Positions 1 to 64,000 of a stretch of DNA of 64,000 bases are shown here, in pieces. The notes under the pieces were generated by a model. It did not search any database, was not told where the DNA came from, and worked only from the letters and a program-made list of their open reading frames with translations. Numbering within the stretch: the first letter of the stretch is position 1; the number at the start of each line of letters is the position of its first letter. Made by a program: the position numbers and the translations under genes. The stretch is from a virus (lineage: Duplodnaviria > Heunggongvirae > Uroviricota > Caudoviricetes): IMG/VR virus record IMGVR_UViG_2925939204_000001, one strand, 5' to 3'.

Positions 1-18
1 ATCCGTGGAGGAAGGACA

Positions 19-672
19 ATGGAAAAGATCGCAATATTCAGCCTGACCACCAGCAAGCCTCAAATGCTCACTGCAATACTGAAAGACGGTGCTCTCATTA
101 TTAACGAAGTAAAACCCCTTCCCGCGTCAGCATTGGAGCAAAAGCAAAAAATTCCTCCAGCCATAGCAGCCCTGCGGAAAAGCAAATTTAAGGTACTGGT
201 AGACGAAATTACGCCAACGATCTCCGCTGGCACCGGAGCAAGCCAGGTGACTCTCAAGACCCGTCATGCCGATGGCAGAGCAGCAATCATCGTCGGGATG
301 GAAAGATACAGAGAGTTAAAACTCCAGAAGCTATTATCCCTGCCGCAAAATAACAAAGGTGCTTTCGAAATCCCCGACTCTATCGTTGATACCGAATACA
401 ACGGTAACGGAGAAGAAGTCTACAGGGTGAACTGGCAGGATATCAGGCCGGAGCATATTCTGATGATCCTGTGTTGCTACGCGACCGTATACCACAACGT
501 TGCCAGTGCGGATTACGTAGAGCAGATGACCGGTACAGTCGATAAAGAGCAAAAAACAGGCATACTCGCTTCGTTCCTTTCCATTATTGGGCATGAAAAA
601 GTTAAAGCAGGCACCTCCCAGCCAAAGTCACTGGCTGGGAAAGAAGTTGATGAAGATACCGTGATACTTTGA
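19..672 (+). CDS. hypothetical protein (217 aa)
   Basis: Long ORF with GGAGG Shine-Dalgarno 5 nt upstream of ATG; no motif recognised. Confidence 0.55.
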   Translation: MEKIAIFSLTTSKPQMLTAILKDGALIINEVKPLPASALEQKQKIPPAIAALRKSKFKVLVDEITPTISAGTGASQVTLKTRHADGRAAIIVGMERYRELKLQKLLSLPQNNKGAFEIPDSIVDTEYNGNGEEVYRVNWQDIRPEHILMILCCYATVYHNVASADYVEQMTGTVDKEQKTGILASFLSIIGHEKVKAGTSQPKSLAGKEVDEDTVIL

Positions 673-905
673 TCACATTAGTAGCTTTGTTAACTCCCTC
701 AATACCAGGTAGAAGAGTAACAAAAATATTGACGCGAGTATTTGAGTGGTCAATGAAGCGTTCATAAACAGATCAATTAGCATTAATAATTCGAAGATAA
801 CATCCATGTCATTCACTCCGTTTAATTTTTAATCTAATGCCAGCAAATGAAGCTGGCCCCCGCATAAAGATTAATGAAAGTCACTTGTCACCAGTGAGGG
901 GATTT

Positions 906-989
906 ATGAACCACATCCCCCTGAACTGGTGGCCTGTCTGTTTCTCGCATTTCACACCCTGCATACAGTTTCCCCCAGGTTATGACTGA
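906..989 (+). CDS. small upstream ORF (27 aa, MNHIPLNWWPVCFSHFTPCIQFPPGYD), possible leader peptide
   Basis: GAGGGG SD 4-5 nt before ATG; not in ORF track (below 60 aa); speculative. Confidence 0.2.
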   Translation: MNHIPLNWWPVCFSHFTPCIQFPPGYD

Positions 990-1000
990 GAGGCTTTGTT

Positions 1001-1330
1001 ATGGGCTATAGCAGACTCGACGATAGGTACATTGAAGACGATATTTTTCGTGCGCTGTTTCACCAGGAAATGATTAAGCGGGTATCGGAGTATCACTCTG
1101 ATAATTTCCAGTACACGATAAAGATTGATGAAGTATATCGTTCAGACCTTGCAGCCTACAGGGCGTATGGCAATGCAGATTTGCGCTGGGTATTCCGGGT
1201 GCTGGTGGGCCATGAGTCAGAAATGGAAGAAATGCCCGCCGGGACCACGTTAACTCTTCCTGATGTGGCATGGCTGAGGAACAAGATCCGTGATTACGCG
1301 AGCGCGGAACCGGAGATAGAAAATGCCTGA
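1001..1330 (+). CDS. LysM-like phage tail protein X family candidate (109 aa)
   Basis: Motif Y..DL..YRAYGN...WVFRVL...MPAGTTLTLPDV resembles P2 gpX-type LysM-like tail proteins; overlaps next gene by 8 nt. Confidence 0.5.
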   Translation: MGYSRLDDRYIEDDIFRALFHQEMIKRVSEYHSDNFQYTIKIDEVYRSDLAAYRAYGNADLRWVFRVLVGHESEMEEMPAGTTLTLPDVAWLRNKIRDYASAEPEIENA

Positions 1331-2516
1331 TTTCCTGAAAAACCAGGACGGGCGCTATATCACTGACGGCCTGTCCTCTAAGGACTTCACGCGTTTATTC
1401 GAGCTTATCAGGAAAGAACAAACCCGTAAGCGCCGACAAGCTCACCGGACGCTGACGCCAGGTAGACTGAGGAACAAATCCGCCGAAGATATTCTCAAGT
1501 TAGGGAAGAAAAAAGGCGGCACGTTCTTCACGCGAGACGACCTGAAAGGTTTCGAAAAGCTACGGAGTAAAACGCGCGAAAAATATGACAGCAAGACGGC
1601 TGGCATCACATACGCCCAGCTGGTGGCATCCAGCCAGGCAATCGATATTAAGCGTGCAAATAACGCCGTGGATGACGGATCTGGTATCAAAAGAGCTACA
1701 CCCGTATCTCTTCGCCACAACGTGATTAATATCCGCGTAGAAGCATCGGATATATCCGTCCACCAGCACCATATCGTCCGGATACGCTTTGAAGAATGGG
1801 ATCAGATGGTCGATAACATCGCAGAAGACGATAAATCAGCTCTGAAAATCACTAAATCACTGTGCGCCGGGCGGGTGTCTTTCGATTGTGACTGTGGTCG
1901 TCATCAATACTGGTATCGTTACATCGCTACTGCGGGTAACTTTGCCCTGGCCCCGCCAAAAGAATACGCCTATCCAAAAGTTCGCAACCCGAAGCTGCAA
2001 GGCGTCGCCTGTAAACACGTGATCCACTCAATGACGCGGTTACAGTCCGCCAGTTGGCAAATGAGTATTGCTCGTGCGCTACAAAAGGCTGCAACGCAAA
2101 TTGCATTTGGTGACGATCGCCGCCGTACAACCAAACACTTCTCAAAAGAAGACGAGAAGGAGTTTAATCGCAATCGTAGCAGTAAAACGAACGTTGAAGC
2201 CGCCAAACGCGAATGGAGGCTCTATCAGAAGCGCCAGGCAGCTTTAAGTACAAAACTGGCAAAGGACAACGGCAAGATCGACAAACTACGTGACCAATTG
2301 ACCAAGGCCAGAAAGTTGTCAGATGCACAGAAAAAACGGGCGGCAGCAAAAGAAGCGGCCTTGCAACGTGAGAAACAGAAAAACAAGGAGCTTCAGCAAC
2401 GCCTTGCCGATCAGTTCGCACTGAAGAAGCAGGCGTTCATTGATGCGCTTGTCATGGCTGGAACACCACCAGCACAAGCTGAAAAAATGTTCATGGAGTA
2501 TGTAAAAAAAGCATAA
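1323..2516 (+). CDS. hypothetical protein with CxC...CxH zinc-finger-like motif and basic coiled-coil C-terminus (397 aa)
   Basis: FDCDCGRHQYWYRY...CKHVIH resembles a SWIM-type zinc finger; C-terminal K/R/Q-rich coiled coil. Confidence 0.55.
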   Translation: MPDFLKNQDGRYITDGLSSKDFTRLFELIRKEQTRKRRQAHRTLTPGRLRNKSAEDILKLGKKKGGTFFTRDDLKGFEKLRSKTREKYDSKTAGITYAQLVASSQAIDIKRANNAVDDGSGIKRATPVSLRHNVINIRVEASDISVHQHHIVRIRFEEWDQMVDNIAEDDKSALKITKSLCAGRVSFDCDCGRHQYWYRYIATAGNFALAPPKEYAYPKVRNPKLQGVACKHVIHSMTRLQSASWQMSIARALQKAATQIAFGDDRRRTTKHFSKEDEKEFNRNRSSKTNVEAAKREWRLYQKRQAALSTKLAKDNGKIDKLRDQLTKARKLSDAQKKRAAAKEAALQREKQKNKELQQRLADQFALKKQAFIDALVMAGTPPAQAEKMFMEYVKKA

Positions 2517-2523
2517 ACCACAC

Positions 2524-2560
2524 ATAGCCTAGCTGCCTAGGCTAGGCTTTCATCTTTTTG
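2524..2560 (+). terminator. stem-loop (AGCCTAG/CTAGGCT) followed by T-rich tract
   Basis: Inverted repeat 2526-2543 then ...TTTCATCTTTTTG after stop at 2516. Confidence 0.5.
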
Positions 2561-3278
2561 AAAAATCAATTTCCGTTTTATCAAATAAATTTGAAATATC
2601 AGCAACCAATTTATTAAAATCATGATCGCCATTATAAAGCGAAGTCTTCTTTATTGCCATTACAAAATCATATAACTTTTCTGGGGAGTCAATACCAACC
2701 CCTCTACTTTTAAAAAGCTCAATGATAACTCCAACATCATCATATAATAACTTTATTGCCGCCATAATCTCTTTTTGCTGCCTAAGCAATCTCTCAAGTT
2801 CATTTTTATTTTCATCCATAATTCTTTTGTTGAATTGTGTATCATTAATACTTTTTATTATTTCAGCCTCTTTTATTTGCAACGCCTTTCTTTTATTTTG
2901 ATCCATGTCAGCATCCAAATACCTTATCTCTGTGTATATTTTACTTGTTAGCTTTGATACGCAAAGAGTGACAATCGGAGCTGCAATTGATGCAATAATT
3001 CCAAAAATAAATGGCAAGAAAAAATGATAAAACCAAGGAGACAAAACGCCTTCATAAACTAGAGGAATCTTACCTCCAACAAATGTTACAGATAAAGTAT
3101 ATAGGATATCATCCTTTGACTTCATCAATATTAGTATATCTTTCCAATTAATAATTAGAAAAGAAATTAATATATATGCAAACACTTTATTAAAAAGCTT
3201 GTCTTTTATGGCATCTCCAAAAGATACTTTGATTAGATCATTTTCAGTCAATTTTTCTGTTGATGAATCTGTATTCAT
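2550..3278 (-). CDS. AT-rich two-TM membrane protein with long helical cytoplasmic domain (242 aa); candidate exclusion/abortive-infection effector
   Basis: Two hydrophobic segments (VFAYILISFLIINW, WFYHFFLPFIFGIIASIAAPIVTLCV); gene visibly far more AT-rich than flanking DNA. Confidence 0.6.
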   Translation of the reverse strand: MNTDSSTEKLTENDLIKVSFGDAIKDKLFNKVFAYILISFLIINWKDILILMKSKDDILYTLSVTFVGGKIPLVYEGVLSPWFYHFFLPFIFGIIASIAAPIVTLCVSKLTSKIYTEIRYLDADMDQNKRKALQIKEAEIIKSINDTQFNKRIMDENKNELERLLRQQKEIMAAIKLLYDDVGVIIELFKSRGVGIDSPEKLYDFVMAIKKTSLYNGDHDFNKLVADISNLFDKTEIDFSKR

Positions 3279-3340
3279 ATAAACTACCGTGATTTCTAAT
3301 ATCTATTTTATGAAAATAGCTGTCATCCAGACCGCCAAAC

Positions 3341-3700
3341 TCAAATACCAACCAAGCTTTCAAGAGGAATGCCAAACTGGGAATGTAAACGGCGAATCAT
3401 AGGTAACGTCAAATTTCGTGTCCCATTTAGCACTTCGTAAACACGATTTGACTTACCAATCGCCGGCTCCAGATCCTTCACGGTCAGCCCTTGCTGTTCC
3501 ATACGGAATTTAATGGCCTCAATAGGTGATGGTGGCTCAATTGGGTAATGTTTTTTCTCGTACTCCTCAATGAGAAGACTCATAACCTCAAAGAAATCAC
3601 CTTCCGGAGTATTCATTTCCGGTTCGTTATCGAACATCGGTTCGACCGCACGCAGTGCGGCCTCATAATCTTGTTCTGTACGGATAGGTTTAATGTTCAT
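3341..3700 (-). CDS. HigA-family (E. coli K-12 type) HTH antitoxin-like regulator (119 aa)
   Basis: N-terminal EQDYEAALRAVE...LIEEYE plus C-terminal HTH LTVKDLEPAIGKSNRVYEVLNGTRNLTLPMIRRLHSQFGIP typical of K-12 HigA-type antitoxins; no cognate toxin adjacent. Confidence 0.65.
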   Translation of the reverse strand: MNIKPIRTEQDYEAALRAVEPMFDNEPEMNTPEGDFFEVMSLLIEEYEKKHYPIEPPSPIEAIKFRMEQQGLTVKDLEPAIGKSNRVYEVLNGTRNLTLPMIRRLHSQFGIPLESLVGI

Positions 3701-3712
3701 TAATTACAAAGG

Positions 3713-3741
3713 AAAGCCCACTTGCTAAGTGGGCTTTTTGT
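3713..3741. terminator. stem-loop AAAGCCCACT-TGCTA-AGTGGGCTTT with flanking T/A tracts (possibly bidirectional)
   Basis: Perfect 10-bp inverted repeat followed by TTTTTG on plus strand; lies between higA and the second HTH gene. Confidence 0.45.
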
Positions 3742-3756
3742 ATGTGTTTTACTATA

Positions 3757-4095
3757 TCAGGCTGCTTTTTTATTCAGGTTCCGCTGAGAAATAAATTTTT
3801 CAGCAGTATTGATACGACTTAACTCTTCCTGGACGCGCATATCATTTTCGACTTCCCACAGATCTACTGCGGTCTGAAGATTAATCCAAAAATCTACAGA
3901 AGTATCGAATGCTTTTGCCAGGCGATATGCCATATCCATCGTTAGCTTACGATTGTTATTAACAAGAGCGCTTACGGTGTTACGATGAACATGAAGTATT
4001 TCTGCTAACTCGTTGATCTTCAGCTCTAACGGCTCCAGGTATTCGTACAGCAGGATATCACCTACGGTCGTCGGTTTTCTGGTTGCCTGTTTCAT
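3757..4095 (-). CDS. higA: HigA antitoxin (XRE-type HTH, VapI-like)
   Basis: GDILLYEYLEPLELKINELAEILHVHRNTVSALVNNNRKLTMDMAYRLAKAF...FWINLQ matches VapI/HigA antidote HTH pattern; immediately downstream of higB. Confidence 0.8.
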   Translation of the reverse strand: MKQATRKPTTVGDILLYEYLEPLELKINELAEILHVHRNTVSALVNNNRKLTMDMAYRLAKAFDTSVDFWINLQTAVDLWEVENDMRVQEELSRINTAEKFISQRNLNKKAA

Positions 4096-4165
4096 TTTTT
4101 GCCCTTACTAGCGTGCGTATTAAGTGGACTCTGGTCAGAACCCGGTCCGTAACCGGGTATCTGTT

Positions 4166-4468
4166 TTAGTATTTGTGAGGGTCGAGATACAAGTCCTCGG
4201 CCTTTCCGTTAACCCACTTAAAAATTAACCTATATTGCTTATTCACCCTTACTGATGAATAGCCATTTAGCTTCCCTGACAGTTCCTCATACCGATTACC
4301 TGGTGGTGATCTTAAATCCTTACAGGTAGTTGCGGCATTGATAATGTCCAACTTCCGTGACAATGTCATATGAATATCAGGAGGTATCTTTCTATGTGGT
4401 GTTGAAAATTCAAAAAAATCATCAAGCCACGCATCCCTGAAATCCTTTATGTTAATTTTTTTGGTCAT
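4166..4468 (-). CDS. higB: HigB toxin (RelE/ParE superfamily killer protein)
   Basis: C-terminal YSSVRVNKQYRLIFKWVNGKAEDLYLDPHKY typical of HigB-type mRNA interferases; toxin-first gene order. Confidence 0.8.
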   Translation of the reverse strand: MTKKINIKDFRDAWLDDFFEFSTPHRKIPPDIHMTLSRKLDIINAATTCKDLRSPPGNRYEELSGKLNGYSSVRVNKQYRLIFKWVNGKAEDLYLDPHKY

Positions 4469-4567
4469 TAGTCATTTGATCCTCCGTGATGATTACCGAA
4501 TGCCATAACTATAGCGCACCGTTGCACTGTGCGCAAGTGCATTTTATGAATTCCCCCTCCTTCATCC

Positions 4568-4589
4568 AAAATCACAATCTCCCGAAAAT
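4568..4589 (+). promoter_or_regulatory. late-promoter-like element AAAATCACA-N7-GAAAAT
   Basis: One of about eight intergenic copies of AAATCACA followed 7 nt later by a -10-like hexamer; upstream of 4619 operon. Confidence 0.35.
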
Positions 4590-4618
4590 CTTCCTTTCGA
4601 TACCTGACAGATCGACCT

Positions 4619-5422
4619 TTGAGGATGCTTATGGGCCGTTTTGACGAATGGTTTGCTGACGATGCAAACCTGGCAAGTAAGGAGTCAGAACATGACAGCA
4701 CGCAGAGAGAAACGCCAGCGCCGATTGAAGCGAATGCAGGAGGCGCGCCGGAACATGGCAATACCGGTTCGGATTCATTCAGCATTCTGGAAGAGCAACC
4801 CGCCGCCAAAGCTGATAGCCATGATAATTTTGCTGATAGCAACGGTGGCCTTACTCCGGATGCTGGCGAATCAGATATAGCCATACTTCCATCTTCCCTG
4901 GCTGGCAGAGAACCGACTCCACAGTTAAAAGCACGCTATAACGGGCATAAAGCCTTTAACGACCAAATCCGCGCAGACTGGATGCTGATTATTGAATCCA
5001 GCCCAGACGCGTTTCAGGCTCTCTTATATCGACCAGATGTTGGCACATATGGGGTAGTCAGCGACGAAACAGGAGAAGAGTCATTCACTGAACTGGATAA
5101 CAACCAACGCGAACTGACTTACCAGGAACCTGAAATCGTTTATGTGCTGGATAACCCTGACGGGCGTGACTCTTTCCATGCGATTGACGCAGACGGTGAG
5201 CAGGATGGCTTAACCGATGATGTTCTGATTCTGCGTATTGCAGCAAATAACGTCCCCGTCGGCTCAATTCTTGAATGGAATGAAGAGATGGTAAACGGCG
5301 TAGCGCGCCGCTGGTGGTACGTGCACCGTATTTTTAGCTACGGCACACAGCATGTTGGTTCGCTTTACTACTGCATACCTGCCAGGAATTTTGATACGAC
5401 TCAAAACGGAGTGATCGAATGA
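4619..5422 (+). CDS. acidic protein, probable virion/baseplate-module component (267 aa)
   Basis: GAGGA SD before ATG; D/E-rich N-terminus; first gene of a four-gene overlapping plus-strand operon. Confidence 0.5.
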   Translation: MRMLMGRFDEWFADDANLASKESEHDSTQRETPAPIEANAGGAPEHGNTGSDSFSILEEQPAAKADSHDNFADSNGGLTPDAGESDIAILPSSLAGREPTPQLKARYNGHKAFNDQIRADWMLIIESSPDAFQALLYRPDVGTYGVVSDETGEESFTELDNNQRELTYQEPEIVYVLDNPDGRDSFHAIDADGEQDGLTDDVLILRIAANNVPVGSILEWNEEMVNGVARRWWYVHRIFSYGTQHVGSLYYCIPARNFDTTQNGVIE

Positions 5423-6186
5423 CTTCAAATAAAACCCTCCTGGCGCGAACAGGTGAATGGCAAACCTCACGTACAGGAAAATTCCAGACCACGGGCTTTG
5501 AAAACGTGGATAACGCGTTTGCGACGCTAATCAGCAACATTTTTTCTGATATCTTACTGGTGGCCCCCGCGCCGGAAGAAAAACGCTTTGCGTCATTCCT
5601 GAATCGTCCACCAGCAGAGCGTGTCTATGTGGCCCGTTTCGACAATGCGATCGAGTTTCTTAAAGCAGTTCGTCGCGCAAATGCCGGGCAAGGGAGAAAA
5701 CCTGAAAACCAGAACATTAACCGGGATGCTCTCCCCCTGGTCAATATCTCACGCACTATGGATATCAATTATATCAACGATGATCAGCAGATTGACCGCA
5801 AAAAAGTAGCCAGTTTTTGCGAACCGGATACCGGAATGCCTTTAGCAGAACTGGAATACACCCAGGCCATTCTGACGTATGACGTTACGTTAATGGCAAC
5901 TGATAAAGCGACCATGAGTCTGATGTGTAATTCGCTGGGCGCACGGCTTCGCCTGATGACAGGTACACAATTTGAAGCAACCACTCACCTTGTTCGTGTC
6001 CCGGTCCCGCTGATTTGCTCGATACAGGATGCCAAAGAAGTCGGCTTTACGGATGTTTCAGCACCAATTGGAGAAGAGCGTATTTATGCCACACAAGCGC
6101 CGATAAGTGTGATTGCAGACGTGATCACAGCATGGGAGTTGGACGCAAAACGTATTATTACCGAAACCTCGATATCTATGGGGTGA
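5419..6186 (+). CDS. hypothetical protein, tail/baseplate module (255 aa)
   Basis: 4-nt start/stop overlap with upstream gene (translational coupling). Confidence 0.5.
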   Translation: MTSNKTLLARTGEWQTSRTGKFQTTGFENVDNAFATLISNIFSDILLVAPAPEEKRFASFLNRPPAERVYVARFDNAIEFLKAVRRANAGQGRKPENQNINRDALPLVNISRTMDINYINDDQQIDRKKVASFCEPDTGMPLAELEYTQAILTYDVTLMATDKATMSLMCNSLGARLRLMTGTQFEATTHLVRVPVPLICSIQDAKEVGFTDVSAPIGEERIYATQAPISVIADVITAWELDAKRIITETSISMG

Positions 6187-6189
6187 TAA

Positions 6190-7170
6190 GTGGCCCAGGA
6201 GTTACAACAATATTTTCTACAGTCAGTGCTCATTAACGATAACAAAGTGCCACGAGACTGGATTTTTACCGCAGTATATGTAGAAAAAACCAGCCTCAAA
6301 GCCCCTTTGCTAAAACTGGAAATTCATGACGCTACCGGCACCGTAATTGATGACTGGAAAGCCAAATACGGTGCATCGCTGGTGGCTGAAATGGGCGATC
6401 CAAACGGTAATGCAGGCACTTTTAAAACAGATTTCTTTGTTACGTCTGCAATGCTGGCTGGTGATGTTGTTACCGTTATTGCTGTCAGTGAAGACGTGCG
6501 CAGGTTTAAGATCCCCTCCCCGCGCACAAATTTACATACCAACAAAACACCAGACGCTATATTCAAGGCATATTCCGGCAAACTTAAAATTACCAGCAGC
6601 GTGCTAAAACGCGCAGTTACATATCATCTGAATGCCGGTGACAAACCGTCAAAAATGCTTTCGGAGATAGCGCGAGACAAAGGTGCATTGTGTTGGGTAT
6701 GTCGGGGGGAATTTAACTTTTACACCCTGGCTGATCTGATGAAGCAAACGCCATCATTTACCTACGAGGGGAATAACCCTAAAGCAGAATACACTTTGTC
6801 CAAAATGCGCCTACTCCAACAGGAACATGCGACAACAGCAAAGAATCAATATCGTTTTGTTGGGTATTCCATGACCGATGGCTACGTCGAATATGGCGAT
6901 AGCTCACTCCCAGTGCGTTATATATCCGACTCTGATATGGAAACTCTTCGCAATATGCAGCTGTCTCTCGTCCCCAAAATGGATATAGAAGTCGCAGGCA
7001 ATCCTGATATAAAACCGGGGATGGTAATAGAGATTATCGTATACCGCTATGACCAGGAAAACCGCATTGATGAATCAATGCCCCGTAAGCTGATAGTAAA
7101 AAATGTTGCGCACTTTGAGGACCGCGTAGGCTACACAACACGAATGATATTGGGAGTGCCTAACAAATGA
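6190..7170 (+). CDS. hypothetical protein, tail/baseplate module (326 aa)
   Basis: Operon context; no motif recognised. Confidence 0.5.
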   Translation: MAQELQQYFLQSVLINDNKVPRDWIFTAVYVEKTSLKAPLLKLEIHDATGTVIDDWKAKYGASLVAEMGDPNGNAGTFKTDFFVTSAMLAGDVVTVIAVSEDVRRFKIPSPRTNLHTNKTPDAIFKAYSGKLKITSSVLKRAVTYHLNAGDKPSKMLSEIARDKGALCWVCRGEFNFYTLADLMKQTPSFTYEGNNPKAEYTLSKMRLLQQEHATTAKNQYRFVGYSMTDGYVEYGDSSLPVRYISDSDMETLRNMQLSLVPKMDIEVAGNPDIKPGMVIEIIVYRYDQENRIDESMPRKLIVKNVAHFEDRVGYTTRMILGVPNK

Positions 7171-7820
7171 AGCGTAGAGCGCAAATTGTTGGAACTGTGC
7201 ACCCGGCAGGGCTTATGCGTGCTCAAGTCCGTGTTTTACCTGACTGGAATGGCGTTCCTGATGACGATCTACCCTGGGCGGAATACCAGTTACCCATCGG
7301 GAACGCTTTTGTACCTACAGTCAAAGGTGACCTGGTCTGGGTAGAGTTTCCTTATTTAGATGTTAACGGTCGAATAGACACCAGACGCCCAATGATAGTT
7401 GGTGCCGCTCAGGATGCACCGGGAGGAATTCCAAACGTTGCACCAGAAGCATCTGGTAAAGGCAACGGCTGGACGCCGCCGGAAGTAGATGGAGCACCTC
7501 CCCGCCCCCAAATCTCAGCAACGAAAGACTTCGTTATTCACCGCAACAATATTCTTGAAGTACGAACTGCTGGTGGCGGCTATGAAATTGCCAATACGGC
7601 AGCAGGCTCAAGGATTGGCATGAATGAGTCCGGGCAGATATATATCATTGGTCCGGCTGATGTAATCGTGAATGCAGGAGGGAGTGTTAACGTCAAATCA
7701 GCCAACAACATCAATGTTAATGGGGAAAATATAGCTGTCACCGCTAACGGAGACATAGCTTTCAAGGCAGGAGGAACCTTTCAGGCCACTGCTGGCAACT
7801 TCGATTTCAAGAAAGGATAG
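7167..7820 (+). CDS. baseplate spike-like protein candidate (217 aa)
   Basis: 4-nt overlap with upstream gene; Gly/Asn-rich repeats (NAGGSVNVKSANNINVNGENIAVTANGDIAF) suggest a beta-helical spike. Confidence 0.45.
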   Translation: MKRRAQIVGTVHPAGLMRAQVRVLPDWNGVPDDDLPWAEYQLPIGNAFVPTVKGDLVWVEFPYLDVNGRIDTRRPMIVGAAQDAPGGIPNVAPEASGKGNGWTPPEVDGAPPRPQISATKDFVIHRNNILEVRTAGGGYEIANTAAGSRIGMNESGQIYIIGPADVIVNAGGSVNVKSANNINVNGENIAVTANGDIAFKAGGTFQATAGNFDFKKG

Positions 7821-7830
7821 AAAATGCACC

Positions 7831-7872
7831 CATTTGTGTTAGATAATTAATATGTATTTTCTAACACAAATG
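7831..7872. promoter_or_regulatory. operator-like 13-bp perfect inverted repeat CATTTGTGTTAGA-N16-TCTAACACAAATG
   Basis: Arms 7831-7843 and 7860-7872; AT-rich spacer TAATTAATATGTATTT; 8 nt upstream of rdgC start. Confidence 0.6.
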
Positions 7873-7879
7873 GTGAGAC

Positions 7880-8785
7880 ATGAGATCAGTCGCTTTCAAA
7901 AATATCTTCATCTATCGTCTTTCACGCGAAGTTAGCTGGGATACTGCAGAAGTAAATGCAGCCCTTAGCAAGTTTGTGTTTACCCCATGCGGTTCTCAGG
8001 ATATGGCTAAAGCTGGTTGGACCTCCGTTCTTGGTGACAACCTCACCCATGAATACCAGGGTTTTCTTCTGATACAGCATAAACGAGAGGAAAAAATCCT
8101 ACCTTCTCAAGTGCTCAAAGAAGAGTTACAGAAAAAAATCCTGACACTTGAAGAAGAGCAAGACAGAAAGCTGAAGAAGACCGAAAAAGATTCGCTGAAG
8201 GATGAAGTGCTTCACTCTCTTCTTCCTCGTGCTTTCACGAGAAAATCACTCGCCAAAATCCTGATCGACCGCAGCAACCATCTGGTATTCGTTGAGGCAA
8301 GCAGCGCCAAAAAGGCAGAGGACCAGCTGGCTTTATTGCGAAAATCGCTCGGCAGCCTGCCTGTCATTCCATTCACACCACGCGAACCGCTGGAAATTAC
8401 AATGACCGAGTGGTTTAAAAACGGCTTCCCTGCCGGATTTACAGCAGGTGAAGACGCCACATTAAAGGGTCTGCTCGATAATGGTGGTGCCGTTCGCTGC
8501 AACAAAGTTGATCTACAGTCCGACGAGATTATGTCTCACATTGAGGCGGGGAAAGTAGCTACGACCGTTGCAATTAACTGGATGGACCGCGCGTCGTTCA
8601 GAGTCAACGATGATATGAGTATCAAAGCCCTGACATTCTGTGATGATCTCTATGACCAGAACGACGATATCGACCGGGAGGATGTAGCACAACGATTTGA
8701 TGCTGATTTCGTGCTCTTTACGGGCGAATTATCTGCACTGTTTAACGCGCTGGTGGAGGCCATTGGCGGTGAAGCAGAACGTTAA
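7880..8785 (+). CDS. rdgC: recombination-associated protein RdgC
   Basis: Near-colinear match to E. coli RdgC ([51 protein letters not shown]-terminal [16 protein letters not shown]...GGEA). Confidence 0.9.
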
Positions 8786-10925
8786 CCTTCGATATGGTTC
8801 AGTTTGCAGTGGAATTGAAGCCGCGAGCATTGCCTGGGAACCGTTGGGTATGCGTCCGGCGTGGTTTGCTGAAATTGAGCCTTTTCCATCTGCCGTTCTT
8901 GCGCACCGCTGGCCTCATATCGCCAACCTTGGCGATATGACAAAACTTGCCAAAAAAGTCCTGGCTGGGGAAATCGAATCCCCTGATGTGCTCGTCGGGG
9001 GAACACCTTGTCAGGCATTCAGTATCGCGGGATTACGTGGTGGGCTTGATGATGAGCGCGGCGCGCTAACTTTGAAGTATGTGGAGCTTGCAAATGCAAT
9101 TGACGACAAACGGTCTGAGTCCTTCCTCAAACCGACAGTTATCGTCTGGGAAAATGTCCCAGGAGTCCTGTCATCGGCAGATAACGCCTTCGGATGTTTC
9201 CTTGCCGGATTGGCTGGAGAAGATGCACCATTTGAACCAGGTGATCGACCTGAATCAGGAAAAAGTAACGCGTTCTGGCGGTGGGATGGCAAAACCGGTT
9301 GCCATGCTCCAAAGTGGCCGCAGTGTGGTTGTATTTATGGACCGCAGCGAAAGGTGGCCTGGAGAATACTTGATGCCCAATACTTCGGAGTGGCACAACG
9401 ACGCCGACGCGTGTTTGTTGTCGCAAGTGCTCGAACAGACCTCGATCCCGCAACGGTACTTTTTGAGTTCGAAGGCGTGCGCCGGGATATTGCGCCGAGC
9501 AGAGGCGAGGGGAAGGAAGTTGCCGGAAATGTTGGAAATGGCATTAAAAGCGGGAGCCATTGGGATAACCCTGTAAATCCTCACCCGACACTTGCCCGAT
9601 CGCACAATACCGGCGGGACGGGTGCAAGCAACCAGGAGATTTTTTCACAGCGCGGAAGTGGGCTTGTCGGTGCTTACCGGATGGTAGCATTTGGTGAGTA
9701 TGCGGATGATGAGGCGGCTTCCACGGTCAAGGCCAGAGATTTTAAGGATGCAACCGACCTGGCTGTTTTTGACAGTGCGAACGTCGGAGTGGCAGTACGT
9801 CGCTTAACGCCTGTCGAGTGCGAACGCCTGCAGGGCTTTCCTGACGGGCACACGTTGATCCCTACGGAAAAGCGTAAAAAAGTTTCTTCAGATGAACTGG
9901 CATACCTTCGCAATCACTATCCAGATTTAAGCGAAGAAGAGGCCGCGATGCTTGCAGCTGACGGACCGCGTTACAAAGCGATCGGCAACAGCATGGCAGT
10001 TCCTGTTATGCAATGGATAGGGTGTCGCATTCTTGCGACCGTAGCGGATAAACAGCAAAAAACAATAAATACCATTACCTACACAAGAAAACTCCGGACT
10101 CCGGATGAATATGAACGCCCAATATTCAAATGGGTAGGCGGTAAATTCTCAGAGTTGCCTACAGTGCTTGAGCATCTACCACACGGCAAGCGGTTAATAG
10201 AACCATTCGTTGGTGGCGGTTCCGTATTTACGAATGCAGGATTTCGCCACAACCTGCTTAATGATATTAACGGTGACCTGATTAACTTCTATCAGACATT
10301 GCAGCGAGAGGGACATTCGCTCGTCACGCTGGCATATAGTTTTTTCAAAAATTACAACAACGCTGACGCTTACCTCGAAGTGCGCGAGGCATTTAACAGA
10401 GGAAAGTATGACCAGCTACATCATGCTGCCGCCTTTTTGTACCTTAATCGGCACTGTTTTAATGGCGTAACGCGGTACAACCAAAATGGCGAGTTCAACG
10501 TGGGGTATGGCAAATACAAAGCGCCCTACTTCCCACATGCAGAGATGGAGGCATTTTTGGCTGATGACGTACTCAAAAACACGTCCTTTGTATCAGGTGA
10601 CTTTGCTGGCGTCATCGAGGCGGCTGGTGAAGGCGATGTGATTTTTTGCGATCCGCCGTATGAACCGCTGCCGGATACAGAAGGGTTTACCAGTTATTCA
10701 GGAAATAGCTTCCGTTTCGACGAACAGAAACGGCTGGTATCTCTATTGGTGGAAGCCCACCAGCGCGGCGCTAAGGTAGTGATAACAAATAGTGGTGCGC
10801 CAAACATCCGTGAACTATATGAACGAAACGGGTTTAAAGTACATCATATGGCAGCCAGACGGTCGGTGTCCTGCAAGGCGTCAACACGTGTAGTTGCTAA
10901 CGATATAATTGCAATAATGAAGTAA
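8697..10925 (+). CDS. dmt: bifunctional DNA methyltransferase: N-terminal C5-cytosine MTase fused to C-terminal Dam-like N6-adenine MTase (P1 Dmt-like)
   Basis: C5 motifs [23 protein letters not shown] (PCQ), VWENVPG (ENV); Dam-like KWVGGK and FCDPPYEP (DPPY). Start uncertain: in-frame GTG at 8769 or TTG 8763 more likely than 8697/8700, which overlap rdgC by ~86 nt. Confidence 0.85.
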
Positions 10926-10957
10926 AAAACGCCGCAGTAGCGGCGTTTACTTTTTTA
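10926..10957. terminator. bidirectional rho-independent terminator (AACGCCGC-AGTA-GCGGCGTT flanked by A- and T-runs)
   Basis: Perfect 8-bp stem with TTTTTT after and AAAAA before; sits between convergent dmt and glnS. Confidence 0.7.
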
Positions 10958-10973
10958 TGTGGCGAAATACCTA

Positions 10974-12635
10974 TTAACCTAACTTCGCCCAGGTATCACG
11001 CAGCCCAACGGTGCGGTTAAATACCGGTTTTTCCGCCGTAGAATGGCGGCTGTCGAGGCAGAAATAACCTTCACGCTCAAACTGGAATGCTTTACCCGCT
11101 ACCGCTTCTTTCAGCGACGGTTCAGCAAAACCCTGTTTGATCACCAGCGATTCCGGGTTAATCACCGACAGGAAATCATCCGCAGCACCTGGGTTCGGCA
11201 CGCTGAACAGACGATCGTACAGGCGGATTTCAACCGGCAGCGCATGTGCCGCGCTCACCCAGTGAATAACGCCTTTCACTTTACGACCATCTGCCGGATC
11301 TTTGCTTAAGGTGTCGGCGTCATAAGTACAGAAGATGGTGGTGATATTGCCTTCGGCATCTTTCTCCACGCGTTCAGCCTTAATGACGTAAGCATTACGC
11401 AGACGCACTTCTTTACCCAGCACCAGACGTTTGTACTGCTTGTTAGCTTCTTCGCGGAAATCGGCGCGGTCGATCCAAATCTCACCGCTAAACGGCACCT
11501 GACGGCTACCCATTTCCGGTTTGTTTGGATGGTTCGGCATGGTGACCATTTCGCCTTCGCCCTGGTAGTTTTCGATAACCAGTTTCACCGGATCGATAAC
11601 CGCCATTGCGCGCGGCGCATTTTCGTTGAGATCTTCACGGATGCAGGATTCCAGCGACGCCATCTCAATGGTGTTGTCCTGCTTGGTCACGCCGATGCGT
11701 TTGCAGAACTCACGAATAGAAGCCGCAGTGTAACCACGACGACGCAGACCGGAAATGGTCGGCATACGCGGGTCATCCCAGCCTTCAACGTGCTTGTCGG
11801 TCACCAGCAGGTTCAGCTTACGCTTGGACATCACAGTGTATTCCAGATTCAGGCGCGAAAATTCGTACTGGCGCGGGTGAACAGGAATGGTGATGTTGTC
11901 CAGTACCCAGTCATACAGACGACGGTTGTCCTGGAACTCAAGCGTACACAGAGAGTGCGTAATACCTTCCAGCGCATCGCTGATGCAGTGGGTGAAGTCG
12001 TACATCGGGTAGATGCACCACTTGTTGCCAGTCTGGTGATGTTCAGCAAACTTAATGCGGTACAGCACCGGGTCGCGCATCACGATAAACGGCGAAGCCA
12101 TGTCGATTTTCGCACGCAGGCAGGCTTTACCTTCTTCAAAACCACCGGCACGCATTTTTTCGAACAGCGCCAGGTTCTCTTCAACGCTGCGGTCGCGGTA
12201 CGGGCTGTTTTTACCCGGCTGCGTCAGGGTGCCGCGGTATTCGCGGATCTGTTCCGGCGTCAGTTCGTCAACATACGCCAGGCCTTTGTTGATCAGTTCA
12301 ACAGCATAGGCATGGAGTTTGTCAAAATAATCGGAGGAGTAACGGATGTTGCCAGACCAGTGAAAACCTAACCATTCAACGTCGTTTTTAATCGACTCGA
12401 CGTACTCGATATCTTCTTTTACCGGGTTAGTGTCGTCGAAACGCAGGTTGCACTGGCCTTTATAGTCCTGGGCGATCCCGAAGTTCAGGCAGATAGATTT
12501 CGCATGACCAATATGCAGATAGCCATTCGGTTCCGGCGGGAAACGGGTATGTACTGTGGTGTGCTTACCACTGGCCAGATCTTCATCGATGATCTGACGA
12601 ATAAAGTTAGTCGGGCGGGCTTCTGCCTCACTCAT
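10974..12635 (-). CDS. glnS: glutaminyl-tRNA synthetase (host-like, full length 553 aa)
   Basis: Essentially colinear with E. coli GlnRS from [20 protein letters not shown], incl. class I HIGH motif (PNGYLHIGH) and VMSKR (KMSKS-type) motif. Confidence 0.95.
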
Positions 12636-12802
12636 TGTGGATTCCTCAAAGCGTAAACAACGTATAACAGCGTATGATCTTATAAGCCGAATAGGCTGAC
12701 AACCACTAGTTGATTAGAAATTACTTTCTATCGTTATTTCAATAATGAGCTTTTTCATGAAGCCCACTTTTGCGCATAAGTAAATTAATGACAAATGGTA
12801 CA

Positions 12803-12868
12803 CAATTGGAACCAAAAAGGATGTAAAGGTGCACCAAATTAGTGGTGTATTGGTGCACCTTTGGTTCA
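12803..12868. repeat. palindromic element AAAGGTGCACCAA-N12-TTGGTGCACCTTT with flanking TTGGAACC/GGTTCAA arms
   Basis: Perfect 13-bp inverted repeat (12825-12837 / 12850-12862) just downstream of the parA/RHH operon; candidate centromere or operator. Confidence 0.4.
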
Positions 12869-12903
12869 AGACTTTTTAAGTTCTAAAACCAACCTGAAAG
12901 ACT

Positions 12904-13191
12904 TTATTTTGCTTCCTCAGACTCCGCTAACATGAGGATAGCATGGCGGATCATATTCAATTTGCTGCGATTATGCTTTTTGCTCAACGCATCAAGTACC
13001 TGGTACTCGTATTCATTGAAACCAACACGAATAGATTTAAAATCACGTGGAGCGTCCTTATCGAGCACTTTGTTGTCTTCTGGTTGCTCACCCGGCACCA
13101 AATCAGCCTTACTTGCAAAATCCTCAATTCGGCGTTCAAGATCGGGGTCTTTTACTTCGGGGGCTTTTACCGATTTACGAGGCTTAATCAC
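12904..13191 (-). CDS. ParG/ParB-like ribbon-helix-helix centromere-binding protein (95 aa)
   Basis: Small basic protein with C-terminal RHH-like segment (SIRVGFNEYEYQVLDALSKKHNRSKLNMIRHAILML); overlaps parA stop by 8 nt. Confidence 0.65.
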   Translation of the reverse strand: MIKPRKSVKAPEVKDPDLERRIEDFASKADLVPGEQPEDNKVLDKDAPRDFKSIRVGFNEYEYQVLDALSKKHNRSKLNMIRHAILMLAESEEAK

Positions 13192-13825
13192 TTAATAACT
13201 CCTTAACCAACATCTGGATTTCACCTTTAGCTTTCCCGTTGTCCATCTCAACAACGCCCTTCCCTTCAGCCATGCAATCGCGGTAAACCTTACGATCACG
13301 AATGATGGTTTTCAGCAACTTCAGTTGCGGATATTCAGCCAGGTACTCTTTGGCCTCATTGGTTTCATTCACAACCGGATTGGATGGGGCCATTGTTAAG
13401 ACTGCGAACGCCTTAATGCTAGGATTAGGCATCAGGTCCAAAGCCTCTTCAAACACTTCAACAAAGTGTGCCAGCGTGTCTAAATCTGGTTGAGATGGTC
13501 TGAATGGGACCAACACAATATCTGCAGCGGTTATGCCTGTACGCATCTCTTTGCTATCGCGCCCGGCTGTATCAACAACAACAAATTCATAACGCTTATC
13601 CAGATCGAGAAGTGTTTCTCGAATATTACCAAACTTCTGGACACAATGAATTACAGGAGAAACCTCTGCCGTGTTACGGTCAGCTGCCCAGCGGGCAGCT
13701 GTTCCTTGCTTGTCTGCATCTAGTAACACTACATCCTTATTTGCGCGGGCAAGCTCCGCACAGATGTTTACGCTTGTGGTTGATTTTCCACAGCCACCTT
13801 TTTGGCTGACTACCAATATAATCAT
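13184..13825 (-). CDS. parA: ParA-type partition ATPase (small, type Ib)
   Basis: Deviant Walker A VVSQKGGCGKSTTS; likely start is the ATG giving MIILVVSQKGG with GAGGAA SD (track start 13855 is an upstream TTG). Confidence 0.85.
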   Translation of the reverse strand: MIILVVSQKGGCGKSTTSVNICAELARANKDVVLLDADKQGTAARWAADRNTAEVSPVIHCVQKFGNIRETLLDLDKRYEFVVVDTAGRDSKEMRTGITAADIVLVPFRPSQPDLDTLAHFVEVFEEALDLMPNPSIKAFAVLTMAPSNPVVNETNEAKEYLAEYPQLKLLKTIIRDRKVYRDCMAEGKGVVEMDNGKAKGEIQMLVKELLSD

Positions 13826-14112
13826 ATCCGTTCCTCGGTGTGATTTTGGTATCAAAACGGTTCCAGATAAGAGCCTTTTTGATGCGGGACAGGCTCTATA
13901 ATGGAGTCATGAATGTTTGGCAAAGTATAACATCAATCAGACCAAATACACCTTATATTGCATCCTATTTAACACGAAATCAGCCCTAAATTGGAACCAG
14001 ATACAAAATTGCACCATAACAGCACCTAAATGGTGCCAGTTCAACACTAATTAGACACCATTAAGGCACAAAAAGGGCTGCAATTTGCAGCCTTAAACCA
14101 GCACATCTTCTG

Positions 14113-14457
14113 TCAATCAGGTAGAGAGTCAGCCAGATTGCGCGCCGACGCGCTTTTGGCAACAACTTGCTCCTTCACTGGCTCAATGGAGGCAGGGCGC
14201 TCCTCAACCGCAGCTGGTAGTTCCAGGAAGGATGCCAGCATTTTTCGGATCAGCTCCGGGTTATTGTCTTCGGTCAGCAGGGAAGCCAGTAATCCTGGAA
14301 GCCTGCTATCGACTTCTCCCAGCGCAAGCCCTGCCAACAATGCAGTTCTTGCCATATCGCTATGTTTTTTTATCTTCTCGCTCGCCGCCTTTTCATTGGC
14401 ATAAGCCTCTGGGCGAAGATAAATCATCACTTTCTTACGTTCCTGAGACATGGACAT
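14113..14457 (-). CDS. parR: ParR/StbB-like centromere-binding protein
   Basis: RTALLAGLALGEVDSRLPGLLASLLTED resembles R1 ParR (RAALTAGLALYRQDPRTPFLLCELLTKE); directly downstream of parM. Confidence 0.7.
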   Translation of the reverse strand: MSMSQERKKVMIYLRPEAYANEKAASEKIKKHSDMARTALLAGLALGEVDSRLPGLLASLLTEDNNPELIRKMLASFLELPAAVEERPASIEPVKEQVVAKSASARNLADSLPD

Positions 14458-14463
14458 ACCTCG

Positions 14464-15420
14464 TTAACCGATTGCTTTCAGGCCATGAACAAGAGCAAGT
14501 TGCGGGTCATCCGCCACGAAGAAACGGTCATCACGAATATTAACTTGCTCGCGAATTGCATCTGCCACCAGCGGTGCGCCACCACCGATCACCATGACAT
14601 GCGTATATCCTTTAAAGTCGCCAATCACATCAAGAACGCGGGTACGCAGACGGTCAATGCTTGCGGCAATGGCCTTTTTCACATCACCAATCGCTGATGG
14701 GTCATTGATATTGTCGTTCAGATAATCTTCATCGTGGCGGTTAATAATGAGCTGATCAACATTGTAATTTGACGTTTCGGTATTGGCTCTGGCAAGTGCT
14801 TGCCTTACTTCCCTGGTAACCAGAGAGACGCCAAGATTCGAATCGCCAAAAACACGGGAAACTGCCGTCATTTGCCCGGCGACCATTGAAACATCAAGGG
14901 TAGTTCCACCCAAATCGACGATAAGAATAGAATGGGCAGGGTTCAGATTGTCGCACAGGCCAATTCCTGCCGGAATAGACTCCGGTCGTACCGTAACTTT
15001 CTTAATCGTGAACACATTGCCTTTATTCAGCGTGACGGGGCGCATAAGGCTGGCTTTCTTGCGCTCGATGTTATCGAGATTGTATTGCGCGTCGTCGTCG
15101 TAAAACTCCGCCAGAGGCAGCGTGACCACAATTTCTACTTCCTGCGGCTCAATGCCACTTGTCAGCAGGGCATGGTGAACAGCCAGGACGTTAAGCGGGC
15201 TGTATTGCCATTCCACGTTATTCGTCGGCAGAACATCTGGCGAGATCAAATCATACGAATACTTTTCGTCGTCAATGACATAGTTAAACGGCTTGCCAGC
15301 ACCAAATGTTGCTGACCATCCGCGCTTAAAGCTGTTAGGGCTGATGTGAGTGCGAGTTTCCCCGTCGTGCTCCCACAGCATTTTGATATTGGTTGAACCA
15401 TCATCGATAAAAATGCGCAT
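14464..15420 (-). CDS. parM: ParM/StbA actin-like segregation ATPase
   Basis: N-terminal MRIFIDDGSTNIK and IVDLGGTTLD actin-fold phosphate motifs; start taken at internal ATG with GGAG SD. Confidence 0.85.
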   Translation of the reverse strand: MRIFIDDGSTNIKMLWEHDGETRTHISPNSFKRGWSATFGAGKPFNYVIDDEKYSYDLISPDVLPTNNVEWQYSPLNVLAVHHALLTSGIEPQEVEIVVTLPLAEFYDDDAQYNLDNIERKKASLMRPVTLNKGNVFTIKKVTVRPESIPAGIGLCDNLNPAHSILIVDLGGTTLDVSMVAGQMTAVSRVFGDSNLGVSLVTREVRQALARANTETSNYNVDQLIINRHDEDYLNDNINDPSAIGDVKKAIAASIDRLRTRVLDVIGDFKGYTHVMVIGGGAPLVADAIREQVNIRDDRFFVADDPQLALVHGLKAIG

Positions 15421-15445
15421 CTTCTTGCTCCACTTCTGAGACACA

Positions 15446-15601
15446 TTTGAGAATCAAAATGTAATTTTAAAAGAGAAGCACCCAAAAATCCACACCAAAC
15501 GAGATAAAGAAGAGCGATTGTTGAGTTTATTTTGAGAATATCTTGATCACCCACCGAATGATGGTCTGACAGTGAGATTTATTTGAGAACGAATTGAGAA
15601 T
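15446..15601. repeat. parC-like centromere: six TTGAGAA(T/C)-type repeats, paired 10-11 bp apart
   Basis: Copies at 15447, 15522, 15532, 15573, 15583, 15594 immediately upstream of parM. Confidence 0.5.
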
Positions 15602-15686
15602 GCAAAAATATTCCGAAATTTAACTCTCCGTTTGAATGACGAAATAACAAAGTGATGACAATAGGAGGATAACCAGGAGGTGAAGA

Positions 15687-15971
15687 ATGAGCGCAATAGC
15701 CACCAGCGACACCCTTTGTTCTGGTCACGGAGGATTTCCGCCGCGACTGGTAGCTGAAACCGTTCCCTGGTTCACCGTTAACGGTAAGCCAGTTGTTGTA
15801 GATGGTGCCATGTTTCCCAGTCACACTGACGGTAACAGTGCACATCCAGGGGCAGCTGTATCGACGCGAGTATGGTTTTCGATAGGTGGAAAGGGAGTTG
15901 TCTGTGTAGGCGATCCGCTTTCTTGTGGTTCTGTTATCGCCAACGGCGAGGATATTTTTCAGGTTGCATAA
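15687..15971 (+). CDS. PAAR-like (spike-tip-like) small protein (94 aa)
   Basis: Repeated NGKPVVVDGA / GGKGVVCVGDPLSCG pattern typical of PAAR folds; very strong SD (AGGAGG); stop overlaps next start (TAATG). Confidence 0.45.
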   Translation: MSAIATSDTLCSGHGGFPPRLVAETVPWFTVNGKPVVVDGAMFPSHTDGNSAHPGAAVSTRVWFSIGGKGVVCVGDPLSCGSVIANGEDIFQVA

Positions 15972-16777
15972 TGCTTGATTCAATAGGTGAAGTTAAAGCC
16001 TTCAAAATTCTGTCAGATGCCGGTATCTCTACACCAGAATCTATAACCATAAGCCGGGCAGCTTCTGTAAAAGCCTCATCGCTCGCCAGCGCCATACAGG
16101 GAATAGTTCACGCCGATAAAACCTATCCTGATTCTGTTTCGGCCTGGACTACTCAATTGCTTGGCTTTTCTGAACAGCTCAATGAGGCCAGCAAAGCGTC
16201 TTCATCACTGGCTGATTCTCTTTCCCCATACACCAAGCCATCAGAGCTGTTACAGATGAAGATTGGCTGGGAATGCTACGCAAAAGGTAACGAGCTGACC
16301 CCCATACCTGCTTTCGCCCTTGTTGAGGGAATGGGGAATGTTTCCATTCCGCAATCTCTAACGGACGCATTGACGGCGCTAAAACTTGATGCTCTGAAAA
16401 CCGCCATGAACGCCATTAACGCAAAAATTGAAGCTGCCGGAAGTGCTGGTGGTGGTGATAGCAATGGTGGACAGGGTGGTGCTGGGGGCGCTCAGGCTCC
16501 AGTCATTACTCAGGATGAAATTGATGCTTTACGGGAAGCAGTGACAGCCGCCGAAGCTTTACTCTCCGAAATTAACTCAGCAAGTGAGAGTGTCGTAGCC
16601 CTTACAGGTCGCATTAAAACGTCAACCACTCAGGCAACCAAAGGTTTAGAGAACGCTGTCGCCATCACGTTAACTGGTTCTCTACTGGATGATGCAGTAA
16701 TGAGTCCGGCACTCAGTTTAATCATGCCACAAGGCGTTATCGATGCGCTCCAAAAGAACACCAAAAAGGAACCATAG
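15971..16777 (+). CDS. hypothetical protein with Gly-rich linker (268 aa)
   Basis: Translationally coupled to PAAR-like gene; no motif recognised. Confidence 0.5.
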   Translation: MLDSIGEVKAFKILSDAGISTPESITISRAASVKASSLASAIQGIVHADKTYPDSVSAWTTQLLGFSEQLNEASKASSSLADSLSPYTKPSELLQMKIGWECYAKGNELTPIPAFALVEGMGNVSIPQSLTDALTALKLDALKTAMNAINAKIEAAGSAGGGDSNGGQGGAGGAQAPVITQDEIDALREAVTAAEALLSEINSASESVVALTGRIKTSTTQATKGLENAVAITLTGSLLDDAVMSPALSLIMPQGVIDALQKNTKKEP

Positions 16778-16832
16778 CAACACCACTTAGGCACACAAAA
16801 GGATGTAAATTGGCACATGTTTAACACCAAAA

Positions 16833-17306
16833 ATGAACCTGAAGAGGATGGTTTTGAAAAAGATAATTTTGATTGTAATTGCGCTTTTAGCCATTTCTGG
16901 AATTTACCGAACAACGACGGCAGTTATCGAACACATCAGGTATGTCCGATCGCTTGAAGACTCAAAATCACAACTGGAAAGCACGAACAACACGCTTTCT
17001 GCCGCATTACAGTTAAGTGAGAACGCTCGCTCAGCCATGCTGACCGAAAACGAAAGAATTAAAGCACTGGAAAAGGAGTACCAGCGCAAAACAGCAGAAC
17101 TGAATGCCAACCTAATCAAACAACGAGAGGAAAGCCAGAATGAAATCACTCGCCTTGAAAATGCGTTACGCCGTGCTGGGATTAACGATGTGCGTGTGCC
17201 TGATGACGTTATCAGGATGCAGCGGGAACGGGCAAAAGCCATCAACCAGCGTGCCAGTGAAAATTACCGTAGAAGCCACCAGCAAGCCGCAGGCAAATCT
17301 GATTGA
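16833..17306 (+). CDS. i-spanin-like (Rz-like) protein
   Basis: N-terminal TM anchor (ILIVIALLAISGIY) followed by long coiled-coil periplasmic domain. Confidence 0.5.
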   Translation: MNLKRMVLKKIILIVIALLAISGIYRTTTAVIEHIRYVRSLEDSKSQLESTNNTLSAALQLSENARSAMLTENERIKALEKEYQRKTAELNANLIKQREESQNEITRLENALRRAGINDVRVPDDVIRMQRERAKAINQRASENYRRSHQQAAGKSD

Positions 17307-17466
17307 TTACTCCCCTTGTTTAGTGCCAGAGGACACGCCAGTGCTGTTAAACAAGTATCCGACATACGCTGAACAGTTATTCAGCACGATCGACGAATGC
17401 AACCAACGAAACGCACTGAATAACCAAAGAAACAGGGAGATTTGGGAAGGGAAGGGGCGGCAGTGA
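17140..17466 (+). CDS. o-spanin-like (Rz1-like) lipoprotein, overlapping i-spanin in +1 frame
   Basis: Signal peptide with lipobox LSGC; gene starts inside and extends beyond the i-spanin gene. Confidence 0.5.
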   Translation: MKSLALKMRYAVLGLTMCVCLMTLSGCSGNGQKPSTSVPVKITVEATSKPQANLIDYSPCLVPEDTPVLLNKYPTYAEQLFSTIDECNQRNALNNQRNREIWEGKGRQ

Positions 17467-17493
17467 GCTTCACAAAATCTATATAGCTATTTT

Positions 17494-17505
17494 ATGTTAG
17501 AAAAA
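17494..17505 (+). promoter_or_regulatory. operator-like motif ATGTTAGAAAAA
   Basis: Member of dispersed TGTGTTAGAAAA family; ~55 bp upstream of the locus-A promoter. Confidence 0.4.
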
Positions 17506-17557
17506 TAATTTGAATTTTCGAACATAAACAATAAAATAAATCATCAAAAATTTGATG

Positions 17558-17586
17558 TTGATCTTCCATGTTTTCAGGCTTATATT
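17558..17586 (+). promoter_or_regulatory. sigma70-type promoter TTGATC-N17-TATATT of immunity locus A
   Basis: Near-consensus -35/-10 with 17-nt spacer; identical promoter at 51207-51235. Confidence 0.6.
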
Positions 17587-17592
17587 CACGCC

Positions 17593-17833
17593 GTTGCAGC
17601 AAATTCTGCGACCGGGTTTAGCAGCCTGAATGTACATGCGGACAACCGCAGATATCCGATATTGCGGTATTTTTGTGTCCGTAAAACCATGTTACGCCCG
17701 AATTATGGTGGGGCGTGATGGGGAGGCTTCGGCCTGCTGGTTTCATGTACGCCAGTCTGCTAACCCCGTCACGTCCTGCCACCCGTTTAGCAGCGGGTAG
17801 CAGGTTGTTAAACCTGTACATGAGGCCGTAACT
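17593..17833 (+). ncRNA. c4-like antisense RNA / leader region of immI-like locus A
   Basis: Sites a1/b1 (17617-17638), complementary b'/a' (17744-17763) and a2/b2 (17786-17822) overlapping the SD of the next ORF; all six sites co-vary in paralogue B. Confidence 0.5.
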
Positions 17834-18049
17834 ATGGTTAATGCCAATCCTTGCGCACGCCCGGAATTTATCTGGCGCTTTTATTCCTGCACAAAACACA
17901 CCTACATCAGCGTAATGGCAGCTACTGAGGCTGAAGCGCGTTCATTTCTTCCTACAGATCCATGCATTTTTGCCGCTCGCTTTAAACTCGATGCTCTGGA
18001 CGTTTTGACCTACTGGAACCGCCCAATGAACTGCGTGGAGGTGCATTAA
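17834..18049 (+). CDS. Icd-like small protein (71 aa)
   Basis: SD overlapped by b2 site; N-terminus MVNANPCARPEFIWRF conserved with paralogue at 51483; stop overlaps ant start. Confidence 0.5.
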   Translation: MVNANPCARPEFIWRFYSCTKHTYISVMAATEAEARSFLPTDPCIFAARFKLDALDVLTYWNRPMNCVEVH

Positions 18050-19047
18050 TGGACGCAGTAACTATCAATAACAAACCATTCCCGACTCTCGAATATAAAA
18101 ATCAGCGTGTAGTGACCTTTGAGATGATTGATGAGGTGCACGAACGTGTTGATGGGGCAGCCAGGGGAACATTTAAGCGAAACAGAAGTCGTTTCATTGA
18201 AGGGGTGGATACTTATGTTATTGATTATTCTGAAAAGGGCTTTTTAAGCCCATTTGGAATTGATGTCCCCCCGCGCGGTTTGCGCGTGTTCACTGAGTCC
18301 GGCTATCTGATGATTGTTAAGTCATTCAATGACGATCTGGCCTGGCAAGTGCAACGTGAGCTGGTAAACAGCTATTTTCGTATTAAGCAATTAATACCGG
18401 AGCACTCACCGCTAAAATCAAAAGCCGAAATCCTGGCCGAAATGGCGCAAATGCATCTTGAGCATGAACGCCGGATCAACGCCGTAAATGCCCAGGTAGC
18501 CGAGGTATCAGCACAAGTATCGATGGTCGCTGAAACACTCGAGCAAATCAAGAAAGGCAATATTCCGGAAGGCTACATTGGCTACCGCCAGCTGGCGGCG
18601 AAATGTGGCCTGACTGAAGCAAAATGTCGCAACCTGGTCAACGCTTACCGGATTCCCACCGATACGCATGAGTTTTTAACTCCCGATGGTTTGCTTGCGC
18701 GACGCTCCATTGTGGCCCTGGCCCCCTTCCGGAAAGCCTTTAAGCAGGTGATGTCGGAGGCAGAACCACGCAATAAACGCTGGTATCATCCAAAGATGGG
18801 GATGTTTCAGGCAATCCACCATCCTGTGCCTGAAAGCCCAAAGGATAATCTGTCACTACATACCGTCAGAGAGAAGATCAGGACTGGATACGCAACAGTG
18901 TGTCGTCGTTCTTCCTGGCCTGAAGGTATATGGGTGTGGCCCGAAGGTGGATCACGAAAGCACTGGCGCACTATCCGGGACGGGAAAATCCATGCTATTG
19001 ATTTAGCGCCAGAGGATATTGTTGCTACGGACTGGATTGTTAGTTAA
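18049..19047 (+). CDS. antirepressor (Ant)-like protein with C-terminal DUF2829-like segment (332 aa)
   Basis: N-terminal Bro-N/ORF6N-like region; central block KKGNIPEGYIGYRQLAAKCGLTEAKCRNLVNAYRIPTDTHEFLTP shared with 51707 paralogue; C-terminus ATVCRRSSW...LAPEDIVATDWIVS. Confidence 0.6.
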   Translation: MDAVTINNKPFPTLEYKNQRVVTFEMIDEVHERVDGAARGTFKRNRSRFIEGVDTYVIDYSEKGFLSPFGIDVPPRGLRVFTESGYLMIVKSFNDDLAWQVQRELVNSYFRIKQLIPEHSPLKSKAEILAEMAQMHLEHERRINAVNAQVAEVSAQVSMVAETLEQIKKGNIPEGYIGYRQLAAKCGLTEAKCRNLVNAYRIPTDTHEFLTPDGLLARRSIVALAPFRKAFKQVMSEAEPRNKRWYHPKMGMFQAIHHPVPESPKDNLSLHTVREKIRTGYATVCRRSSWPEGIWVWPEGGSRKHWRTIRDGKIHAIDLAPEDIVATDWIVS

Positions 19048-19053
19048 TTACTG

Positions 19054-19082
19054 TTGCCCCGGCCTGTCCGGGGCTTTCGTGA
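19054..19082 (+). terminator. rho-independent terminator (GCCCCGG-CCTGT-CCGGGGC + TTTCGT)
   Basis: GC-rich 7-bp stem followed by T-rich tract right after ant stop. Confidence 0.6.
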
Positions 19083-19487
19083 CTAAAAATCTGTTCGCTG
19101 TCGCCATGCGTTTTTTAACTCAGGAATATCCGCCATTTCAATTAACTTGCGAAGTCCAGCACTGACTTTCCCATTGCCAACCATAGCAAGCCAATCTCTT
19201 ACTGCTTTCGGCATGTAGAGCGTTGCAGTTACCGGCTCTTCAACCCTGGCAGGACATCCGCATACAGGCCATTTAACTGATTCCATAACTTCGGATGCCG
19301 GGGTGAGGGCGGGGACATTGAGTATATCTCTACCAGAAAACTGGATAACGATCCGTTCAGCGAGCGAGAGTATCTCACTTTCGGCAAGAATTGATGCCAA
19401 CTGCGCCTCAACAAGAAAGCGACTTGTTGTGTTCAGAGAGTGGCTCTTAGCGCCATTTTTATACGAAACAAAGATTCGATACGCCAT
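19083..19487 (-). CDS. hypothetical small regulator candidate (134 aa)
   Basis: Operator-like motif lies 12-25 nt upstream of its start; contains KWPVCGCP cysteine pair. Confidence 0.5.
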   Translation of the reverse strand: MAYRIFVSYKNGAKSHSLNTTSRFLVEAQLASILAESEILSLAERIVIQFSGRDILNVPALTPASEVMESVKWPVCGCPARVEEPVTATLYMPKAVRDWLAMVGNGKVSAGLRKLIEMADIPELKNAWRQRTDF

Positions 19488-19500
19488 AACTCTAATGATT

Positions 19501-19512
19501 TGTGTTAGAAAA
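19501..19512 (+). promoter_or_regulatory. operator-like motif TGTGTTAGAAAA
   Basis: In divergent intergenic region between 19487 gene and capsid gene; adjacent to AAATCACA element at 19521. Confidence 0.4.
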
Positions 19513-19575
19513 CTAAAATTAAATCACATAACAACATGCGTGTTAATAGATTTTATTTTACTAAACCTATTGACT

Positions 19576-19596
19576 AAATCACAAAGTAGGTATTGT
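19576..19596 (+). promoter_or_regulatory. late-promoter-like element AAATCACA-N7-TATTGT
   Basis: ~50 nt upstream of capsid gene start. Confidence 0.4.
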
Positions 19597-19645
19597 TAGC
19601 CCGTCAAAAGAACCTTCACGCCGCGCCCGAATTTAGGGCTTAACC

Positions 19646-21343
19646 GTGAATAAAAACATTCAGCCAGCTCGTGATCGCGAGCGCGAGATTATGAATCGGG
19701 CGGCAAGCGTCATGGCTATGACCGTCGATCCGACCACCGATGCAGCAGGCAACATGATTGCTGACCAGGCAGTAATGATGGAAAACCTGGATAAAGCAAT
19801 CCAGAAAGTGCCTATGTTTGAAGGCGTAAATCCAGAGGTCGCTCGTCAGATCACTGGTGGGTGGGCTATGTCTCTGCATGAGTATAAACGTCAACATGGT
19901 CATTACCCGGCAAGTGACATCCTGGCGAACGCACACATGGCTCTTGAGCGCCTGATGACTGAATGTGCCAGTGATACCCATGAAGGCACGGGTAAGGCAA
20001 TGTTTGAGTCTGTCGCGCAATCAATGCGTAGCTCTGACGGCGTAATGAAAGTTGCTCAATATGCTGCTCTAATTCTGCCTGCCTCTCTGGGCGCTGCTAC
20101 CAGTGATGCCTGTACTTTTGTTCCTTGTGATCGTGACGAGTCAAATATTTATGAACTGGTCAACGTAGCAGGCACAAAATTCGGCACCTTCAAACAAGGT
20201 GACGAACTGAATATGCAGTCAGCTGGTGTTTATTCTCAAATGAAGCGCCTGTATACCCTTTCCACTAAAGGGGATGGCAGCACCAAAACCTTCCAGTTCG
20301 ACATCCAAAATTTTGAGGGACAATCCTGCCCGCTTCGCGCTGGTTATAACAAACTGCTGATCAACCGCAAACCGTCCAAAGTTGACGACGGCGATGGCAA
20401 CCTTTATTTCAATGCTAAAGACAGCAAAGGTAATGCTTTCTCAGCGACTGCCAAAGTTGCCTATGACACTGGTGTCATTGACATTACATTTACCCAGGCT
20501 CCGCCAGTAGGTACTGAAATTGCTGTTCAGGTCGAAATTAACATCGAGCGCAATCCAAGCCTGATTCCGGTGATCAACCAGGCTATGCGTAAGTACGAAG
20601 TTCGTCCGTCCCAGTACGTACTTGCTTCCGAACACACGGTAATGTCCGCATCCGATTTAAGCCGTGAGCACGGCCTTGAATTAGCGGCACTTCAGTTCTC
20701 CGCGATGCGTAACTGGATCTCCCATGAAACCGACATCATGCGTCTGCGCACCCTGGTATTCCATACCGTTTATGGTCGTGAATTTGATGTGGCTCTGCCG
20801 GAAGCTCAAAACTATGAGTCCTGGGTCGGCCTCCTGCGTCACGCAGTAAACGCTCTGTCTCAAGAAATGGCAAATCGTACCCTGACAACGGGTATTCGTG
20901 GCGGCTTTGCTGGTAGTGACGCCGCGAACTTCCTGCGCTCTCTGCCTCCACAGCACTTCCAGATCGCACCAGGTTACGTTCAGTCGCCGTATGTACAGTA
21001 CATCGGCACCCTGTTTGGCACGATTCGTATTTACGAAGTGCCGCAACCTGTCTGTGAGCAATTCCTGGCACAGGGATATGACTTCGGGCTGGATGACATC
21101 TTCTTCTATGGGCGTGGCGAAGGCATCGGTAAAGCCGGTCTGATTGCTGGTGATGCAGTCCCAGCAATCCCTTACGTTCACGAAACCAATCCGTCTCTCG
21201 TTAACCGTACCACTCTCTGGGGCAGTGCCATCAACGAAGTACATCCTCGCAACGGTGAAAACTACTTCACCCGCCTGCGTCTGACTCGTGCCAAAGAAGG
21301 TGCTATCGACATGCTGACAGGCAAGGTTAACGAAAAAAAGTGA
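19646..21343 (+). CDS. major head (capsid) protein candidate (565 aa, GTG start)
   Basis: Size and position (followed by Ig-like ORF, terminator, sheath gene) fit a P1-like head-sheath-tube block; ends with slippery A_AAA_AAG before the stop. Confidence 0.5.
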   Translation: MNKNIQPARDREREIMNRAASVMAMTVDPTTDAAGNMIADQAVMMENLDKAIQKVPMFEGVNPEVARQITGGWAMSLHEYKRQHGHYPASDILANAHMALERLMTECASDTHEGTGKAMFESVAQSMRSSDGVMKVAQYAALILPASLGAATSDACTFVPCDRDESNIYELVNVAGTKFGTFKQGDELNMQSAGVYSQMKRLYTLSTKGDGSTKTFQFDIQNFEGQSCPLRAGYNKLLINRKPSKVDDGDGNLYFNAKDSKGNAFSATAKVAYDTGVIDITFTQAPPVGTEIAVQVEINIERNPSLIPVINQAMRKYEVRPSQYVLASEHTVMSASDLSREHGLELAALQFSAMRNWISHETDIMRLRTLVFHTVYGREFDVALPEAQNYESWVGLLRHAVNALSQEMANRTLTTGIRGGFAGSDAANFLRSLPPQHFQIAPGYVQSPYVQYIGTLFGTIRIYEVPQPVCEQFLAQGYDFGLDDIFFYGRGEGIGKAGLIAGDAVPAIPYVHETNPSLVNRTTLWGSAINEVHPRNGENYFTRLRLTRAKEGAIDMLTGKVNEKK

Positions 21344-21490
21344 TGGTGGCGAACGTGTCGGTATCACCAACGTCACTTGACGTAGATGAAGGTGAAACTA
21401 TCGCCGCGAACACTTCAAAGGCACAGAAAAAAACAAAGCAGAAGTAAGGCAAAAACACGCCCCTGATTAAGGGGCGGTAAGGAGAAAAAA

Positions 21491-21769
21491 ATGGCAAACA
21501 TTCAAGTAACTATCACGCCACCTGACGCAACAGACAAATCTTTCACTGTTGAGTCAGATCACCCTGATATTGTCCAGGTTGATGGCACTACATGTACCGC
21601 TCTTAAGGCCGGGCAGGCAGTGCTGACAATCAAAACAAATGACGGCAATAAAACCGCACAGTGCACAGTCACTGTTAGGGAGGCACATAAAAGCGTAAGC
21701 ACCGTCAGTGTTGAACCAACTACGAAAGAAGTAACTGTAGGCGATAACTTCACGGTAAGCGAATCCTGA
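21491..21769 (+). CDS. Big_2-type Ig-like domain protein (92 aa)
   Basis: VESDHPDIVQVDGTTCTALKAGQAVLTIKTNDGNKTAQCTVTV matches bacterial Ig-like domain pattern; strong SD AAGGAG. Confidence 0.55.
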   Translation: MANIQVTITPPDATDKSFTVESDHPDIVQVDGTTCTALKAGQAVLTIKTNDGNKTAQCTVTVREAHKSVSTVSVEPTTKEVTVGDNFTVSES

Positions 21770-21774
21770 TCAGA

Positions 21775-21815
21775 GGCTGCCCATTAACCGTGGGCAGCCT
21801 TGCCTCGTTCTCTCG
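21775..21815 (+). terminator. rho-independent terminator (AGGCTGCCCA-TTAACCG-TGGGCAGCCT + T-rich)
   Basis: Perfect 10-bp stem after Ig-like ORF stop. Confidence 0.55.
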
Positions 21816-21836
21816 CTTTAGAGGATAAGAACCAGC

Positions 21837-23495
21837 ATGAATAAGATTAGTTTTTCGGTAGGGCAGGCAGCTGGCGTTGCTGTAATGTCAGTAAATGCTG
21901 ACGCTAACCTCACCAATACCAGCGGTGGCGCATCCGTCTTTGCTGGGCTTGTAATATCGCGTCGTGGCGCACCGGGTAAGGTACTGAAAGTTGACGATAC
22001 GACTTATCAAAGCGTATTAGGTTCACCGATTCACCCTCGCCTGGGCGCGGCATTTGAACCATATCGCCACGTGGAGCGTGCAGTAAAAGGCGGCTCTGGA
22101 TATGTCGTTCGAGTTTGCGCTAAAGACATGAAGGTGCCGGGTATTTCTGTTTCCGTTGTGGGCAAAGCAAAAGCGGCAAAGGCGAGCAAAGAACTTTCCG
22201 TTGAACCTACTGAAACCACAGCAAATCTAGGTGACACATTAAGCGTTGGTGTTGCTCCAACTGCAACGACTCAATCAGTGACCTTCACACCCAAAGAGAC
22301 GCCCCAGATTAAAGGTGGAGAGAAGGCATTATTCTTCATCAAAGATGGTGATGCATCTCAAAATCGCACGTTATCACTAACTCGCGATGATGAAGAAAGC
22401 AAACTCTTTACGCTGACGCTGAAAGAAAAACAAACCGATGGGTCCATTGAGGTGCTGGAAAGCCACCAAGTGTCTTTCAATCCAGAAGGCACCAACGACA
22501 TGGGCCAACCAGCATGGATTCCGACACTGCTTGAAAGCCAGTCCGCTCGCATTGGTGCCGTACTGGCAGATAATGCAGAAGCATCCGCTGCTCAACTCAT
22601 TTTTGAGGATGTGGCTTTTGAAGGTGGTACTGATGGAAATCTGTCCGAAATTGCCGCTGCAGACTATCTGGAAGCATTAAAGGTTCTCGAAGCTTCAGAG
22701 GTTAATTACACCGCATTGCTGTCATTGGGTTGTTATGACGCATCCGCCTTAGCCGCAATCAAAAAGCTGGCTGAAGATGTTCGCGTAGACATGTTCTATG
22801 ACCTGAAGGGCAACCAGACACCTGAAAACGCTATTTCAGAAGCGAAAAGCCATAGTTTTGGCGGCTCACATCAACCAAGCCGTTACTACTTCCCGCTCTC
22901 CTGCCGAGATACTTTCACTGGAATGAATGTCGTCTATGGCATTAGCTGCGACGCATTCGTAGCGAAGGCAAAAGGAGTGGCGCTGGTACCGGATGTTGGT
23001 GGTTGGCATTACGCACCGGCAGGTATATCACGCGCGATTATTGATCGACAGAACATTGCCCGAATTCCAAATATCGGTGCAGTTGATCGTGAAGCGTTCG
23101 TTCTTGCGCGCATTAATCCAGTTTCAGTTGCTGCTGACGGGTCCGTTTACATTGACGACTCTTTAACAACTTACAGCAAAAACAACTATCTGCGATTCCA
23201 GCATGTGTCTTCCTTGATGAACGCCATCGCCAGAGATTTCTATGAAGTAGCTCAGGCGATTAAGCACGAACCGGATGGCATTACCAAAGAAGCGCTAATG
23301 AAAGCAATGACTGAATTGCTTGACCGTTACGTTGCAGCCGGTGCGCTGGTTACTCCACGTGACAAGTCCCAGGGTGAAGATCCATATGTTGTTCAGGTTG
23401 TCCAAAAGGACATCGATCTGTGGGAAGTGCCCTGGTCTGTTTGTCCGACCGGTACAGCTCGCCGAATCGCCGGTAAGCCAATTCTGATGCGCTGA
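21837..23495 (+). CDS. tail sheath protein candidate (552 aa)
   Basis: N-terminal SGGASVFAGLVISRRGAPGKVLKV resembles sheath N-termini; size ~60 kDa. Confidence 0.5.
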   Translation: MNKISFSVGQAAGVAVMSVNADANLTNTSGGASVFAGLVISRRGAPGKVLKVDDTTYQSVLGSPIHPRLGAAFEPYRHVERAVKGGSGYVVRVCAKDMKVPGISVSVVGKAKAAKASKELSVEPTETTANLGDTLSVGVAPTATTQSVTFTPKETPQIKGGEKALFFIKDGDASQNRTLSLTRDDEESKLFTLTLKEKQTDGSIEVLESHQVSFNPEGTNDMGQPAWIPTLLESQSARIGAVLADNAEASAAQLIFEDVAFEGGTDGNLSEIAAADYLEALKVLEASEVNYTALLSLGCYDASALAAIKKLAEDVRVDMFYDLKGNQTPENAISEAKSHSFGGSHQPSRYYFPLSCRDTFTGMNVVYGISCDAFVAKAKGVALVPDVGGWHYAPAGISRAIIDRQNIARIPNIGAVDREAFVLARINPVSVAADGSVYIDDSLTTYSKNNYLRFQHVSSLMNAIARDFYEVAQAIKHEPDGITKEALMKAMTELLDRYVAAGALVTPRDKSQGEDPYVVQVVQKDIDLWEVPWSVCPTGTARRIAGKPILMR

Positions 23496-23532
23496 TTTAT
23501 AACCCCCGCTAAATGATGCGGGGGAGAGAGGT

Positions 23533-24273
23533 TTGAATATGAAAAATTATACTGCTGATCCGTTTATGCGTGCGATTTTCGGTTCTGGCTGCTTTGAAAG
23601 CGGTGATAAATCCACTCAGGACAATAATGATAACGCCATGCTGGAAAGCGCAGGACAGAAAGGAAAGGACACTCAACCAAAGCCCAAAGACGACATTGAA
23701 ACCGCGATGATGGAAGCGGTTGAATCCCGTGCACAAGGTGATATGCGCAGCCTGGCAGCGTCCATGCTTGCTGGTTGGGTTGAAGATGGTGATCCGGAGG
23801 CTGACTCATTTGATGCATTAGCAATCACTATGGCTGGCCTGGCTGATATCGATGAAGGCACCGATTTCACCGATGAACAAATCGATGCTTATAACGATGC
23901 TCTCGCAGCTCTTGCTGATGCAGCTGTTGCGCTTGGCGCTGATCAGGACGATGTAACCGAAATGATCGACGATGAAGATGACTCAGCTGCCGAACGTGTT
24001 TATGACGCTCTTTCCGAAAGCGACACCGACATGATGGAAACAGCTATTGCCATTTACACCGTTGCTGGTGGTGATAGCGCAATGCTGGAAGCGGTACGTA
24101 AAAAAGTGGTTCGTGATGGCAAGGTTACCATCATCCGTAAACGCCCGCGTCCTCGCCGCATGACGTCATTGCAAAAACAGGCGCTGAAAAAAGCACGCCG
24201 CAAAGCACATACATCCGTAGCGAATATCAACCGCAAAAAATCAATGCGCATTCGCAAAAAACGCGGTTTGTAA
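23533..24273 (+). CDS. acidic protein with strongly basic C-terminal tail (246 aa)
   Basis: D/E-rich body; C-terminus RKRPRPRRMTSLQKQALKKARRKAH...RIRKKRGL. Confidence 0.5.
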   Translation: MNMKNYTADPFMRAIFGSGCFESGDKSTQDNNDNAMLESAGQKGKDTQPKPKDDIETAMMEAVESRAQGDMRSLAASMLAGWVEDGDPEADSFDALAITMAGLADIDEGTDFTDEQIDAYNDALAALADAAVALGADQDDVTEMIDDEDDSAAERVYDALSESDTDMMETAIAIYTVAGGDSAMLEAVRKKVVRDGKVTIIRKRPRPRRMTSLQKQALKKARRKAHTSVANINRKKSMRIRKKRGL

Positions 24274-24321
24274 GTGACATAGGCCGCCTGCAAAGGTGGC
24301 CTCTACCTGGGAGAAATAGCT

Positions 24322-24918
24322 GTGTATTGCGGAGCAAGTTTAGCTGATGGCATAAGCCCTTTTTTAAAGGTTTATATTATAAACGAGTCCAATACAGATA
24401 TGGTGGTCGGCTATATTGGAGAAGGTTCGTCGGCGGAATTAGCATCACTATGGCAATCCCCATTTGAAGATAAAGCTATGGGAAGTTTGTTAGGCTCAAT
24501 TAGTGAAGCAGCGTCATCATTTGCCAGCATAGTTCAAAATTTAAGTGGACTGACAAGCAAAAGCCGATTCAATTCCACGTTAATCTGGGAAGGACAACAG
24601 CCACCAGAGTTCAATCTTGTGCTGGATTTCTTAGCAACATCCAATGCAAAAATTGAAGTTAATGACGCAATTACAACCTTATTGAAAATGGCCTCTCCAG
24701 AGTTAAATGACGTTGCGCCAATGGGAAGGATTCCTGAAACAGTCACAATTAATATTGGCAGAAACGTCCTGCTAACTGGCGTTGTTATCAAAAGCGTGAG
24801 TTACCAACTGGACGCCCCGCGCACACCAGAAGGCTATTTCACTCATAACACGGTAACCCTGCAATGCAGCGGTAATACATCGATCAACCGTAGCAATATC
24901 TCATCTGTTTTTGTGTAG
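24322..24918 (+). CDS. hypothetical structural protein (198 aa, GTG start)
   Basis: GGGAGAAA SD before GTG; tail-module context. Confidence 0.45.
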   Translation: MYCGASLADGISPFLKVYIINESNTDMVVGYIGEGSSAELASLWQSPFEDKAMGSLLGSISEAASSFASIVQNLSGLTSKSRFNSTLIWEGQQPPEFNLVLDFLATSNAKIEVNDAITTLLKMASPELNDVAPMGRIPETVTINIGRNVLLTGVVIKSVSYQLDAPRTPEGYFTHNTVTLQCSGNTSINRSNISSVFV

Positions 24919-24926
24919 GAGTATTT

Positions 24927-25418
24927 ATGTCCGGTTTTGCAAATACAAAAGCCGATATGGCCTTTCTAAAATCCCGGTTTAATAAAAACCTGGCTGCAGG
25001 CGAAAAACTTATTGGTTCTGAATATTGGATGACCATTAAGGGTTACGAACATCTGTCTGTACTTGTTCGTTCCACTCAGTTACCAGAAATGACACGCGAA
25101 GATGTGGAGGATTACGCCCCTGGCGGCATGAAATTCAACCAGCACGGACCATTACGCAACTCTGGTGAATTTCAGGTCACATGCGCGGAAACTATCGAAG
25201 GCGCAGTTCTCGCCGCTGTAAAACAGATGGTATACGGAAAAGAATATCTGGAAATTACCTTACAGGCGGCGGCTGAATCGAATAGCGGTAACCATAAAGG
25301 TCTGATCCGCACATATTCTCATTGCAAAGTGTATTCCGACGCCGTGGACTTCTCATCCGAAGACGTAACGGCGGTCGTTAAACCTTCCCTGCGCATTGTT
25401 TACAACTGGGCGGAATAA
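24927..25418 (+). CDS. tail tube protein candidate (163 aa)
   Basis: Size and position downstream of sheath gene; no direct motif. Confidence 0.4.
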   Translation: MSGFANTKADMAFLKSRFNKNLAAGEKLIGSEYWMTIKGYEHLSVLVRSTQLPEMTREDVEDYAPGGMKFNQHGPLRNSGEFQVTCAETIEGAVLAAVKQMVYGKEYLEITLQAAAESNSGNHKGLIRTYSHCKVYSDAVDFSSEDVTAVVKPSLRIVYNWAE

Positions 25419-25472
25419 TCCCTATCCCGCCCTTGTGGCGGGAACATCCTTGTTATTGAGTTGTAGGCAACA

Positions 25473-26024
25473 ATGACACCAATTGAATTATTAGAAAGCG
25501 TTAAAGAGCGATTTAATCCGCTGCTTGTGCGTGAAGAAGAAACGTTGAAAGCATTCCTGATCAAAGCTCTGACCACGTATCAGGACAGGGCAGGGGTAGT
25601 GAAAACGTTAAAACTTGAAAAAGCTGGTGGTACTGCAATCCCGTTGCCAGAAGATTATCTCTCTTTGGTTCATGTTACCGACAACAACGGCTTGTTGGTC
25701 TATTCGGATGAATTATCCGGATTTATTGAATTAGAACTAACAGGTTCAGAACGCTGGCCTTTTCGAATGCTGTATCTGGTTAATCTACGCGACAGAGAGC
25801 TGGATGAATGGCAAGTGCCTCCTGCAATCATTGGAATGCTGGAGGAATATCTGGAGGCGCTTATCAATGTAAGAAATGTCGCCCGGCAGCGTAGAGCGTC
25901 CATCGACGGGAAATTTGACTACTCCGATCTGCCCGATGAAGCCACGCTATATGCCCGCGTGCAGGAGATTGAGGAAAAAATGTCCTCAAACCGGGCCATT
26001 ATTCCGGGGGCTACCATTTTTTAA
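25473..26024 (+). CDS. hypothetical protein (183 aa)
   Basis: ORF with upstream intercistronic hairpin TCCCGCC-CTTGT-GGCGGGA. Confidence 0.5.
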   Translation: MTPIELLESVKERFNPLLVREEETLKAFLIKALTTYQDRAGVVKTLKLEKAGGTAIPLPEDYLSLVHVTDNNGLLVYSDELSGFIELELTGSERWPFRMLYLVNLRDRELDEWQVPPAIIGMLEEYLEALINVRNVARQRRASIDGKFDYSDLPDEATLYARVQEIEEKMSSNRAIIPGATIF

Positions 26025-26039
26025 CGCTGGAGGCGCAGA

Positions 26040-26747
26040 GTGAGTATTTTCAGCAGCGTTGGTAGAACGTTGACCACCGCATTGTCATTTAACACGAAAT
26101 CATTCACCAGCAACCTCATTAGCGACATTCTTGATAAAGCCATATCAGGCGGCGGGGTAAGCGGGAATTACAGTAGCGATATTGCCTACGGGAAAAATAT
26201 TGTTGCTGCCGCTATGCGTATCCGTTACGCCCAGGGGTGGCAGTGGACCGTTGAAGTGGATGGTCTGAACGGCTTCGATATGTTCGTGAAGGATATCACC
26301 TACAGCAGTGGGAACATCGAGACAGAAAGCAAGGTGATCGGCAGCGTAGAATTCAGCAAGCCAACCTATGTTAGCGCCGGACCGGTCACTATGACCGTGA
26401 GGGATACCGAAGATGGCAAGATCATGGACTGGTTCAAAGAGCGTCGTTCTCGTGTAACAAATCCTGATGGAACAATAAACCTTCCTCCGGAATATCTGAT
26501 GAAAATCCGTGTCTACCGGGTAACTCAGGACGGCGGAAAAGAACTGGAAGAAGAAATGCGCGTATTTCCTACTCAACTTGGGGAAATCACCCGCTCACGT
26601 GATCAGGTGTCAGAGTTCTTGTCATACCCAATCACTTTCCAGAAATACACATCCGCAGGCTCAGGTGTTTCTGCTTTGGTCAACGGTGCCGCTGGCATGG
26701 CTACAAGTGCGTTAAAGGGGGCTGTGAGTGGAGTGATCAAATTCTGA
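26040..26747 (+). CDS. hypothetical protein (235 aa)
   Basis: ORF in structural block. Confidence 0.5.
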   Translation: MSIFSSVGRTLTTALSFNTKSFTSNLISDILDKAISGGGVSGNYSSDIAYGKNIVAAAMRIRYAQGWQWTVEVDGLNGFDMFVKDITYSSGNIETESKVIGSVEFSKPTYVSAGPVTMTVRDTEDGKIMDWFKERRSRVTNPDGTINLPPEYLMKIRVYRVTQDGGKELEEEMRVFPTQLGEITRSRDQVSEFLSYPITFQKYTSAGSGVSALVNGAAGMATSALKGAVSGVIKF

Positions 26748-26836
26748 ATAGCTTTAATTATGTGTGCTGGAGGGTTGCTCATTTCCCGTCAGCACCCACG
26801 ACCTCAACGATAGCGGGTAGGGAAGGTAGCGCAATG

Positions 26837-27132
26837 TTGAGGGCATTTTTTACATCATCAATCCATCAGCAATGAAGGCATTCTTTACATATTTCAATAA
26901 TATCAATCAGTTAACACAGTGAATGATAATAAAAAAGCGCAATAAGAATGCACGATACGCACGATATTGGTTGAGGGCGATTTTTACATAATCCTTACAT
27001 ATCAATATGTTATATAAAAACACAACTTGCTAATAACGAGATACATGCAATTAAGATGTAAAAATTGCCCTCAATTGCCGATCGTTAAGGGCAAATTCTA
27101 CACCTTGAGAGGGGTGTAAAAATTGCCCTTAA
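26837..27132. repeat. incA-like iteron cluster downstream of repA (mixed orientation)
   Basis: TTGAGGGCATTTTTTACATC (26837), TTGAGGGCGATTTTTACATAATCC (26971), inverted copies at 27055 and 27112, partial at 27085. Confidence 0.7.
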
Positions 27133-27884
27133 GACTGCTGATAGGTAAATTTTATCCTGGTAACTTTGCCGCCTTCCGTCACCTCTGAGAAGACTATTTT
27201 CATTTTTGTATTTTTTTCAATCTCTGCTACAGCCTTCGTTAAAAAACTTCTCTTAAATTCGGCATACCGCTGATAGCTTTTTGGTAACCCATAACGCTCC
27301 CGCATCCATTCGACGCCAAGTATGGCAAAGCCGCTTCCATCATCCTTCCTGTACTGGCATAAGGACTCATAAAGCCGCATAGAATAAGGATTTGTAAGGC
27401 GAGATACTTCGGTAAAATTCAGCCTTGTGAATCTCTTATCAAGCAGAGTAAAAAACGGCATGAGATATGGATTAAGATGAATAATGTAAGTCCCGCGCCG
27501 TGGTGAATAGGCATCCTTAATCATCCAGGGATAAGACTCATAACTGTCTTCTGATTCGGTCGATTCATCAGGGTTATATATCGTAACTTTCTTCTCGCTA
27601 AGACCTGAAATGGCCTTACGAATATCCTTGCTGGCTTCAGCAGAGGGCAAATTATACATCTCTGCATATTCGTTGACCGTCAACTCACAGGCACCTGAAC
27701 CAAGAACGCCATCCTTAGAAGCATAGCGAAGTCTTCCCACCACAATAAACAACAGTCGCTTTTGGTCGCGAGTCAGGTGATAAGCAGCCTCCGTGATCTC
27801 ATTGGCTTGTGCCAGACTACGACTAATAGGTGTCGCTGACTCAATCAGGCTGACGGCTTTTGCTGTTAATTCCGCTCTGTTCAT
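27129..27884 (-). CDS. repA: iteron-binding plasmid replication initiator RepA
   Basis: Flanked on both sides by iteron arrays; start set at internal ATG (MNRAELTAK...) because the track start at 27917 would overlap the first origin iteron. Confidence 0.8.
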   Translation of the reverse strand: MNRAELTAKAVSLIESATPISRSLAQANEITEAAYHLTRDQKRLLFIVVGRLRYASKDGVLGSGACELTVNEYAEMYNLPSAEASKDIRKAISGLSEKKVTIYNPDESTESEDSYESYPWMIKDAYSPRRGTYIIHLNPYLMPFFTLLDKRFTRLNFTEVSRLTNPYSMRLYESLCQYRKDDGSGFAILGVEWMRERYGLPKSYQRYAEFKRSFLTKAVAEIEKNTKMKIVFSEVTEGGKVTRIKFTYQQS

Positions 27885-27906
27885 AACCCTGTGTGATCCT
27901 TCAAAT

Positions 27907-28026
27907 GGTGAGGGCAATTTTTACACCACTTTGAGGGCAATTACTACACCTTTTGAGGGCAAATCTTACACCTTCTGAGGGCAAATCTTACACCGATCGT
28001 ATTTAATTGAGGGCAAATCTTACACC
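27907..28026. repeat. origin iterons: five direct repeats of TGAGGGCAA(A/T)TCTTACACC at 22-23 bp spacing
   Basis: Copies start 27909, 27932, 27954, 27976, 28008; followed by A-tract repeats, DnaA-box-like CTGTGGATATG and inverted iteron at 28149-28167. Confidence 0.8.
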
Positions 28027-28213
28027 AGCCTCCTCTACAGCCCGCGCCACTACTGGCCCCAGCGACGCCTAAAAAGGATCTAAAAAGGATTAAAAATGGA
28101 AAAAGGTTTATAAAAATACTCTGTGGATATGTGAGTAGCGTCACTTAAGGTGTAAAAATCACCCTCAATAATCGCTTCTCGACCGGCAAAGATCTTCATT
28201 CAATCCCCATCGC

Positions 28214-28234
28214 AAATCACACACTCCCTATCCT
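28214..28234 (+). promoter_or_regulatory. late-promoter-like element AAATCACA-N7-TATCCT
   Basis: ~40 nt upstream of 28273 gene. Confidence 0.4.
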
Positions 28235-28272
28235 CTGGAAAATGAACAGATACCTGCTTTTCGGAGGAATAA

Positions 28273-29094
28273 TTGAACATTCCAAAATTCCCATTGCCTT
28301 CCCGTCCTGAGACAGAAATTCAGTTCCACGCCCCTACCGTGAAGGATGCGCTGAAATATTCTGACCTGAACCCGGCAGAAGATGAGGCAACGACTACAGA
28401 GTACCTTAACTCTATGCAGGATGGTGAAATTAACGACAGTGCTAACTGGACAGTTCAGGACCGCAGAACTGCTCTTTGGTGGATATTTGTTAATTCGCGC
28501 CCCGATGCAGTAATGACCTACTCCTATGAGTGCAGTCACTGCGGTAATACGCATCATGCAGATATTAACCTGAGCGACCTGGCCCAAACAGTAGAAATAC
28601 TCACTGTACCTCCTTACGTGAAAACCAACGTACCAGTAAATGGAGTACCAACTGACTGGATACTTAAACCATTAACCGGGAAAGGCGCGGAACTCCTTGA
28701 ACGAATGCGAGCGTCACTTCCTGATATGAAAACTCCCGAATACAGTGCTGGCGTAGCACGGATGCGAATTGCTGAACTCGCTTTATGCACGGCGCTTGAA
28801 GACGATCCGGAGGACTTCACGCAGGCCGCTAACCGACGCTTTGACATCATTGAAAGCATGGCGCTTGAAACCGAATTTACCCCGCTTGTGGCTCGCATAC
28901 AGCTTATGCAAAAAGACCTACGCCACGGCCTGAAAATGTCTATTGAGAGAGGCTCAAGCCGACTGATCCTGCCTCCGCAACATTGCAAAAACGCTAAGGA
29001 GGGTGCAGATGTGACAACCACACTGTACGTCCCCTTTCTCAATAGAGAGTTTATCCCATCAATTAGATCTGAATGGATGGCTAACCATTATTAA
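28273..29094 (+). CDS. hypothetical tail-module protein with CxHC zinc-ribbon-like motif (273 aa, TTG start)
   Basis: GGAGG SD; YECSHCGNTHH motif. Confidence 0.5.
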   Translation: MNIPKFPLPSRPETEIQFHAPTVKDALKYSDLNPAEDEATTTEYLNSMQDGEINDSANWTVQDRRTALWWIFVNSRPDAVMTYSYECSHCGNTHHADINLSDLAQTVEILTVPPYVKTNVPVNGVPTDWILKPLTGKGAELLERMRASLPDMKTPEYSAGVARMRIAELALCTALEDDPEDFTQAANRRFDIIESMALETEFTPLVARIQLMQKDLRHGLKMSIERGSSRLILPPQHCKNAKEGADVTTTLYVPFLNREFIPSIRSEWMANHY

Positions 29095-29148
29095 CAACCT
29101 GACTCTGTATGGATATCAGCCCGTTAGTGACGTTGAACAATTGCCACA

Positions 29149-32100
29149 ATGGCGAGCACTCCATATGTCAAAAGCCCTGGAAGAAAAATACAAAGCTCAA
29201 GCCGGGAAACGTTGATCGCCGCTGGCAAAAGAGAGGTTATTTTGAAAGAGAATAAAGACCGTATCGCAATAATTGACGCTATTCAGGGGGCGAGCACAAA
29301 CGAACTTAACGCTCTTGCTGAGATCAAAGACGCCATTCTCTCTGGTAGAGGGTCTATAACTCAACTTGGTGAAAATCAAGGTAATGTAAGTCAAAGACTA
29401 TCCCGTAGACTCATAGCAAGCGAACCCTATGTCTCTGATGATGCCAAGAATACCCAAGCTAACCCATATATAAAACGCCTTCCGATGAAAAAAGGGAGGA
29501 CGCAGATCAACAACGGAGAAGAACGTCTCATTGTTGCAACCAACACATCAGAGCGCGTTCATTTTGCGTCATCACGCCAGTCAGCCCAAAAGTTGAAAGG
29601 TTCTGTGCCAGTAGCCGCTAATTCTGCTCCTCTTGAACCACAATCCCCCCAAAGCCAAAAAGGACCGCTTCGGGATAGTAACGGACGCTTTGTATCCCAG
29701 AAAAACAACGAAGATATAGCCAGAAAAAAAGAATGGCAGAAAGCACGTAAGGCTGACGCCAAACTACAAGAAGGCTTCCTCCGAAAATTAGGCTCCATTA
29801 TAGGGGTAGATGGCAATCAGTCTTCCAGTGAAGAGTCTTTAACAGATGCCGCAGGTGTTGGCGCTGGTGGTCCGTTGTGGATGGCTGCTCGCGGCATGTA
29901 CGACATTACTAAAGAGATCACAGGTAAAGCAGAATCTCTTAAAGAATGGGTAGAAAAGGGGAAAGGTGAGGCTTCACCTTCGAAAGCGACATCTCCAGCT
30001 ATCACTTATCCGGCGGTGGTGAACACTCAAAAAGCAACCTCTGCAACAGCATTTAATACTGCTGTTGAGACAAAATCAGCACAAGCAGTAGAAGAGCAAA
30101 CAAAAATTCTTCAGACCAATGACAACAAAATCATTGATGGTCTGGAAAATGTCTCCGACGAAGTAGTTAAGCTACGCAAATCAGTATCTTCTGGGGATAA
30201 GTTCGGCTTAAGTGATCTCTGGAAAAATCGAGCAAGCAGAAGAAATAAAATCAATATTGGCGATCAGGCTGGTAAAAATAAACGGAACAAACCGAAAAGG
30301 AAAGGTCGCAATCTGGGGAAAAAAGCCCTTTCTGTTGGTGAAAAAGCCGCTGCCGGAACCGCTGCTGCTGGAGCTGGTGCCGGAGCTGCAAAGGCTGTTA
30401 AAACAAAGGTTAGTAAAGCCAAAGACATCAGCACCACAAGCGACGCATCTAAGGGTATTGCTAAAGAAACAAAAAACACAACAAAGGCAGTTAAGCCAGC
30501 AGGTGTTGTTGCCGAAGAGGCCACAATTAAAACAGGTGAAACTGTTGCAAAGAAAAAAACCGAATCCTTAGCCCTCAAAAGTGCTGCAAAAATAGGTGTT
30601 AAATCAGCTGCTTCTACAGCTGCAAGAGCTATCCCGATCATCGGCTCGGTGGCTATGGCGGGATATGACGCTATAGATGGTTACACTGATACAGATGCGC
30701 AAAAGGCAGCCTTTGGATTAAGTGACGATGATGCTGTATCCGAACAGCAAAAAACGGCTTACGCAACAGCTAATGTGCTCGATATGGGGGGCTTGGTGTC
30801 GGGCGCAACTAACTTGATAGGGAAAGGAATTTCTGCGCTAGGATTTGAAAGAGCAGGTGAAAAACTTCAGGATTTTGATACCGGAGATATTGCTCGTGGT
30901 GTTAACGGCGCGGTAGATATCACCAAATCTGTTTTTGGTAGCCTTAAGGATACATTTTTATCCACTGACGAAAACACGAAACAAGTAAAAAAAGCTGTTG
31001 AAGACGGCACCAAAAAAACTGTCGATGCGATTCATTCTCTAGGTGAACAATTACAAGGTGGGCGTAATGGCGAGGATGGAGTTGGTGAGCACGGGTATAC
31101 TTCTCCAACTGAATTTAGTGCACCTGCCAACAACACCATTGCAGCGGATCTGAATATTGGTGGCAGCAACGCTAAAAACCGCAATTACCGAAATAATAAT
31201 CTCGGCAATCTTGTTTTTGCCAACCAGGAAGGGGCGATACTGGAATCGCCAAATGCAAAAGGTGAACAACGTTTTGCGCGATTTAACACACCTGAAGAAG
31301 GGATCAGGGCACTGGCAAACCAGGTTTCCAGCTATTACAACGGCACCAGTGCCGCAGCGGGATATCAGAAGTTGCAGACGGTATCCAGCATCATTTCAAA
31401 ATGGGCACCGCCAAATGAGAACAATACTAACCAATACATTGATAACGTCAGTAAATATCTTGGTGTATCGCCTAATGAAAAAATAGATGTCAGCAAACCA
31501 GAGGTTATGACGCAATTAGTTCGTGCAATTGCGACGAAAGAAGGCGGAAATCCGGCAGTTAATAATGAGTTCATTAAGAACGCACTTGGAGCATTTAACA
31601 CAAACACTGGTCGATGGGAGGGACAATTCTCTGACGAAACATTGGCGCGGATTAATAAAATTCAGAAAGAAAATGGTGGTCAGCTAATTGCCCGCGATTC
31701 GCAATATAGTGTTGGTCGTAAGGTAAAATATGCTAATGGAAAATCTCCAGCTCAACCAGTTTTGAATGCCGTTCCGACAGCAACACAACAGCCAATTGAG
31801 GTTGCACAACATGCCCAGGCAGTCAAAAAGCCACAAAAAACAGGCAACCAACCACAACCGATTAATCCAGAGAGCGCTGATGTTAATACCGGCTCTCCAT
31901 CGAGTTTGCTTGAGCGGTTAATCGCAATAAATGAAAGCGGAATCAGTGGTGCAAGTAATTTATTTGGCGGCGCGGCTACCAGCCTTGCTGGAACAAGTCT
32001 GGACCTGGTAAAGGATTTTGCGTTGGCTACTTCGTTTGGTTCTATATCTTCGCTTTCCGAAAAAGCGAAAGGAATGGATCAGGCTCTTACTGAAAAGATA

Positions 32101-33354
32101 TCCGGCTTAACCGGTAAATCTTTTGGATTTAAAAAAGCTTCTCAAGTGGCTGATATCGCAACAGCCATACAACAAAAACGCACTGTTAATCACGATACAG
32201 AAATCATTGATCTACTTCCGGGAGATCAAGTATCCCCTTTTACTCCGAAAACCCCACAGCAGGAGCAGGCTCTAGCAATCAGCCAGGCTATGGAGGGCTT
32301 TTCGTCTGCAGCGCCAGCACCGAAAACCCCACAGCAGGAGCAGGCTCTAGCAATCAGCCAGGCTATGGAGGGCTTTTCATCTGCAGCGCCAGCACCGAAA
32401 ACCCCACAGCAGGAGCAGGCTCTAGCAATCAGCCAGGCTATGGCGGGCTTTTCATCTGCAGCACCAGCACCGAAAACCCCACAGCAGGAGCAGGCTCTAG
32501 CAATCAACCAGGCTATGGCGGGCTTTTCGTCTGCAGCGCCAGCACCGAAAACCCCACAGCAGGAGCAGGCTCTAGCAATCAGCCAGGCTATGGCGGGCTT
32601 TTCATCTGCAGCACCAGCACCGAAAACCCCACAGCAGGAGCAGGCTCTAGCAATCAACCAGGCTATGGCGGGAGCTGCGCCAGTAGTTACCTCTGGAAAA
32701 CGAACTGTCACGGCACCAAGTGATGTGCAGATTTATGACAACGGCTACAAGGTGGTTACAGGTGAGGATAAGAGCTTCTTTGGTTCGCTATTTGATTCCA
32801 CGGTGTCAGGGCTTAAACAGGCAGGGACCGCAGTAATTCCTGCCGTTGGCGATAACCTTTCACGACTTGTTGGGGGGATTGATAGTACAGGGATATTGAA
32901 CGATCTTGTAATGCAGTCTACTGGGCAGAATAGTGCGATTGCGCGAGCTATTAGCCCATTAACAAGAAATGTTGGAGACTGGCTGAATGGAGGGATTCAA
33001 CAAACCGCTAATAGCATTAGGGGAATAGCAACTGGTGCCAATAACGCCATATTTGGCTCTGCTTCAGCTGTGCAAGAACCTTTTCTTGCTATGCCGCCAC
33101 AACTCCCTACTGTAACCGATCTCGCACGAAGCGGAATAAGACAACCATTAACTACTGACACTATAAATAACGATCCTGCTATGTTGAAGGCGCTGGATAA
33201 CATCTGCTCTATCCTGAACGATCTGCTGAATGTGAACAAGAACAATACAAAAGGCGATCCGGATAATGTTGTCAAAACATCGCAGCCGCAGCCGCGACCA
33301 CGTGCGAGCACAACTATTAATGACCAGTCGCTGGATGCTCTGCTTGAGGATTAA
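29149..33354 (+). CDS. tape-measure-like / injection protein with putative cell-wall-hydrolase domain (1401 aa; P1 Sit-like)
   Basis: Very long Ala/Lys-rich helical protein; central domain (NLGNLVFANQEG...EEGIRALANQV...KWAPPNENNT) looks glycosidase/transglycosylase-like; six tandem 25-aa repeats. Confidence 0.6.
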   Translation: MASTPYVKSPGRKIQSSSRETLIAAGKREVILKENKDRIAIIDAIQGASTNELNALAEIKDAILSGRGSITQLGENQGNVSQRLSRRLIASEPYVSDDAKNTQANPYIKRLPMKKGRTQINNGEERLIVATNTSERVHFASSRQSAQKLKGSVPVAANSAPLEPQSPQSQKGPLRDSNGRFVSQKNNEDIARKKEWQKARKADAKLQEGFLRKLGSIIGVDGNQSSSEESLTDAAGVGAGGPLWMAARGMYDITKEITGKAESLKEWVEKGKGEASPSKATSPAITYPAVVNTQKATSATAFNTAVETKSAQAVEEQTKILQTNDNKIIDGLENVSDEVVKLRKSVSSGDKFGLSDLWKNRASRRNKINIGDQAGKNKRNKPKRKGRNLGKKALSVGEKAAAGTAAAGAGAGAAKAVKTKVSKAKDISTTSDASKGIAKETKNTTKAVKPAGVVAEEATIKTGETVAKKKTESLALKSAAKIGVKSAASTAARAIPIIGSVAMAGYDAIDGYTDTDAQKAAFGLSDDDAVSEQQKTAYATANVLDMGGLVSGATNLIGKGISALGFERAGEKLQDFDTGDIARGVNGAVDITKSVFGSLKDTFLSTDENTKQVKKAVEDGTKKTVDAIHSLGEQLQGGRNGEDGVGEHGYTSPTEFSAPANNTIAADLNIGGSNAKNRNYRNNNLGNLVFANQEGAILESPNAKGEQRFARFNTPEEGIRALANQVSSYYNGTSAAAGYQKLQTVSSIISKWAPPNENNTNQYIDNVSKYLGVSPNEKIDVSKPEVMTQLVRAIATKEGGNPAVNNEFIKNALGAFNTNTGRWEGQFSDETLARINKIQKENGGQLIARDSQYSVGRKVKYANGKSPAQPVLNAVPTATQQPIEVAQHAQAVKKPQKTGNQPQPINPESADVNTGSPSSLLERLIAINESGISGASNLFGGAATSLAGTSLDLVKDFALATSFGSISSLSEKAKGMDQALTEKISGLTGKSFGFKKASQVADIATAIQQKRTVNHDTEIIDLLPGDQVSPFTPKTPQQEQALAISQAMEGFSSAAPAPKTPQQEQALAISQAMEGFSSAAPAPKTPQQEQALAISQAMAGFSSAAPAPKTPQQEQALAINQAMAGFSSAAPAPKTPQQEQALAISQAMAGFSSAAPAPKTPQQEQALAINQAMAGAAPVVTSGKRTVTAPSDVQIYDNGYKVVTGEDKSFFGSLFDSTVSGLKQAGTAVIPAVGDNLSRLVGGIDSTGILNDLVMQSTGQNSAIARAISPLTRNVGDWLNGGIQQTANSIRGIATGANNAIFGSASAVQEPFLAMPPQLPTVTDLARSGIRQPLTTDTINNDPAMLKALDNICSILNDLLNVNKNNTKGDPDNVVKTSQPQPRPRASTTINDQSLDALLED
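32245..32690 (+). repeat. six tandem 75-bp in-frame repeats (PKTPQQEQALAISQAMEGFSSAAPA)
   Basis: Units start 32245, 32320, 32395, 32470, 32545, 32620; minor variants ME/MA and IS/IN. Confidence 0.85.
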
Positions 33355-33359
33355 TACTG

Positions 33360-33734
33360 ATGCTTTACGAAATAGACGCAAGACTTCAAACGAATGAGAG
33401 CGGTGTCATTATTGCAGAAGGAAGTACCGCAGCATGGATGGCCCGACTTGACGAGTGGCTACGAACCCCTGAAGGGAGTGTTTATGGTTTACCCTCTTGG
33501 GGGAGTCCAATGGAAGAATTTAAGCACGAACCATTCGGTTCTGAAACTTCGCATATAGTTGAAGTGGCTATCGAAGGGAGAATGATGACAAAACTACGAC
33601 AAGACCTACCCGGTTTAGATGTTCAGGGGATTCGCTGTACATCCATTTCTGAAGATTCTTTATTAATCAGTTTTTATGCGAAAGGTGGGAGCATGGATAT
33701 TGTTATGCAGAAATCAAGCGAGGTGGGTGCGTGA
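33360..33734 (+). CDS. hypothetical tail/baseplate protein (124 aa)
   Basis: Immediately after tape-measure gene; 4-nt overlap with next gene. Confidence 0.5.
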   Translation: MLYEIDARLQTNESGVIIAEGSTAAWMARLDEWLRTPEGSVYGLPSWGSPMEEFKHEPFGSETSHIVEVAIEGRMMTKLRQDLPGLDVQGIRCTSISEDSLLISFYAKGGSMDIVMQKSSEVGA

Positions 33735-35161
33735 CGATTACCGAATTACTCGACAAATTTAATACCAAGCTGAATGAAAATCCCTGGTGGTCACGGTTTG
33801 TAAACAGTCAGTTTGTACAGATGCAGGCGGTGTTCGGTGCGCAGGTGATTTATATTGCACGCACATTTGCAAGTCGTGCTCTGACCGAGGGATTTATTTC
33901 AACTGCCACACGGAGAGCAAGCATTTTAGCGGGAGCTGAAGACCGCAGTTACGTCGGGAGATTTGTGAGTGCTTCATACGGCACAACTTCGATAACGAAT
34001 AAAACAGATCGGGATATAACGTTGCCTGCGGGAGCTGAGTTGCTTGCCAGCGACCAAACGCCACTTGCAATTATTAACAGTGTTGTTGTTCCAGCCGGGG
34101 GGGCTGTACACGGTGTCGAAACCAAACAGCATGAAGCTGTGAGCGTGACATTTGATGTTGAAAAAGAAACCCCCTTTCTTACGCTGTTGCTTTCCAGGGA
34201 ACTGACAAAAGAAGTGTCCAGCCTCGATGTTACTGTGATTATTAATGGTGCAGAAGAGAAATGGACCTACAACCCATTATTTCGAATGTCAAGGGACAAG
34301 AGCAAACACTATGTATTGGCATATAAGCCAACGGAACAACTTGGCGTTAAATTTGGCGATGGTTCTATGGGTATGATGCCGCCAGCTGGGTGCCAGGTGC
34401 GAATTGATGTAATGGCAAGCCTCGGTGACTACACTTTGGCTGAAGGTCAAAAGTTAGAACCTGCTGGAAATATTGCGCAATATGTGGAGTCACTGGAATT
34501 TAAAACCGATTCGATTATTACCGGAGGCGGTGGAATGGAAACCACAGAAGAAACCCGAAACCGTGCACAGTATTATGTTGCCTACGATGAACAAGTCGTA
34601 TGGGGAGGTGATTATCGTCAATTCATTCAGAACGCGGTACACGGTACGTCATGGCTTAACGTTTGGGGTGAAGCGTTACAAGAAAAAATAACCGGATTTG
34701 ATGTGCGCAACATCAATAAGATTTTCTTTTGTGGGCATAAGCCGGGCGTAAGCCAGGAACAATTAAAGTCAGAAATACTTAAATCCCTGGAGAATGTGCC
34801 AAATGAATTGAACAAGCGGTTCGAATATGTGGACACAAATGAACAGCCATTTACTATAAATTTCACAGGTATTGCACGTAAAAACGTTCTGATAGATGAC
34901 GCCAAAAACGCCATTAAAAAGGCGTTAGAGGATAATTTTGGTCGTGATTCATCTTCATTTAGTTTGTTGTTACAGAGTGATGATGATTCCCAGCAATGCT
35001 ATGCGCAGGTAAAAGTTAAAGATATTTGGCGTGTTATAGAATCACTGGATATGTTTCTCTCTTACGATATTACAACACAGAATATGAAGGATGCTGTTTA
35101 CTTCAATGACTTTATTTATCTTGACGTAAATTCATCTGCATTCAATATTTCCTATCCGTAA
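33731..35161 (+). CDS. hypothetical baseplate protein candidate (476 aa)
   Basis: Operon position between tape measure and fibre. Confidence 0.5.
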   Translation: MTITELLDKFNTKLNENPWWSRFVNSQFVQMQAVFGAQVIYIARTFASRALTEGFISTATRRASILAGAEDRSYVGRFVSASYGTTSITNKTDRDITLPAGAELLASDQTPLAIINSVVVPAGGAVHGVETKQHEAVSVTFDVEKETPFLTLLLSRELTKEVSSLDVTVIINGAEEKWTYNPLFRMSRDKSKHYVLAYKPTEQLGVKFGDGSMGMMPPAGCQVRIDVMASLGDYTLAEGQKLEPAGNIAQYVESLEFKTDSIITGGGGMETTEETRNRAQYYVAYDEQVVWGGDYRQFIQNAVHGTSWLNVWGEALQEKITGFDVRNINKIFFCGHKPGVSQEQLKSEILKSLENVPNELNKRFEYVDTNEQPFTINFTGIARKNVLIDDAKNAIKKALEDNFGRDSSSFSLLLQSDDDSQQCYAQVKVKDIWRVIESLDMFLSYDITTQNMKDAVYFNDFIYLDVNSSAFNISYP

Positions 35162-35171
35162 TGAGGCTGAA

Positions 35172-36017
35172 ATGAAAGAGAATTGGTTTAAGGAGCGGTT
35201 AACTAAAGCAAAACAGGATTCTAAGCTCTGGAGCGCCTTTATAGGCGCTTTACATGAAGTCTGGGATGAAGCTGTAGAACCAATATTAACAAGAATAAGT
35301 AACAGAAAATCCTTCTTCACTATGGACAGTGAGGATATGGATGCCCGCATTGCTGAATACGGGCGTTTTTTCGTTATCACTGAAAAAGATAAGGCCCGTA
35401 GGCCAATGCTTCTGGCACAACGTTTAGATGAAGTGCACTTTAAAGGCACTATCCTGCCTATTGAGCAGACATTCTGGCGTGAATTCGGTTGTATTCCTGT
35501 AAGTTGGGAACCGCTGTATGCTCCTGTAAATATAGAAAAACACCCCTATGGTTCATATTTTGCGACCGAAATAGAGATACCAACTGCACAGTCTCAATTC
35601 GGTGAGTTCTTCCTGACATCAAGGGGGCTGGTCGTTGTTGATCAGAACAAGCTATATCGCTCATATGGAGAGCAGGATCGAGAAGCTGCTGTGCAGAAAT
35701 TGTTATCTGACTTCGAAACAGTAATAGCCCCATTGTTGCCATTGCATATTATTTTTGATGGCGTCTCGTTTCGGCTTAGTGCAGTATTCCCTGAAGTGGC
35801 AGAAATACTAAATTGCTTGTCTACGGATATTTCGGTAATTGAAGGTGTTTATGTTACTGAGAGTATGGCTGATATGCTATCCCATAGTGATACCTCCTGC
35901 CAGGCAGACAATATTTCTCTTAACGCCATACCGAACCGAACGGCAGAAAAGCAATTACATCTTGATGTAACCCCACTCGATGCGTGGCCTTTGGATTACC
36001 ACCTTCAACCTGTTTAA
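35172..36017 (+). CDS. hypothetical baseplate protein candidate (281 aa)
   Basis: Operon position. Confidence 0.5.
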   Translation: MKENWFKERLTKAKQDSKLWSAFIGALHEVWDEAVEPILTRISNRKSFFTMDSEDMDARIAEYGRFFVITEKDKARRPMLLAQRLDEVHFKGTILPIEQTFWREFGCIPVSWEPLYAPVNIEKHPYGSYFATEIEIPTAQSQFGEFFLTSRGLVVVDQNKLYRSYGEQDREAAVQKLLSDFETVIAPLLPLHIIFDGVSFRLSAVFPEVAEILNCLSTDISVIEGVYVTESMADMLSHSDTSCQADNISLNAIPNRTAEKQLHLDVTPLDAWPLDYHLQPV

Positions 36018-36049
36018 TAATTCTTCCCCCGCATTTGGGGGAACAACGG

Positions 36050-36070
36050 AAATCACAAACTGAGCATACT
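36050..36070 (+). promoter_or_regulatory. late-promoter-like element AAATCACA-N7-CATACT
   Basis: Preceded by hairpin TTCCCCC-GCATTT-GGGGGAA; upstream of 36109. Confidence 0.4.
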
Positions 36071-36108
36071 CTCCTTTGGTTCATTGCTTATGAAGGGGCT
36101 ATGTTCGT

Positions 36109-36555
36109 ATGGCTGAAAATTTAAAGGCAAGAGATGGTAACCGCCTGTATAAGGCGCAATTGCTTTCCTACTATTATTCACGCCGCGCTGAGTCGGCGAT
36201 CGGCAAAGGTGCGCGTTTTGTTATCTCTAAGGCGTATTGGTGCAAATCTAGTCTGGTAACTGCTAATGGTGCAGGAGGCTGGAATATAGCGGACATTCCA
36301 CTCGATTTTAAATTGAGTAAAGCTCAACAGTTTGCTGTGTCCGATCTGATATTGTCCAGTGTGGATGGGATTATCACTATCAATGCAGCCTTCCCTCAAG
36401 AAAGAATGCCGGATAACACGCCTTACGACTTTAACACGCTTGTGCTTGTTGATGCTGAGGAACAGGCTTTTGCTGTGCTTTGCACCCAGCAAGACACCCT
36501 CTATAAAGGTAAACGTTACAGTATTCTCATGACAATCGAGCAAGTTGAGGGTTGA
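36109..36555 (+). CDS. hypothetical protein preceding tail fibre (148 aa)
   Basis: 4-nt overlap with fibre gene start. Confidence 0.5.
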   Translation: MAENLKARDGNRLYKAQLLSYYYSRRAESAIGKGARFVISKAYWCKSSLVTANGAGGWNIADIPLDFKLSKAQQFAVSDLILSSVDGIITINAAFPQERMPDNTPYDFNTLVLVDAEEQAFAVLCTQQDTLYKGKRYSILMTIEQVEG

Positions 36556-39542
36556 TTATGAATGCTGATAAAACGAACAACATAATGACACTATCCTCTG
36601 GTGTCTCACAGCCGTTGCTTGCTGATGTTCAATATTTCGAACTCTATAGTAGTCTGGCTCTTAACAGAAAACTAAAAAATATTGTTTTGCCTGGCTTTTA
36701 CTGTGGATTTGAACCGGTTCCCGGCACAGGGTTGAGTGTCCGTATAACTTCTGAAAACTCAGAAGGTAAAGGGGCTGCTTCAGTAGATGTAAATAATGTT
36801 CAGATATCCGTTCAGCAAATAGAAGATGTGACTGTCTCGGTAAAGGCAGGGGCTACCAACATTATTGTGCTGGAAGCCAATTTTGAACATGGTGTAAAAA
36901 CGACACAGGTAGATAGCGCATCTTTTGTCAGTGCTGCAAGAATTTACGCGCGTACGGACAATACTATTGGGCAGAATCAAATTGAATTATGTCGAGTTAT
37001 CGTGCCTAGCGGCGCAACGGCTGTGACTAAAGAAATGATTGTGCTTAAATACCGGGTTAACCGTGCTGTTGGTGTCGAATTCTCTAATGAAATAAGCAGT
37101 ACAGAAGAAAGAAAAGCGGCTACACCTCTGGCTGTCAAAACTCTCCATGATTTGGTTGATACAAAAGCCCCGATCAACAGCCCGAATCTGACAGGAACGC
37201 CAACAACACCAACAGCGACACAGGGGACTAATAATACCCAGATCGCAAGCACGGCTTTCGTTATGGCCGCGATTGCCGCACTTGTAGATTCGTCACCTGA
37301 TGCACTTAACACTCTGAACGAACTGGCCGCCGCGCTTGGTAATGATCCGAACTTTTCCGCGACAGTGACTCGCCTGATTGGGGAAAAAGTTGCCAAAGAT
37401 GGCGACACCATGGAAGGTAAACTTAATCTGCCGCAGACCTCTGCATTCGGCATCAATACCGACAACAGACTGGGGGGGAACTCTCTGACGCTGGGCGATC
37501 ACGATACCGGAATTAAACAGGAAGGAGACGGCGTATTGTCCGTGTTCGCCAACGGCCAGCGTGTGTTCCTTTTCACGGAAAGAAGTATTACCTCATTAAA
37601 AGAGCTTCTGATAGGTGATGCACGTTATAGCACCGGTGGTGATGTGTATGGCAGTCAGTGGGGAGACGGTTGGTTGAGTTCCTGGTTAAGTGCCCGCTTT
37701 GCAGAGTGTGCCAACGCCAGCCATAACCACCCTTGGAGCCAGATTACCGACGTACCAGCAGCCAGCCTCACTCAGAGCGGCATTGTACAACTTAGTAGTG
37801 CCACCAACAGCACTTCTGAAACATTAGCTGCAACGCCAAAAGCGGTTAAAGCTGCATACGATCTAGCAGCCGGAAAGGCACCATCCAGTCATACACATCC
37901 CTGGAATCAGATCACCGGTGTGCCAACAGCTTCATTGACAGCGAAAGGCATCACTCAGCTCAGTAGTGCCACTAACAGCACGTCCGAAGTGCTGGCCGCC
38001 ACACCGAAAGCTGTCAAGGCCGCATATGACCTGGCTAACGGGAAGTATACGGCCCAGGATGCAACCACGACACAAAAAGGGATAGTTCAGCTCAGTAGCG
38101 ACACCAACAGCACTTCTGAAACATTAGCTGCAACGCCAAAAGCGGTTAAAGCTGCATACGATCTAGCAGCCGGAAAGGCACCATCCAGTCATACACATCC
38201 CTGGAATCAGATCACCGGTGTGCCAACAGCTTCATTGACAGCGAAAGGCATCACTCAGCTCAGTAGTGCCACTAACAGCACGTCCGAAGTGCTGGCCGCC
38301 ACACCGAAAGCTGTCAAGGCCGCATATGACCTGGCTAACGGGAAGTATACGGCCCAGGATGCAACCACGACACAAAAAGGGATAGTTCAGCTCAGTAGCG
38401 ACACCAACAGCACTTCTGAAACATTAGCTGCAACGCCAAAAGCGGTTAAAGCTGCATACGATCTAGCAGCCGGAAAGGCACCATCCAGTCATACACATCC
38501 CTGGAATCAGATCACTAGTGTGCCAACAGCTTCATTGACAGCGAAAGGCATCACTCAGCTCAGTAGCGACACCAACAGCACGTCCGAAGTGCTGGCCGCC
38601 ACACCGAAAGCTGTCAAGGCCGCATATGACCTGGCTAACGGGAAGTATACGGCCCAGGATGCAACCACGACACAAAAAGGGATAGTTCAGCTCAGTAGCG
38701 ACACCAACAGCACTTCTGAAACATTAGCTGCAACGCCAAAAGCGGTTAAAGCTGCATACGATCTAGCAGCCGGAAAGGCACCATCCAGTCATACACATCC
38801 CTGGAATCAGATCACTAGTGTGCCAACAGCTTCATTGACAGCGAAAGGCATCACTCAGCTCAGTAGCGACACCAACAGCACGTCCGAAGTGCTGGCCGCC
38901 ACACCGAAAGCTGTCAAGGCTGCATATGATTTGGCTAATGGAAAGCAAGCGGCAGACACTACGCTCACTGCTCTAGCGGCACTAGCTACAGCAGCAGATA
39001 AACTCCCTTATTTCACAGGGGTTGATCGTGCCGCGTTAACTGCATTGACAAGTGTTGGACGCGCCATTCTTGGTAAGACCAGTATTCAGAGCGTTCTTGA
39101 TTACCTTCAATTGGGAGAAGCGGCAAAAAGGGGCGTGGGCACCGGTAGCAATCAACTCCCTGACATGTCCGCATTTGGTATGTCGCGAAACGGACAAACT
39201 GCCTGGGATATTCTCCCAAATGGTATGATTCGACAGGCTGGCACTGTGACACTGACACCAGTTGGTAACTTCAACGCGCAGGTGCTTGGTGGGGTGACGT
39301 ACTACACCCATTACTACAGGATTAATTTCCCCAGACAATTCCCAAATGCACAAATAGCAACGCTGGCTACACTAGCGAGTTACGCCTATTCGAACCAGGC
39401 AACAATGGCTGGAAAATCACTGGCAACGCATCGCGATACTGATTCTGGCACTGACGTATCAAGAACGCGATTCACTGTGGCGTATACGACACCCAATCTC
39501 GGCGAAATACCGACAGTGCATTTTGAATCAATAGGGTACTAA
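36552..39542 (+). CDS. tail fibre protein (996 aa)
   Basis: Eight copies of the ~50-aa phage tail-fibre repeat (QLSS.TNSTSE.LAATPKAVKAAYDLA.GK) flanked by HTHPWNQIT segments. Confidence 0.8.
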   Translation: MIMNADKTNNIMTLSSGVSQPLLADVQYFELYSSLALNRKLKNIVLPGFYCGFEPVPGTGLSVRITSENSEGKGAASVDVNNVQISVQQIEDVTVSVKAGATNIIVLEANFEHGVKTTQVDSASFVSAARIYARTDNTIGQNQIELCRVIVPSGATAVTKEMIVLKYRVNRAVGVEFSNEISSTEERKAATPLAVKTLHDLVDTKAPINSPNLTGTPTTPTATQGTNNTQIASTAFVMAAIAALVDSSPDALNTLNELAAALGNDPNFSATVTRLIGEKVAKDGDTMEGKLNLPQTSAFGINTDNRLGGNSLTLGDHDTGIKQEGDGVLSVFANGQRVFLFTERSITSLKELLIGDARYSTGGDVYGSQWGDGWLSSWLSARFAECANASHNHPWSQITDVPAASLTQSGIVQLSSATNSTSETLAATPKAVKAAYDLAAGKAPSSHTHPWNQITGVPTASLTAKGITQLSSATNSTSEVLAATPKAVKAAYDLANGKYTAQDATTTQKGIVQLSSDTNSTSETLAATPKAVKAAYDLAAGKAPSSHTHPWNQITGVPTASLTAKGITQLSSATNSTSEVLAATPKAVKAAYDLANGKYTAQDATTTQKGIVQLSSDTNSTSETLAATPKAVKAAYDLAAGKAPSSHTHPWNQITSVPTASLTAKGITQLSSDTNSTSEVLAATPKAVKAAYDLANGKYTAQDATTTQKGIVQLSSDTNSTSETLAATPKAVKAAYDLAAGKAPSSHTHPWNQITSVPTASLTAKGITQLSSDTNSTSEVLAATPKAVKAAYDLANGKQAADTTLTALAALATAADKLPYFTGVDRAALTALTSVGRAILGKTSIQSVLDYLQLGEAAKRGVGTGSNQLPDMSAFGMSRNGQTAWDILPNGMIRQAGTVTLTPVGNFNAQVLGGVTYYTHYYRINFPRQFPNAQIATLATLASYAYSNQATMAGKSLATHRDTDSGTDVSRTRFTVAYTTPNLGEIPTVHFESIGY
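37725..38945 (+). repeat. tandem 300-bp (100-aa) repeats, about four near-identical units
   Basis: Lines at 37801, 38101, 38401, 38701 are near-identical; each unit has two related ~150-bp half-units. Confidence 0.85.
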
Positions 39543-39544
39543 AT

Positions 39545-39778
39545 ATGGAGAATATCTATTTCAGCCCAACGACCGTTGGTTTTTATGTTTCTGAACAAGA
39601 GCGACCTGATGATGCGGTTGAAGTCTCGCCAGAGGTGGAGGCATTTTTGAGGGAGTGTGTTATCTGGGGAGCGGATACATTTAACGTAGAGCGAGATGCA
39701 GCAACGGTGACATATCCAACAGAACTGCTTGAATATGTCACCACCTACAACGCCCCCGTTAAATATCCTGCGGATTGA
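39545..39778 (+). CDS. tail fibre assembly (Tfa)-like N-terminal domain protein (77 aa)
   Basis: N-terminus [18 protein letters not shown] matches Tfa pattern; lacks conserved Tfa C-terminus. Confidence 0.45.
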
Positions 39779-40169
39779 CAGGCCATACGGGTTTTGCTGT
39801 ATCAACGCGCATCAGCAAGACCCGGTATTTTTTCCATTCAGATAACGCGGCGGTTTCTTCTGCCGTCGCGATTTCCGCATCAAAAGCATCCTGTCTCTAG
39901 GCTATTTCCTTATCAGCCATAGAACGCAATACCGTTCTTTTCTGTTCAGCCTGAATAATCTGTTGTTCAGCGGAGAGTGGCGGGATATCAATCCACGCAG
40001 GATTACCATTTTTATCAGCCCCCAGCGTTTTGCCTTGTGGCGCTACGCCTGTGTAAATTGCCATTGTTTCATCATCAACATCAACGCCATTTTCAGGCCA
40101 TGAACCGGCGCTGATATATACCTCTTTTAGTGCTTTCGGATAGAAAGAGCCTTTATAAAATTTATTCAT
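39744..40169 (-). pseudogene. tail fibre assembly (Tfa/U-like) gene interrupted by in-frame amber codon
   Basis: MNKFYKGSFYP...AWIDIPP...RSMADKEIA, then TAG at 39897-39899, then in-frame [39 protein letters not shown] (conserved Tfa C-terminus). Confidence 0.5.
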
Positions 40170-40643
40170 TCTTAATACCCCAGCGCGATAAAACAACAAT
40201 CTTTGGTGCCCTCTCCGGATGGCGACCAGTTCTGAATACTGATATGCGTTCTGCTGGCAATACGCACATTCATCGCGGCATTGTAGCCAGATGTTCCACG
40301 GTTTCCGGTCGCAAATAAGCCTGCATAGGGAAAAGCAAATGGTAAGCCGCTCTAACTGCTATACGACCAAGGCTTCATCTCTGGAAAACATACGCAGAAC
40401 CTTTTTTAACCCTTGGCGTTTAGCCTTTTTGCCACTCGCTTTGCCCTCAAAAATTAGCTCACATCCTGCGCTTTCAAGGGGGCGTTGCAAAGCGGTGTTT
40501 TGGTCATTTGTTGATATGCGAATGTATCTAATAAGCATATGTCTCCCCTTGTATGTTAAGGAAGGAGATTTTAGAAGATGTCCTGTAAGGAAATAACAAA
40601 CTGACTAAGGTAGTGGCGCATTAGATGTTATTTCTGGAGGGGT

Positions 40644-40970
40644 ATGTTTGCAGATTATGAAAATCTGGCTGTAGTAGTCATAACATCCCTACTAAGTGGA
40701 ACCGGCGTATTCCTTCTCGGAGTTAGAGACGGGCGCATTTCTGCGTCCCTGCTCAATCTTGCGAGTGAATTGTTTACTGCGGTAACAGCCGGGCTTGCGG
40801 GGTATGGGGTGGCGGTTAGCCAAGAATGGCCTGAAGGTATCATTTTCTGCGTTGTTCTGATTGCCAGTAACAACGGTAGTGAAATTTTACAGGGCTTGAA
40901 GTCCAGAGCTAGTAACGTCTTGAATCTCTTAAGCGTAATAGCGAATGGGGGAAAAGGTGGAGAGAAATAA
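40644..40970 (+). CDS. small three-TM membrane protein, holin-like (P1 LydA-like?)
   Basis: 108 aa with three hydrophobic segments; first gene of operon. Confidence 0.4.
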   Translation: MFADYENLAVVVITSLLSGTGVFLLGVRDGRISASLLNLASELFTAVTAGLAGYGVAVSQEWPEGIIFCVVLIASNNGSEILQGLKSRASNVLNLLSVIANGGKGGEK

Positions 40971-41416
40971 TGGGTAACTTTGGAAATTATTTCATTTTTA
41001 TCATGGCATTTGTTGCCATCATTGACCGTTTCATTTTTCGTCGCAAGAGTGTTGAGATTTTGAGTATTGGTGACGCTGTAGTGAAAGAATCCGCTATAGC
41101 ATTTCCTGTTTCGCTACGTGTTAAGCGAAGCTGGTTCAGCAATGCTCAAATCGAATATTGGTTGCAAGACCTGAAAAATCCATCTGTGGTTATTTCAGGG
41201 AAAACGCGACCAGTTGACGCTTCAAAACGCGGTGAGAGAGAAGAGTATTTGCTCATCGATACGAAATATCTTGAGCCAACGAAGTGGGATCTGAAAGTCA
41301 CATTGACTAACGGTAACTGCCGACTGAATCCGCTTTATCGCATTTTCCCTATCAATGACTGCATAGAGCGCCAGTTTACGATCGAAAAGCGTGAAGGAGA
41401 CTGGGATGTCAAATAA
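40970..41416 (+). CDS. N-terminally anchored membrane protein (148 aa; LydB-like?)
   Basis: Single N-terminal TM (YFIFIMAFVAIIDRFIF); start overlaps upstream stop. Confidence 0.4.
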   Translation: MGNFGNYFIFIMAFVAIIDRFIFRRKSVEILSIGDAVVKESAIAFPVSLRVKRSWFSNAQIEYWLQDLKNPSVVISGKTRPVDASKRGEREEYLLIDTKYLEPTKWDLKVTLTNGNCRLNPLYRIFPINDCIERQFTIEKREGDWDVK

Positions 41417-42026
41417 GAATAATTATGTTCTTCTTAATTATGATGAGTTAAACGAAAAGGGGCTGGCAAAACTCGTCAAAGAAATCAGCAAAGGTGGTTA
41501 CAAGATAGCGAGGGTGATCCCTGCAAGTAATGGCAGGAAGAAAGATGGGATCATGACGCGCACGTTTACCCTTATTGGTATTGATGAACAGACAATGGAA
41601 GTTCAGGTTAACGATACCGGTGATATATCTGGGATCAAACTGAATGGTAAAACAGTACCGTTCAAGCCAGTAAAAACAATGTCGTCTTTGGGGCAATCTC
41701 TTGCGGCTTTATTTAATCGTGGAGCAACTTCTTTCCAGAAGTCATTAGCTCGAAAACTTGCTCGTGCAGCAAAAAATATTGACGACGGAAATAAGAAGCG
41801 GCAGGGAGTTAAATCTAGCGCTCAGAAATTAGCTGAAGCGAAAGAATCACGTGATGCACTCCGTGAAGATATCGCTAATGCTAACGACAAACTGTCTAAA
41901 CTCCAGAGCAAGTCAGACAAAGTAATGCAAGATACGGGTAATGTTAAAGCTGCCTTGTCTCAGGAAGTAGCTAAGACACGTGCTCTTAAAGAAGAAATCG
42001 CGCGCCTGGAGGATGAGCATGATTAA
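41406..42026 (+). CDS. hypothetical protein with C-terminal coiled coil (207 aa)
   Basis: Start taken at MSNKNNYVLL; operon member. Confidence 0.5.
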   Translation: MSNKNNYVLLNYDELNEKGLAKLVKEISKGGYKIARVIPASNGRKKDGIMTRTFTLIGIDEQTMEVQVNDTGDISGIKLNGKTVPFKPVKTMSSLGQSLAALFNRGATSFQKSLARKLARAAKNIDDGNKKRQGVKSSAQKLAEAKESRDALREDIANANDKLSKLQSKSDKVMQDTGNVKAALSQEVAKTRALKEEIARLEDEHD

Positions 42027-43956
42027 CAATCCTTTACGAATTAATATTCAGTCTACTTTTGCTGATACGATCCCCGGCTATATGCCAAGTCGCTGGTCTT
42101 CAGAAGAATTAAGCGAAGATGACCTGATTTTTGAGGCGGCGACCTTAGAAGATATTGAGCTTGCCTATATGGGCAATGAAATTCTGGTTGTGTCTGACGA
42201 AGCTATGTTTGAGTCCATAACTACAACCAGAATTCGGTTAGCTCAAACAATGCGAGCTTTCGTCCGTGCGCTGAATCGTGGCCTGAATGGTACGAATATT
42301 ATGGCAGGGACTGATGAAGCTGGGACCGATGAAAATGGACGTAATTGTATTGGTGGTGCGATTATCGGTCGTGTACGTCGGGTAGCTAATATCCCTGTTT
42401 TGACCGCGCAGATACCGCTTACTGACGGGCAGAGTACAAGCATAATTTTCCACTCTCCAACAGCTGACGGGGCAAAAATAAAGAGTAACGACGAGCTTGT
42501 TGCATTTCAGTTTTTACTTAATAAGCGTAACGTAACTCACGTTGTCGCCCCGATTGGTGGGAGAGATGTTTCTTTAAGCCAGGTATGCCAGGCGCTATCT
42601 AATTTGATTGAGCGTAACAGCGAAAAATTTAAGAAAGCAAAAGAGCGCCAGGATAAAATGAAGGCAGATATTGAGAGTTATCTCAATGAAGCAGATAAAC
42701 TGGCAGAAGAACGGTCAATAATGATTGATCAGGTGGACGTTGCGCAACGTGGGCTGACTGAAAAGCGTGCTGCTCTTACGGAGATGCAAAAAAAACTTGA
42801 TGCCCAGAAAGCCATCAACGAGGAATTACAAGAAAAACGCGATAAATTGTTGTCTGCTAAAGGTGAAAAAACGAAGGAACGAGCGTTTAGTGACCAGCTG
42901 CGACATGTAAAACATAATCTTGCCATTGACGGAAAAACAGTGCTGGATAATGGCGCTGAAGTTAATTATATCACGTCCGGCAGTGACAATTTCGTTACGA
43001 TAATAGCACCTGAAGGTAAATTCAGTATTGATGCCAGTGCTGTCAAAGGAGGCAGTTTGGCAGATGCTGCAACCAAATTACTTAAAGCCTACCGAGAGCA
43101 TAACGCAGATAAATATAAAGTTGATGTGTTACCAGGCCAGCAGGAAGACCCCGAACCACCACAGACAGACCCCGAGACGAACCCAGTATCACAACCAGAG
43201 AGCCAGGATGTAGGTAAATACCACTATGCACTTCAATCTCGCCCGGCTGGTGTTGGTGCTGTGCCGGATGGAAATAAAGCCGTGCTTGATCGTCCTGACC
43301 AGGCTGATCAGTATTACGAATATGCTCGTCACGGTATCATTACGTATGACCGTAAACTGACAGATGAAGAAGTCAGCCAGTACGAGTTGCTCTATCTTCC
43401 TGATGAAGATGAGCTGAAAGATTTTGCAGACCAATTGGTTGCGTCCAGCATGTCGAAACATATTGATGGCTATGTGGACCTGTTTGGCAGTGACCTGAAA
43501 ACATTCAAGGCGCAAGTGAAAATTCTTTTCCGCAAAGAGTTTCCGAACGTGGCTTATCCGCTTGGTGATGGGGAGAACCTTTTCATTATGGACGTATATA
43601 ACGCCCTTCAAAATCATTCAAACGAAGCAACGCCAGAGCCTGAATTAGCACCTGTAGTTGAGCCAGAATCCCACCCACAAACAGAACCAGAGCAACAGCC
43701 AACGCCGGAAGACGCTGGAGAAGCGGCAACTGAAGCAGATCAGGAAGCAGATAAAGCGTTGGAGTACCTTAAATCCGTCCCGGTGCAGTTTACATCCCGC
43801 GATCTGACGGTAATCAGTGCCGAACTTGACCATGTGCAGGAAGCTGCAAACGCTCTTATCAGTGCTGGTCGATACGACGAGAACGAATCAACGGTTGGCG
43901 CAGCAGTTGACTACCTGATCAACATCCTGGCTGAAATTCAGCAGGGAGGTGCTTAA
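42019..43956 (+). CDS. large virion-associated protein candidate (645 aa; DarA-like by size and context)
   Basis: GGAGG SD 6 nt before ATGATT; overlapping stop/start with neighbours; coiled-coil and acidic Pro/Glu-rich segments. Confidence 0.5.
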   Translation: MINNPLRINIQSTFADTIPGYMPSRWSSEELSEDDLIFEAATLEDIELAYMGNEILVVSDEAMFESITTTRIRLAQTMRAFVRALNRGLNGTNIMAGTDEAGTDENGRNCIGGAIIGRVRRVANIPVLTAQIPLTDGQSTSIIFHSPTADGAKIKSNDELVAFQFLLNKRNVTHVVAPIGGRDVSLSQVCQALSNLIERNSEKFKKAKERQDKMKADIESYLNEADKLAEERSIMIDQVDVAQRGLTEKRAALTEMQKKLDAQKAINEELQEKRDKLLSAKGEKTKERAFSDQLRHVKHNLAIDGKTVLDNGAEVNYITSGSDNFVTIIAPEGKFSIDASAVKGGSLADAATKLLKAYREHNADKYKVDVLPGQQEDPEPPQTDPETNPVSQPESQDVGKYHYALQSRPAGVGAVPDGNKAVLDRPDQADQYYEYARHGIITYDRKLTDEEVSQYELLYLPDEDELKDFADQLVASSMSKHIDGYVDLFGSDLKTFKAQVKILFRKEFPNVAYPLGDGENLFIMDVYNALQNHSNEATPEPELAPVVEPESHPQTEPEQQPTPEDAGEAATEADQEADKALEYLKSVPVQFTSRDLTVISAELDHVQEAANALISAGRYDENESTVGAAVDYLINILAEIQQGGA

Positions 43957-44330
43957 TGACTATCTCTGTTTTAGACCGTCTGAAATTGGGTAAAGAGCTA
44001 TCAGATTTAATGCAGGCGCAGAAAACCGCGCCAGTATTACAACGCGTCGCAATTGGTAAGCAGATTGTTGATCTGATGCTTAAGCTGGGGCTGGGTGCTG
44101 CCGCTCAACCGATATCGGAACCGCAACCGCACCCACAGTCTGATCCTGTTGCAGATGAAGTTCCTAAGATAGTGACTGACTTCCTGGGCGGTGTGTTCAC
44201 AAAGTCCACACAAATGGAATTTATTGATGCGCTGCGTGGGATCTCAAACTATGTTGGCGAGTTCCTTACGTTGGAGCAGGCTAAAGAGCAGACCATCGGT
44301 TGGGTTAAAGCCAACGGATATGCCGGATAA
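43956..44330 (+). CDS. hypothetical protein (124 aa)
   Basis: Start overlaps upstream stop (TAATG). Confidence 0.5.
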   Translation: MTISVLDRLKLGKELSDLMQAQKTAPVLQRVAIGKQIVDLMLKLGLGAAAQPISEPQPHPQSDPVADEVPKIVTDFLGGVFTKSTQMEFIDALRGISNYVGEFLTLEQAKEQTIGWVKANGYAG

Positions 44331-44375
44331 TCCAAAGGGGCTGAAATACCCCTTTCACTTATCCAGTGCGCCATA

Positions 44376-45730
44376 AAACCCCGTCCTTCAGGGCGGGGAT
44401 ATAAGGCGCGGTTTTCCACCTAAATTTTTTTGTTTAAAATAGCGGGATGAAACGACTACAGGCATTTAAATTCCGGTTAAGACCAGATGGTCAACAGGAG
44501 CGAGAAATGAGGCGCTTCGCGGGAGCTTGTCGTTTCGTTTTCAATCGTGCTCTGGCGCTTCAGAATGAGAATCATGAAGCCGGGAACAAATATATTCCTT
44601 ACACAAAAATGGCTTCCTGGCTGATTGAGTGGAAAAATGCCTCTGAAACGCAATGGCTTAAAGATTCTCCCTCACAGCCATTGCAGCAATCACTGAAAGA
44701 CCTTGAGCGGGCCTACAAAAATTTCTTCCAGAAGCGTGCGGCTTTCCCCCGATTCAAAAAGCGGGGACAGAATGATGCATTCCGCTACCCGCAGGGCGTT
44801 AAGCTCGATCAGGAAAACAGCCGTATTTTTCTGCCGAAACTGGGCTGGATGCGCTACCGGAACAGCCGTCAGGTCACGGGTGTTGTGAAAAATGTCACTG
44901 TCAGCCAGTCCTGCGGTAAGTGGTACATCAGTATTCAGACAGAAAGTGAAGTATCAACTCCGGTTCACCCTTCAGCATCAATGGTCGGGCTGGATGCTGG
45001 CGTGGCTAAACTCGCCACGCTGTCAGATGGCACAGTCTTTGAGCCTGTAAACAGTTTTCAGAAAAACCAGAAGAAGCTGGCGAGACTTCAGCGACAGTTA
45101 AGCCGCAAGGTCAAATTCAGCAACAACTGGCAGAAGCAGAAACGCAAAATACAGCGACTGCATTCCTGTATCGCAAATATCCGCAGGGACTACCTTCACA
45201 AAGTCACAACGACCGTCAGCAAAAACCACGCAATGATAGTCATTGAGGATTTGAAGGTCAGCAACATGTCAAAGTCAGCAGCGGGTACGGTCAGCCAGCC
45301 GGGGCGCAATGTCCGGGCAAAATCAGGTTTAAACCGTTCGATACTGGATCAGGGCTGGTATGAAATGCGCCGCCAGCTTGAGTACAAGCAGCTCTGGCGT
45401 GGCGGTCAGGTGCTTGCTGTTCCGCCAGCGTACACAAGCCAGCGTTGCGCGTACTGTGGTCATACAGCGAAAGAAAATCGCCTGTCACAAAGTAAATTCG
45501 AGTGCCGGGCATGTGGATATACAGCGAACGCCGATATAAACGGCGCTCGTAACATTTTAGCGGCGGGACACGCCGTTCTTGCCTGTGGAGGGATGGTGCA
45601 GTCAGGCCGCCCGTTGAAGCAGGAACCCACCGAAATGATTCAGGCAACAGCCTGAGCGTAGCAGGAATCCATGTTCTTGAGGGCGTGGAGGATGTCAACT
45701 GTTCTCACATAAATCACACACTTTTTACAC
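44376..45730 (+). mobile_element. IS200/IS605-family element carrying only tnpB (IS609-like); boundaries approximate
   Basis: Subterminal hairpin CCCCGTCC-TTCA-GGGCGGGG at 44379-44398 before tnpB; no tnpA ORF. Confidence 0.6.
44447..45655 (+). CDS. tnpB: IS605-family TnpB (OrfB) RNA-guided nuclease-type protein
   Basis: Near-identical to E. coli K-12 InsQ/YdcM as recalled; C-terminal zinc-finger [25 protein letters not shown]. Confidence 0.9.
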
Positions 45731-45731
45731 T
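45711..45731 (+). promoter_or_regulatory. late-promoter-like element AAATCACA-N7-TACACT
   Basis: ~30 nt upstream of 45762 gene, near IS right end. Confidence 0.35.
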
Positions 45732-45761
45732 TCCAGCTTTCTCTATAGGGGGGAGTGTATT

Positions 45762-47147
45762 TTGAACAAGTCAGTTACTTCTGCGCTTTCCGAGGCCGCA
45801 GATATTAACAGCGTCATTGCTCTGGTTTCTTCATTAGAGAGGAAAGAAACACGCCTTGGGCGAAGTAGCTACGTAGTCACCAGCAAAGGTGCAGAGGTAA
45901 AGACGGCTTTTAAGGTCGTTGATGCCAGCAGTCTGATCATTTCGAACAACCTTGACGGTACGATTAACCTGGCCTTCCCGGAAGAACTCCAACCACGAGA
46001 TCGTACCCGGCTATCCAGCAAACTCCAGGTTAACCGTATTGCCTCCAATTTACGCCCGGCACAATTAACGGATTCCGGTATGAGCAGCCACGGAGCGCCG
46101 ATAGTTGGTCCGGACAACGTTGTAGAATCCGGCAACGGAAGGAGTATGGGTATCTGGCGTGCCTATGAGCAAGGACAGGCGGATGAGTATCGCCAGTACC
46201 TGATCGACCATGCGAAAGAGTTTGGTCTGAATCCTGACGAAATTTCGCAAATGTCTATGCCCGTACTGGTGCGAGAAAGACTCACAGATGTAGACCGCGC
46301 TCAATTTGCCCGCGATTCAAACATTAGCGATCTGCAAGAGATGGCAGCAAGTGAAAAAGCGTATGCGGATGCGCAATTTCTCACTGAGAGCGTCATGGCG
46401 CTATTTAATCCTTCAGATGATGGAAATCTGCTGGCGCGGTCCAATGATGCGTTTATTCGTGCGTTTTTGCGCGAAATTGGCGATACAGCGACGGCAGGCT
46501 TGCTTACTGCCGATGGGCGTCCCACGAAACAGCTTATCGATCGCATCCAGAATGCAATTTTTGCCAAAGCGTACAAGGATGAAAGGCTTGTTCGGCTGGT
46601 GTCGGAAGAGCCAGATCCGGAAATGCGTAATATCCTGACCGCATTAAATACGGCAGCCAGCGATTTTGCGCAAATGCAGTCGCTGTCTGGCGACGCTCAC
46701 CATGACGCAGTAACAGGCTTAGTGGACGGTATAGAGCAGGTTAATGGCCTGGATACACAGGCGATAGCAGCACTCCAGGAAGCAATTAATCTTGTACGTG
46801 AAGCCAAAGACAACGGTCAGGCCGTTGAAGAAGTGATCGCCCAAAGGGGGTTATTCGGCGACAGTACACCGGAAGCTGAGGCATTGGCGCTATTCATCGT
46901 AGCAAATAATCGCAGTGCGAAGCGTATGGGGGCCGCATTCAAAAAAATGGCGCAAAAAATCAACGACGAGCTGACTCATAAACAACAGGCATTGGGCGAT
47001 ATGTTCGGCGGTGGCGATGTTGATCTGCGTCGTATTTTGTCTGCTGTATCTGATGAAATTGAGGGTGAATTTGGCGAAGGGAAAGGTCTGAACTTTGCTA
47101 TGCTTGAAAATTCTACAGATCTAAATAATTGCAGTATGGAAAACTAA
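45762..47147 (+). CDS. hypothetical protein, head-module candidate (461 aa, TTG start)
   Basis: GGGGGGAG SD 8 nt upstream of TTG. Confidence 0.55.
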   Translation: MNKSVTSALSEAADINSVIALVSSLERKETRLGRSSYVVTSKGAEVKTAFKVVDASSLIISNNLDGTINLAFPEELQPRDRTRLSSKLQVNRIASNLRPAQLTDSGMSSHGAPIVGPDNVVESGNGRSMGIWRAYEQGQADEYRQYLIDHAKEFGLNPDEISQMSMPVLVRERLTDVDRAQFARDSNISDLQEMAASEKAYADAQFLTESVMALFNPSDDGNLLARSNDAFIRAFLREIGDTATAGLLTADGRPTKQLIDRIQNAIFAKAYKDERLVRLVSEEPDPEMRNILTALNTAASDFAQMQSLSGDAHHDAVTGLVDGIEQVNGLDTQAIAALQEAINLVREAKDNGQAVEEVIAQRGLFGDSTPEAEALALFIVANNRSAKRMGAAFKKMAQKINDELTHKQQALGDMFGGGDVDLRRILSAVSDEIEGEFGEGKGLNFAMLENSTDLNNCSMEN

Positions 47148-47158
47148 ACCAACCGCTG

Positions 47159-47179
47159 AAATCACATACTGATTATGCT
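47159..47179 (+). promoter_or_regulatory. late-promoter-like element AAATCACA-N7-TATGCT
   Basis: ~35 nt upstream of 47212 gene. Confidence 0.4.
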
Positions 47180-47211
47180 GCCGCAAAACTGGAAACAATT
47201 TGCGGTGATTC

Positions 47212-48894
47212 ATGGCAACGAAAGACAAAAACAAAGGCTTTCTGTCAGCATTGAAGAAAGCCTTCAACGGTGGTGATGTTACGCCCGCCGATCCGGTCGT
47301 TTTTACGAGCGGGCATAGTGTCGTTGCTCGTTCCGGCCTGTCTGCTTTACGTCCAGGTATACTGGGGAGCAACAGCGATGGCATGACGAGTGCAGCAGAT
47401 TCAATTTCTTTATCCGCTGAACTGCCCGGCGAGCGCCTGCAAAAGTACAACATCCTGGAAACGATGGCTAAAAGCCCGACTATCTCGACGGCTTTAAACA
47501 TTCACATTGCACATGCGCTTGCGCCTTCAAAAAAAACCGGACAAGCATTCATCCTTTCGCCAAAGGATGGTTCCGATGCCGAGGCAGTAAGTAGATGTGA
47601 AGAGTTAACCGCTGATTTGGGGGCGATGATTAATGACGGACTTCCTTCATGGGCCATGATTATGGCTATCTTTGGGGTGTCTTATGTCCGACCTTATGCT
47701 GAACAGGGCAGGGGGATAACAGGCATTGAGTCCAGTTATTACACTCTGCCACACTTCGTCCAGGAGTTTTATCGTGGTAGCCAGCTGGTAGGTTTCAGTG
47801 GTGATTACATTCTGGATACGCATAGTTTGCGCAGAGTAATAACCGAACCGTGGAATCTGGTTTCCATGAAAAATCCCTATTGGACGCCACAGCATAAAGT
47901 TATTCCGGTTAGCTACGGCACAAAAGGGTACTCACTGTTAAGTGATCAGGCTGATAAGCCGTTAATGGAGACGCAGAATTACGGAACTTCATTCCTGGAA
48001 TACAGCTATGAACCTTACCTTAATTTATGTGCTTCGCTCGCCGCGCTGAAATCAACGCGAAATAATGCAGCCAAAATTGACCGCCTGATTGCTCTTACGA
48101 CGAACACACTGGACCCGGTTAATGCGGCGAACTATACGCGTGGCGTCAGCCAGGCATTGAAGCGTCATAGTGACCTGGTGGCGCAAAGGTCGATTAATGC
48201 CAACGCTATTCCGACTGTGCTTAACCATCTGATACCTGTTATGGGAGACGGGAAGAACGGCATCACCATTGATACGCAATCCATACCCGCAGATATCAGT
48301 GGTATCGAAGACGTTATGTTTCACCTCCGGCAGCTTGCTGCAAGCCTCGGCATTGACGCAACAATGCTTGGCTGGGCTGATCAGATGAGCGGAGGGCTTG
48401 GAGAAGGCGGCTGGCAGCAAACTGCTATCCAGGCTGCATTGCGTGCGAACTGGATCAGACAGGCCGCCCAGCGAACTATTTATCGGCTTCTGGACATTCA
48501 CCTCGCTTATAAATACGGCAAGGTTTACACCGAAACAAACCGCCCTTATGACGTGCAATTCAACTCAATGAACACTGCTATCCAGGAAGAGGAAAACCGA
48601 GAACTGGATGCACGCGCCAACTTTGTTGCTGTCATCTCCCAAATTATGGACCAGATCCAGAACAACCCGAAACTGGCTGGTAGTGACGCGTTTATGCGTT
48701 ATCTGTTCACCGAGCAGTTGCACATCGACGATGACACTCTCAACACCATGATCAAAGAGTTTAAGGCGAATGAATCAGAGCAAAACAGCGAGCATGGTAT
48801 GTACGAATCCGCGCCGTTGTCGTCCGGTGACGATCCGGAAAACTGGACGCCAGAACAGTTAATAAACTTTGCAAAATTTGTGATGAGCAATTAA
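47212..48894 (+). CDS. portal protein candidate (560 aa)
   Basis: Size and position before a protease/scaffold-like gene; no motif confirmed. Confidence 0.4.
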   Translation: MATKDKNKGFLSALKKAFNGGDVTPADPVVFTSGHSVVARSGLSALRPGILGSNSDGMTSAADSISLSAELPGERLQKYNILETMAKSPTISTALNIHIAHALAPSKKTGQAFILSPKDGSDAEAVSRCEELTADLGAMINDGLPSWAMIMAIFGVSYVRPYAEQGRGITGIESSYYTLPHFVQEFYRGSQLVGFSGDYILDTHSLRRVITEPWNLVSMKNPYWTPQHKVIPVSYGTKGYSLLSDQADKPLMETQNYGTSFLEYSYEPYLNLCASLAALKSTRNNAAKIDRLIALTTNTLDPVNAANYTRGVSQALKRHSDLVAQRSINANAIPTVLNHLIPVMGDGKNGITIDTQSIPADISGIEDVMFHLRQLAASLGIDATMLGWADQMSGGLGEGGWQQTAIQAALRANWIRQAAQRTIYRLLDIHLAYKYGKVYTETNRPYDVQFNSMNTAIQEEENRELDARANFVAVISQIMDQIQNNPKLAGSDAFMRYLFTEQLHIDDDTLNTMIKEFKANESEQNSEHGMYESAPLSSGDDPENWTPEQLINFAKFVMSN

Positions 48895-48907
48895 CCGGAG
48901 GGAAATA

Positions 48908-49906
48908 ATGCAATCACTGAATACTGTTACGGATCGCTTCTCCCTGGTAGAGAAAATCCGCAAACACACACCGCAGAACAACCGAAATTACGTCATTCAG
49001 TCGGTACGAGACACATTCAACTCGCCAGAAACAAAAGAGCGTATCGCGCTGGGTGAGATGTATGGTTATTACGGTCATGGTCGCCGGGCGATGCACTATA
49101 ACAAAACGAAAAGCCTGAACTTGCCGGAAGTCTCTGTTGTGATGGTAGATGGGAAGCCTGTTGTATTGGAGAACGTGCCGTCAAACAGGACTATCAACAT
49201 TTCGATTGACGACAACGGCATTGTTACTCATACGCAGGAAATACTGGATACAGACACCGGGCGTATTGTTCAGGGCATGATTAATTCTGGTGCTGGTGGT
49301 TGGTCGTGGGCTACATCTGGCCCAGATTCATCGGTATCCCTGGTAAAGTCTTTCCACGGCTTTGATTACGTAACTGTGCCTAACTATATCAGCCTCGACA
49401 AGAAAAGCCTGATGCTTGAATCAGCAGAAGAGCGCGATGCGGCTATTCATGCAGCACTTATCGAACAAGGTTTTACCGATAACGCTGCTACGGATCTGGT
49501 TCACCACTTTTCAGCAATGAAAAATCAGCAAGCCATGCTCGAATCTGCACATCGTGAAGCCCTGGAATCAGAATTGATGCTCCTTGAAGTGGAAAACATA
49601 CAGCTTCGAGATAAGCTGCGCGCTCAAACAGCGATGATGGAAAGCCAGGGGGAAAATGCAAAGCAATGCCGCCGGATTTTGCGTGACGCTATCCAGGAAA
49701 TGCCTGTTTTTATCAGCGCAGAACAGCGCCGGGCGCTCTGCCGTATGCAGTCTGAAGATGATGCCCGCATAGTGGCTGCGATGCTTGAATCTCTTGGGGC
49801 AAATGCTACTTATGGCTTACCGGTATCAGGCAAGAAAGAACCAGAGTTATCACCGAAGGAGAACAAAAACACCACCCCGTTACTCTTCGTTTCCAGAAGG
49901 GGGTGA
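48908..49906 (+). CDS. head maturation protease/scaffold-like protein candidate (332 aa)
   Basis: Globular N-terminal domain followed by long coiled coil; inference from context. Confidence 0.35.
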   Translation: MQSLNTVTDRFSLVEKIRKHTPQNNRNYVIQSVRDTFNSPETKERIALGEMYGYYGHGRRAMHYNKTKSLNLPEVSVVMVDGKPVVLENVPSNRTINISIDDNGIVTHTQEILDTDTGRIVQGMINSGAGGWSWATSGPDSSVSLVKSFHGFDYVTVPNYISLDKKSLMLESAEERDAAIHAALIEQGFTDNAATDLVHHFSAMKNQQAMLESAHREALESELMLLEVENIQLRDKLRAQTAMMESQGENAKQCRRILRDAIQEMPVFISAEQRRALCRMQSEDDARIVAAMLESLGANATYGLPVSGKKEPELSPKENKNTTPLLFVSRRG

Positions 49907-49924
49907 TCGCCTCGTTAAGTTAAA

Positions 49925-49934
49925 TTTCTAACAT
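49925..49934 (-). promoter_or_regulatory. operator-like motif (ATGTTAGAAA on minus strand)
   Basis: TTTCTAACAT next to near-palindrome AGTGTAT-TTAT-ATACACT. Confidence 0.35.
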
Positions 49935-50019
49935 AGTGTATTTATATACACTGTTGATCCTGGTGGATGGGATCGAGTAGGATCGCGGTCACTGCTCCGG
50001 TAGCGACTGCCAAAAAAGC

Positions 50020-50046
50020 AAAAGCCGCTGAGAAGCGGCTTTTTGG
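50020..50046 (+). terminator. rho-independent terminator (AAGCCGCT-GAGA-AGCGGCTT + TTTT)
   Basis: 8-bp stem then TTTTGGG; followed by inverted repeat GTATAAATC-N10-GATTTATAC. Confidence 0.6.
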
Positions 50047-50106
50047 GTGTATAAATCCACTGCCATAGATTTATACGGTAGATAGATTTTTTCACGGAAC
50101 TATCTG

Positions 50107-51069
50107 GTGAGTATTTTAAATTCAGTTTCAGTAACTTTCAACACTTCTGAGTATAAAAACAACACTGAATACCACAAAAAAATCAAAGGTCATCAGTTGA
50201 GTTTTTTTGCTCGTCATAGCGGTCTTCTTTCCCCTTCACATAGCGCCATTATTGCCGAGTTCGCCAACCTGGCAGGGGCTACCGATGAATACATGATCCG
50301 TCGCTCATATGCTGATATGTCCGAGATTACAGGACGCAGTATTTCTACTGTGCGCCGGGCATTTGCTGAAGCGACGAAGTGCGGAATGCTTGTTAAGCAA
50401 CATCAGGTAGCGAATAACAATGCCCAGGTGTGTAACGTATATCGGTTTACGACACAATTTCTCCACTTCATTCATGTAGCAATGGAGATAGGGGGTAAGC
50501 AGGGCATCAAATTTGCCAACGCCACAAAACTGGTTAAGCAGTTGATTTCAAAGGTTCGTTATTTTTTTGAAACTGGGAACCCCCTGTTCAAATTGAACAA
50601 GTCCCCCCATGTTCAAAATGAACAGCCAATAGAAAATAAGAGTCACTCTATAGCCAAAAGAAGAGAAAGATCATGCGCGGTTCAGCCAAAGGCTTCACCA
50701 GCAGATAGTTCTCAAGCGGATAATGGGGGACTGGATAAAAAACCAGTAATCAGGGAAGAACATACCAACCACTGCCTGGCGGCGGCAAAAGCGAGAGCTG
50801 CAAAGCGTCGTTCAGACGAGGGTCACGCAAAACGGCAGGCTCTGTATCGTACCGCTGAAAAGCTGGCAAAAAAATTTGCATGGATACGTAGTGCAGCTAC
50901 CGCAGTGAATAAGCCTAAACAATCCAGTGCCCTGGATTTCTCAATGGATTATTCTGGCTCCCAGGGGTGTGCAACCATTGGTGAAGCCTTTGACCTGATG
51001 AAACAGCGTGGCTATCGGTCTGAATTTGACCGTGAGGATTGGTCAATCCCGGCTGGCTTTAGGGGATGA
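50107..51069 (+). CDS. DNA-binding protein candidate, possibly lytic-replicon initiator-like (320 aa, GTG start)
   Basis: Predicted HTH-like segment (MSEITGRSISTVRRAFAEATKCGMLV); Lys/Arg-rich C-terminus; RepL-like assignment is inference. Confidence 0.45.
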   Translation: MSILNSVSVTFNTSEYKNNTEYHKKIKGHQLSFFARHSGLLSPSHSAIIAEFANLAGATDEYMIRRSYADMSEITGRSISTVRRAFAEATKCGMLVKQHQVANNNAQVCNVYRFTTQFLHFIHVAMEIGGKQGIKFANATKLVKQLISKVRYFFETGNPLFKLNKSPHVQNEQPIENKSHSIAKRRERSCAVQPKASPADSSQADNGGLDKKPVIREEHTNHCLAAAKARAAKRRSDEGHAKRQALYRTAEKLAKKFAWIRSAATAVNKPKQSSALDFSMDYSGSQGCATIGEAFDLMKQRGYRSEFDREDWSIPAGFRG

Positions 51070-51122
51070 CCTGTGCGTCTACAAAACATCCCAATGATCG
51101 GAAAATGCTCGCTCGATAATTT

Positions 51123-51134
51123 GTGTTAGAAAAT
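51123..51134 (+). promoter_or_regulatory. operator-like motif TGTGTTAGAAAA with partial inverted partner TTTCTAA
   Basis: ~70 bp upstream of locus-B promoter. Confidence 0.4.
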
Positions 51135-51206
51135 TAATTTGCTGTTTCTAAATCGGAATGTATGATCTGCATCATCGACTGAAGTCATCCATTGCTGAAA
51201 TTTTTA

Positions 51207-51235
51207 GTTGATCTTCCATGTTTTCAGGCTTATAT
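51207..51235 (+). promoter_or_regulatory. sigma70-type promoter TTGATC-N17-TATATT of immunity locus B
   Basis: Identical to locus A promoter. Confidence 0.6.
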
Positions 51236-51241
51236 TCATGC

Positions 51242-51482
51242 CGTCGTAGCAAATTCTGCGACCAGGTTTGACAGCCTGAATGTTAGTGCGGACAACCGCA
51301 GATTTCCGATATTGCGGTATTTTTGTGTCCGTAAACCGCGTTACGCCCGAATTATGGTGGGGCGTGATGGGGAGGCTTCGGCCTGCTGGTTTCACTAACG
51401 CCAGTCTGTCAACCCTGTCACGTCCTGCCACCTGTTTGACAGCGGGTAGCAGGTTGTTAAACCTGTTAGTGAGGCCGTAACT
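51242..51482 (+). ncRNA. c4-like antisense RNA / leader region of immI-like locus B
   Basis: Sites a1/b1 (51266-51287), b'/a' (51393-51411), a2/b2 (51434-51470) with compensatory differences from locus A. Confidence 0.5.
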
Positions 51483-51707
51483 ATGGTTAATGCCAATCCT
51501 TGCTCACGTCCAGAATTCATCTGGCGTTTCCACTCCCTGCAAAAACACTGCGATCACTTCGCAATTGCCGCAACCGAAAAAGAAGCCCGTTCTCTGATCC
51601 CTGATCAGTATGGTGTTCTTACTGGTCGTTTCTCTACTTCCCCACAACCAAACACTAATCCCTGGTATCGCAATATTACCAATCCCGGAATTGCGGAGGC
51701 ACACTGA
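51483..51707 (+). CDS. Icd-like small protein (74 aa)
   Basis: N-terminus MVNANPCSRPEFIWRF paralogous to 17834 ORF; stop overlaps next start. Confidence 0.5.
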   Translation: MVNANPCSRPEFIWRFHSLQKHCDHFAIAATEKEARSLIPDQYGVLTGRFSTSPQPNTNPWYRNITNPGIAEAH

Positions 51708-52414
51708 TGGAAATCTGCATTCTTGAAAAGCCATCAATGACCAGCATTGAGATCGCTGAGCTGGTGGGAAGTCGCCCTGATAACGTTAAACGCACTATTG
51801 AACGCTTGAGTAAATCAGGTGTTATTCCACTTCCTCCAATGGAGGTTTCCGAAAATATCAATAACTTAGGATTTAAAGTTAAAAATTCACACTACGTCTT
51901 CGAAGGCGAGCAAGGCAAGCGTGACAGTATCATTGTCGTTGCGCAGCTTTCTCCCGAATTTACCGCCCGGCTGGTGGACCGCTGGCGCGAACTGGAAGAA
52001 CAAGCACGCCAGCCGTTGACCGAAATAGAGATGATCGCCGCAATGGCTGCAAATGCAGTTCAGCAGCAAAAGCGGCTTCATGTTGTTGAGTCAAAGGTTA
52101 GCCAGGTGGTAGAAACCGTTGAGCAAATCAAGAAAGGCAATATGCCGGAAGGCTACATTGGCTACCGCCAGCTGGCGGCGAAATGTGGCCTGACTGAAGC
52201 CAAATGCCGTAACCTTGTCAACGCTTACCGGATTCCCACCGATACGCATGAGTTTTTAACTCCAGAGGGGGTATTGTCGCGTCGTTCCATCGTGGCCTTA
52301 TCTCCCTTCATGAATGCTTTTAACCGGATGATGTCGGAGGCTGAACACCGAGGAAAACGCTGGTATCACCCCAAAATGGGGCAATTCCAGGTGATCGGTT
52401 GGGGAGGTGAGTGA
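51707..52414 (+). CDS. antirepressor-like protein (235 aa)
   Basis: N-terminal HTH-like SIEIAELVGSRPDNVKRTIERL; shares KKGNMPEGYIGYRQLAAKCGLTEAKCRNLVNAYRIPTDTHEFLTP block with 18049 gene. Confidence 0.55.
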   Translation: MEICILEKPSMTSIEIAELVGSRPDNVKRTIERLSKSGVIPLPPMEVSENINNLGFKVKNSHYVFEGEQGKRDSIIVVAQLSPEFTARLVDRWRELEEQARQPLTEIEMIAAMAANAVQQQKRLHVVESKVSQVVETVEQIKKGNMPEGYIGYRQLAAKCGLTEAKCRNLVNAYRIPTDTHEFLTPEGVLSRRSIVALSPFMNAFNRMMSEAEHRGKRWYHPKMGQFQVIGWGGE

Positions 52415-52611
52415 TGGACATCATGCAGGCGGTAAAAAAAATCAGGGAAGGACAGGCTGAAGTGTGCCGCCGTAAAGCATGGAGTATTGATGTATGGGCC
52501 TGGCCTGATAATTACTCTACTACCGGATGGTTTTGTATTAATGGACTCAAGATCCGGGAAGTTTATTTATCGACGGCTGATATAGTCGGTAATGATTGGA
52601 TCGTGACTTGA
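52411..52611 (+). CDS. DUF2829-like small protein (66 aa; Tad2-like candidate)
   Basis: Pattern ...QAEVCRRKAW...LSTADIVGNDWIVT (R..W near N-terminus, DxxxxDW(I/E)V C-terminus). Confidence 0.45.
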   Translation: MMDIMQAVKKIREGQAEVCRRKAWSIDVWAWPDNYSTTGWFCINGLKIREVYLSTADIVGNDWIVT

Positions 52612-52617
52612 AGCGTG

Positions 52618-52646
52618 ATGCCCCGGCCTGGCCGGGGCTTTTTTCA
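52618..52646. terminator. bidirectional terminator (GCCCCGGCC-TG-GCCGGGGC + TTTTTT)
   Basis: 9-bp GC stem with T-run; between convergent genes. Confidence 0.7.
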
Positions 52647-53129
52647 TGCCTCATTAGTTGAGGTTGCTGCGTCTCCGACTGGTAACAGAGCGGTATTGCG
52701 TGGTTCGCCAGCAGGCCAGCGATAGCCAGACACTCTTGATGTTGGGAATGCGCGAATATTAACCGCATCCCCCTGGTTCCCACCCAGGACAAGCAGATCG
52801 CCATTGGCGCGGCGTCCGACAACGAAGCCTACGTGCCCACCGCCTACGCGGGTAAATACAACGATACATCCGTATGCCGGTGTATCTAATTTCTCGCCCC
52901 AATCCAGATAGGATTTTGCCGACTCAAATCTTGTTGAGCGGATGCCTACACGTTCCAGCATTGCACCGACAAATGCTGCGCACCACGGCGTTTCATCGTC
53001 TTTAATTCCGCCGCGCTTGATGTCGCGCCAGAACTGAACGATTTCAGGGTTGTGTTTAGCGCCTTTTATTTCAGTCAGGCCAATGTGCTTACGGGCTTCA
53101 ATTAGCCAGCGAGGTTCAATGTTTGCCAT
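52644..53129 (-). CDS. NlpC/P60-CHAP-like putative cell-wall hydrolase (161 aa)
   Basis: WCAAFVGAML (Cys) ... GCIVVFTRVGGGHVGFVVG (His) ... LGGNQGDAV arrangement typical of Cys-His peptidoglycan peptidases. Confidence 0.55.
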   Translation of the reverse strand: MANIEPRWLIEARKHIGLTEIKGAKHNPEIVQFWRDIKRGGIKDDETPWCAAFVGAMLERVGIRSTRFESAKSYLDWGEKLDTPAYGCIVVFTRVGGGHVGFVVGRRANGDLLVLGGNQGDAVNIRAFPTSRVSGYRWPAGEPRNTALLPVGDAATSTNEA

Positions 53130-53204
53130 ATTTTTCTCCCGGTCATGGGTTAATAAGTAGGCAAACTATGGGGAGTATGTGATTTTGACGGTAGTATCGT
53201 CCCC

Positions 53205-56200
53205 GTGAAAATAACATTCTCCATACCCTCTCAACCGTACCGCATAGCGGAATTTTTACGGTTTAGAGGGGGAAATCCTTTGGACAAACTACTTCATTCA
53301 ATCAGTGAAGCCTCCAGCTTAGGCGAACTGATTGAAATTGTTAGTCGGTTGCATAAATTACGAGCTGTTGCGACCTTTGGCGTCAGGAAAGCCGATGGCG
53401 TCAGTATTCAGAAAACACGCCGGGCAGCAAACAATGCCGCAGTAAATCTTCTTAATTCCCTTCCGCCCGGCTTCGATGGGGCGAAATTAACTGACGAACA
53501 ACGTCAGATTCTTGCCGGGTATACCGGTGAAGGCGGCCTGACAGATGGTGAGGGCAGCCAATACGAATACTACACGCCACAGTTTATGGCTGAAGGTATA
53601 TGGGATCTGTTTGCTGACTACGGTATTGATGGCGGGCACGTACTGGAACCATCAGCGGGCACAGGTATTTTCCAGGAGACAAAACGACAGGGCATGATAA
53701 TGACCAGCGCCGAACTGTCTCCGATTTCCGGTCGAATAAACCAGCTTTTGCACCCGGAAGACGATGTGAATATCGGGGCGTTTGAGGCGCTGGCGGCGAA
53801 AGACGCAATGTATGATCACGCTGTTGGTAACGTACCGTTTGGTGAAGGGCGTTCCGGTGTCGCCGGGCTTGATCCGGCATATGCAAACGAGAAGAACGTT
53901 GGCAATTACTTTGTGCTGCGCACGATCGACAAGGTTAAGCCTGGTGGGCTTATCGTATTGGTGGTGCCGAATGGCATGACCGATGGTGCGAAATATAAAA
54001 AATTGCGCGATAAAGTCAGCCGTAAAGCGGAATTTTTGGGCGCGCATCGTATGCCTTCCGGTACGTTCAGTGAATCAGGTACAGATACCGTGGTGGACGT
54101 ATGGGTATTGCGTAAACACCCGGAAGCCTTCCTGGAGATGATCCCCGATACGGATGATTCGACGCTCAAATCGGCAAACGTCCTTTGGGATACCTTCCTC
54201 AAAGGAAAATGGTTTACAACCGAAGGGAAGCGATTTGTTTACGGCGACATGGAACGTACCAGCTTCCGCAATACCCTGGTGGTGAAAAAAGACGGTCGTG
54301 TATCCAATGAGTCGATGAAAACCGCGCTATCTCGTCGCTTTGATAGTCGCATCAATTGGGATTTGCTCGGCGTAACTACTCAGGCATGGCAGGGCGCGAA
54401 AGTGGGCGATAAACGCCTTGTAGGCGGTATCTGGCATGAGTTTGATGGTCTGAAATGGGTTAAGGACACGACAACCAAATCCTCCGCGCTTGATGTAAGT
54501 CGATATGGTGTTTCGACGTTTGGCGATCTGCAGATCGCGTTTCAGTCAACAAATGGCATTCTGGCTTTGTCATGGGACCAGATATCGGCGATCGCGTCTG
54601 ACTACCCATCGGTTGTCAGTGATGAAGTGGCAGCAATGATTCGCTTTGCTGGCAAGCAGCGAGAAAAAGACAGGGAGCGCGTTATGCGCGGTGCACTGAT
54701 AGGTCAGTTGATCAACAAGGCACTTGATTTGCGTAACCTGGGGGTGAACGTTGATGACAAACTGGCAGATGCATCCCGCCTGGCGGCAGCAGAAGTTGCG
54801 AAGTATGGACCACCGCACGCGATTAAGCTGAATGGGCTTGCTGAAGCTGGCGCTAAAAACTGGATGACGTTCACTGGCAATGTGAAACAGGATGGTTCCA
54901 CTTCTGACCTTCTGGCAGGGCGACTTGATGTAACGGATGGTGCTGCCGGTATTGACTTTACGCGTCCTGAACAAGTGATAGCACATCTTTTTAGTGATGT
55001 AGCCCTTAATCCTATAACGCTTGGCGACTTTCGTGAGGCGTTTGCTGGTGAACTGCCAGAGGACGACGACGCGGCCCTTGAATACCTGGCGAAATTTGAT
55101 GATATCGCTATTGATGGGTATGGCTGTCTGCTGCCGATGGACCGCGCCACCAGCGGCGATGTTGCAACCAAAACAGCACTGCTGGTGGGCTGGCGTGATG
55201 CGTCAACAGGTGAGCAGAAAGCGAACTTTGAGCGTCAGTTGGCGAAAATCGAAGAGAAACGCATTTTCACGCCACTAAATAAAGTCACCGTTAATCTGAA
55301 TGCCCGCTGGCTGGATCGCCGCTTGATAAAAGAGTTCCTGGCAGAGCAGGGCTATGACGAGTTTAAGTACACTGAACCTGATCTGAAGGTCGTCGATGGC
55401 ATTCTGGTATCTCCGGACGATTACGAAGGTAAGGACGGTGTATTTACCGGCTACCAGCTACGAACCGTAAACGGCAAAAACGGGAATGAGTTCAAGAAGG
55501 CCAACAATAAAGACGGCTTCCTGAACCAGTTAGAAAACTACCTGAACGGTGTTAAACCGCGTGGGCAGAATGCTAACGAGTACCTGGATAAAATTGCTCA
55601 ACTGGAAGTTAGCTTTAACGACTGGTTACGCACCCACCCGCAGGCGGATCAGATAGCCCGTGACTATAACGACGCATTCAATGGTTTCATTCCGTTCACA
55701 CATTCTGACGCACCGCTAGGCCTGGAAGGGATTAGTGGAAAGCGCATTCCTCTGACTTATCAGAATGAAGAAGTTCGCCGCTTGTCAGAAGATGGGCGTG
55801 GCATCATGGGATTTGGTACCGGGCTGGGTAAAACCACGACCGCGCTTGCGCTTGAGGCGTATAACTTCGAAACAGGTCGCACTAAACGCACGTGTATTGT
55901 TGTTCCGAAGGCGGTTTATCAGAACTGGTATCACGAGGCACAGAGTTTCTACAGTGCTGATGCCTTCGCCAATATGATGTTTATCGGTTTGGATGAAGTT
56001 CGTGATGACGGCGGAAATATTCTTACCGCGCCAGTGCTTGATGAAAATGGCGAACCACGCCTCGACAGTAACGGGCAGCCTCTTACCAGAAATGTTGTGA
56101 AAGAGTCCGCCAGCGCCGTTATCGTTCAGCGCATGAACATGATCCCGTCGTCAAATTGGCGAACGGTCATCATGACAAAAGAACAATTCGCGTCTATCCC

Positions 56201-59200
56201 GCTACGAGAAAAAACCATCGAGGAGAACTCACAGCAAGCTGTCTTTAATGCTGTGGAAATGGGGCGTCTTGACCTGGCCTCCGGTAAACACCGTGATGCG
56301 CAGAAGAAGAACAAGATTAAGGATCAGGCCGCGAATACCGGTACAACGAAGAAGCAGAATATCCCGTACTTTGAGGATATGAACTTCGATAGCGTGATTG
56401 CCGACGAGGGGCATAACTACCGCAACTCCTTTAATGCCGGGCGTGAAGCGGGACAACTGGCATATTTGCCTAACCCGGCAGTATCCAAGATGGCCCGCGA
56501 CATGGCTGTAAAAGCTGCGTACATGATGAAACGCAACAACGGGCGTGGTGTAGTCATGCTGACGGCAACTCCGCTGGTGAACAGTCCGATTGATGCCTTC
56601 AACATGCTGTCTACTGTCATTCCGCAGGAAGAGTGGATGCGCATGGGTATTGTTACGCCGGATGATTTCGTTCGCGTGTTCGGCAAAACAGCCACAGTTC
56701 AGGTTCAGAAAATTTCCGGTGAGGTGGAAGAGAAGCAGGGGCTGGTGGGCTTCCAGAACCTTGATGGTCTGCGTGGTATTTTCCACCGTTGGACCACTCT
56801 GAAGACTGCCGCAGATGTCGGAGCGACGGTTAAAATTCCCGATATCATCGAGAACACCTTGCAGATCCCGATGACAGGGGAGCAGGAGGCTGCTTATGAA
56901 GAGCTTCGTAAGCGTGCTCAGGAGTTAAGTCGCAATGATGAGCTGACAGTCGATGAAAACGGGCATATCACTAACGACAAACCGGATGATTTCATCTTCT
57001 CCATCATCCGCGACATGGATAAGGTTGCTATAGATCCGGATCTGTATGCCAGTGCGATTACATTCCAGTTCCCCGTTGAGCTTGCAGACAAGGTAAAAGC
57101 TATTGCTGATGCCCTGCCAAAAGTCGCAGGCGGTAAAGTGGCAGATGATGCAGACGAGGCCGAAGAAGACGGCGCTGGTGGACTGGTCAGTACGCGTACC
57201 AGCAAGGTAGTGAAGACCACCTTTAGTGCACATCCGGCGCATGTTGAAATACGCGCCAGCATTGAACTGGAAGCTGAAATACTGAAGGCCATTGCTGCCG
57301 CCGGGATTGATCTGCAGCAGGTATCACACCCCATCCCACCGAAGTATGCCGCGCTGATCGAAAACCTTCGTGAAGGTCTGAAGAACGGTAAACAAATTGT
57401 CTTCATTGATGAAAAAGCCCAGCACCAGAAGCTGCGCCGTATTATCGCCAGTGCACTGCAAATGCCGGAGCAGGAGATAGGCATTATCAATGCGACGACC
57501 GTTAGCCAAGCTGGCGGCATCAAGCTGAAGAAGGTGAATAAACCGACTGAACCTACTCCGAATAAAAACGGTGAATACAAAGAAGGGGCATGGGAAACCT
57601 ACTACAGCAAACTTGCCCAATATGAGGATTATCTCTCAGCTAAAAATGATGCTGGCCTTGAGGGCATGGAAGGTATTGCCGCCGACTATAACGAAGGTCG
57701 CACGCGCATCATAATCTGTAACAAGAAGGCTGAAGTAGGTATTAACCTGCACATCGGGACAACCGATATCCACCACCTGACACTACCCTGGACACCAGCC
57801 AGTATCGACCAACGAAATGGTCGCGGTGCGCGCGTAGGGTCACCGCAAGAGAAGGTCAATGTTCACTACTATTGTGGCAAAGGCACATTCGATGACTTCC
57901 GTCTGGATACGCTTAAACGTAAGAAAGACTGGATCAAGATGGTGATGACCTCCGACATGTCAGAGATCGCCAATGGTGATGCGGATGATGCTGATGAACG
58001 CGCCATTATGCTGGCGGCAAACCCGGAAGAACGCCGCGCAATCATGGCTCGCCAGGCGCAAGAGCGTGAAGAACGTCTGAAACTGAAAGCACAGCGCGAG
58101 GCCAACAATGCTCTCGATATCTACCTGAAAGCGGCAAACGCCGCCGGAAAAGATATCGGCATGATGGAGACAGAACTGAAAAGCGCGATGGAACAGATAG
58201 AGTATTACCAGCGAAATCTTGACGACCTGATAAAAGCGGGTACGAACAGGAATGGGCAAAAATACGCACTTGAGCAGTTGAGTAGCTACAGAAAACGTGC
58301 GCGGGTGCTGCGGTTTGCGATCACCAGGGCAAAAGACGCGGATACCATAATGAAACGCTCTCGTGGTGATGTGGAGCGCGCTATTAAGTCTGGTGTGCTG
58401 GATATCAGTATCGATGTTATTCAGAACCCACAGGAGTATATGCGCACTGACAAGAATATCCTGTTGCATAAAGGTAGTTATTACCGTGCAGTCATTGATG
58501 ATCGCGAAACAACAGCGATTGTCCGGGTGGAAAAAATTGACGGTGAAAAAGCACAATACCTCTGCCGTATCGCCTGGCTGGATAGAGCAAGTCGTTACGC
58601 TCGAGCACCGGGGTCAATCGTTACATTGCCGTTTGACTCTGTGATTGAAGCGGTAACTTTTGAAGAGGGGGTAGCTGAATCGCGCGCAACGGCTGCGCGA
58701 GGTGTTCAGTGCCACCAGCTATCAACAATACTTACTCGCGATCAGTTCTATGATGCTATTCGCAATGGGGTAATGAATGTTATTGCTGGTAAACCTGGTA
58801 ATGCATGGGGCGGTGGGTCAGCTATTAAATACTGGGCATATCGCACAGATGATGGTCAGATCGCGCTGTCATCGGCCTATGATGGCGTGATAGGCCAAAA
58901 AATCGGGCGAGCATCGGATATAGCACCTGAGCGATGGATATATCCTGATGGCAACGACGAGGCGCTGAAGCGTGAAGTAGCAAAAATACAAGCCAGTGAT
59001 AACCCGCTGAATATCGTGGACGGCGAGGGATTCCTCCAGGCATTGTATGGGTATGATTACATCCAGGGAATGCAGGCATGGGGCGCACAGGCAACGATGG
59101 ATGATGTTGCCCAGGAGTTCGAAAACTGGATGGCTGGGCGTGGTCTGTCAGGTCGTTCGCTTAATAAAGTCACTTCTGAAGATATTCTTAGCTTGTTCCG

Positions 59201-60116
59201 CAAACCGTCCGGAGAAGGTCTGGAATCATTCTGGAGGACCGTGCTGGCATACCGTTTATTCCAGGGCAGGATGAAAGCCTTTAGCAATATCGATGATATT
59301 GAACGGATGTTTAATCAGGTCAAGATCGCGAAAATTAAGGCGAAGATCGAAAAAACACGTTCTGCGCTGGTGGCCTGGCGCGATGCATTGTTTGAGCAAT
59401 ATAAATCACTCAGTGATGCAGATGGATGGGCGGCATTGGAACAGCTGGCGAATAATGGGGTAGATGGAGCTAAACTCGCCATTGTTCAGGCTGATAACCC
59501 CCTGGAATCACCGGCAGCACAGTGGATTAAGGTGGGGGCTGTCATCAATGCATTTGATGAAAAACACATTAGTAAGGACGATTTTGCTGATGCTGTTTCT
59601 GTTAATCGCCTGGTAGAAATGGCTACCCGCCGCGCCCGTGAGTTGAAAGACGGCGACTATGTGAATGAGTTGCCGGATACGCTCAAATCGGCAACGTGGC
59701 AGGACTATGTATCGCTGAAAAACGGCGGGGCCACTGAATCAGAGATCGCGGAAAGGCTTGAGCAGGCTGAAAGCAAAAGAGAAGAGCAGGCGGCAGTGGC
59801 TGAAGCCAGAGCTGATGAAGCGGCGAATGATGACTATATCATTGTGGTTAATGATAAGCCGATTCGCGCTAAGGCGCGTGTTCGCGGGCGCTGGTGGAGC
59901 GTCAGCGAGGACGTTGGCGCGGTTTATCTCATTGCCGACCAACCAGGTTCCTCGACAATACGGAACGCCAAAGACGCGATTAAGAAGATTGGCGGGCGTT
60001 TCTGGAATTTTGAAGCAAACCCGGTTGCTGATGTGAACTTTGACCGTCCTGCATGGATGGTATCTACGCGTTACTCGGTAGATGAACTGCGTAAAATAAT
60101 CGCCGATGCGGCCTAA
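53205..60116 (+). CDS. darB: giant methyltransferase-helicase, DarB-like virion antirestriction protein (2303 aa, GTG start)
   Basis: N-terminal N6-adenine MTase motifs (LEPSAGTGIF, GNVPFG); central SF2 helicase motifs (GFGTGLGKTT, ADEGHNYRN, LTATPLVNSP, QRNGRGARVG); architecture matches P1 DarB as recalled. Confidence 0.8.
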   Translation: MKITFSIPSQPYRIAEFLRFRGGNPLDKLLHSISEASSLGELIEIVSRLHKLRAVATFGVRKADGVSIQKTRRAANNAAVNLLNSLPPGFDGAKLTDEQRQILAGYTGEGGLTDGEGSQYEYYTPQFMAEGIWDLFADYGIDGGHVLEPSAGTGIFQETKRQGMIMTSAELSPISGRINQLLHPEDDVNIGAFEALAAKDAMYDHAVGNVPFGEGRSGVAGLDPAYANEKNVGNYFVLRTIDKVKPGGLIVLVVPNGMTDGAKYKKLRDKVSRKAEFLGAHRMPSGTFSESGTDTVVDVWVLRKHPEAFLEMIPDTDDSTLKSANVLWDTFLKGKWFTTEGKRFVYGDMERTSFRNTLVVKKDGRVSNESMKTALSRRFDSRINWDLLGVTTQAWQGAKVGDKRLVGGIWHEFDGLKWVKDTTTKSSALDVSRYGVSTFGDLQIAFQSTNGILALSWDQISAIASDYPSVVSDEVAAMIRFAGKQREKDRERVMRGALIGQLINKALDLRNLGVNVDDKLADASRLAAAEVAKYGPPHAIKLNGLAEAGAKNWMTFTGNVKQDGSTSDLLAGRLDVTDGAAGIDFTRPEQVIAHLFSDVALNPITLGDFREAFAGELPEDDDAALEYLAKFDDIAIDGYGCLLPMDRATSGDVATKTALLVGWRDASTGEQKANFERQLAKIEEKRIFTPLNKVTVNLNARWLDRRLIKEFLAEQGYDEFKYTEPDLKVVDGILVSPDDYEGKDGVFTGYQLRTVNGKNGNEFKKANNKDGFLNQLENYLNGVKPRGQNANEYLDKIAQLEVSFNDWLRTHPQADQIARDYNDAFNGFIPFTHSDAPLGLEGISGKRIPLTYQNEEVRRLSEDGRGIMGFGTGLGKTTTALALEAYNFETGRTKRTCIVVPKAVYQNWYHEAQSFYSADAFANMMFIGLDEVRDDGGNILTAPVLDENGEPRLDSNGQPLTRNVVKESASAVIVQRMNMIPSSNWRTVIMTKEQFASIPLREKTIEENSQQAVFNAVEMGRLDLASGKHRDAQKKNKIKDQAANTGTTKKQNIPYFEDMNFDSVIADEGHNYRNSFNAGREAGQLAYLPNPAVSKMARDMAVKAAYMMKRNNGRGVVMLTATPLVNSPIDAFNMLSTVIPQEEWMRMGIVTPDDFVRVFGKTATVQVQKISGEVEEKQGLVGFQNLDGLRGIFHRWTTLKTAADVGATVKIPDIIENTLQIPMTGEQEAAYEELRKRAQELSRNDELTVDENGHITNDKPDDFIFSIIRDMDKVAIDPDLYASAITFQFPVELADKVKAIADALPKVAGGKVADDADEAEEDGAGGLVSTRTSKVVKTTFSAHPAHVEIRASIELEAEILKAIAAAGIDLQQVSHPIPPKYAALIENLREGLKNGKQIVFIDEKAQHQKLRRIIASALQMPEQEIGIINATTVSQAGGIKLKKVNKPTEPTPNKNGEYKEGAWETYYSKLAQYEDYLSAKNDAGLEGMEGIAADYNEGRTRIIICNKKAEVGINLHIGTTDIHHLTLPWTPASIDQRNGRGARVGSPQEKVNVHYYCGKGTFDDFRLDTLKRKKDWIKMVMTSDMSEIANGDADDADERAIMLAANPEERRAIMARQAQEREERLKLKAQREANNALDIYLKAANAAGKDIGMMETELKSAMEQIEYYQRNLDDLIKAGTNRNGQKYALEQLSSYRKRARVLRFAITRAKDADTIMKRSRGDVERAIKSGVLDISIDVIQNPQEYMRTDKNILLHKGSYYRAVIDDRETTAIVRVEKIDGEKAQYLCRIAWLDRASRYARAPGSIVTLPFDSVIEAVTFEEGVAESRATAARGVQCHQLSTILTRDQFYDAIRNGVMNVIAGKPGNAWGGGSAIKYWAYRTDDGQIALSSAYDGVIGQKIGRASDIAPERWIYPDGNDEALKREVAKIQASDNPLNIVDGEGFLQALYGYDYIQGMQAWGAQATMDDVAQEFENWMAGRGLSGRSLNKVTSEDILSLFRKPSGEGLESFWRTVLAYRLFQGRMKAFSNIDDIERMFNQVKIAKIKAKIEKTRSALVAWRDALFEQYKSLSDADGWAALEQLANNGVDGAKLAIVQADNPLESPAAQWIKVGAVINAFDEKHISKDDFADAVSVNRLVEMATRRARELKDGDYVNELPDTLKSATWQDYVSLKNGGATESEIAERLEQAESKREEQAAVAEARADEAANDDYIIVVNDKPIRAKARVRGRWWSVSEDVGAVYLIADQPGSSTIRNAKDAIKKIGGRFWNFEANPVADVNFDRPAWMVSTRYSVDELRKIIADAA

Positions 60117-60152
60117 CAGATAAGGAGCGGCCCCAACTGGGGCCGAATTTGA

Positions 60153-60587
60153 ATGACGACATTAATTGACACTGTAAAACAGACGGAATCCTACCTTGAG
60201 GACATTTTGCCGCAGGCGCTCAATGGCAGGAGTGAAGAGGCGTTTCTGGATGCATATCTGAAAGGCATGGTGGAAAGGCTGAAACGAGATCCACAGCTTT
60301 ATCACCTTTATGGGCCGTGGTGGCCTGCGCTTAAAACGTTATTGCTGGAGCGCGGCGACATATCATTTGGACAAGTTGTAGATAGTGATGTGGCAGAGAT
60401 CTACAAAATGAGTCGCCCGGCGCTTACGGTTTTGGCTGGGCATCTGTATTCGAGCGATCGCCTGGAAAATGACGCGGTATACAATCCTGTTCATGCTCTG
60501 GAAGTCGCACCTTATGCCGATGATACAGAGCCATACGTGTACACAAGTTACGACGAGTCTATAGAGAAATATCGAATTATGGGGTAG
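60153..60587 (+). CDS. acidic hypothetical protein (144 aa)
   Basis: ORF directly after darB; D/E-rich. Confidence 0.5.
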   Translation: MTTLIDTVKQTESYLEDILPQALNGRSEEAFLDAYLKGMVERLKRDPQLYHLYGPWWPALKTLLLERGDISFGQVVDSDVAEIYKMSRPALTVLAGHLYSSDRLENDAVYNPVHALEVAPYADDTEPYVYTSYDESIEKYRIMG

Positions 60588-60589
60588 CC

Positions 60590-60850
60590 ATGCGAAAGAA
60601 TCGTAGGTTTACGGTCGAAGACCTAAAGGAATATTCCATATCGAAGGGGTATATCCTTGAGTTCCACCGATACAAGAAGGTTTTTACGCTGCGAAAAGCA
60701 GAAAACCCTGCGAACTGGAGCTGGATATACTTTCCTCACACCGATGATAAGTTGGTAGAACTTGTTGATGATTTAACCTATGAAGGTTGGTTGATCGCAA
60801 TCGACAAGACAATCAAAGAATTATCCGAACAGGATAAAATAACCCTTTAA
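60590..60850 (+). CDS. hypothetical protein (86 aa)
   Basis: 3-nt spacing after upstream gene. Confidence 0.5.
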   Translation: MRKNRRFTVEDLKEYSISKGYILEFHRYKKVFTLRKAENPANWSWIYFPHTDDKLVELVDDLTYEGWLIAIDKTIKELSEQDKITL

Positions 60851-60854
60851 AAAT

Positions 60855-60894
60855 AACAGGTTGGGTAAATGCCATGCGATTTACCCAACCTGTT
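60855..60894. other. perfect 16-bp stem hairpin AACAGGTTGGGTAAAT-N8-ATTTACCCAACCTGTT
   Basis: Directly after stop of 60590 gene; no T-run on plus strand, T-rich on minus. Confidence 0.5.
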
Positions 60895-60986
60895 GATTAA
60901 GGTCACTCTTTACTCTAAAAGCAAATCCGACCTGTTGCATATAGACCATCCTTGAGTAGTATCTCTCTTGTTTTACAAATCTAACG

Positions 60987-61481
60987 TTGTTGTTATTATT
61001 TCGCATATTTACTATCAATGTGTGTGTTAGAAAAATAGCGCGAAAGAGAAGGCGTCGCAGTGAATATTCTGAAACATCCCCACATGCCGCAGCTCTTAGA
61101 GAACTGGAGAAAAACCCAGATCTAATCAAAAGGAACCATGAGCATTACGAGCAGGTTCGCGTCCTGGACTGGATGTATCGCAATATGCGTTATGTGTATG
61201 AGCATACTCACGCCACTCCAAACGGTGGCCTGCGAGGCATAAGGACGGCAATAAAAATGGTGGCAGAGGGCCAAAAGAAGGGATATCCCGATCTTTCTAT
61301 AGACCTTGCTTGTGGGGGATACCACGGAATGCGCATTGAGATGAAACATGGGAGAAATCGCCTGACTCCCGAACAACTCGTCTGGATGACTCGCCTCACA
61401 GAAGCCGGTTACTACTGCTTTGAGGCGCGCAGTGCCGCTGAAGCCATAAAAGCTATCACGGAGTATGTTTGTCTTGATTAA
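60987..61481 (+). CDS. VRR-NUC domain nuclease (start uncertain)
   Basis: EQVRVLDWMYRN...HATPNGGLRG...GYPDLSIDLACGGYHGMRIEMKHGRNRLTPEQLVWM fits VRR-NUC (PD-(D/E)xK) pattern; only TTG 60987 or GTG 61020 in frame upstream, no SD, operator-like motif overlaps the 5' end. Confidence 0.55.
   Translation: MLLLFRIFTINVCVRKIARKRRRRSEYSETSPHAAALRELEKNPDLIKRNHEHYEQVRVLDWMYRNMRYVYEHTHATPNGGLRGIRTAIKMVAEGQKKGYPDLSIDLACGGYHGMRIEMKHGRNRLTPEQLVWMTRLTEAGYYCFEARSAAEAIKAITEYVCLD
61023..61035 (+). promoter_or_regulatory. operator-like motif TGTGTTAGAAAAA
   Basis: With partial inverted partner TCTAAC at 60981. Confidence 0.4.
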
Positions 61482-61495
61482 ACGGAGAAATCGTT

Positions 61496-61696
61496 TTGCG
61501 TTTACTTAACGTGGCAGAACTTATCCCTGCAGGAACTAATGCTATCGCTCGTCGTCGCTCATGGCAGCAGGCTCTATGTATTGAGATCTCGAAACGTATC
61601 AATGGAAGTTTTGAAGCTCGCAATATTGTTACTGGCGATAAGGTTCACATAACCCCGGAAAGTGCAAGCGCTGATGATTGGGAGTTTGTACATTGA
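61496..61696 (+). CDS. DUF2829-like small protein (66 aa; Tad2-like candidate)
   Basis: ...AIARRRSWQQ...ITPESASADDWEFVH. Confidence 0.45.
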   Translation: MRLLNVAELIPAGTNAIARRRSWQQALCIEISKRINGSFEARNIVTGDKVHITPESASADDWEFVH

Positions 61697-61992
61697 GCAA
61701 AAAATATTATGTGAGTCTGGCGTTCGCTGACGATGCGGGGAGGACGCGGAGTATCACGTTGAGCACACCGGTTAAGGCTGTGACAGCACCGTTAATCCGT
61801 GAAGCTCTCAGAGAGCTGGAATTGGGGGAAAACTCGGCACTGTTGTCGGTTAGTTGGTTCGGGAAAATGTCAGAGAAACAATACGTGGATGGAGTTACCC
61901 CAATAACAGTAATGAGGCTACTTTCATTGCTGCAATGGGCCATCGTACCTGTATTTATCGCGTATCTTATTTATCAGGCTGCAACACAGTAA
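61678..61992 (+). CDS. small tail-anchored membrane protein (start possibly TTG 61693)
   Basis: C-terminal TM helix VMRLLSLLQWAIVPVFIAYLIYQ; GGGAG SD before TTG at 61693. Confidence 0.5.
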   Translation: MGVCTLSKKYYVSLAFADDAGRTRSITLSTPVKAVTAPLIREALRELELGENSALLSVSWFGKMSEKQYVDGVTPITVMRLLSLLQWAIVPVFIAYLIYQAATQ

Positions 61993-61999
61993 TTGCATA

Positions 62000-62030
62000 A
62001 AAACCCGCCAATTAGCGGGTTTTTTGTTTA
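62000..62030 (+). terminator. rho-independent terminator (AAACCCGC-CAATTA-GCGGGTTT + TTTTGTTT)
   Basis: Perfect 8-bp stem with T-run right after stop. Confidence 0.7.
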
Positions 62031-62066
62031 TTGCATCTTCCGATACTGTCATCAAACTAATAAAAT

Positions 62067-62077
62067 ATGTTAGAAAA
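62067..62077 (+). promoter_or_regulatory. operator-like motif ATGTTAGAAAA
   Basis: ~30 nt upstream of 62106 gene. Confidence 0.4.
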
Positions 62078-62105
62078 CTAATTTAACAAAGTAACGGGAA
62101 TAGCA

Positions 62106-63314
62106 ATGAGTCAACACACTGATACTTCTAATCTGGAAATTATCTCGACAGCAATTGAAACGCTGCGCACACAAATCGCTCTTATACAGAAACGGAATCC
62201 GGGTGATGACCTGTCAAAGCGACTGCACGAGAGTGTCATTGCCACTACAGATAACCTGGTGGCGGAAATCAACAAGCTGCTTGATGATGGGGCAGTTGAT
62301 TACAATAAGCTGGTGGATCAGTTTGAGGAATACCAACAAGCCGTTAATGATGGCTTGATCCGTTTTTCACAAGTCACAGGCGTATCAGCGACAGTTGAAA
62401 GCCTGGGTGATGCAGTTAATCAATTTGCCGCGAATATGCGTAATGAGATCGGCAATCTGGAAGCGCGTCTTGAACAGGCAAATACACTGCGTAAATCTGC
62501 CGAAGCCGATTTGAACCGTTACAAAAAAGACTATCCGCCCAGCCTGACAAAGCGGCTGGATGTTGCGGAGAAGGATAACCGCACGCTGAAAAGAGAGCGC
62601 CGGGAACTAAAAGAGCGTTTAACCAAGCTCAATCAGAAATGCATTGATTATCAAGGCGAAGGCGTCACACTGCGTAAAAAGTTGGCTACAGCGCAGAGCA
62701 TTATCGAAACATTAAAGCGAGAGTGCTCACAGCTTGGTCACGATCTGAACCGTGCTTGTGGCATGGGACAAAGACCAGAGACATTTCCACTTATGTATGA
62801 TGGAAGGGATGCCATTGCCTACATCCATGAGTATCCACACGGCCTGGTTGCGGAAACTGGGCAGCGTGGCGAAGCACTGCTGACGGCTAATTACCATCAA
62901 CAAATCAGAACCAATCGCCTGTTAACGATGGATGTGATCCCATCGGTATGGGGAACGCCGCTTTACTATCGCCTGCCGGGCTTCGAAAAGGACTGGAATA
63001 CCGACATAGACGAATGTCTCGCAGATAAAATTATGGCGTACCTGGAGACGGATTTTCCGCGCTTATATCGCCGGATTATGGACTCTAAGGATGCGCCAAT
63101 CGATGAATTAAAAATGCGTCCGGAGACGCTGGAGGCAATCAAGCAGACGGAGTTTGATACTGTATTCAGTGTGGCCTGCATTCCAAGCTGTTTCCATGAA
63201 AGCATCCCGTTCATGCAAGGAGATCGTCGTCAGGAAATCATTGACGCTTGCCGGGTATGGGCGAACGAATGGGATAAGAAGAATGGGGGTGTAGAAGATC
63301 TTTACGGGAAATAA
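62106..63314 (+). CDS. hypothetical protein with N-terminal coiled coil and C-terminal globular domain (402 aa)
   Basis: Operator-like motif in its upstream region; no motif recognised. Confidence 0.55.
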   Translation: MSQHTDTSNLEIISTAIETLRTQIALIQKRNPGDDLSKRLHESVIATTDNLVAEINKLLDDGAVDYNKLVDQFEEYQQAVNDGLIRFSQVTGVSATVESLGDAVNQFAANMRNEIGNLEARLEQANTLRKSAEADLNRYKKDYPPSLTKRLDVAEKDNRTLKRERRELKERLTKLNQKCIDYQGEGVTLRKKLATAQSIIETLKRECSQLGHDLNRACGMGQRPETFPLMYDGRDAIAYIHEYPHGLVAETGQRGEALLTANYHQQIRTNRLLTMDVIPSVWGTPLYYRLPGFEKDWNTDIDECLADKIMAYLETDFPRLYRRIMDSKDAPIDELKMRPETLEAIKQTEFDTVFSVACIPSCFHESIPFMQGDRRQEIIDACRVWANEWDKKNGGVEDLYGK

Positions 63315-63315
63315 T

Positions 63316-63350
63316 ATGTTAGAAATCTAAAATCACAATTCGAATGTATT
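63316..63350 (+). promoter_or_regulatory. operator-like motif ATGTTAGAAA adjacent to late-promoter-like AAATCACA-N7-TGTATT
   Basis: Same juxtaposition as at 19501-19528. Confidence 0.4.
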
Positions 63351-63386
63351 GATTGTGAAGGTGACTTAACATAGAATTTTCCTTGC

Positions 63387-63458
63387 TGGTGGGCGGTACC
63401 CACGTTTCGCTTGCTGGGCTTGATAGTCACTTATTGGTTATTGTTCGCCCACCAGCAT
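63387..63458. other. 12-bp inverted repeat TGCTGGTGGGCG-N48-CGCCCACCAGCA
   Basis: Perfect arms enclosing a 48-nt segment. Confidence 0.5.
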
Positions 63459-63471
63459 TTAACAAATTAAA

Positions 63472-63482
63472 GTGTTAGAAAA
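63472..63482 (+). promoter_or_regulatory. operator-like motif GTGTTAGAAAA
   Basis: Second motif copy ~155 bp after the one at 63316. Confidence 0.4.
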
Positions 63483-64000
63483 GTATAGTAACGCAAGAGC
63501 ACGCTTTGGCACCGTGCAGGCCAAAGTTCAGCAGGTTTAGTGCGGAAAGTGGTTTCAGAGAGAGCACTTTGCGGAGTAAACGACAATACATGTTGAGCCA
63601 CGGAAGGTCTTTTTAAGGTGTTCATTGATGATGGTCCGGCAGAGAGTAACGGTACATGCTGCATCTAATCATCAATGCACATCTTCAACATTAAGGAGGC
63701 ATAGGGATTTTTGTGGCGGTTACCTTTTGCCCTGAGTCTCCTTAATGTTGCGGTAATGCACCTATGCGGATGTGGCCTTGCATTGTGTCTTGAAAGAATG
63801 GGGTAAGGCCGGGGATATCCCCAGGGGGAGGCACCCCCGCTGCAACGAACAGCCACAGACGGCAGTCGAGTGATGGGAACGTGCAAAGACTTTAAACCTC
63901 GTTATGGCTGGCGTGGCAAACGCGACAACCGAGACAGAGCGGTGACGGGCGGAGAGAGTGCCGCATCAAGAAAGAAGCCGACTTGTGATCCCTTTCAGCG

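Follow-up and report, generated by a model that had tools for sequence, protein, structure and literature searches.

The window, which is the whole 64,000-nt stretch of DNA analysed here, belongs to a D6-like plasmid prophage of the P1 family and is 100% identical to the E. coli plasmid NZ_CP020051.1. The region of interest, locus A, is located between upfB and the capsid gene in the place of D6 orf53–55, which means that D6 itself lacks it; downstream it is followed by the capsid gene cluster, with no kilA-repL. Locus A is found at 99.6–100% identity in at least eight independent E. coli plasmids, with sources that include poultry, turkey and humans. It is one of the immI-type modules of this plasmid, a second of which (locus B, at 51.2 kb) also lies within the window and a third outside it. 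The c1 gene is likewise outside the window, and the C1 protein of the plasmid is 99% identical to D6 C1. The features of locus A, all on the plus strand, are as follows.

17495–17512 (+): C1-operator-like site of the D6 type, TGTTAGAAAAATAATTTG, overlapping the upstream promoter at its -35 hexamer and corresponding in position to P1 Op51/Oc4
17510–17537 (+): upstream sigma-70-like promoter TTGAAT-N16-TAAAAT, from a consensus scan; analogue of P1 P2c4 (P51a)
17558–17586 (+): main promoter TTGATC-N17-TATATT, aligning with the annotated P1 P1c4 (P51b)
17593–17674 (+): IsrK-like leader RNA of about 82 nt, with a 5' hairpin, the a1 hairpin loop, b1 and a terminator-like hairpin
17705–17781 (+): C4 antisense RNA in its predicted mature 77-nt form, from alignment with the annotated P1 c4
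17786–17825 (+): target region read from the sequence, with a2 (TTTAGCAGC, 17786–17794), b2 (TGTACATG, 17815–17822) and the icd Shine-Dalgarno (SD) GAGG (17822–17825)
17834–18049 (+): icd-like gene, 71 aa, predicted cell-division inhibitor, from NCBIfam, PHROGs and identity to P1 Icd
18049–19047 (+): antirepressor-like gene, 332 aa, with an ORF6N N-domain and matches to PHROG anti-repressor families
19056–19074 (+): GC-rich hairpin beyond the ant stop codon, GCCCCGG-CCTGT-CCGGGGC, -15.0 kcal/mol, with a weak T-run

Promoters and RNA elements

The main promoter had been described as near-consensus in the initial annotation. Its elements, TTGATC (17558–17563) and TATATT (17581–17586) separated by a 17-nt spacer, agree with the consensus at 9 of 12 positions and were also recovered by a consensus scan. 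Transcription is predicted to start near G17593, which is also where the match to the isrK model begins. The upstream promoter exhibits a P1-like layout, with the operator-like site over its -35 hexamer as with P2c4, and is presumably repressible by C1. The operator-like motif TGTTAGAAAAWTAATTTG/R is present in five copies in the window, compared to 0.16 expected, and in five more copies in the remainder of the same plasmid, compared to 0.13 expected. This approximately 30-fold enriched motif is located upstream of c4 in loci A and B, repL, ref and c1, and the locus B copy (51124–51141) occupies the equivalent place. The P1 C1-operator consensus ATTGCTCTAATAAATTT has no match in the window at three or fewer mismatches. 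Judged by motif and position, the site at 17495–17512 is a putative binding site for C1. At the opposite end of the operon, the GC-rich hairpin is the probable terminator; locus B ends in an identical hairpin with a TTTTTT tail, and this is the copy flagged by the terminator scan.

The leader contains the sites a1 (TTTAGCAGC, 17617–17625) and b1 (TGTACATG, 17631–17638), and in the leader folds a1 occupies the loop of a hairpin 5' of C4. In a scan of the whole window, the Rfam c4-a1b1 family (RF03163) matched positions 17580–17632, scoring 53.5 bits (threshold 46.7; E 1.1e-10). The isrK family (RF01394) matched 17593–17674 over its full model (1–77) with 47.3 bits (E 3.2e-9), 2.7 bits under the gathering threshold of 50, and the leader is therefore classed as homologue-like and is not filed as IsrK. 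The corresponding leaders of P7 and P1 score 43.7 and 35.1 bits, respectively, both below the threshold. The initial annotation had noted a stem-loop and T-run at 17646–17675 between a1/b1 and the antisense core. The hairpin is present at 17645–17668 (-7.6 kcal/mol) and is followed by a U-run at 17669–17675 (AUUUUUG), though it is better read as the 3' end and putative terminator of the IsrK-like leader than as an isolated feature. A simple terminator scan did not flag the hairpin, probably due to its bulge.

The initial annotation had likened the architecture to that of the P1/P7 c4 antisense RNA and named the Rfam C4 model, run with Infernal, as a test. The test was positive: C4 (RF01695) matched positions 17701–17786 on the plus strand (model 1–87), scoring 71.7 bits (threshold 45; E 5.3e-12). 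Together with the c4-a1b1 match and a gene order equal to that of the annotated P1/P7 immI, this supports the comparison. The minimum free energy fold of C4 (-45.1 kcal/mol) is the same as the Rfam structure, and in both the recognition segments are unpaired, with b' (CATGTAC, 17744–17750) in the loop of the second hairpin and a' (CTGCTAA, 17757–17763) in the single-stranded junction on the 3' side. The annotated c4 of P1 and P7 measures 77 nt, and alignment to it suggests that C4 would be excised at the same length. The 5' end of C4 is made by RNase P in P1 and P7.

The complementarity of a1/b1 (17617–17638) to b'/a' (17744–17763) that had been reported is directly readable in the sequence, as is the overlap of a2/b2 (17786–17822) with the SD of the 71-aa ORF: b2 ends on the G (17822) with which GAGG begins, and GAGG is located 8 nt before the ATG at 17834. 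The a pairing consists of 7 nt of exact Watson-Crick complementarity (TTAGCAG/CTGCTAA), and the b pairing of 7 nt with an additional G.U pair. The b pairing has this form in P1 too, where the equivalent sites are annotated as C4 targets. In the RNA cofold suggested initially, RNAcofold of the full C4 with the target segments yielded 0 kcal/mol net gain for cognate and non-cognate combinations alike, as expected since loop-loop (pseudoknotted) contacts are beyond its model. The pairing energies are therefore those of excised segments only, which give -9.3 kcal/mol for a':a2 and -12.0 kcal/mol for b':b2. On the same basis, the a' and b' pairings together amount to approximately -21 kcal/mol for cognate sites, compared to values from -6 to -10 kcal/mol when segments of locus A are combined with those of locus B.

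The icd-like and antirepressor-like genes

The 71-aa ORF directly 3' of a2/b2 encodes an Icd homologue. It exhibits a match to NCBIfam NF033153 (phage_ICD_like; 46.5 bits, cut-off 25) and to phrog_1426 (E 4e-37), and is 67% identical to P1 Icd. Neither of the two Icd-like ORFs, nor the 66-aa ORF of locus B, had a Pfam hit. The translational coupling to the 332-aa gene that had been proposed agrees with the stop-start overlap TAATG at 18047–18051, whose P1 counterpart is an ATGA overlap.

The 332-aa protein contains an N-terminal ORF6N domain (PF10543) at residues 14–92 (46.4 bits, cut-off 27.8, E 5e-12). Its middle domain (residues 124–256) is common to the other Ant proteins of the plasmid and is 67% identical to AntB, while the fused tail (residues 275–332) is 45% identical to the separate 66-aa ORF of locus B (52411–52611); the C-terminal half is of the D6 lineage. 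This exact Ant architecture was not found among 88 IMG/VR relatives. The description of the gene as antirepressor-like is upheld by the anti-repressor families phrog_1726, phrog_4608 and phrog_63, but does not extend to the P1 Ant1/Ant2 type, to which the protein has no BLASTP similarity (Ant1 E 0.96); the sole link to Ant1/2 is their sharing of phrog_63 and phrog_1726. The protein also has no NCBIfam name, and a PDB sequence search identified no related solved structure. The name "antirepressor of C1" is therefore provisional; position and domain type suggest an antirepressor function. The tail was also considered as a DUF2829/Tad2-like domain, a candidate that was rejected with no Pfam support at E <= 0.01 and nothing significant in the PDB search.

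Recognition code and role of the locus

Locus A combines a P7-type a-site with a b-site unlike that of either P1 or P7: TGTACATG (b' CATGTAC) in locus A, TGTTAGTG in P1 and TGATTGTG in P7. Locus B carries exactly the P1 specificity. In the alignment of the locus A, P1 and P7 leaders, 18 of 42 site columns vary compared to 24 of 237 elsewhere (Fisher p = 1.4e-6). Among related IMG/VR loci, a1 equals a2, b1 equals b2 and both are complementary to a' and b' in 113 of 114 cases, with 11 a x b combinations represented, and the combination of locus A recurs in four of these loci. This covariation, together with the Rfam scores above threshold, takes the locus A match far beyond chance. As the a and b letters set specificity (P7-type a with b GTACATG), locus A is predicted to be blind to the P1-type C4 of locus B. 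Replicons carry two or three modules, and in the eight examined, including the window and D6, co-resident modules always differ in the b allele. The RNA-cassette alleles reassort with different ant types in the IMG/VR survey, in which ORF6N matches at P1-type loci probably derive from kilA within the 2.3-kb search range and not from ant.

Locus A is a genuine, ordinary copy of the known P1/P7 immI switch with its own recognition code, and very probably serves as a functional lysogeny-control module of this D6-like (P1-family) plasmid prophage. By this reading, transcription would start near 17593 from the constitutive promoter, with the second promoter probably subject to C1. The first ~82 nt would form the leader displaying a1 and b1, and P1 and Gifsy-1 precedent suggests that part of the transcripts would terminate at the hairpin and U-run, at 17675. 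Transcripts that read through would include C4, from which the 77-nt form would be excised by P1 precedent. C4 would then pair, through its b' loop and a' junction, with b2 and a2 on the mRNA of its own operon and cover the icd SD, leaving icd, and with it the coupled antirepressor gene, untranslated. In P1, the downstream gene is also incompletely transcribed when icd is not translated, through Rho-dependent polarity, and the same may hold in locus A. When C4 is scarce or titrated, Icd and Ant would be made, and Ant would presumably inactivate the D6-type C1 repressor. For such titration the short leader with a1 and b1 is a candidate, acting as an anti-antisense RNA.

Extra modules may have a further role, and it is possible, though not the favoured view, that locus A serves mainly to widen immunity, with its C4 silencing the antirepressor operon of superinfecting relatives with matching a/b sites and thereby protecting the resident from induction by them, and with its own icd and ant being secondary. 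The stacking of modules with different b alleles, the exact P1 code of locus B, a code that is combinatorial across the population, and the reassortment of cassettes with ant types all fit such a role, and the heteroimmunity of P1 and P7 is known to rest on c4 (PMC12197685; PMC6906374). Nevertheless, icd and ant in locus A are intact and coupled and thus seemingly under selection too, and the constant difference in b is only suggestive, with a rough chance estimate of about 4% from 12 non-independent pairs and IMG/VR allele frequencies. An addiction module, in which C4 is the RNA antitoxin, Icd blocks division after loss of the plasmid and C4, and the downstream gene is a passenger, is improbable. 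The repressor is indeed an RNA acting on the ribosome-binding site of the toxin, and the plasmid is a low-copy element that already encodes the toxin-antitoxin pairs RelE/HigA and Phd/Doc. Post-segregational killing depends on a toxin message that outlasts the antitoxin, whereas C4 has a very stable tRNA-like fold (-45 kcal/mol), and antisense and target arise from one transcript, so both would be lost together. P1 Icd is growth-inhibitory and blocks Z-ring formation (PMC11897509), but the immI literature places the P1 operon in the lysis-lysogeny decision.

It is less probable still that locus A is a recent, recombinant and inert extra copy, a mosaic remnant that is intact merely through youth. 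The locus is mosaic, with a P7-like RNA cassette, an icd 3' part and Ant C-terminal half like those of the third module, and an ORF6N N-domain; its occupation of a place filled by other genes in D6 and the unmatched Ant architecture fit this account as well. Against it, all six a/b sites are matched despite a b allele unlike those of P1, P7 and locus B, which would have taken three coordinated changes, and the promoters, SD, both ORFs and terminator are intact. The recurrence of the allele combination in four IMG/VR loci and of the whole locus in at least eight plasmids also speaks against a remnant.

With the functional immI-type switch retained as the preferred reading, a broader proposal is offered tentatively. 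P1/D6-family prophages may use a combinatorial C4 code of two a-alleles and at least six b-alleles in two or three stacked orthogonal modules, with b as the main discriminator, given that co-resident modules in this sample may share a but never b. The extra modules would be portable immunity cassettes, either silencing the antirepressors of superinfecting relatives or providing separate induction channels, and the a1/b1 leader would titrate C4 as a terminated sRNA of the IsrK type. If true, P1 c4 and Gifsy-1 IsrK would be unified as a switch of three RNAs, namely a decoy, an antisense and a target. The IsrK match, close to threshold, points to a concrete role for the a1/b1 sites, which have long lacked an explanation.

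For annotation, the appropriate label for the region is an immI-type c4/icd/ant module; current RefSeq entries name only "Icd-like" and "ORF6N domain" proteins and do not mark the RNAs. In E. coli and Salmonella, resistance genes are commonly carried by phage-plasmids of the D6-like and P1-like kinds, whose immunity code determines whether two relatives can coexist, or whether one excludes or induces the other. The 11 a x b combinations on a near-invariant scaffold also amount to a natural orthogonal set of RNA repressors and targets, with possible use as synthetic regulators.

Comparison with known systems

The satellite phage P4 resembles locus A in that its CI RNA is a processed antisense with two flanking targets (seqA and seqC) on one transcript. 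P4 CI acts through premature transcription termination of replication genes, and the Rfam scans identified no sequence or family relationship to locus A. The IsrK paper itself likens the IsrK system to P4 CI (PMC4825925).

Locus A also resembles the IsrK-orf45-AnrP region of Salmonella Gifsy-1 (Hershko-Shalev et al. 2016, PMC4825925), which features a 5' hairpin, a hairpin with an a1-like loop, a Rho-independent terminator and read-through into a small ORF translationally coupled to an antirepressor. The isrK model spans the locus A leader end to end, although the score remains under threshold. Gifsy-1 also encodes a processed RNA of ~80 nt, STnc1160, between leader and ORF; it is complementary to IsrK (PMC4825925). 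The short terminated IsrK activates orf45 translation in trans and thereby the coupled antirepressor (PMC4825925). Accounts of Gifsy-1 stress activation by the short RNA, those of P1 repression by C4. The small ORF is 45 aa in Gifsy-1, in contrast to the 71-aa Icd homologue of locus A.

The D6 regions (MF356679 orf19/18/17 and orf83/82; pYU39_89, PMC6799933) belong to the same phage lineage as locus A, and the presence of more than one c4/icd region per D6-like plasmid prophage has already been noted (PMC6799933). D6 orf19–17 is the counterpart of locus B, beside repL. In DNA sequence, the part encoding the C-terminal ~210 aa of the locus A Ant is approximately 95% identical to D6 orf82. Locus A differs from the D6 regions in its third position between upfB and the capsid gene and in an Ant N-domain that is ORF6N and not Rha-like, and from orf83/82 in carrying a P1/P7-type RNA cassette where that region has a divergent isrK and C4 type.

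In layout, locus A matches immI of P1 and P7 (c4-icd-ant1/ant2; NC_005856, AF503408; Citron & Schuster 1990), which has the same order of a C1-controlled promoter, constitutive promoter, a1/b1, 77-nt C4, a2/b2 over the icd SD, icd and a coupled gene. The regulatory region is 88–91% identical to locus A by megablast, and between the -35 hexamer and the start of icd the locus is nearly identical to these two experimentally characterised systems except at the a/b sites, with P7 sharing the a allele of locus A. The differences lie in the b allele, a protein that is not Ant1/2 by BLASTP, the operator-like sequence, and a D6-like host element, not Punavirus P1, in which kilA-repL does not follow. 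The basic picture is unchanged, and the mechanism proposed for locus A is that described for P1 and P7 between 1990 and 1995.

Regulatory RNA region of locus A

The immI-like module at 17494–19082 (locus A) was initially annotated as a promoter, target-type sites a1/b1 and a2/b2, their complements b' and a' within a C4 antisense RNA, and two coupled ORFs. Direct reading of the sequence located each of these elements in place:

17558–17563 and 17581–17586, + strand: main promoter TTGATC-N17-TATATT, also found by consensus scan
17617–17625, + strand: a1, TTTAGCAGC
17631–17638, + strand: b1, TGTACATG
17744–17750, + strand: b', CATGTAC
17757–17763, + strand: a', CTGCTAA
17786–17794, + strand: a2
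17815–17822, + strand: b2, sharing its final base with the GAGG Shine-Dalgarno (first G)
17834–18049, + strand: 71-aa icd-like ORF
18049–19047, + strand: 332-aa ant-like ORF, its start overlapping the stop of the 71-aa ORF (TAATG)
19056–19074, + strand: GC-rich hairpin after the ant stop codon (-15 kcal/mol)

The Shine-Dalgarno is located 8 nt from the ATG at 17834. The proposed search with the Rfam C4 model bore out the c4-type antisense RNA, as a scan of the whole window matched RF01695 to 17701–17786 (71.7 bits, E 5e-12; curated threshold 45 bits). The a1/b1 motif family RF03163 matches 17580–17632 in the same scan (53.5 bits; curated threshold 46.7 bits). Aligned to the annotated P1 RNA, the predicted 77-nt C4 spans 17705–17781 and its fold (-45.1 kcal/mol) is the family structure, with b' forming the second hairpin loop and a' the 3' junction. 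The leader (17594–17850) is far more stable than shuffled sequences (z = -5.9). The features of locus A are beyond chance.

The stem-loop and T-run described between a1/b1 and the antisense core correspond to a hairpin at 17645–17668 followed by AUUUUUG, which is also the 3' end of a match to the isrK model. With permissive thresholds, RF01394 matches 17593–17674 end to end (47.3 bits, E 3e-9); the 5' end of this match coincides with the start of transcription predicted 7 nt past the -10 hexamer. The leader is not filed as IsrK because this score is just under the Rfam cut-off of 50 bits; the P7 and P1 leaders score 43.7 and 35.1 bits, respectively. In Gifsy-1, IsrK is a 77-nt RNA with its 3' end at the equivalent terminator, and the read-through product, the isrK-orf45-anrP mRNA, is translationally silent (PMC4825925). 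Short IsrK activates translation of orf45 in trans and, by coupling, that of the antirepressor AnrP, and downstream lies STnc1160, a processed RNA of ~80 nt with complementarity to IsrK (PMC4825925). By homology, locus A may likewise release its a1/b1 leader as a short RNA, which would titrate C4.

In both window modules, the main promoter is closely preceded by the motif TGTTAGAAAAWTAATTTG. The locus A site (17495–17512) extends into the -35 hexamer of another promoter-like sequence, TTGAAT-N16-TAAAAT (17510–17537), a layout equivalent to Op51 over P51a in P1. There are five motif sites in the window, versus 0.16 expected, and five in the plasmid's other 28 kb, versus 0.13, including positions upstream of repL, ref and c1, which are members of the P1 C1 regulon. 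The P1 operator consensus does not occur in the window. We infer that the motif is a putative D6-type C1 operator. Three further window sites were recorded:

7837–7854, + strand: operator-like TGTTAGAAAAWTAATTTR, inverted partner to ~7870, just 5' of an in-frame ATG (7880) inside an annotated baseplate-like CDS
49916–49933, - strand: operator-like TGTTAGAAAAWTAATTTR, upstream of a repL-like gene
62068–62085, + strand: operator-like TGTTAGAAAAWTAATTTR, upstream of ATG 62107

Between the second of these sites and the repL-like gene, 49950–49990 contains three GATC in ~30 nt, reminiscent of the sites of Dam methylation in the annotation of P1 PkilA.

Co-resident modules and the a/b recognition code

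The second immI-type module of the window, locus B, is complete. It adjoins the repL-like gene (50107–51069), as in D6 orf19-17, and is composed of the following features:

51124–52640, + strand: whole module
51124–51141, + strand: operator-like site
51208–51236, + strand: promoter
51230–51435, + strand: RNA part (Rfam scan)
51230–51282, + strand: c4-a1b1 (Rfam scan)
51350–51435, + strand: C4 (Rfam scan), with exactly the a/b letters of P1
51483–51707, + strand: Icd
51707–52414, + strand: Ant of the Rha/winged-helix (wHTH) type
52411–52611, + strand: separate 66-aa ORF, phrog_7385
52620–52638, + strand: strong terminator

A third module is located outside the window on the same plasmid (NZ_CP020051.1, ~53.6–55.1 kb, - strand; L126 1655–3076). 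Its isrK (61.3 bits) and divergent C4 (77.1 bits) are both above the Rfam thresholds, and it encodes an Icd of 71 aa and an Ant of 313 aa; the module is the counterpart of D6 orf83/82. This ant is without a gene entry in the PLSDB table.

The annotated parts of P1 and P7 follow the order of locus A: C1 operator, two promoters, a1, b1, the 77-nt c4, a2, b2, icd and ant1/2. Between the -35 hexamer and the start of icd, a four-way alignment of locus A, locus B, P1 and P7 is near-invariant outside the a/b sites, with 18/42 varying columns in the sites versus 24/237 elsewhere (Fisher p = 1.4e-6).

Table. Target-site alleles
Source; a site; b site
P1; TTTGACAGC; TGTTAGTG
P7; TTTAGCAGC; TGATTGTG
Locus A; TTTAGCAGC; TGTACATG

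Locus A thus carries the P7 a-allele together with a b-allele absent from both P1 and P7. Segment duplex energies are approximately -21 kcal/mol for cognate a' plus b' pairing, -9.8 kcal/mol for the C4 of locus A on locus B targets and -6.0 kcal/mol for the converse; locus A with P7 gives -11 to -12.5 kcal/mol since only the a site is common. Loci A and B differ at 2/7 positions of a' and 3/7 of b', and P1 and P7 at two in each, the difference on which their classical heteroimmunity rests (PMC12197685). The two modules of the window should thus be orthogonal.

Exact matches to a 23-mer conserved in C4 occur at at least 120 IMG/VR loci. Among the matches listed, a1 equals a2 and b1 equals b2, with perfect complementarity to a'/b', in 113 of 114 parsable loci; two a-alleles and six b-alleles form at least 11 combinations, that of locus A being present in at least four loci. 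Different downstream ant types occur beside given RNA-cassette alleles, so cassette and effector reassort. The sole exception of the 114 (L045; IMGVR_UViG_2565956613_000015, reverse strand, C4 anchor position 125) has a P1-type b2, GTTAGTG, mismatched to its own ACGAATG-type b' and b1; recombination may have produced this locus and left its icd/ant operon partly derepressed. Eight replicons, including the window and D6, hold two or three modules in which b always differs and a is sometimes equal, a pattern that is suggestive only, the sample being small and non-independent. Contigs 2703718869_000013 (L019, L054, L103) and 651053023_000001 (L016, L079, L108) each contain three P1-type C4 modules, no two of which have the same b allele; in the latter contig, one a allele is common to all three.

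Protein products and host replicon

The 71-aa gene product matches NCBIfam phage_ICD_like (46.5 bits, cut-off 25) and is 67% identical to P1 Icd, supporting the icd-like designation. According to PMC11897509, P1 Icd blocks Z-ring formation. The 332-aa protein contains a Pfam ORF6N domain (aa 14–92, E 5e-12) and matches PHROG "anti-repressor" families including phrog_63 and phrog_1726, both also matched by P1 Ant1, but BLASTP showed no similarity to P1 Ant1 (E 0.96). Its link with P1 Ant1 is at PHROG level.

Residues 124–256 of this Ant are 67% identical to locus B Ant, and the C-terminal ~210 residues are near-identical to the third-module Ant. The last ~58 residues (275–332; window 18871–19044) share 45% identity with the free-standing 66-aa ORF at 52411–52611, which is a gene fusion or fission between modules; this tail domain (phrog_7385) has no Pfam or PDB match. 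From the protein and cassette matches, locus A is a four-part mosaic of a P7-like RNA cassette, a third-module-like 3' icd, an ORF6N N-domain and a D6-lineage Ant C-terminal half. The three Ants share a middle domain, which, together with a D6-type C1 different from that of P1, would fit a common lineage-specific target.

The locus A region is 100% identical to several ~91–93-kb non-mobilizable E. coli plasmids, e.g. NZ_CP020051.1 (PLSDB), and 578 PLSDB records share some of it. Phage comparison gave 94.7% identity to D6 over the 3' half of ant, and 88–91% identity to P1, P7 and relatives in only the regulatory part and 5' part of icd. The flanking genes have the content and order of D6 in reverse reading, and the C1 repressor that the plasmid encodes beyond the window shares 99% identity with D6 C1. 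The D6 match, gene order and C1 identity therefore identify the window as a D6-like, P1-family plasmid prophage. Locus A occupies the D6 orf53-55 position and is thus an additional insertion. The window also encodes a glutaminyl-tRNA synthetase (glnS, ~10974–12635, - strand), which D6 has too, and a 2303-aa DarB-like antirestriction ORF (53205–60116, + strand), typical D6/P1 cargo unrelated to locus A.

Proposed mechanism and relation to known switches

The P1/P7-type c4/icd/ant interpretation of the initial annotation is supported by the RNA, site and Icd evidence, and the P1/P7 mechanism is the best supported. C4 would be cut from the leader of its own operon and pair with b2 (via b') and a2 (via a'), blocking the icd ribosome-binding site and, as a proposed consequence, silencing Icd and the coupled antirepressor. 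The IsrK-like a1/b1 leader may provide a counteracting layer, and C1 may govern additional upstream transcription. Three alternatives concern the role of the module and not this mechanism: it could be an immunity-expanding cassette aimed at relatives, a C4/Icd addiction module or an inert mosaic copy, each of which is considered less likely.

The discovery itself is modest; what deserves follow-up is the combinatorial a/b code together with the IsrK link. The type of switch is already known from P1/P7; what is new in locus A is a code of neither P1 nor P7, an effector other than Ant1/2 and the genomic position.

What the first reader, a model, noticed from the sequence alone, without database searches (positions are those of the whole stretch)
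21334..21815. Slippery heptamer A_AAA_AAG at the capsid stop and fragmented Ig-like (Big_2) coding downstream
The capsid candidate ends ...GKVNEKK with AAC GAA AAA AAG TGA, i.e. the classic -1 frameshift heptamer A_AAA_AAG (21334-21340) abutting the stop. The -1 frame continues for 36 codons (VMVANVSVSPTSLDVDEGETIAANTSK...) resembling the first strand of a Big_2 domain, then stops at 21445. A small hairpin (GCCCCT-GATTA-AGGGGC) and a separately initiated 92-aa Big_2 ORF follow, which itself ends with another partial Big_2 start (VSTVSVEPTTKEVTVGDNFTV). Ig-like decorations on phage structural proteins are often added by programmed frameshifting. This locus looks like such a system, possibly partly decayed.
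Basis: partly seen in the sequence, partly recalled or inferred. Interest (0 to 1): 0.5.

Follow-up and report, generated by a model that had tools for sequence, protein, structure and literature searches.

The report
Capsid frameshift feeding a split Ig domain
At the end of the major capsid gene of a D6-like E. coli plasmid-prophage, a conserved slippery site very probably lets some ribosomes slip back one base and add a short tail that is the missing first beta-hairpin of an Ig-like (Big_2) domain whose remainder is made by the next gene, so what looked like decay is a conserved split domain that may work as a natural tag-and-catcher for decorating the virion.

Summary
The window is a D6-like phage-plasmid. 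Its P1 gp23-like capsid gene ends AAC GAA AAA AAG TGA, and the -1 frame stays open for 35 codons. The next gene, 92 aa, is a Big_2 protein.

The heptamer alone is not unusual: 22 copies in the window against 21 expected. The comparative evidence is what counts. Eight diverged lineages (capsid identity down to 68%) keep A_AAA_AAG in phase and an open -1 ORF encoding the same beta-hairpin. One of these ORFs has no start codon. Three further lineages carry the same tail in frame. More distant relatives have a complete Big_2 fused to the capsid.

The "partly decayed" reading is not supported. The tail matches Big_2 positions about 1-24 and the small protein positions 23-79. The small protein also ends in a second copy of the hairpin. 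All pieces are under purifying selection. In the same clade only, the tail sheath carries a hairpin-like insertion.

Best reading: a programmed -1 frameshift (about 0.85-0.9) gives a fraction of capsid subunits a docking hairpin. The A-strand-less Ig protein may complete this hairpin by beta-strand complementation (about 0.4, untested). This is a new variant of the known "Ig extension by capsid frameshift".

The parts
19646..21343 (+). Major capsid protein gene (P1 gene 23-like), 565 aa, 0-frame product ending ...LTGKVNEKK*
   Evidence: ORF list. 98.9% identical to Escherichia phage D6, where it is annotated 'major capsid protein, similar to P1 gene 23'. 83 homologues found.
21334..21340 (+). 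Slippery heptamer A_AAA_AAG in X_XXY_YYZ phase, followed directly by stop TGA (21341-21343)
   Evidence: Sequence. Invariant and in phase in 8 lineages, while the codons on both sides vary (GAA/GCA/GGA before; TGA/TAG/TAA/TCC/TCG after). Absent from 18 capsid genes outside the clade.
21340..21447 (+). -1 frame extension, 35 codons plus TAA. Codons 3-24 (21346-21411) encode the A/A'/start-of-B hairpin of a Big_2 domain (VANVSVSPTSLDVDEGETIAAN). 21412-21444 encode a basic tail (TSKAQKKTKQK). D6 annotates this stretch as a separate 34-aa 'orf50'.
   Evidence: Homologous extension is in frame in P0012, P0013 and L017. Completes the Big_2 profile when joined to orf49. Colinear with the contiguous Big_2 of the fused capsid P0046. 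dN/dS 0.33-0.47.
21346..21407 (+). Possible 3' stimulatory stem-loop: GUGGCGA (21346-21352) pairs with UCGCCGC (21401-21407). It starts 5 nt after the heptamer.
   Evidence: strand folding: -25.7 kcal/mol, z=-2.8. Similar stems in L012, L014 and L016; weak or absent in L003, L038 and L041. Synonymous rate is depressed here (dS 0.31-0.37 against about 1-1.4 in the flanks). Status: inconclusive.
21458..21476 (+). GC-rich intergenic hairpin (7 bp, loop GATTA) between the extension's stop and the next gene. No T-run on the + strand.
   Evidence: Present with compensatory stem changes in L010, L011, L012, L014, L016, L040 and L041.
21479..21484 (+). Shine-Dalgarno AAGGAG, 6 nt before the ATG of the small Ig gene
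   Evidence: Sequence. The frame relation between extension and small gene differs among lineages, so the small gene is initiated independently.
21491..21769 (+). Small Ig gene (D6 orf49), 92 aa. Big_2 lacking strands A/A' (aa 1-63 = profile positions 23-79), then a linker and a second A/A'/B hairpin (aa 69-92; nt 21695-21766).
21775..21799 (+). 9-bp hairpin (GGCTGCCCA...TGGGCAGCC) after the small Ig gene, followed by T-rich sequence. Terminator-like, but not scored by the scan.
   Evidence: Sequence. Not listed.
22173..22259 (+). Insertion of about 29 aa in the tail sheath (gene 21837-23495), AAKASKELSVEPTETTANLGDTLSVGVAP, resembling the same Big_2 A/A'/B hairpin
   Evidence: Sheath alignment: the insertion is present in all 7 aligned sheaths of the split-Ig clade and absent from all 10 aligned sheaths outside it, including a locus with a fused capsid-Big_2 (insert-like stretches also read in the sheaths of L038-L041). 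An HMM built from the capsid extensions and orf49 C-termini finds this site as the best non-self hit in the six-frame window (10.8 bits, i-E 0.025). Scores of 13.6 and 13.3 bits in L016 and L017; no positive score in sheaths without the insert.

Best explanation
The locus is a programmed -1 ribosomal frameshift site coupled to a split Ig-like domain.

Mechanism proposed:
- Most ribosomes finish the major capsid protein at TGA, giving the 565-aa product.
- A fraction slip back one base on A_AAA_AAG. The single E. coli tRNA-Lys re-pairs from AAA-AAG to AAA-AAA, possibly helped by the adjacent stop and a 3' stem.
- These ribosomes add 35 residues. The first ~24 are the opening beta-hairpin (strands A, A' and the start of B) of a Big_2 domain.
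- The next gene is translated from its own Shine-Dalgarno/ATG. It makes the rest of that domain (strands B to G) followed by a second copy of the hairpin.

Shown by comparison:
- Conservation of the slip site and of the -1 ORF.
- Equivalence of the extension to in-frame extensions in relatives.
- The extension plus the small protein together are colinear with the single Big_2 fused to the capsid in more distant relatives.
- Purifying selection on all pieces.

Inferred, not shown:
- The hairpin on the capsid is a docking tag that the A-strand-less Ig protein completes by beta-strand complementation. A similar hairpin inserted in the tail sheath may act the same way.
- One soluble Ig protein would then decorate the virion.
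- In D6-type phages the frameshift would set the fraction of capsid subunits that carry the tag.
- The Ig protein's own terminal hairpin could recruit a further copy.

Sub-confidences: frameshift about 0.85-0.9; split domain conserved and functional about 0.8; docking by strand complementation about 0.4.
For: Frameshift:
- In-phase A_AAA_AAG is invariant in 8 lineages whose capsids are 68-99% identical and whose synonymous sites are otherwise saturated (flank dS about 1-2.4). The neighbouring codons and the capsid tail vary (NEKK*, GGDAKK*, GDEKK*, EAKKSE*, EEKKSE*, TGKKSQ*).
- The -1 ORF is open for 24-41 codons after the slip site in all 8 and encodes the same motif. Length differences are in multiples of three.
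- L040 has no in-frame ATG/GTG/TTG. L038 and L041 have only a GTG after the A strand.
- L010, L011 and L017 carry the homologous extension in frame.
- 0 of 18 capsid genes outside the clade have the heptamer.

Split domain:
- orf49 covers Big_2 positions 23-79 only.
- Extension plus orf49 gives positions 2-79, 37.9 bits against 32.6 for the core alone.
- The spliced sequence aligns end to end with the contiguous Big_2 of the fused capsid P0046 (40% identity, E=1e-13; 33%, E=6e-8).
- dN/dS values are low.
- The family has a constant architecture.

Docking:
- 9 of 9 loci then in hand with the extension have an A-less Ig gene, against 0 of 18 without it (L017's gene, missed by that script, is). 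L038, L040 and L041, fetched later, also have both.
- The sheath hairpin insertion occurs only where the Ig protein is free, not where it is fused to the capsid.
- L016 has a second A-less Ig protein without a donor hairpin.
Against: - No protein-level evidence of the trans-frame product.
- No consistent stimulatory element. The 3' stem is weak or absent in 3 of 8 lineages, and no conserved upstream SD-like sequence was seen.
- In D6 and the window the stop overlaps an ATG (TGATG), so coupled re-initiation could also produce the peptide there.
- All split-domain lineages form one clade. Co-occurrence therefore counts as one evolutionary event, not eleven.
- The donor hairpins overlap the acceptor's B strand by about 3-4 residues, so the fit is not a clean single-strand complement.
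- The sheath insertion's similarity to the hairpin is statistically modest (2.6-13.6 bits; none in L011). It evolves 3-5 times faster than the rest of the sheath.
- The first AF2 run was mediocre (pLDDT 67.6) and showed the C-terminal hairpin differently.
Confidence: 0.5

Rival explanations
1. The frameshift is real, but there is no strand complementation. The short extension has its own role, for example capsid stabilisation, assembly control, or a charged/basic tail function like the variable tails of related capsids. Orf49 would be an ordinary decoration or adhesion protein that folds without strand A and binds the virion some other way, or not at all.
For: - Related capsids carry many kinds of C-terminal tails, including low-complexity acidic/Ala-rich tails with basic ends and no Ig content.
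- The Rosenbergiella capsid appears to add such a tail by -1 shifting at G_GGA_AAG.
- The AF2 monomer model of Orf49 is confident (pLDDT 90) without any partner.
- The sheath-insert similarity is modest.
Against: - It does not explain why the extension is precisely the part of the Big_2 domain that the next gene lacks.
- It does not explain why the same hairpin is kept at the end of Orf49 under purifying selection.
- It does not explain why a hairpin-like insert appears in the sheath only in the clade with a free A-less Ig protein.
- The basic tail is absent in L016 and L040, so the hairpin is the conserved part.
Confidence: 0.3
2. Decay. An ancestral capsid-Big_2 fusion was broken by a frameshift mutation and an insertion. 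The extension and the partial domains are non-functional relics, and any slippage is adventitious.
For: - Intact in-frame capsid-Big_2 fusions exist in relatives (P0046, P0047, P0059, P0061, P0063).
- The -1 peptide alone has no Pfam hit.
Against: - The same architecture is kept in 11 lineages with saturated synonymous divergence.
- dN/dS is 0.07-0.11 for orf49, 0.10-0.26 for its terminal hairpin and 0.33-0.47 for the extension.
- Indels in the extension are multiples of three.
- The heptamer is invariant.
Confidence: 0.07
3. The -1 ORF is a separate small gene, as annotated in D6 ('orf50', 34 aa). It would be expressed by termination-reinitiation at the TGATG stop/start overlap, not by frameshifting.
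For: - In the window and in D6 the capsid stop overlaps an ATG (AAG TGA TGG).
- A GTG lies at codon +2 in five lineages.
Against: - There is no start codon at all in the L040 ORF. L038 and L041 have only a GTG after the A strand.
- No Shine-Dalgarno sequence precedes any candidate start.
- In L010, L011 and L017 the homologous peptide is covalently part of the capsid.
- Re-initiation would not require an in-phase A_AAA_AAG.
Confidence: 0.05
4. Artefact or RNA-level event. Either a homopolymer sequencing error hides an in-frame fusion, or RNA polymerase slippage on the A-run (not ribosomal slippage) produces the shifted message.
For: - Two plasmid assemblies differ in A-run length (CP031917 has A5 and is annotated as a 599-aa capsid; CP042632 has A6).
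- The run is 7 A in most lineages.
Against: - The out-of-frame arrangement appears in the D6 reference and in lineages that differ at many other sites. The region is present in 118 plasmid records and 82 complete E. coli genomes, although the A-run was not read in each of them.
- The two deviant assemblies carry other indels. In CP031917 the sheath is broken into pieces.
- L014, L038 and L041 have only 6 A yet keep the in-phase heptamer. That is short for transcriptional slippage.
Confidence: 0.03

Closest known systems
Capsid-gene frameshifts that add C-terminal extensions: T3 (Ig-like) and T7 (not Ig-like) gene 10A/10B, Lactobacillus phage A2 major head protein, Listeria phages A118/A500 (-1) and PSA (+1)
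   Same: - Recoding near the 3' end of the major capsid gene gives a minor, longer capsid species.
- In several cases the extension is Ig-like.
- In-frame and out-of-frame versions coexist among relatives, as described for mobile Ig modules (PMC5009743).
   Different: - Here the extension is only about a quarter of an Ig domain (Big_2 positions ~1-24).
- The rest of the domain is a separate, independently initiated protein that itself ends in another copy of the hairpin.
- The slip site is the dnaX-type A_AAA_AAG, directly abutting (or 2 codons before) the stop.
E. coli dnaX -1 frameshift (A_AAA_AAG with upstream SD-like element and downstream stem-loop)
   Same: Identical heptamer and host tRNA-Lys logic (PMC5009743). 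A possible stem starts 5 nt downstream in several lineages.
   Different: - No conserved upstream SD-like element.
- The 3' stem is not conserved in all lineages.
- The shift extends the protein rather than truncating it.
[not shown]
   Same: Same attachment point (capsid C-terminus) and a homologous Big_2. The spliced D6 pieces align colinearly with the P0046 domain. The Douge major capsid protein's Ig domain is a structural match.
   Different: In D6-like phages the domain is divided between two polypeptides, and in 8 lineages the first part is reached only by frameshifting.
Donor-strand complementation in chaperone-usher pili, and engineered split Ig-like domains (SpyTag/SpyCatcher, isopeptag). 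This is an analogy from general knowledge.
   Same: An Ig-like fold lacking an edge strand, with the missing strand(s) supplied by another polypeptide. A subunit that both accepts and donates could form chains. L016 has an acceptor-only protein that would cap a chain.
   Different: - Pilins lack the C-terminal G strand and receive an N-terminal extension. Here the missing part is N-terminal (A/A'), and the donors are a C-terminal extension, a C-terminal tail and an internal loop.
- No chaperone or isopeptide chemistry is evident.
- Complementation here is untested.
Soluble Ig-domain head decoration proteins (T4 Hoc, T5 pb10; from memory, not checked here; 'Hoc-like protein' of Staphylococcus phage S6, 7x30)
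   Same: A small Ig-like protein encoded next to structural genes, likely displayed on the virion surface.
   Different: Those proteins have complete Ig domains and dedicated capsid-binding domains. Orf49 has neither.

Membership tests
Programmed -1 ribosomal frameshift site (X_XXY_YYZ) | Slippery heptamer in the correct phase of the upstream ORF | tested here: met
   A_AAA_AAG at 21334-21340, in phase with the capsid ORF. In phase in 8 lineages.
Programmed -1 ribosomal frameshift site (X_XXY_YYZ) | The -1 ORF is open, coding and conserved beyond what the 0 frame explains. The heptamer is conserved at synonymous positions. | tested here: met
   ORF open in all 8 lineages. Indels are multiples of three. 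dN/dS 0.33-0.47. Flanking dS is saturated, yet the heptamer is invariant.
Programmed -1 ribosomal frameshift site (X_XXY_YYZ) | No alternative route of expression (no independent start); in-frame fusions in relatives | tested here: met
   No start codon in L040. L038 and L041 have only late GTGs. In-frame versions exist in L010, L011 and L017. Caveat: the window itself has a TGATG overlap.
Programmed -1 ribosomal frameshift site (X_XXY_YYZ) | Stimulatory element (3' stem-loop/pseudoknot 5-9 nt downstream, or 5' SD-like sequence) | tested here: inconclusive
   Stem with z=-2.8, -3.2, -2.4 and -3.4 in window, L012, L014 and L016. Weak or absent in L003, L038 and L041. No conserved upstream SD-like sequence. 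No Rfam match.
Programmed -1 ribosomal frameshift site (X_XXY_YYZ) | Trans-frame protein detected; measurable efficiency | not testable with these tools
   Needs mass spectrometry, western blot or reporter assays. The D6 genome paper (PMC5800970) is not held.
Capsid frameshift adding an Ig-like domain (T3/A2/A118 type) | The upstream gene is the major capsid protein | tested here: met
   98.9% identical to D6 orf51, annotated 'major capsid protein, similar to P1 gene 23'. Weak Pfam Gp23 hit (E=0.021, below threshold). Synteny with the sheath gene in 27 loci.
Capsid frameshift adding an Ig-like domain (T3/A2/A118 type) | The extension contains a complete Ig-like domain | tested here: not met
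   The extension is 35 aa and has no Pfam hit alone. It corresponds to only Big_2 positions ~1-24.
Big_2 (PF02368) | Score above the gathering threshold over the full domain | tested here: inconclusive
   orf49 scores 30.8 bits (>22.8) but covers only positions 23-79 of 79. Full coverage (2-79) appears only when the extension, the protein's own C-terminal hairpin, or (4/5-79) the sheath insert is spliced on.
Donor-strand complementation / split Ig domain | Acceptor with an incomplete Ig fold that lacks an edge strand | tested here: met
   The reading frame is closed 8 codons upstream of the ATG, so no A strand can be encoded. The same N-terminus is seen in all 16 family members.
Donor-strand complementation / split Ig domain | The missing strand is present on a separate polypeptide and co-inherited | tested here: met
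   Capsid extension, Orf49 C-terminus and sheath insert. Co-occurrence 9/9 against 0/18 among the loci then in hand, within one clade. L038, L040 and L041, fetched later, also have both.
Donor-strand complementation / split Ig domain | Physical complementation (the donor occupies the A/A' position; folding or stability depends on it) | not testable with these tools
The monomer model leaves aa 63-92 unpaired.
Translational bypassing (T4 gene 60 type) | Matched take-off and landing codons flanking a coding gap, with a conserved frame relation | tested here: not met
   The GCGAAC/GCAAAC repeat flanking an 88-nt gap in the window is not conserved. The frame relation between extension and small gene differs among lineages. 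A strong SD-ATG is present.

The most novel reading that the evidence does not exclude
D6-like phage-plasmids carry a natural, non-covalent 'tag-catcher' system built from one split Big_2 domain.
- A ~22-aa beta-hairpin tag is placed on the capsid, by frameshifting in 8 lineages and in frame in 3.
- The same tag is placed in a surface loop of the tail sheath and at the end of the Ig protein itself.
- The A-strand-less Ig protein captures these tags by strand complementation, decorating head and tail and possibly forming short chains.
- An acceptor-only variant (the 68-aa protein in L016) would act as a chain cap.
- The frameshift efficiency sets tag density on the capsid.
Probability: 0.35. 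Interest if true: 0.85.

Novelty: new variant of a known kind. Interest (0 to 1): 0.62.

Why it matters
- Annotation. The capsid of D6-like plasmid prophages very probably has two forms. These elements occur in 82 of 5,426 complete E. coli genomes, always on plasmids, and also in Shigella, Salmonella, Enterobacter and Raoultella. 'orf50' is not a gene of its own. None of the annotated public records inspected here marks a frameshift.
- Recoding. This is a very clean comparative case: the same extension is reached by -1 shifting in eight lineages and in frame in three, with a start-less -1 ORF in one. A second, independent-looking case (G_GGA_AAG) occurs in the same capsid family.
- Structure and evolution. 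If the split Big_2 works by strand complementation, it would be a natural counterpart of engineered split-domain tags and of pilus donor-strand exchange, used to hang one Ig protein on both head and tail. No such system was found in the literature search.
- Application. It would offer a ready-made peptide tag for display on P1/D6-type particles.

Tried and rejected
- Translational bypass over an 88-nt gap (21412-21499) flanked by GCGAAC/GCAAAC. Removing the gap gives a perfect Big_2 strand B. Rejected because the repeat and the frame relation are not conserved and the small gene has its own SD-ATG.
- Stop-codon readthrough from the extension into orf49. Rejected because the frames differ among lineages.
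- A second slip at the A7 run 21427-21433. The run is not conserved.
- The GC hairpin 21458-21476 as a frameshift stimulator. It lies about 115 nt downstream and scans only as a minus-strand terminator-like site.
- Rfam search of 21200-21900. Only chance-level hits.
- AF2 of the concatenated extension plus Orf49.
- First AF2 run with 12 near-identical sequences. It gave a mediocre model (pLDDT 67.6), and its Foldseek search was uninformative beyond 'Big_2-like'.
- Exhaustive profile search with the Orf49 family. Swamped by giant tandem Big_2 proteins. It shows only that the Orf49 register is a window of a tandem array shifted by about 20 residues.
- The D6 genome paper could not be read.
- Conserved upstream SD-like stimulator. 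None found.
Full report
**Identity of the window**

The region 19600-23500 is 98.9% identical to Escherichia phage D6, a P1-related plasmid prophage. It is 100% identical to E. coli plasmid NZ_CP020051.1.

D6 annotates four genes here:
- orf51, major capsid protein, similar to P1 gene 23
- orf50, 34 aa, hypothetical
- orf49, 92 aa, structural protein with Ig domain
- orf48, tail sheath, similar to P1 gene 22

The region occurs in 82 of 5,426 complete E. coli genomes, always on plasmids.

**Check of the observation**

- The capsid ORF 19646-21343 ends AAC GAA AAA AAG TGA.
- The heptamer A_AAA_AAG is at 21334-21340, in the X_XXY_YYZ phase.
- The -1 frame reads VMVANVSVSPTSLDVDEGETIAANTSKAQKKTKQK, ending at TAA 21445-21447.
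- A 7-bp GC hairpin lies at 21458-21476.
- AAGGAG and ATG open a 92-aa ORF at 21491-21769.
- This ORF is Big_2 above Pfam's threshold, but only over profile positions 23-79.
- It ends with VSTVSVEPTTKEVTVGDNFTVSES, the start of another Big_2.

The heptamer alone is not remarkable: 22 copies in the window against 21 expected.

**Is the frameshift programmed?**

I collected relatives through the capsid protein, the small Ig protein and their contigs.

Eight lineages keep A_AAA_AAG in phase at the end of the capsid gene. Their capsids are 68-99% identical to the window's.
- Window/D6
- Shigella and Salmonella (L003, L013)
- A second E. coli type (L012)
- L014 and L016
- L038, L040 (Enterobacter hormaechei type) and L041 (Raoultella type)

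The codon before the heptamer varies (GAA, GCA, GGA). So does what follows (TGA, TAG, TAA, or two further codons giving KKSE*/KKSQ*). So does the capsid tail.

In all eight the -1 frame is open for 24-41 codons after the slip site. It encodes the same motif (V-x-G/N-V-S-V-x-P...V-x-x-G-D/E-x-hydrophobic). Length differences are multiples of three.

Start codons in the -1 ORF:
- In L040 there is no in-frame ATG, GTG or TTG at all.
- In L038 and L041 the only one lies after the A strand.
- Separate initiation therefore cannot explain conservation of this coding sequence.

Three further lineages (L010/P0012, L011/P0013, L017) carry the homologous extension in frame, for example ...VEGVTLSPASITVSAGDEITAGNTKKDS*. 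None of 18 capsid genes outside this clade has the heptamer.

Between lineages, synonymous sites in the flanking genes are saturated (dS about 1-2.4). In the extension dS is only 0.31-0.37, which suggests an added constraint at the nucleotide level.

A stem (GUGGCGA/UCGCCGC) starting 5 nt after the heptamer folds better than shuffles in the window, L012, L014 and L016. It does not in L003, L038 and L041. No conserved upstream SD-like element was seen. Stimulators therefore remain unresolved.

A_AAA_AAG is the most shift-prone heptamer known in E. coli. [quoted passage not shown] Its retention at the end of a capsid gene, presumably one of the most highly expressed phage genes, is itself telling.

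L014, L038 and L041 have only six A's, which argues against transcriptional slippage. Two assemblies with different run lengths also carry other indels and look like sequencing errors.

I put the programmed -1 frameshift at about 0.85-0.9.

**Is the Ig coding 'decayed'?**

No. Spliced to orf49, the extension turns the partial Big_2 match (positions 23-79, 32.6 bits for the core) into a full one (positions 2-79, 37.9 bits). The same holds for the L010 lineage.

The spliced sequence aligns end to end with the contiguous Big_2 domain found at the capsid C-terminus in more distant relatives:
- 40% identity, E=1e-13, for the L010 type
- 33% identity, E=6e-8, for the D6 type
- The fused relatives are P0046, P0047, P0059, P0061 and P0063 (652-674 aa)
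- In loci with a fused capsid the sheath gene follows directly, with no small Ig gene

The extension and orf49 are therefore two halves of one domain, cut inside strand B with a 3-4 residue overlap.

All 11 lineages of the clade keep this cut. Each has a stop, a GC hairpin (with compensatory stem changes), a Shine-Dalgarno sequence and an ATG.

The small protein family (16 members, 33-97% identical) has a constant length. It always ends 5-9 residues after the G-D/E turn of a second A/A'/B hairpin.

Selection is purifying:
- dN/dS 0.07-0.11 for orf49
- dN/dS 0.10-0.26 for its terminal hairpin
- dN/dS 0.33-0.47 for the extension

The frame relation between extension and small gene differs among lineages. 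This excludes readthrough or bypassing.

**A third copy of the hairpin**

Sheath proteins of the split-Ig clade are 537-563 aa, against 520-548 aa elsewhere. The alignment shows a 25-38 aa insertion near residue 113-141.
- Window: AAKASKELSVEPTETTANLGDTLSVGVAP, nt 22173-22259
- It is present in all 7 aligned sheaths of the clade.
- It is absent from all 10 aligned sheaths outside the clade, including one from a fused capsid-Big_2 locus.

I built an HMM from the capsid extensions and the Orf49 C-termini, leaving out all sheath sequences. In the six-frame translation of the whole window its best non-self hit is this insertion (10.8 bits, i-E 0.025). The scores on other sheaths are:
- L016: 13.6 bits
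- L017: 13.3 bits
- L012: 6.9 bits
- L003: 2.6 bits
- L010: 0.3 bits
- L011: no positive score
- Sheaths without the insert: no positive score

The insertion evolves 3-5 times faster than the rest of the sheath. This evidence is suggestive, not strong.

**Structure**

With a diverse alignment AF2 gives a confident Orf49 model (pLDDT 90.2). Beta strands appear only in residues 18-62, and residues 63-92 have no ladder partner.

From Ig topology (inference): strand G ends at the opposite pole from where strand A begins. The 9-residue linker is short for complementation within one molecule.

**Mechanism proposed**

Most ribosomes terminate and give the 565-aa capsid protein. A fraction slip -1 on A_AAA_AAG and add the hairpin.

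The A-strand-less Ig protein, made in quantity from its own strong ribosome-binding site, would bind the hairpin by beta-strand complementation. It might bind the sheath insert in the same way. Its own terminal hairpin could recruit another copy.

L016 encodes an additional 68-aa A-less Ig protein without a donor hairpin, which would fit a chain cap.

Points in favour:
- Exact complementarity of the pieces.
- Three donor-like copies.
- Restriction of the sheath insert to genomes where the Ig protein is free.

Points against:
- One clade means one evolutionary event.
- The sheath similarity is modest.
- The donor and the acceptor overlap in strand B.
- There is no complex model or experiment.

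I rate this step at about 0.4. The main rival (0.3) is a real frameshift whose extension and small Ig protein act independently.

**Relation to known systems**

Frameshifting that adds Ig-like extensions to capsid proteins is established: T3, Lactobacillus phage A2, Listeria A118, A500 and PSA. The coexistence of in-frame and out-of-frame versions has been attributed to mobile Ig modules landing in either frame (PMC5009743).

D6 fits that kind for the recoding step. It fails the feature 'the extension is a complete Ig domain'.

The split of one Big_2 between a recoded capsid tail and a separate protein has no counterpart that I could find. Neither does the possible use of the same hairpin in the sheath. 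A search for 'donor strand' with phage, capsid and Ig-like returned nothing relevant.

Hence: a new variant of a known kind, with a more novel reading still open.

Noticed in passing
window 22173-22259 (within tail sheath gene 21837-23495): The sheath carries a ~29-aa insertion (AAKASKELSVEPTETTANLGDTLSVGVAP) that resembles the Big_2 A/A'/B hairpin. It is present only in the clade with the free A-less Ig gene. It is absent from 10 sheaths outside the clade, including one from a fused capsid-Big_2 locus.
   Followed up: partly
L021 (Rosenbergiella metrosideri NZ_JALBCV010000011.1) 4694-4920: The capsid (569 aa...EAAVAGK*) ends G_GGA_AAG TGA. The -1 frame is open for 72 codons of Ala/Gln/Asp/Lys-rich low-complexity sequence ending near the sheath gene. 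This resembles the in-frame tails of P0023/P0025. It looks like a second, separate capsid-end -1 frameshift in the same capsid family.
   Followed up: partly
L016 2238-2444 and 2501-2776: This lineage has two A-strand-less Ig genes after the frameshift extension. One is a 68-aa protein with no terminal hairpin. The other is a 91-aa protein with one.
   Followed up: partly
window 21458-21476: The intergenic GC hairpin has no T-run on the + strand. It scans as a terminator-like site on the minus strand (CGCCCCTTAATCAGGGGCG TGTTTTTG). The stem shows compensatory changes in relatives, but the A-run before it is not conserved.
   Followed up: partly
window 21340-21444: The synonymous rate in the extension (dS 0.31-0.37) is three- to four-fold lower than in the capsid 3' end and in orf49 (about 1-1.4, and up to 2.2). 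This suggests a constraint at the RNA level.
   Followed up: partly
L004 (NZ_CP031917.1) and L006 (CP042632.1), slip-site A-run: Two plasmid assemblies have A5 or A6 instead of A7. One is consequently annotated as a 599-aa capsid identical to the predicted trans-frame product. Both assemblies show other indels (sheath split into pieces; sparse annotation), so these are probably homopolymer errors.
   Followed up: partly
capsid homologues P0005-P0075 (C-termini): After the conserved ...LTG-x-x-I/N, the capsid family has a hypervariable C-terminal tail. Variants: none; short; acidic or Ala-rich low-complexity, often ending in a Lys-rich motif (KSTKSTK, NSKTTK, TPKSAKK, KKSE); the hairpin; or a full Big_2.
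   Followed up: no
   Followed up: yes
window 21775-21799: A 9-bp hairpin (GGCTGCCCA/TGGGCAGCC) with a T-rich tail follows the small Ig gene, before the sheath gene. Analogous hairpins follow the small gene in L010 and L011.
   Followed up: no
window 21341-21345: The capsid stop overlaps an ATG (TGATG). That ATG is the start D6 uses for its annotated 'orf50'. The overlap is specific to the D6 subtype and is absent from the other seven frameshift lineages.
   Followed up: yes

What the first reader, a model, noticed from the sequence alone, without database searches (positions are those of the whole stretch)
26837..28167. Iteron replicon with origin and copy-control iteron arrays flanking repA
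Five direct iterons upstream of repA (27909-28026, 22-23 bp phasing) plus inverted and direct copies downstream (26837-27132) and one further inverted copy at 28149-28167. AT-rich stretches, A-tract repeats (AAAAAGGA x3) and a DnaA-box-like TGTGGATAT lie nearby. The layout parallels the oriR/incC plus incA organisation of P1 and RepFIB-type replicons, but the RepA sequence and iteron do not look like P1's as I recall, suggesting a module swap.
Basis: partly seen in the sequence, partly recalled or inferred. Interest (0 to 1): 0.45.

Follow-up and report, generated by a model that had tools for sequence, protein, structure and literature searches.

The report
F-like iteron replicon of D6 phage-plasmid
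This is the plasmid-maintenance replication origin of a D6-type phage-plasmid, already annotated in public records; it is related to the F plasmid's RepE/ori2 module, not to phage P1's, and leftover P1-type repeats beside it show it displaced a P1-type module.

Summary
The 19-bp repeat TGAGGGCAAATYTTACACC occurs 11 times (up to 3 mismatches), all within 26838-28167, against 0.04 expected in 64 kb. The copies flank a 251-aa Rep_3 initiator gene (27884-27129, minus strand).

The window is a D6-like phage-plasmid, 100% identical to E. coli plasmid CP020051 and 98.7% to phage D6. D6 orf42 is already annotated as a replication initiator, and a 2019 paper notes iterons next to this gene.

RepA has no significant similarity to P1 RepA (E = 0.057). 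It is about 46-50% identical to F RepE, and the origin lines up with F ori2: DnaA box, phased A-tracts, GC spacer, iterons, rep, control iterons.

It differs from F in four ways:
- no operator inverted repeat
- an extra inverted iteron beyond the DnaA box
- two IHF-like sites in the control array
- partition genes about 11 kb away

New points from this work:
- The 1.5-kb module interrupts the tub-pmgB junction, which is 14 bp in P1.
- Some D6-like plasmids carry a P1-type replicon in the same slot. One or two P1-type iterons (26759-26800) remain here as a scar, so a module swap did occur.
- An iteron-like site inside repA appears constrained at the DNA level.

This is an ordinary, known kind of replicon.

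The parts
26759..26777 (+). P1 (IncY)-type RepA iteron, TATGTGTGCTGGAGGGTTG. It is a scar of a displaced P1-type replicon cassette, not a site for the resident RepA.
   Evidence: The 15-nt core ATGTGTGCTGGAGGG is identical to P1 incC/incA iterons read from the P1 annotation. The same left junction is shared with the P1-type cassette of NZ_CP066033.
26782..26800 (-). Degenerate inverted partner of the P1-type iteron (reverse complement CGTGGGTGCTGACGGGAAA).
   Evidence: My reading gives 16/19 to a composite P1 iteron. The pair is intact in variant L006 (18/18 and 21/22 nt to P1 iterons, 23-nt spacer) and deleted in L005 and L007.
26838..26856 (+). Downstream (control-array) iteron d1, in the same orientation as the origin iterons.
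   Evidence: It is conserved in place in divergent variants while the flanks diverge.
26873..26891 (+). Weak iteron-like copy d2 (TGAAGGCATTCTTTACATA).
   Evidence: Repeat family D3/D5; conserved island. It is more than 5 mismatches from the consensus, so this is the least certain copy.
26901..26913 (+). IHF core consensus match TATCAATCAGTTA (WATCAANNNNTTR).
   Evidence: The core is kept in all four divergent variants. There are only 7 such matches in 64 kb.
26972..26990 (+). Downstream iteron d3.
27000..27012 (+). Second IHF core consensus match, TATCAATATGTTA.
   Evidence: Two or more cores in this 381-bp spacer arose in 20 of 20000 shuffles. The site is conserved in 3 of 4 variants and has one mismatch in L006.
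27055..27073 (-). Downstream iteron d4, inverted relative to the origin iterons (the orientation seen in F incC).
27086..27104 (+). Downstream iteron d5. With d6 it forms a 46-bp near-palindrome.
   Evidence: (I9).
27113..27131 (-). Downstream iteron d6, inverted, overlapping the repA stop codon.
27129..27884 (-). repA: a 251-aa Rep_3 (WH1+WH2) initiator that is a homologue of F RepE.
   Evidence: Pfam. PDB RepE 1REP/2Z9O at E about 1e-73. Best NCBIfam model is RepE, scoring 280.6 bits against a cutoff of 342. It is 46% identical to F RepE and 60-62% to the Erwinia and Pantoea Rep proteins. Across variants it is 98.4-99.6% identical in amino acids at 90.5-94.3% nucleotide identity.
27642..27660 (+). 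Intragenic iteron-like site (GATGTATAATTTGCCCTCT on the coding strand), in the same orientation as the origin iterons.
   Evidence: It coincides with the longest exact nucleotide match (20 and 23 nt) between this repA and the 60%-identical Erwinia and Pantoea genes, where the overall identical-codon fraction is 0.39-0.41. F repE has no equivalent.
27909..28026 (+). Origin array of five direct 19-bp iterons (spacing 23, 22, 22, 32 bp), ending 25 nt from the repA ATG.
   Evidence: The array is invariant in divergent variants except for 3 single-base changes. The only promoter candidate is an extended -10, TGTAAAAAT, at 27925-27917 inside iteron 1 (inference).
28027..28069 (.). GC-rich spacer between the iterons and the AT-rich region.
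   Evidence: 65% GC in the 28010-28069 window. A counterpart exists in F, Erwinia and Pantoea. It is partly variable among variants.
28070..28121 (.). AT-rich region with phased A5 tracts and one GATC; candidate DNA-unwinding element.
   Evidence: 23% GC. Nearly invariant among variants. Homologous to the phased T/A tracts of F ori2 and the Erwinia and Pantoea origins.
28122..28130 (-). DnaA-box-like ATATCCACA (one mismatch).
   Evidence: Positional homologue of the F ori2 TTATCCAC box. Invariant among variants. By frequency alone it is at chance level.
28149..28167 (-). Outlying inverted iteron beyond the DnaA box.
   Evidence: Invariant in variants. Absent at this position in F, Erwinia and Pantoea.
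28214..28235 (+). Conserved block AAATCACACACTCCCTATCCTC, probably a D6-type late promoter for pmgB-sit. It marks the right-hand boundary of the replicon cassette and is not part of the replicon.
   Evidence: It is invariant while its flanks vary. It is also shared with the P1-type-cassette plasmid. Six further instances of the motif lie upstream of late genes in the correct orientation.

Best explanation
Window 26.8-28.2 kb is the low-copy plasmid-maintenance replicon of a D6-like, P1-related phage-plasmid. It is an iteron replicon of the F RepE/ori2 type.

Proposed mechanism (inferred by homology, not shown here):
1. RepA monomers (winged-helix WH1 + WH2) bind the five phased iterons at 27909-28026.
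2. Together with host DnaA at 28122-28130, they open the adjacent A-tract AT-rich region (28070-28121) so the host helicase can load.
3. The six downstream copies (26838-27131), the inverted outlier (28149-28167) and probably the intragenic copy (27642-27660) bind further RepA. They hold copy number down by titrating RepA and by pairing with ('handcuffing') the origin. Two conserved IHF-like sites (26901, 27000) would bend the control array.
4. Only 25 nt separate iteron 1 from the ATG and there is no F-type operator. The repA promoter must therefore overlap the iterons, so that iteron-bound RepA represses its own gene, as in P1.

Shown here: the 1.5-kb cassette lies antisense inside the late tail operon, between tub and pmgB. 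It replaced a P1-type (IncY-like) cassette at that slot and left one or two P1-type iterons behind.
For: - The iteron set is far above chance and confined to this locus.
- RepA has Rep3_N and Rep3_C domains. It matches RepE crystal-structure sequences at E about 1e-73 over residues 21-249, and its best NCBIfam model is RepE.
- The origin is collinear with F ori2 and with the origins of 60-63%-identical Rep genes in Erwinia and Pantoea plasmids: TTATCCAC box, phased A/T tracts, GC spacer, five iterons at 22 bp, rep, downstream iterons.
- The iteron shares its 3' half, TTGCCCTCA, with the F iteron.
- Phylogenetic footprint: in variants 84-90% identical over the module, every iteron, the A-tract/DnaA-box block and both IHF cores stay in place while the intervening spacers drop to roughly 50% identity.
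- RepA is under strong purifying selection: 98.4-99.6% amino-acid identity at 90.5-94.3% nucleotide identity.
- It is the only plasmid-type replicon typed or annotated in these elements.
- The module occurs in 87 of 5426 complete E. coli genomes, always on plasmids and never on a chromosome.
- Swap evidence: P1 tub and pmgB are 14 bp apart. NZ_CP066033 has a P1-type replicon in the same slot. The junction alignments confirm the shared boundaries.
Against: - There is no experimental evidence here for autonomous replication, RepA binding or copy control.
- No sigma-70 promoter for repA passes the consensus scan. My extended -10 candidate is weak.
- The DnaA box has one mismatch and is statistically unremarkable on its own.
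- The downstream array has mixed orientations, unlike the uniformly inverted arrays of F and the Erwinia and Pantoea relatives, so its exact role could differ.
- RepA scores below the RepE equivalog cutoff (280.6 against 342 bits), so details of F RepE biology (dimer-operator repression, chaperone dependence) may not transfer.
Confidence: 0.88

Rival explanations
1. The downstream array (26838-27131) is not mainly a copy-control (incA/incC-like) element. It could instead be a second origin or an architectural element organised by IHF, in the way R6K has several origins served by one initiator.
For: - The array is AT-rich (27-38% GC).
- It holds two conserved IHF cores that the F, Erwinia and Pantoea relatives lack.
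- Its iterons form convergent and divergent pairs bracketing AT-rich spacers, unlike the uniform inverted arrays of the relatives.
Against: - There is no DnaA-box-like site or phased A-tract block comparable to 28070-28130.
- The spacers between iterons are poorly conserved, whereas the true origin's AT-rich block is nearly invariant.
- The position right after the rep stop codon is that of F incC and P1 incA.
Confidence: 0.07
2. The RepE-like module is a decaying passenger. Plasmid maintenance of the element depends on another function elsewhere, for example repL or an unrecognised replicon.
For: The module was acquired horizontally into a late operon. No experiment in hand shows that it works.
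Against: - RepA is intact and under strong purifying selection.
- All binding sites are conserved across variants.
- D6 annotation lists only this gene and the lytic repL.
- MOB-suite types only rep_cluster_1704 in the 100%-identical plasmid.
- Sister elements have a different complete replicon in the same slot rather than none.
Confidence: 0.03
3. The P1-type iteron pair at 26759-26800 is not a neutral scar. It is kept either as a decoy that binds P1-type RepA (incompatibility against IncY relatives) or as a transcript hairpin ending the tub operon.
For: The pair is almost perfect in L006, where it forms a strong hairpin (z = -4.67). It lies exactly at the end of tub.
Against: - In the window the pair is internally deleted and its fold is no better than shuffles (z = 0.57).
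- It is absent altogether from L005 and L007, which is the pattern expected of decay.
- P1 and D6 elements are reported to co-occur in some isolates (bioRxiv 10.1101/2025.09.12.675607).
Confidence: 0.15

Closest known systems
F plasmid ori2 (oriS) / RepE replicon (RepFIA), with incB origin iterons and incC control iterons
   Same: - RepA aligns to RepE over residues 21-249, at 46-50% identity and E about 1e-73.
- The order of elements is the same: DnaA box, phased A/T tracts, GC spacer, 19-bp iterons at about 22 bp, rep, iterons starting at the stop codon.
- The iteron 3' half, TTGCCCTCA, is identical.
   Different: - RepA scores below the RepE equivalog cutoff (280.6 against 342 bits).
- There are five rather than four origin iterons, and the 5' half of the iteron differs (GGTGTAAG against TGTGACAA).
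- There is no inverted-repeat operator between the iterons and the ATG (25 nt against about 95 nt).
- There is one DnaA box rather than two.
- An extra inverted iteron lies beyond the DnaA box.
- The downstream array has mixed orientation and two IHF-like sites.
- An intragenic iteron is present.
- There is no adjacent sopABC; the partition genes are about 11 kb away.
Rep genes of Pantoea sp. App145 plasmid pAPP145_3 and an Erwinia aeris contig (uncharacterised RepE-like replicons)
   Same: - Rep identity is 60-63%.
- The iteron family is the same, (G/A)TGTAnnAnTTGCCCTCA, matching at 15 of 19 positions.
- There are five origin iterons at 22 bp, only about 30 nt lie between the last iteron and the start codon, and the origins use phased T/A tracts.
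- The intragenic iteron is the same to the nucleotide.
   Different: - Those origins keep two DnaA boxes (TTCCACTTATCCAC).
- Their downstream arrays are long (7 to at least 15 copies), uniformly inverted and lack IHF cores.
- They are carried on large plasmids, not inside a phage tail operon.
P1 plasmid replicon (IncY): oriR/incC - repA - incA
   Same: - The overall logic is the same: DnaA box, AT-rich region, five origin iterons overlapping the rep promoter region, rep, and a control array with copies in both orientations (P1 annotation).
- The host element is a P1 relative.
- A P1-type cassette occupies the same slot in sister D6-like plasmids.
   Different: - RepA is not detectably similar (E = 0.057).
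- The iteron is unrelated (7/19).
- The AT-rich region has one GATC rather than five GATC heptamers.
- The replicon is located between tub and pmgB, not between gene 23 and upfA beside parAB.

Membership tests
Rep_3 iteron-initiator replicons (Pfam PF01051/PF21205) | Initiator with WH1 (Rep3_N) and WH2 (Rep3_C) domains | tested here: met
   Rep3_N 2.9e-29 (102.7 bits, cutoff 22.4) and Rep3_C 9e-16 (58.3 bits, cutoff 21.1).
Rep_3 iteron-initiator replicons (Pfam PF01051/PF21205) | Directly repeated 17-22-bp iterons next to the rep gene, with helical phasing | tested here: met
   Five 19-mers spaced 23, 22, 22 and 32 bp. There are 11 copies in all against 0.04 expected.
Rep_3 iteron-initiator replicons (Pfam PF01051/PF21205) | The cloned region replicates autonomously and depends on Rep | not testable with these tools
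   Indirect support only: the module is always on plasmids in 87 complete E. coli genomes, and it is the only typed replicon.
F RepE / ori2 (RepFIA) | Protein reaches the NCBIfam RepE equivalog model NF010305 cutoff | tested here: not met
   280.6 bits against a cutoff of 342. F RepE itself scores 537.8.
F RepE / ori2 (RepFIA) | ori2 order: DnaA box(es), AT-rich region, iterons, rep, control iterons | tested here: met
   Read side by side.
F RepE / ori2 (RepFIA) | Inverted-repeat operator sharing a half-site with the iteron, lying between the iterons and rep, for repression by dimers | tested here: not met
   Only 25 nt (CCATTTGAAGGATCACACAGGGTT) lie between iteron 1 and the ATG, and there is no inverted repeat. 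In F the operator is at L004 1403-1433.
F RepE / ori2 (RepFIA) | Iteron TGTGACAAATTGCCCTCA (determines IncFIA specificity) | tested here: not met
   11/19 ungapped identity. The 3' half is identical but the 5' half differs. Cross-incompatibility with F was not tested.
F RepE / ori2 (RepFIA) | Adjacent sopABC partition operon | tested here: not met
   The neighbours are tub and pmgB. The D6 partition genes lie at D6 57.1-59.7 kb against repA at 45.8 kb.
P1 RepA / IncY replicon | RepA homologous to P1 RepA | tested here: not met
   BLASTP E = 0.057, with no meaningful alignment. P1 RepA itself only weakly matches Rep3_N (1.6e-05).
P1 RepA / IncY replicon | Arrays of GATGTGTGCTGGAGGGAAA-type iterons | tested here: not met
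   The resident iteron matches at 7/19. Only a 1-2-copy scar of P1-type iterons remains at 26759-26800.
P1 RepA / IncY replicon | Five GATC-containing heptamer repeats in the origin's AT-rich region | tested here: not met
   There is a single GATC (28077-28080) in the AT-rich block. The P1-type cassette in L019 does have four to five GGATCTA repeats.
RepFIB-type replicon | RepA homologous to the RepFIB initiator, with its iterons | not tested
   No RepFIB reference was fetched. Below F RepE, the next tblastn tier in plasmids is 30-35% identity to unnamed 'replication initiation protein' genes.

The most novel reading that the evidence does not exclude
The tub|pmgB junction of D6-like phage-plasmids is a replicon-exchange slot. 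At this slot an F-RepE-like cassette, whose closest relatives are on Erwiniaceae plasmids, displaced an IncY P1-type cassette. This RepE-like subfamily also has regulatory features not described for F or P1: an intragenic iteron kept at the DNA level, an iteron-embedded promoter in place of a dimer operator, an IHF-bent control array of mixed orientation, and antisense embedding in a late operon that could silence plasmid replication during lytic growth.
Probability: 0.3. Interest if true: 0.4.

Novelty: already known. Interest (0 to 1): 0.25.

Why it matters
D6-like phage-plasmids occur in about 1.6% of complete E. coli genomes and in invasive Salmonella lineages (PMC6799933). Their replicon is reported to be missing from PlasmidFinder-type typing schemes (bioRxiv 10.1101/2025.09.12.675607).

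Three practical consequences follow:
- Knowing that the replicon is F-RepE-like rather than P1-like helps with replicon typing.
- Knowing that a minority of D6-like elements carry an IncY-like cassette in the same slot helps predict which phage-plasmids can co-reside.
- The mapped elements define a minimal region for building mini-replicons.

Biologically this is one more case of replicon swapping to escape incompatibility, already described for the IncY and p0111 types in P1 itself. It is not a new kind of system.

Tried and rejected
- **DnaA-box statistics.** One-mismatch matches are at chance frequency (131 against 133.5). The call therefore rests on positional homology and conservation, not frequency.
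- **Promoter and terminator scan of 26600-28400.** No repA promoter was found. The few terminator-like hits are not conserved.
- **Rfam scan of the region at E <= 1.** Nothing was found, so there is no known antisense-RNA control element.
- **Hairpin after tub as a terminator.** In the window it folds no better than shuffles (z = 0.57). It was reinterpreted as a convergent pair of P1-type iterons.
- **The 36-kb record NZ_CP027382 as a natural mini-replicon.** It is an incomplete linear fragment of a D6-like element.
- **F-type operator search.** The inverted iteron pairs present (27086/27113, 27055/27086, 28008/28149) differ from the F operator in polarity or spacing, and none lies between the iterons and the ATG.
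- **The D6 genome paper (Gilcrease and Casjens 2018, PMC5800970).** It is not held, so I cannot say how much of the fine structure it already describes.
- **Literature search for intragenic iterons.** It returned only irrelevant papers.
- **p0111.** I first suspected the D6 replicon was the PlasmidFinder 'p0111' type. The papers show p0111 is the alternative replicon of P1-group elements, not D6's.
Full report
**What the window is**

The 1.6 kb around the finding is 100% identical to E. coli plasmid NZ_CP020051 (91 kb, non-mobilizable, MOB-suite rep_cluster_1704). It is 98.7% identical to Escherichia phage D6.

In the D6 record the gene is orf42, annotated 'replication initiation protein ... 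similar to P1 gene repA? ... pfam01051'. It lies between the homologues of the P1 tail genes tub and pmgB, on the opposite strand.

About 119 PLSDB plasmids carry the module. It is in 87 of 5426 complete E. coli genomes, and all 100 places are on plasmids, none on a chromosome. [quoted passage not shown] The object is therefore known and annotated, although I found no experimental study. The D6 genome paper itself was not available.

**Checking the observation**

The 19-mer TGAGGGCAAATYTTACACC has 11 matches at up to 3 mismatches, all between 26838 and 28167, against 0.04 expected. At up to 5 mismatches only one more hit appears in the other 62 kb.

- Five direct copies lie upstream of repA at 27909, 27932, 27954, 27976 and 28008. 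Their spacing is 23, 22, 22 and 32 bp.
- Six copies lie downstream: 26838, 26873 (weak), 26972 and 27086 in the same orientation, and 27055 and 27113 inverted. The last overlaps the stop codon.
- One inverted copy lies beyond the origin at 28149-28167.
- GC falls to 23% at 28070-28129, where A5 tracts recur every 8-12 bp.
- The DnaA-box-like ATATCCACA (28122-28130, minus strand) has one mismatch. On frequency alone it is at chance level (131 matches against 133.5 expected).

**What the protein is**

RepA (27884-27129, 251 aa) has Rep3_N and Rep3_C domains. Against solved structures it matches F-plasmid RepE (1REP, 2Z9O and others) at E about 1e-73 over residues 21-249. tblastn against plasmids shows a gap between the D6-like proteins (at least 95% identity) and the next tier, which is RepE of IncFIA plasmids at about 50%.

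Its best NCBIfam model is the RepE equivalog. The score is 280.6 bits, below the cutoff of 342. RepA is thus a RepE-like sister lineage, not RepE itself.

Against P1 RepA there is no significant similarity (E = 0.057). The iteron matches P1 iterons at only 7 of 19 positions, against 11 of 19 for F and 15 of 19 for the Erwinia relative.

**What the origin is**

I read F ori2 from an IncFIA plasmid (L004). I also read the origins next to two Rep genes that are 60-63% identical to this RepA, one in Pantoea plasmid pAPP145_3 and one in an Erwinia aeris contig.

Written in the rep direction, all four run: (T)TATCCAC box(es), phased A/T tracts, a GC-rich spacer of about 40 bp, 19-bp iterons at about 22 bp ending in TTGCCCTCA, rep, and further iterons starting at the stop codon.

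The D6-like ATATCCACA occupies the place of the second F DnaA box. That position, plus its invariance among variants, is what makes it credible.

Differences from F:
- five iterons rather than four
- a different 5' iteron half (GGTGTAAG against TGTGACAA)
- one DnaA box rather than two
- an extra inverted iteron beyond the DnaA box
- no inverted-repeat operator

On the last point, F has about 95 bp with the operator between the last iteron and the ATG. The D6-like, Erwinia and Pantoea origins have only 25-45 nt there. The repA promoter must therefore overlap the iterons, as in P1. The consensus scan finds no promoter. The only candidate I can offer is an extended -10, TGTAAAAAT, inside iteron 1, and this is an inference.

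**Evidence that the sites are functional**

Four D6-like variants are only 84-90% identical over the module but have RepA 98.4-99.6% identical (L005-L008). This pattern of high amino-acid identity at lower nucleotide identity indicates strong purifying selection on the protein.

In the alignment, every iteron keeps its position and orientation. The block from the A-tracts through the DnaA box to the outlying iteron (28070-28167) is almost invariant. The spacers between the downstream iterons fall to roughly half identity.

Two islands in those spacers are also conserved. Both are perfect matches to the IHF core WATCAANNNNTTR, at 26901-26913 and 27000-27012, and each lies about 10 bp past an iteron copy. 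There are only 7 such matches in the whole window, and two or more in this 381-bp region arose in 20 of 20000 shuffles. The F, Erwinia and Pantoea loci have none.

The intragenic site (GAGATGTATAATTTGCCCTC on the coding strand) is the longest exact nucleotide match between this repA and the Erwinia and Pantoea genes (20 and 23 nt). Only 39-41% of codons for conserved residues are otherwise identical. A run of five identical degenerate codons at a pre-specified place has a probability of about 0.01. This suggests selection on the DNA itself. F repE has no such site.

**The module swap**

In P1, tub and pmgB are 14 bp apart inside the operon driven by the late promoter LPsit. The plasmid replicon lies elsewhere, next to parAB. 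In D6-likes, 1.5 kb separates tub and pmgB, and the partition genes lie about 11 kb away. This unlinking was already noted for the 'P1-g2' group (PMC7969092).

While extracting P1 iterons for comparison, I saw that window 26759-26777, TATGTGTGCTGGAGGGTTG, carries the exact 15-nt core of the P1 iteron. A degenerate inverted partner lies at 26782-26800.

- In variant L006 the pair is intact: 18/18 and 21/22 nt to P1 iterons, with a 23-nt spacer, resembling P1 incA copies 7 and 6.
- In L005 and L007 the pair is deleted.

Searching with the L006 pair led to nine D6-like plasmids, among them NZ_CP066033, a listed P1-g2 member. In these the same tub|pmgB slot holds a complete P1-type replicon:
- RepA of 286 aa, 84% identical to P1 RepA
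- incA-like iterons next to tub
- five incC-like iterons, GATC repeats and TGTGGATAA next to pmgB

The left junction (...GCTTTAATTATGTGTGCTG) is shared by both cassette types. On the right, homology resumes at a conserved block just upstream of pmgB.

The RepE-like cassette therefore replaced most of a P1-type cassette and left one or two incA-type iterons behind. It parallels the IncY/p0111 alternation reported at one position in P1-group elements (PMC7969092; PMC9603915). It also fits the report that P1 and D6 elements can co-reside.

**How it most likely works**

Shown:
- the parts list
- homology to RepE and ori2
- conservation of the sites
- exclusively plasmid location

Inferred from established knowledge of F RepE/ori2 and P1 oriR (my own knowledge, not tested here):
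- RepA monomers bound to the phased iterons, together with DnaA, open the AT-rich region for helicase loading.
- The extra iterons titrate RepA and pair with the origin to limit copy number.
- RepA bound to iterons 1 and 2 represses repA.

More speculative:
- IHF bends the control array.
- The intragenic site takes part in pairing or acts as a roadblock.
- Late transcription coming from tub runs antisense into repA during lytic growth.

**Verdict**

This is a real, functional-looking and well-conserved iteron replicon. It is already present and annotated in public records and belongs to a thoroughly understood kind. The added value is the correct family assignment (F RepE-like), the fine map, and direct sequence evidence for the replicon swap.

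Noticed in passing
window 28214-28235; also 4569(+), 36050(+), 45711(+), 47159(+), 53164(-), 53209(+): A recurring motif, AAATCACAnACT-N4-5-TAnnnT, looks like a D6-type late (Lpa-dependent) promoter. Mapped onto D6, the instances lie directly upstream and in the right orientation of pmgB, gene 7, R, ddrB, prt, the orf16 lysozyme and darB. Some of these are positions where P1 has annotated late promoters (AAGTGACTT-N4-TAnnAT). The pmgB copy restarts the late operon after the inserted replicon and is also kept in plasmids with the P1-type cassette.
   Followed up: partly
They are intact in an E. fergusonii variant, partly deleted here and absent in others. Nine D6-like plasmids carry a full P1-type replicon in the same slot.
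   Followed up: yes
window 32245-32672 (inside the sit / tape-measure-like gene, 29149-33354): There are 5.7 tandem copies of a 75-bp (25-aa) unit, KTPQQEQALAISQAM(A/E)GFSSAAPAP. The protein is 1401 aa here against about 1260 aa in D6, and the megablast synteny with D6 breaks at 32138-32839.
   Followed up: no
window 37794-38945: There are 3.8 tandem copies of a 300-bp unit at 98% identity, in the region corresponding to the tail-fibre gene S. I first saw it as TCATACACA recurring every 300 bp in the DnaA-box scan.
   Followed up: no
window about 8785-10095, 17457-18413, 37248-40344, 44363-45699: These segments have no megablast match to phage D6, or a rearranged one; 18413-19077 matches a distant D6 position. 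They are mosaic differences between this element and D6.
   Followed up: no
L013 (CALWLV010000256.1, a MAG labelled 'uncultured Roseburia sp.'): An 11-kb contig in a Roseburia metagenome bin encodes a RepA 100% identical to this one. It is almost certainly an enterobacterial D6-like phage-plasmid contig placed in the wrong bin.
   Followed up: no
L009 (NZ_MK356557.1, pSa1423-90k): In this record several iterons read GGGGGG or TTGGGG where all other variants have TGAGGG, and repA is not annotated. This looks like sequencing or assembly error rather than biology.
   Followed up: no
window about 14.0-16.6 kb (D6 57140-59656): Two different partition-type gene pairs lie side by side, one ParM/StbA-like plus partner and one ParA-like plus partner. 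They are about 11 kb from the replicon.
   Followed up: no
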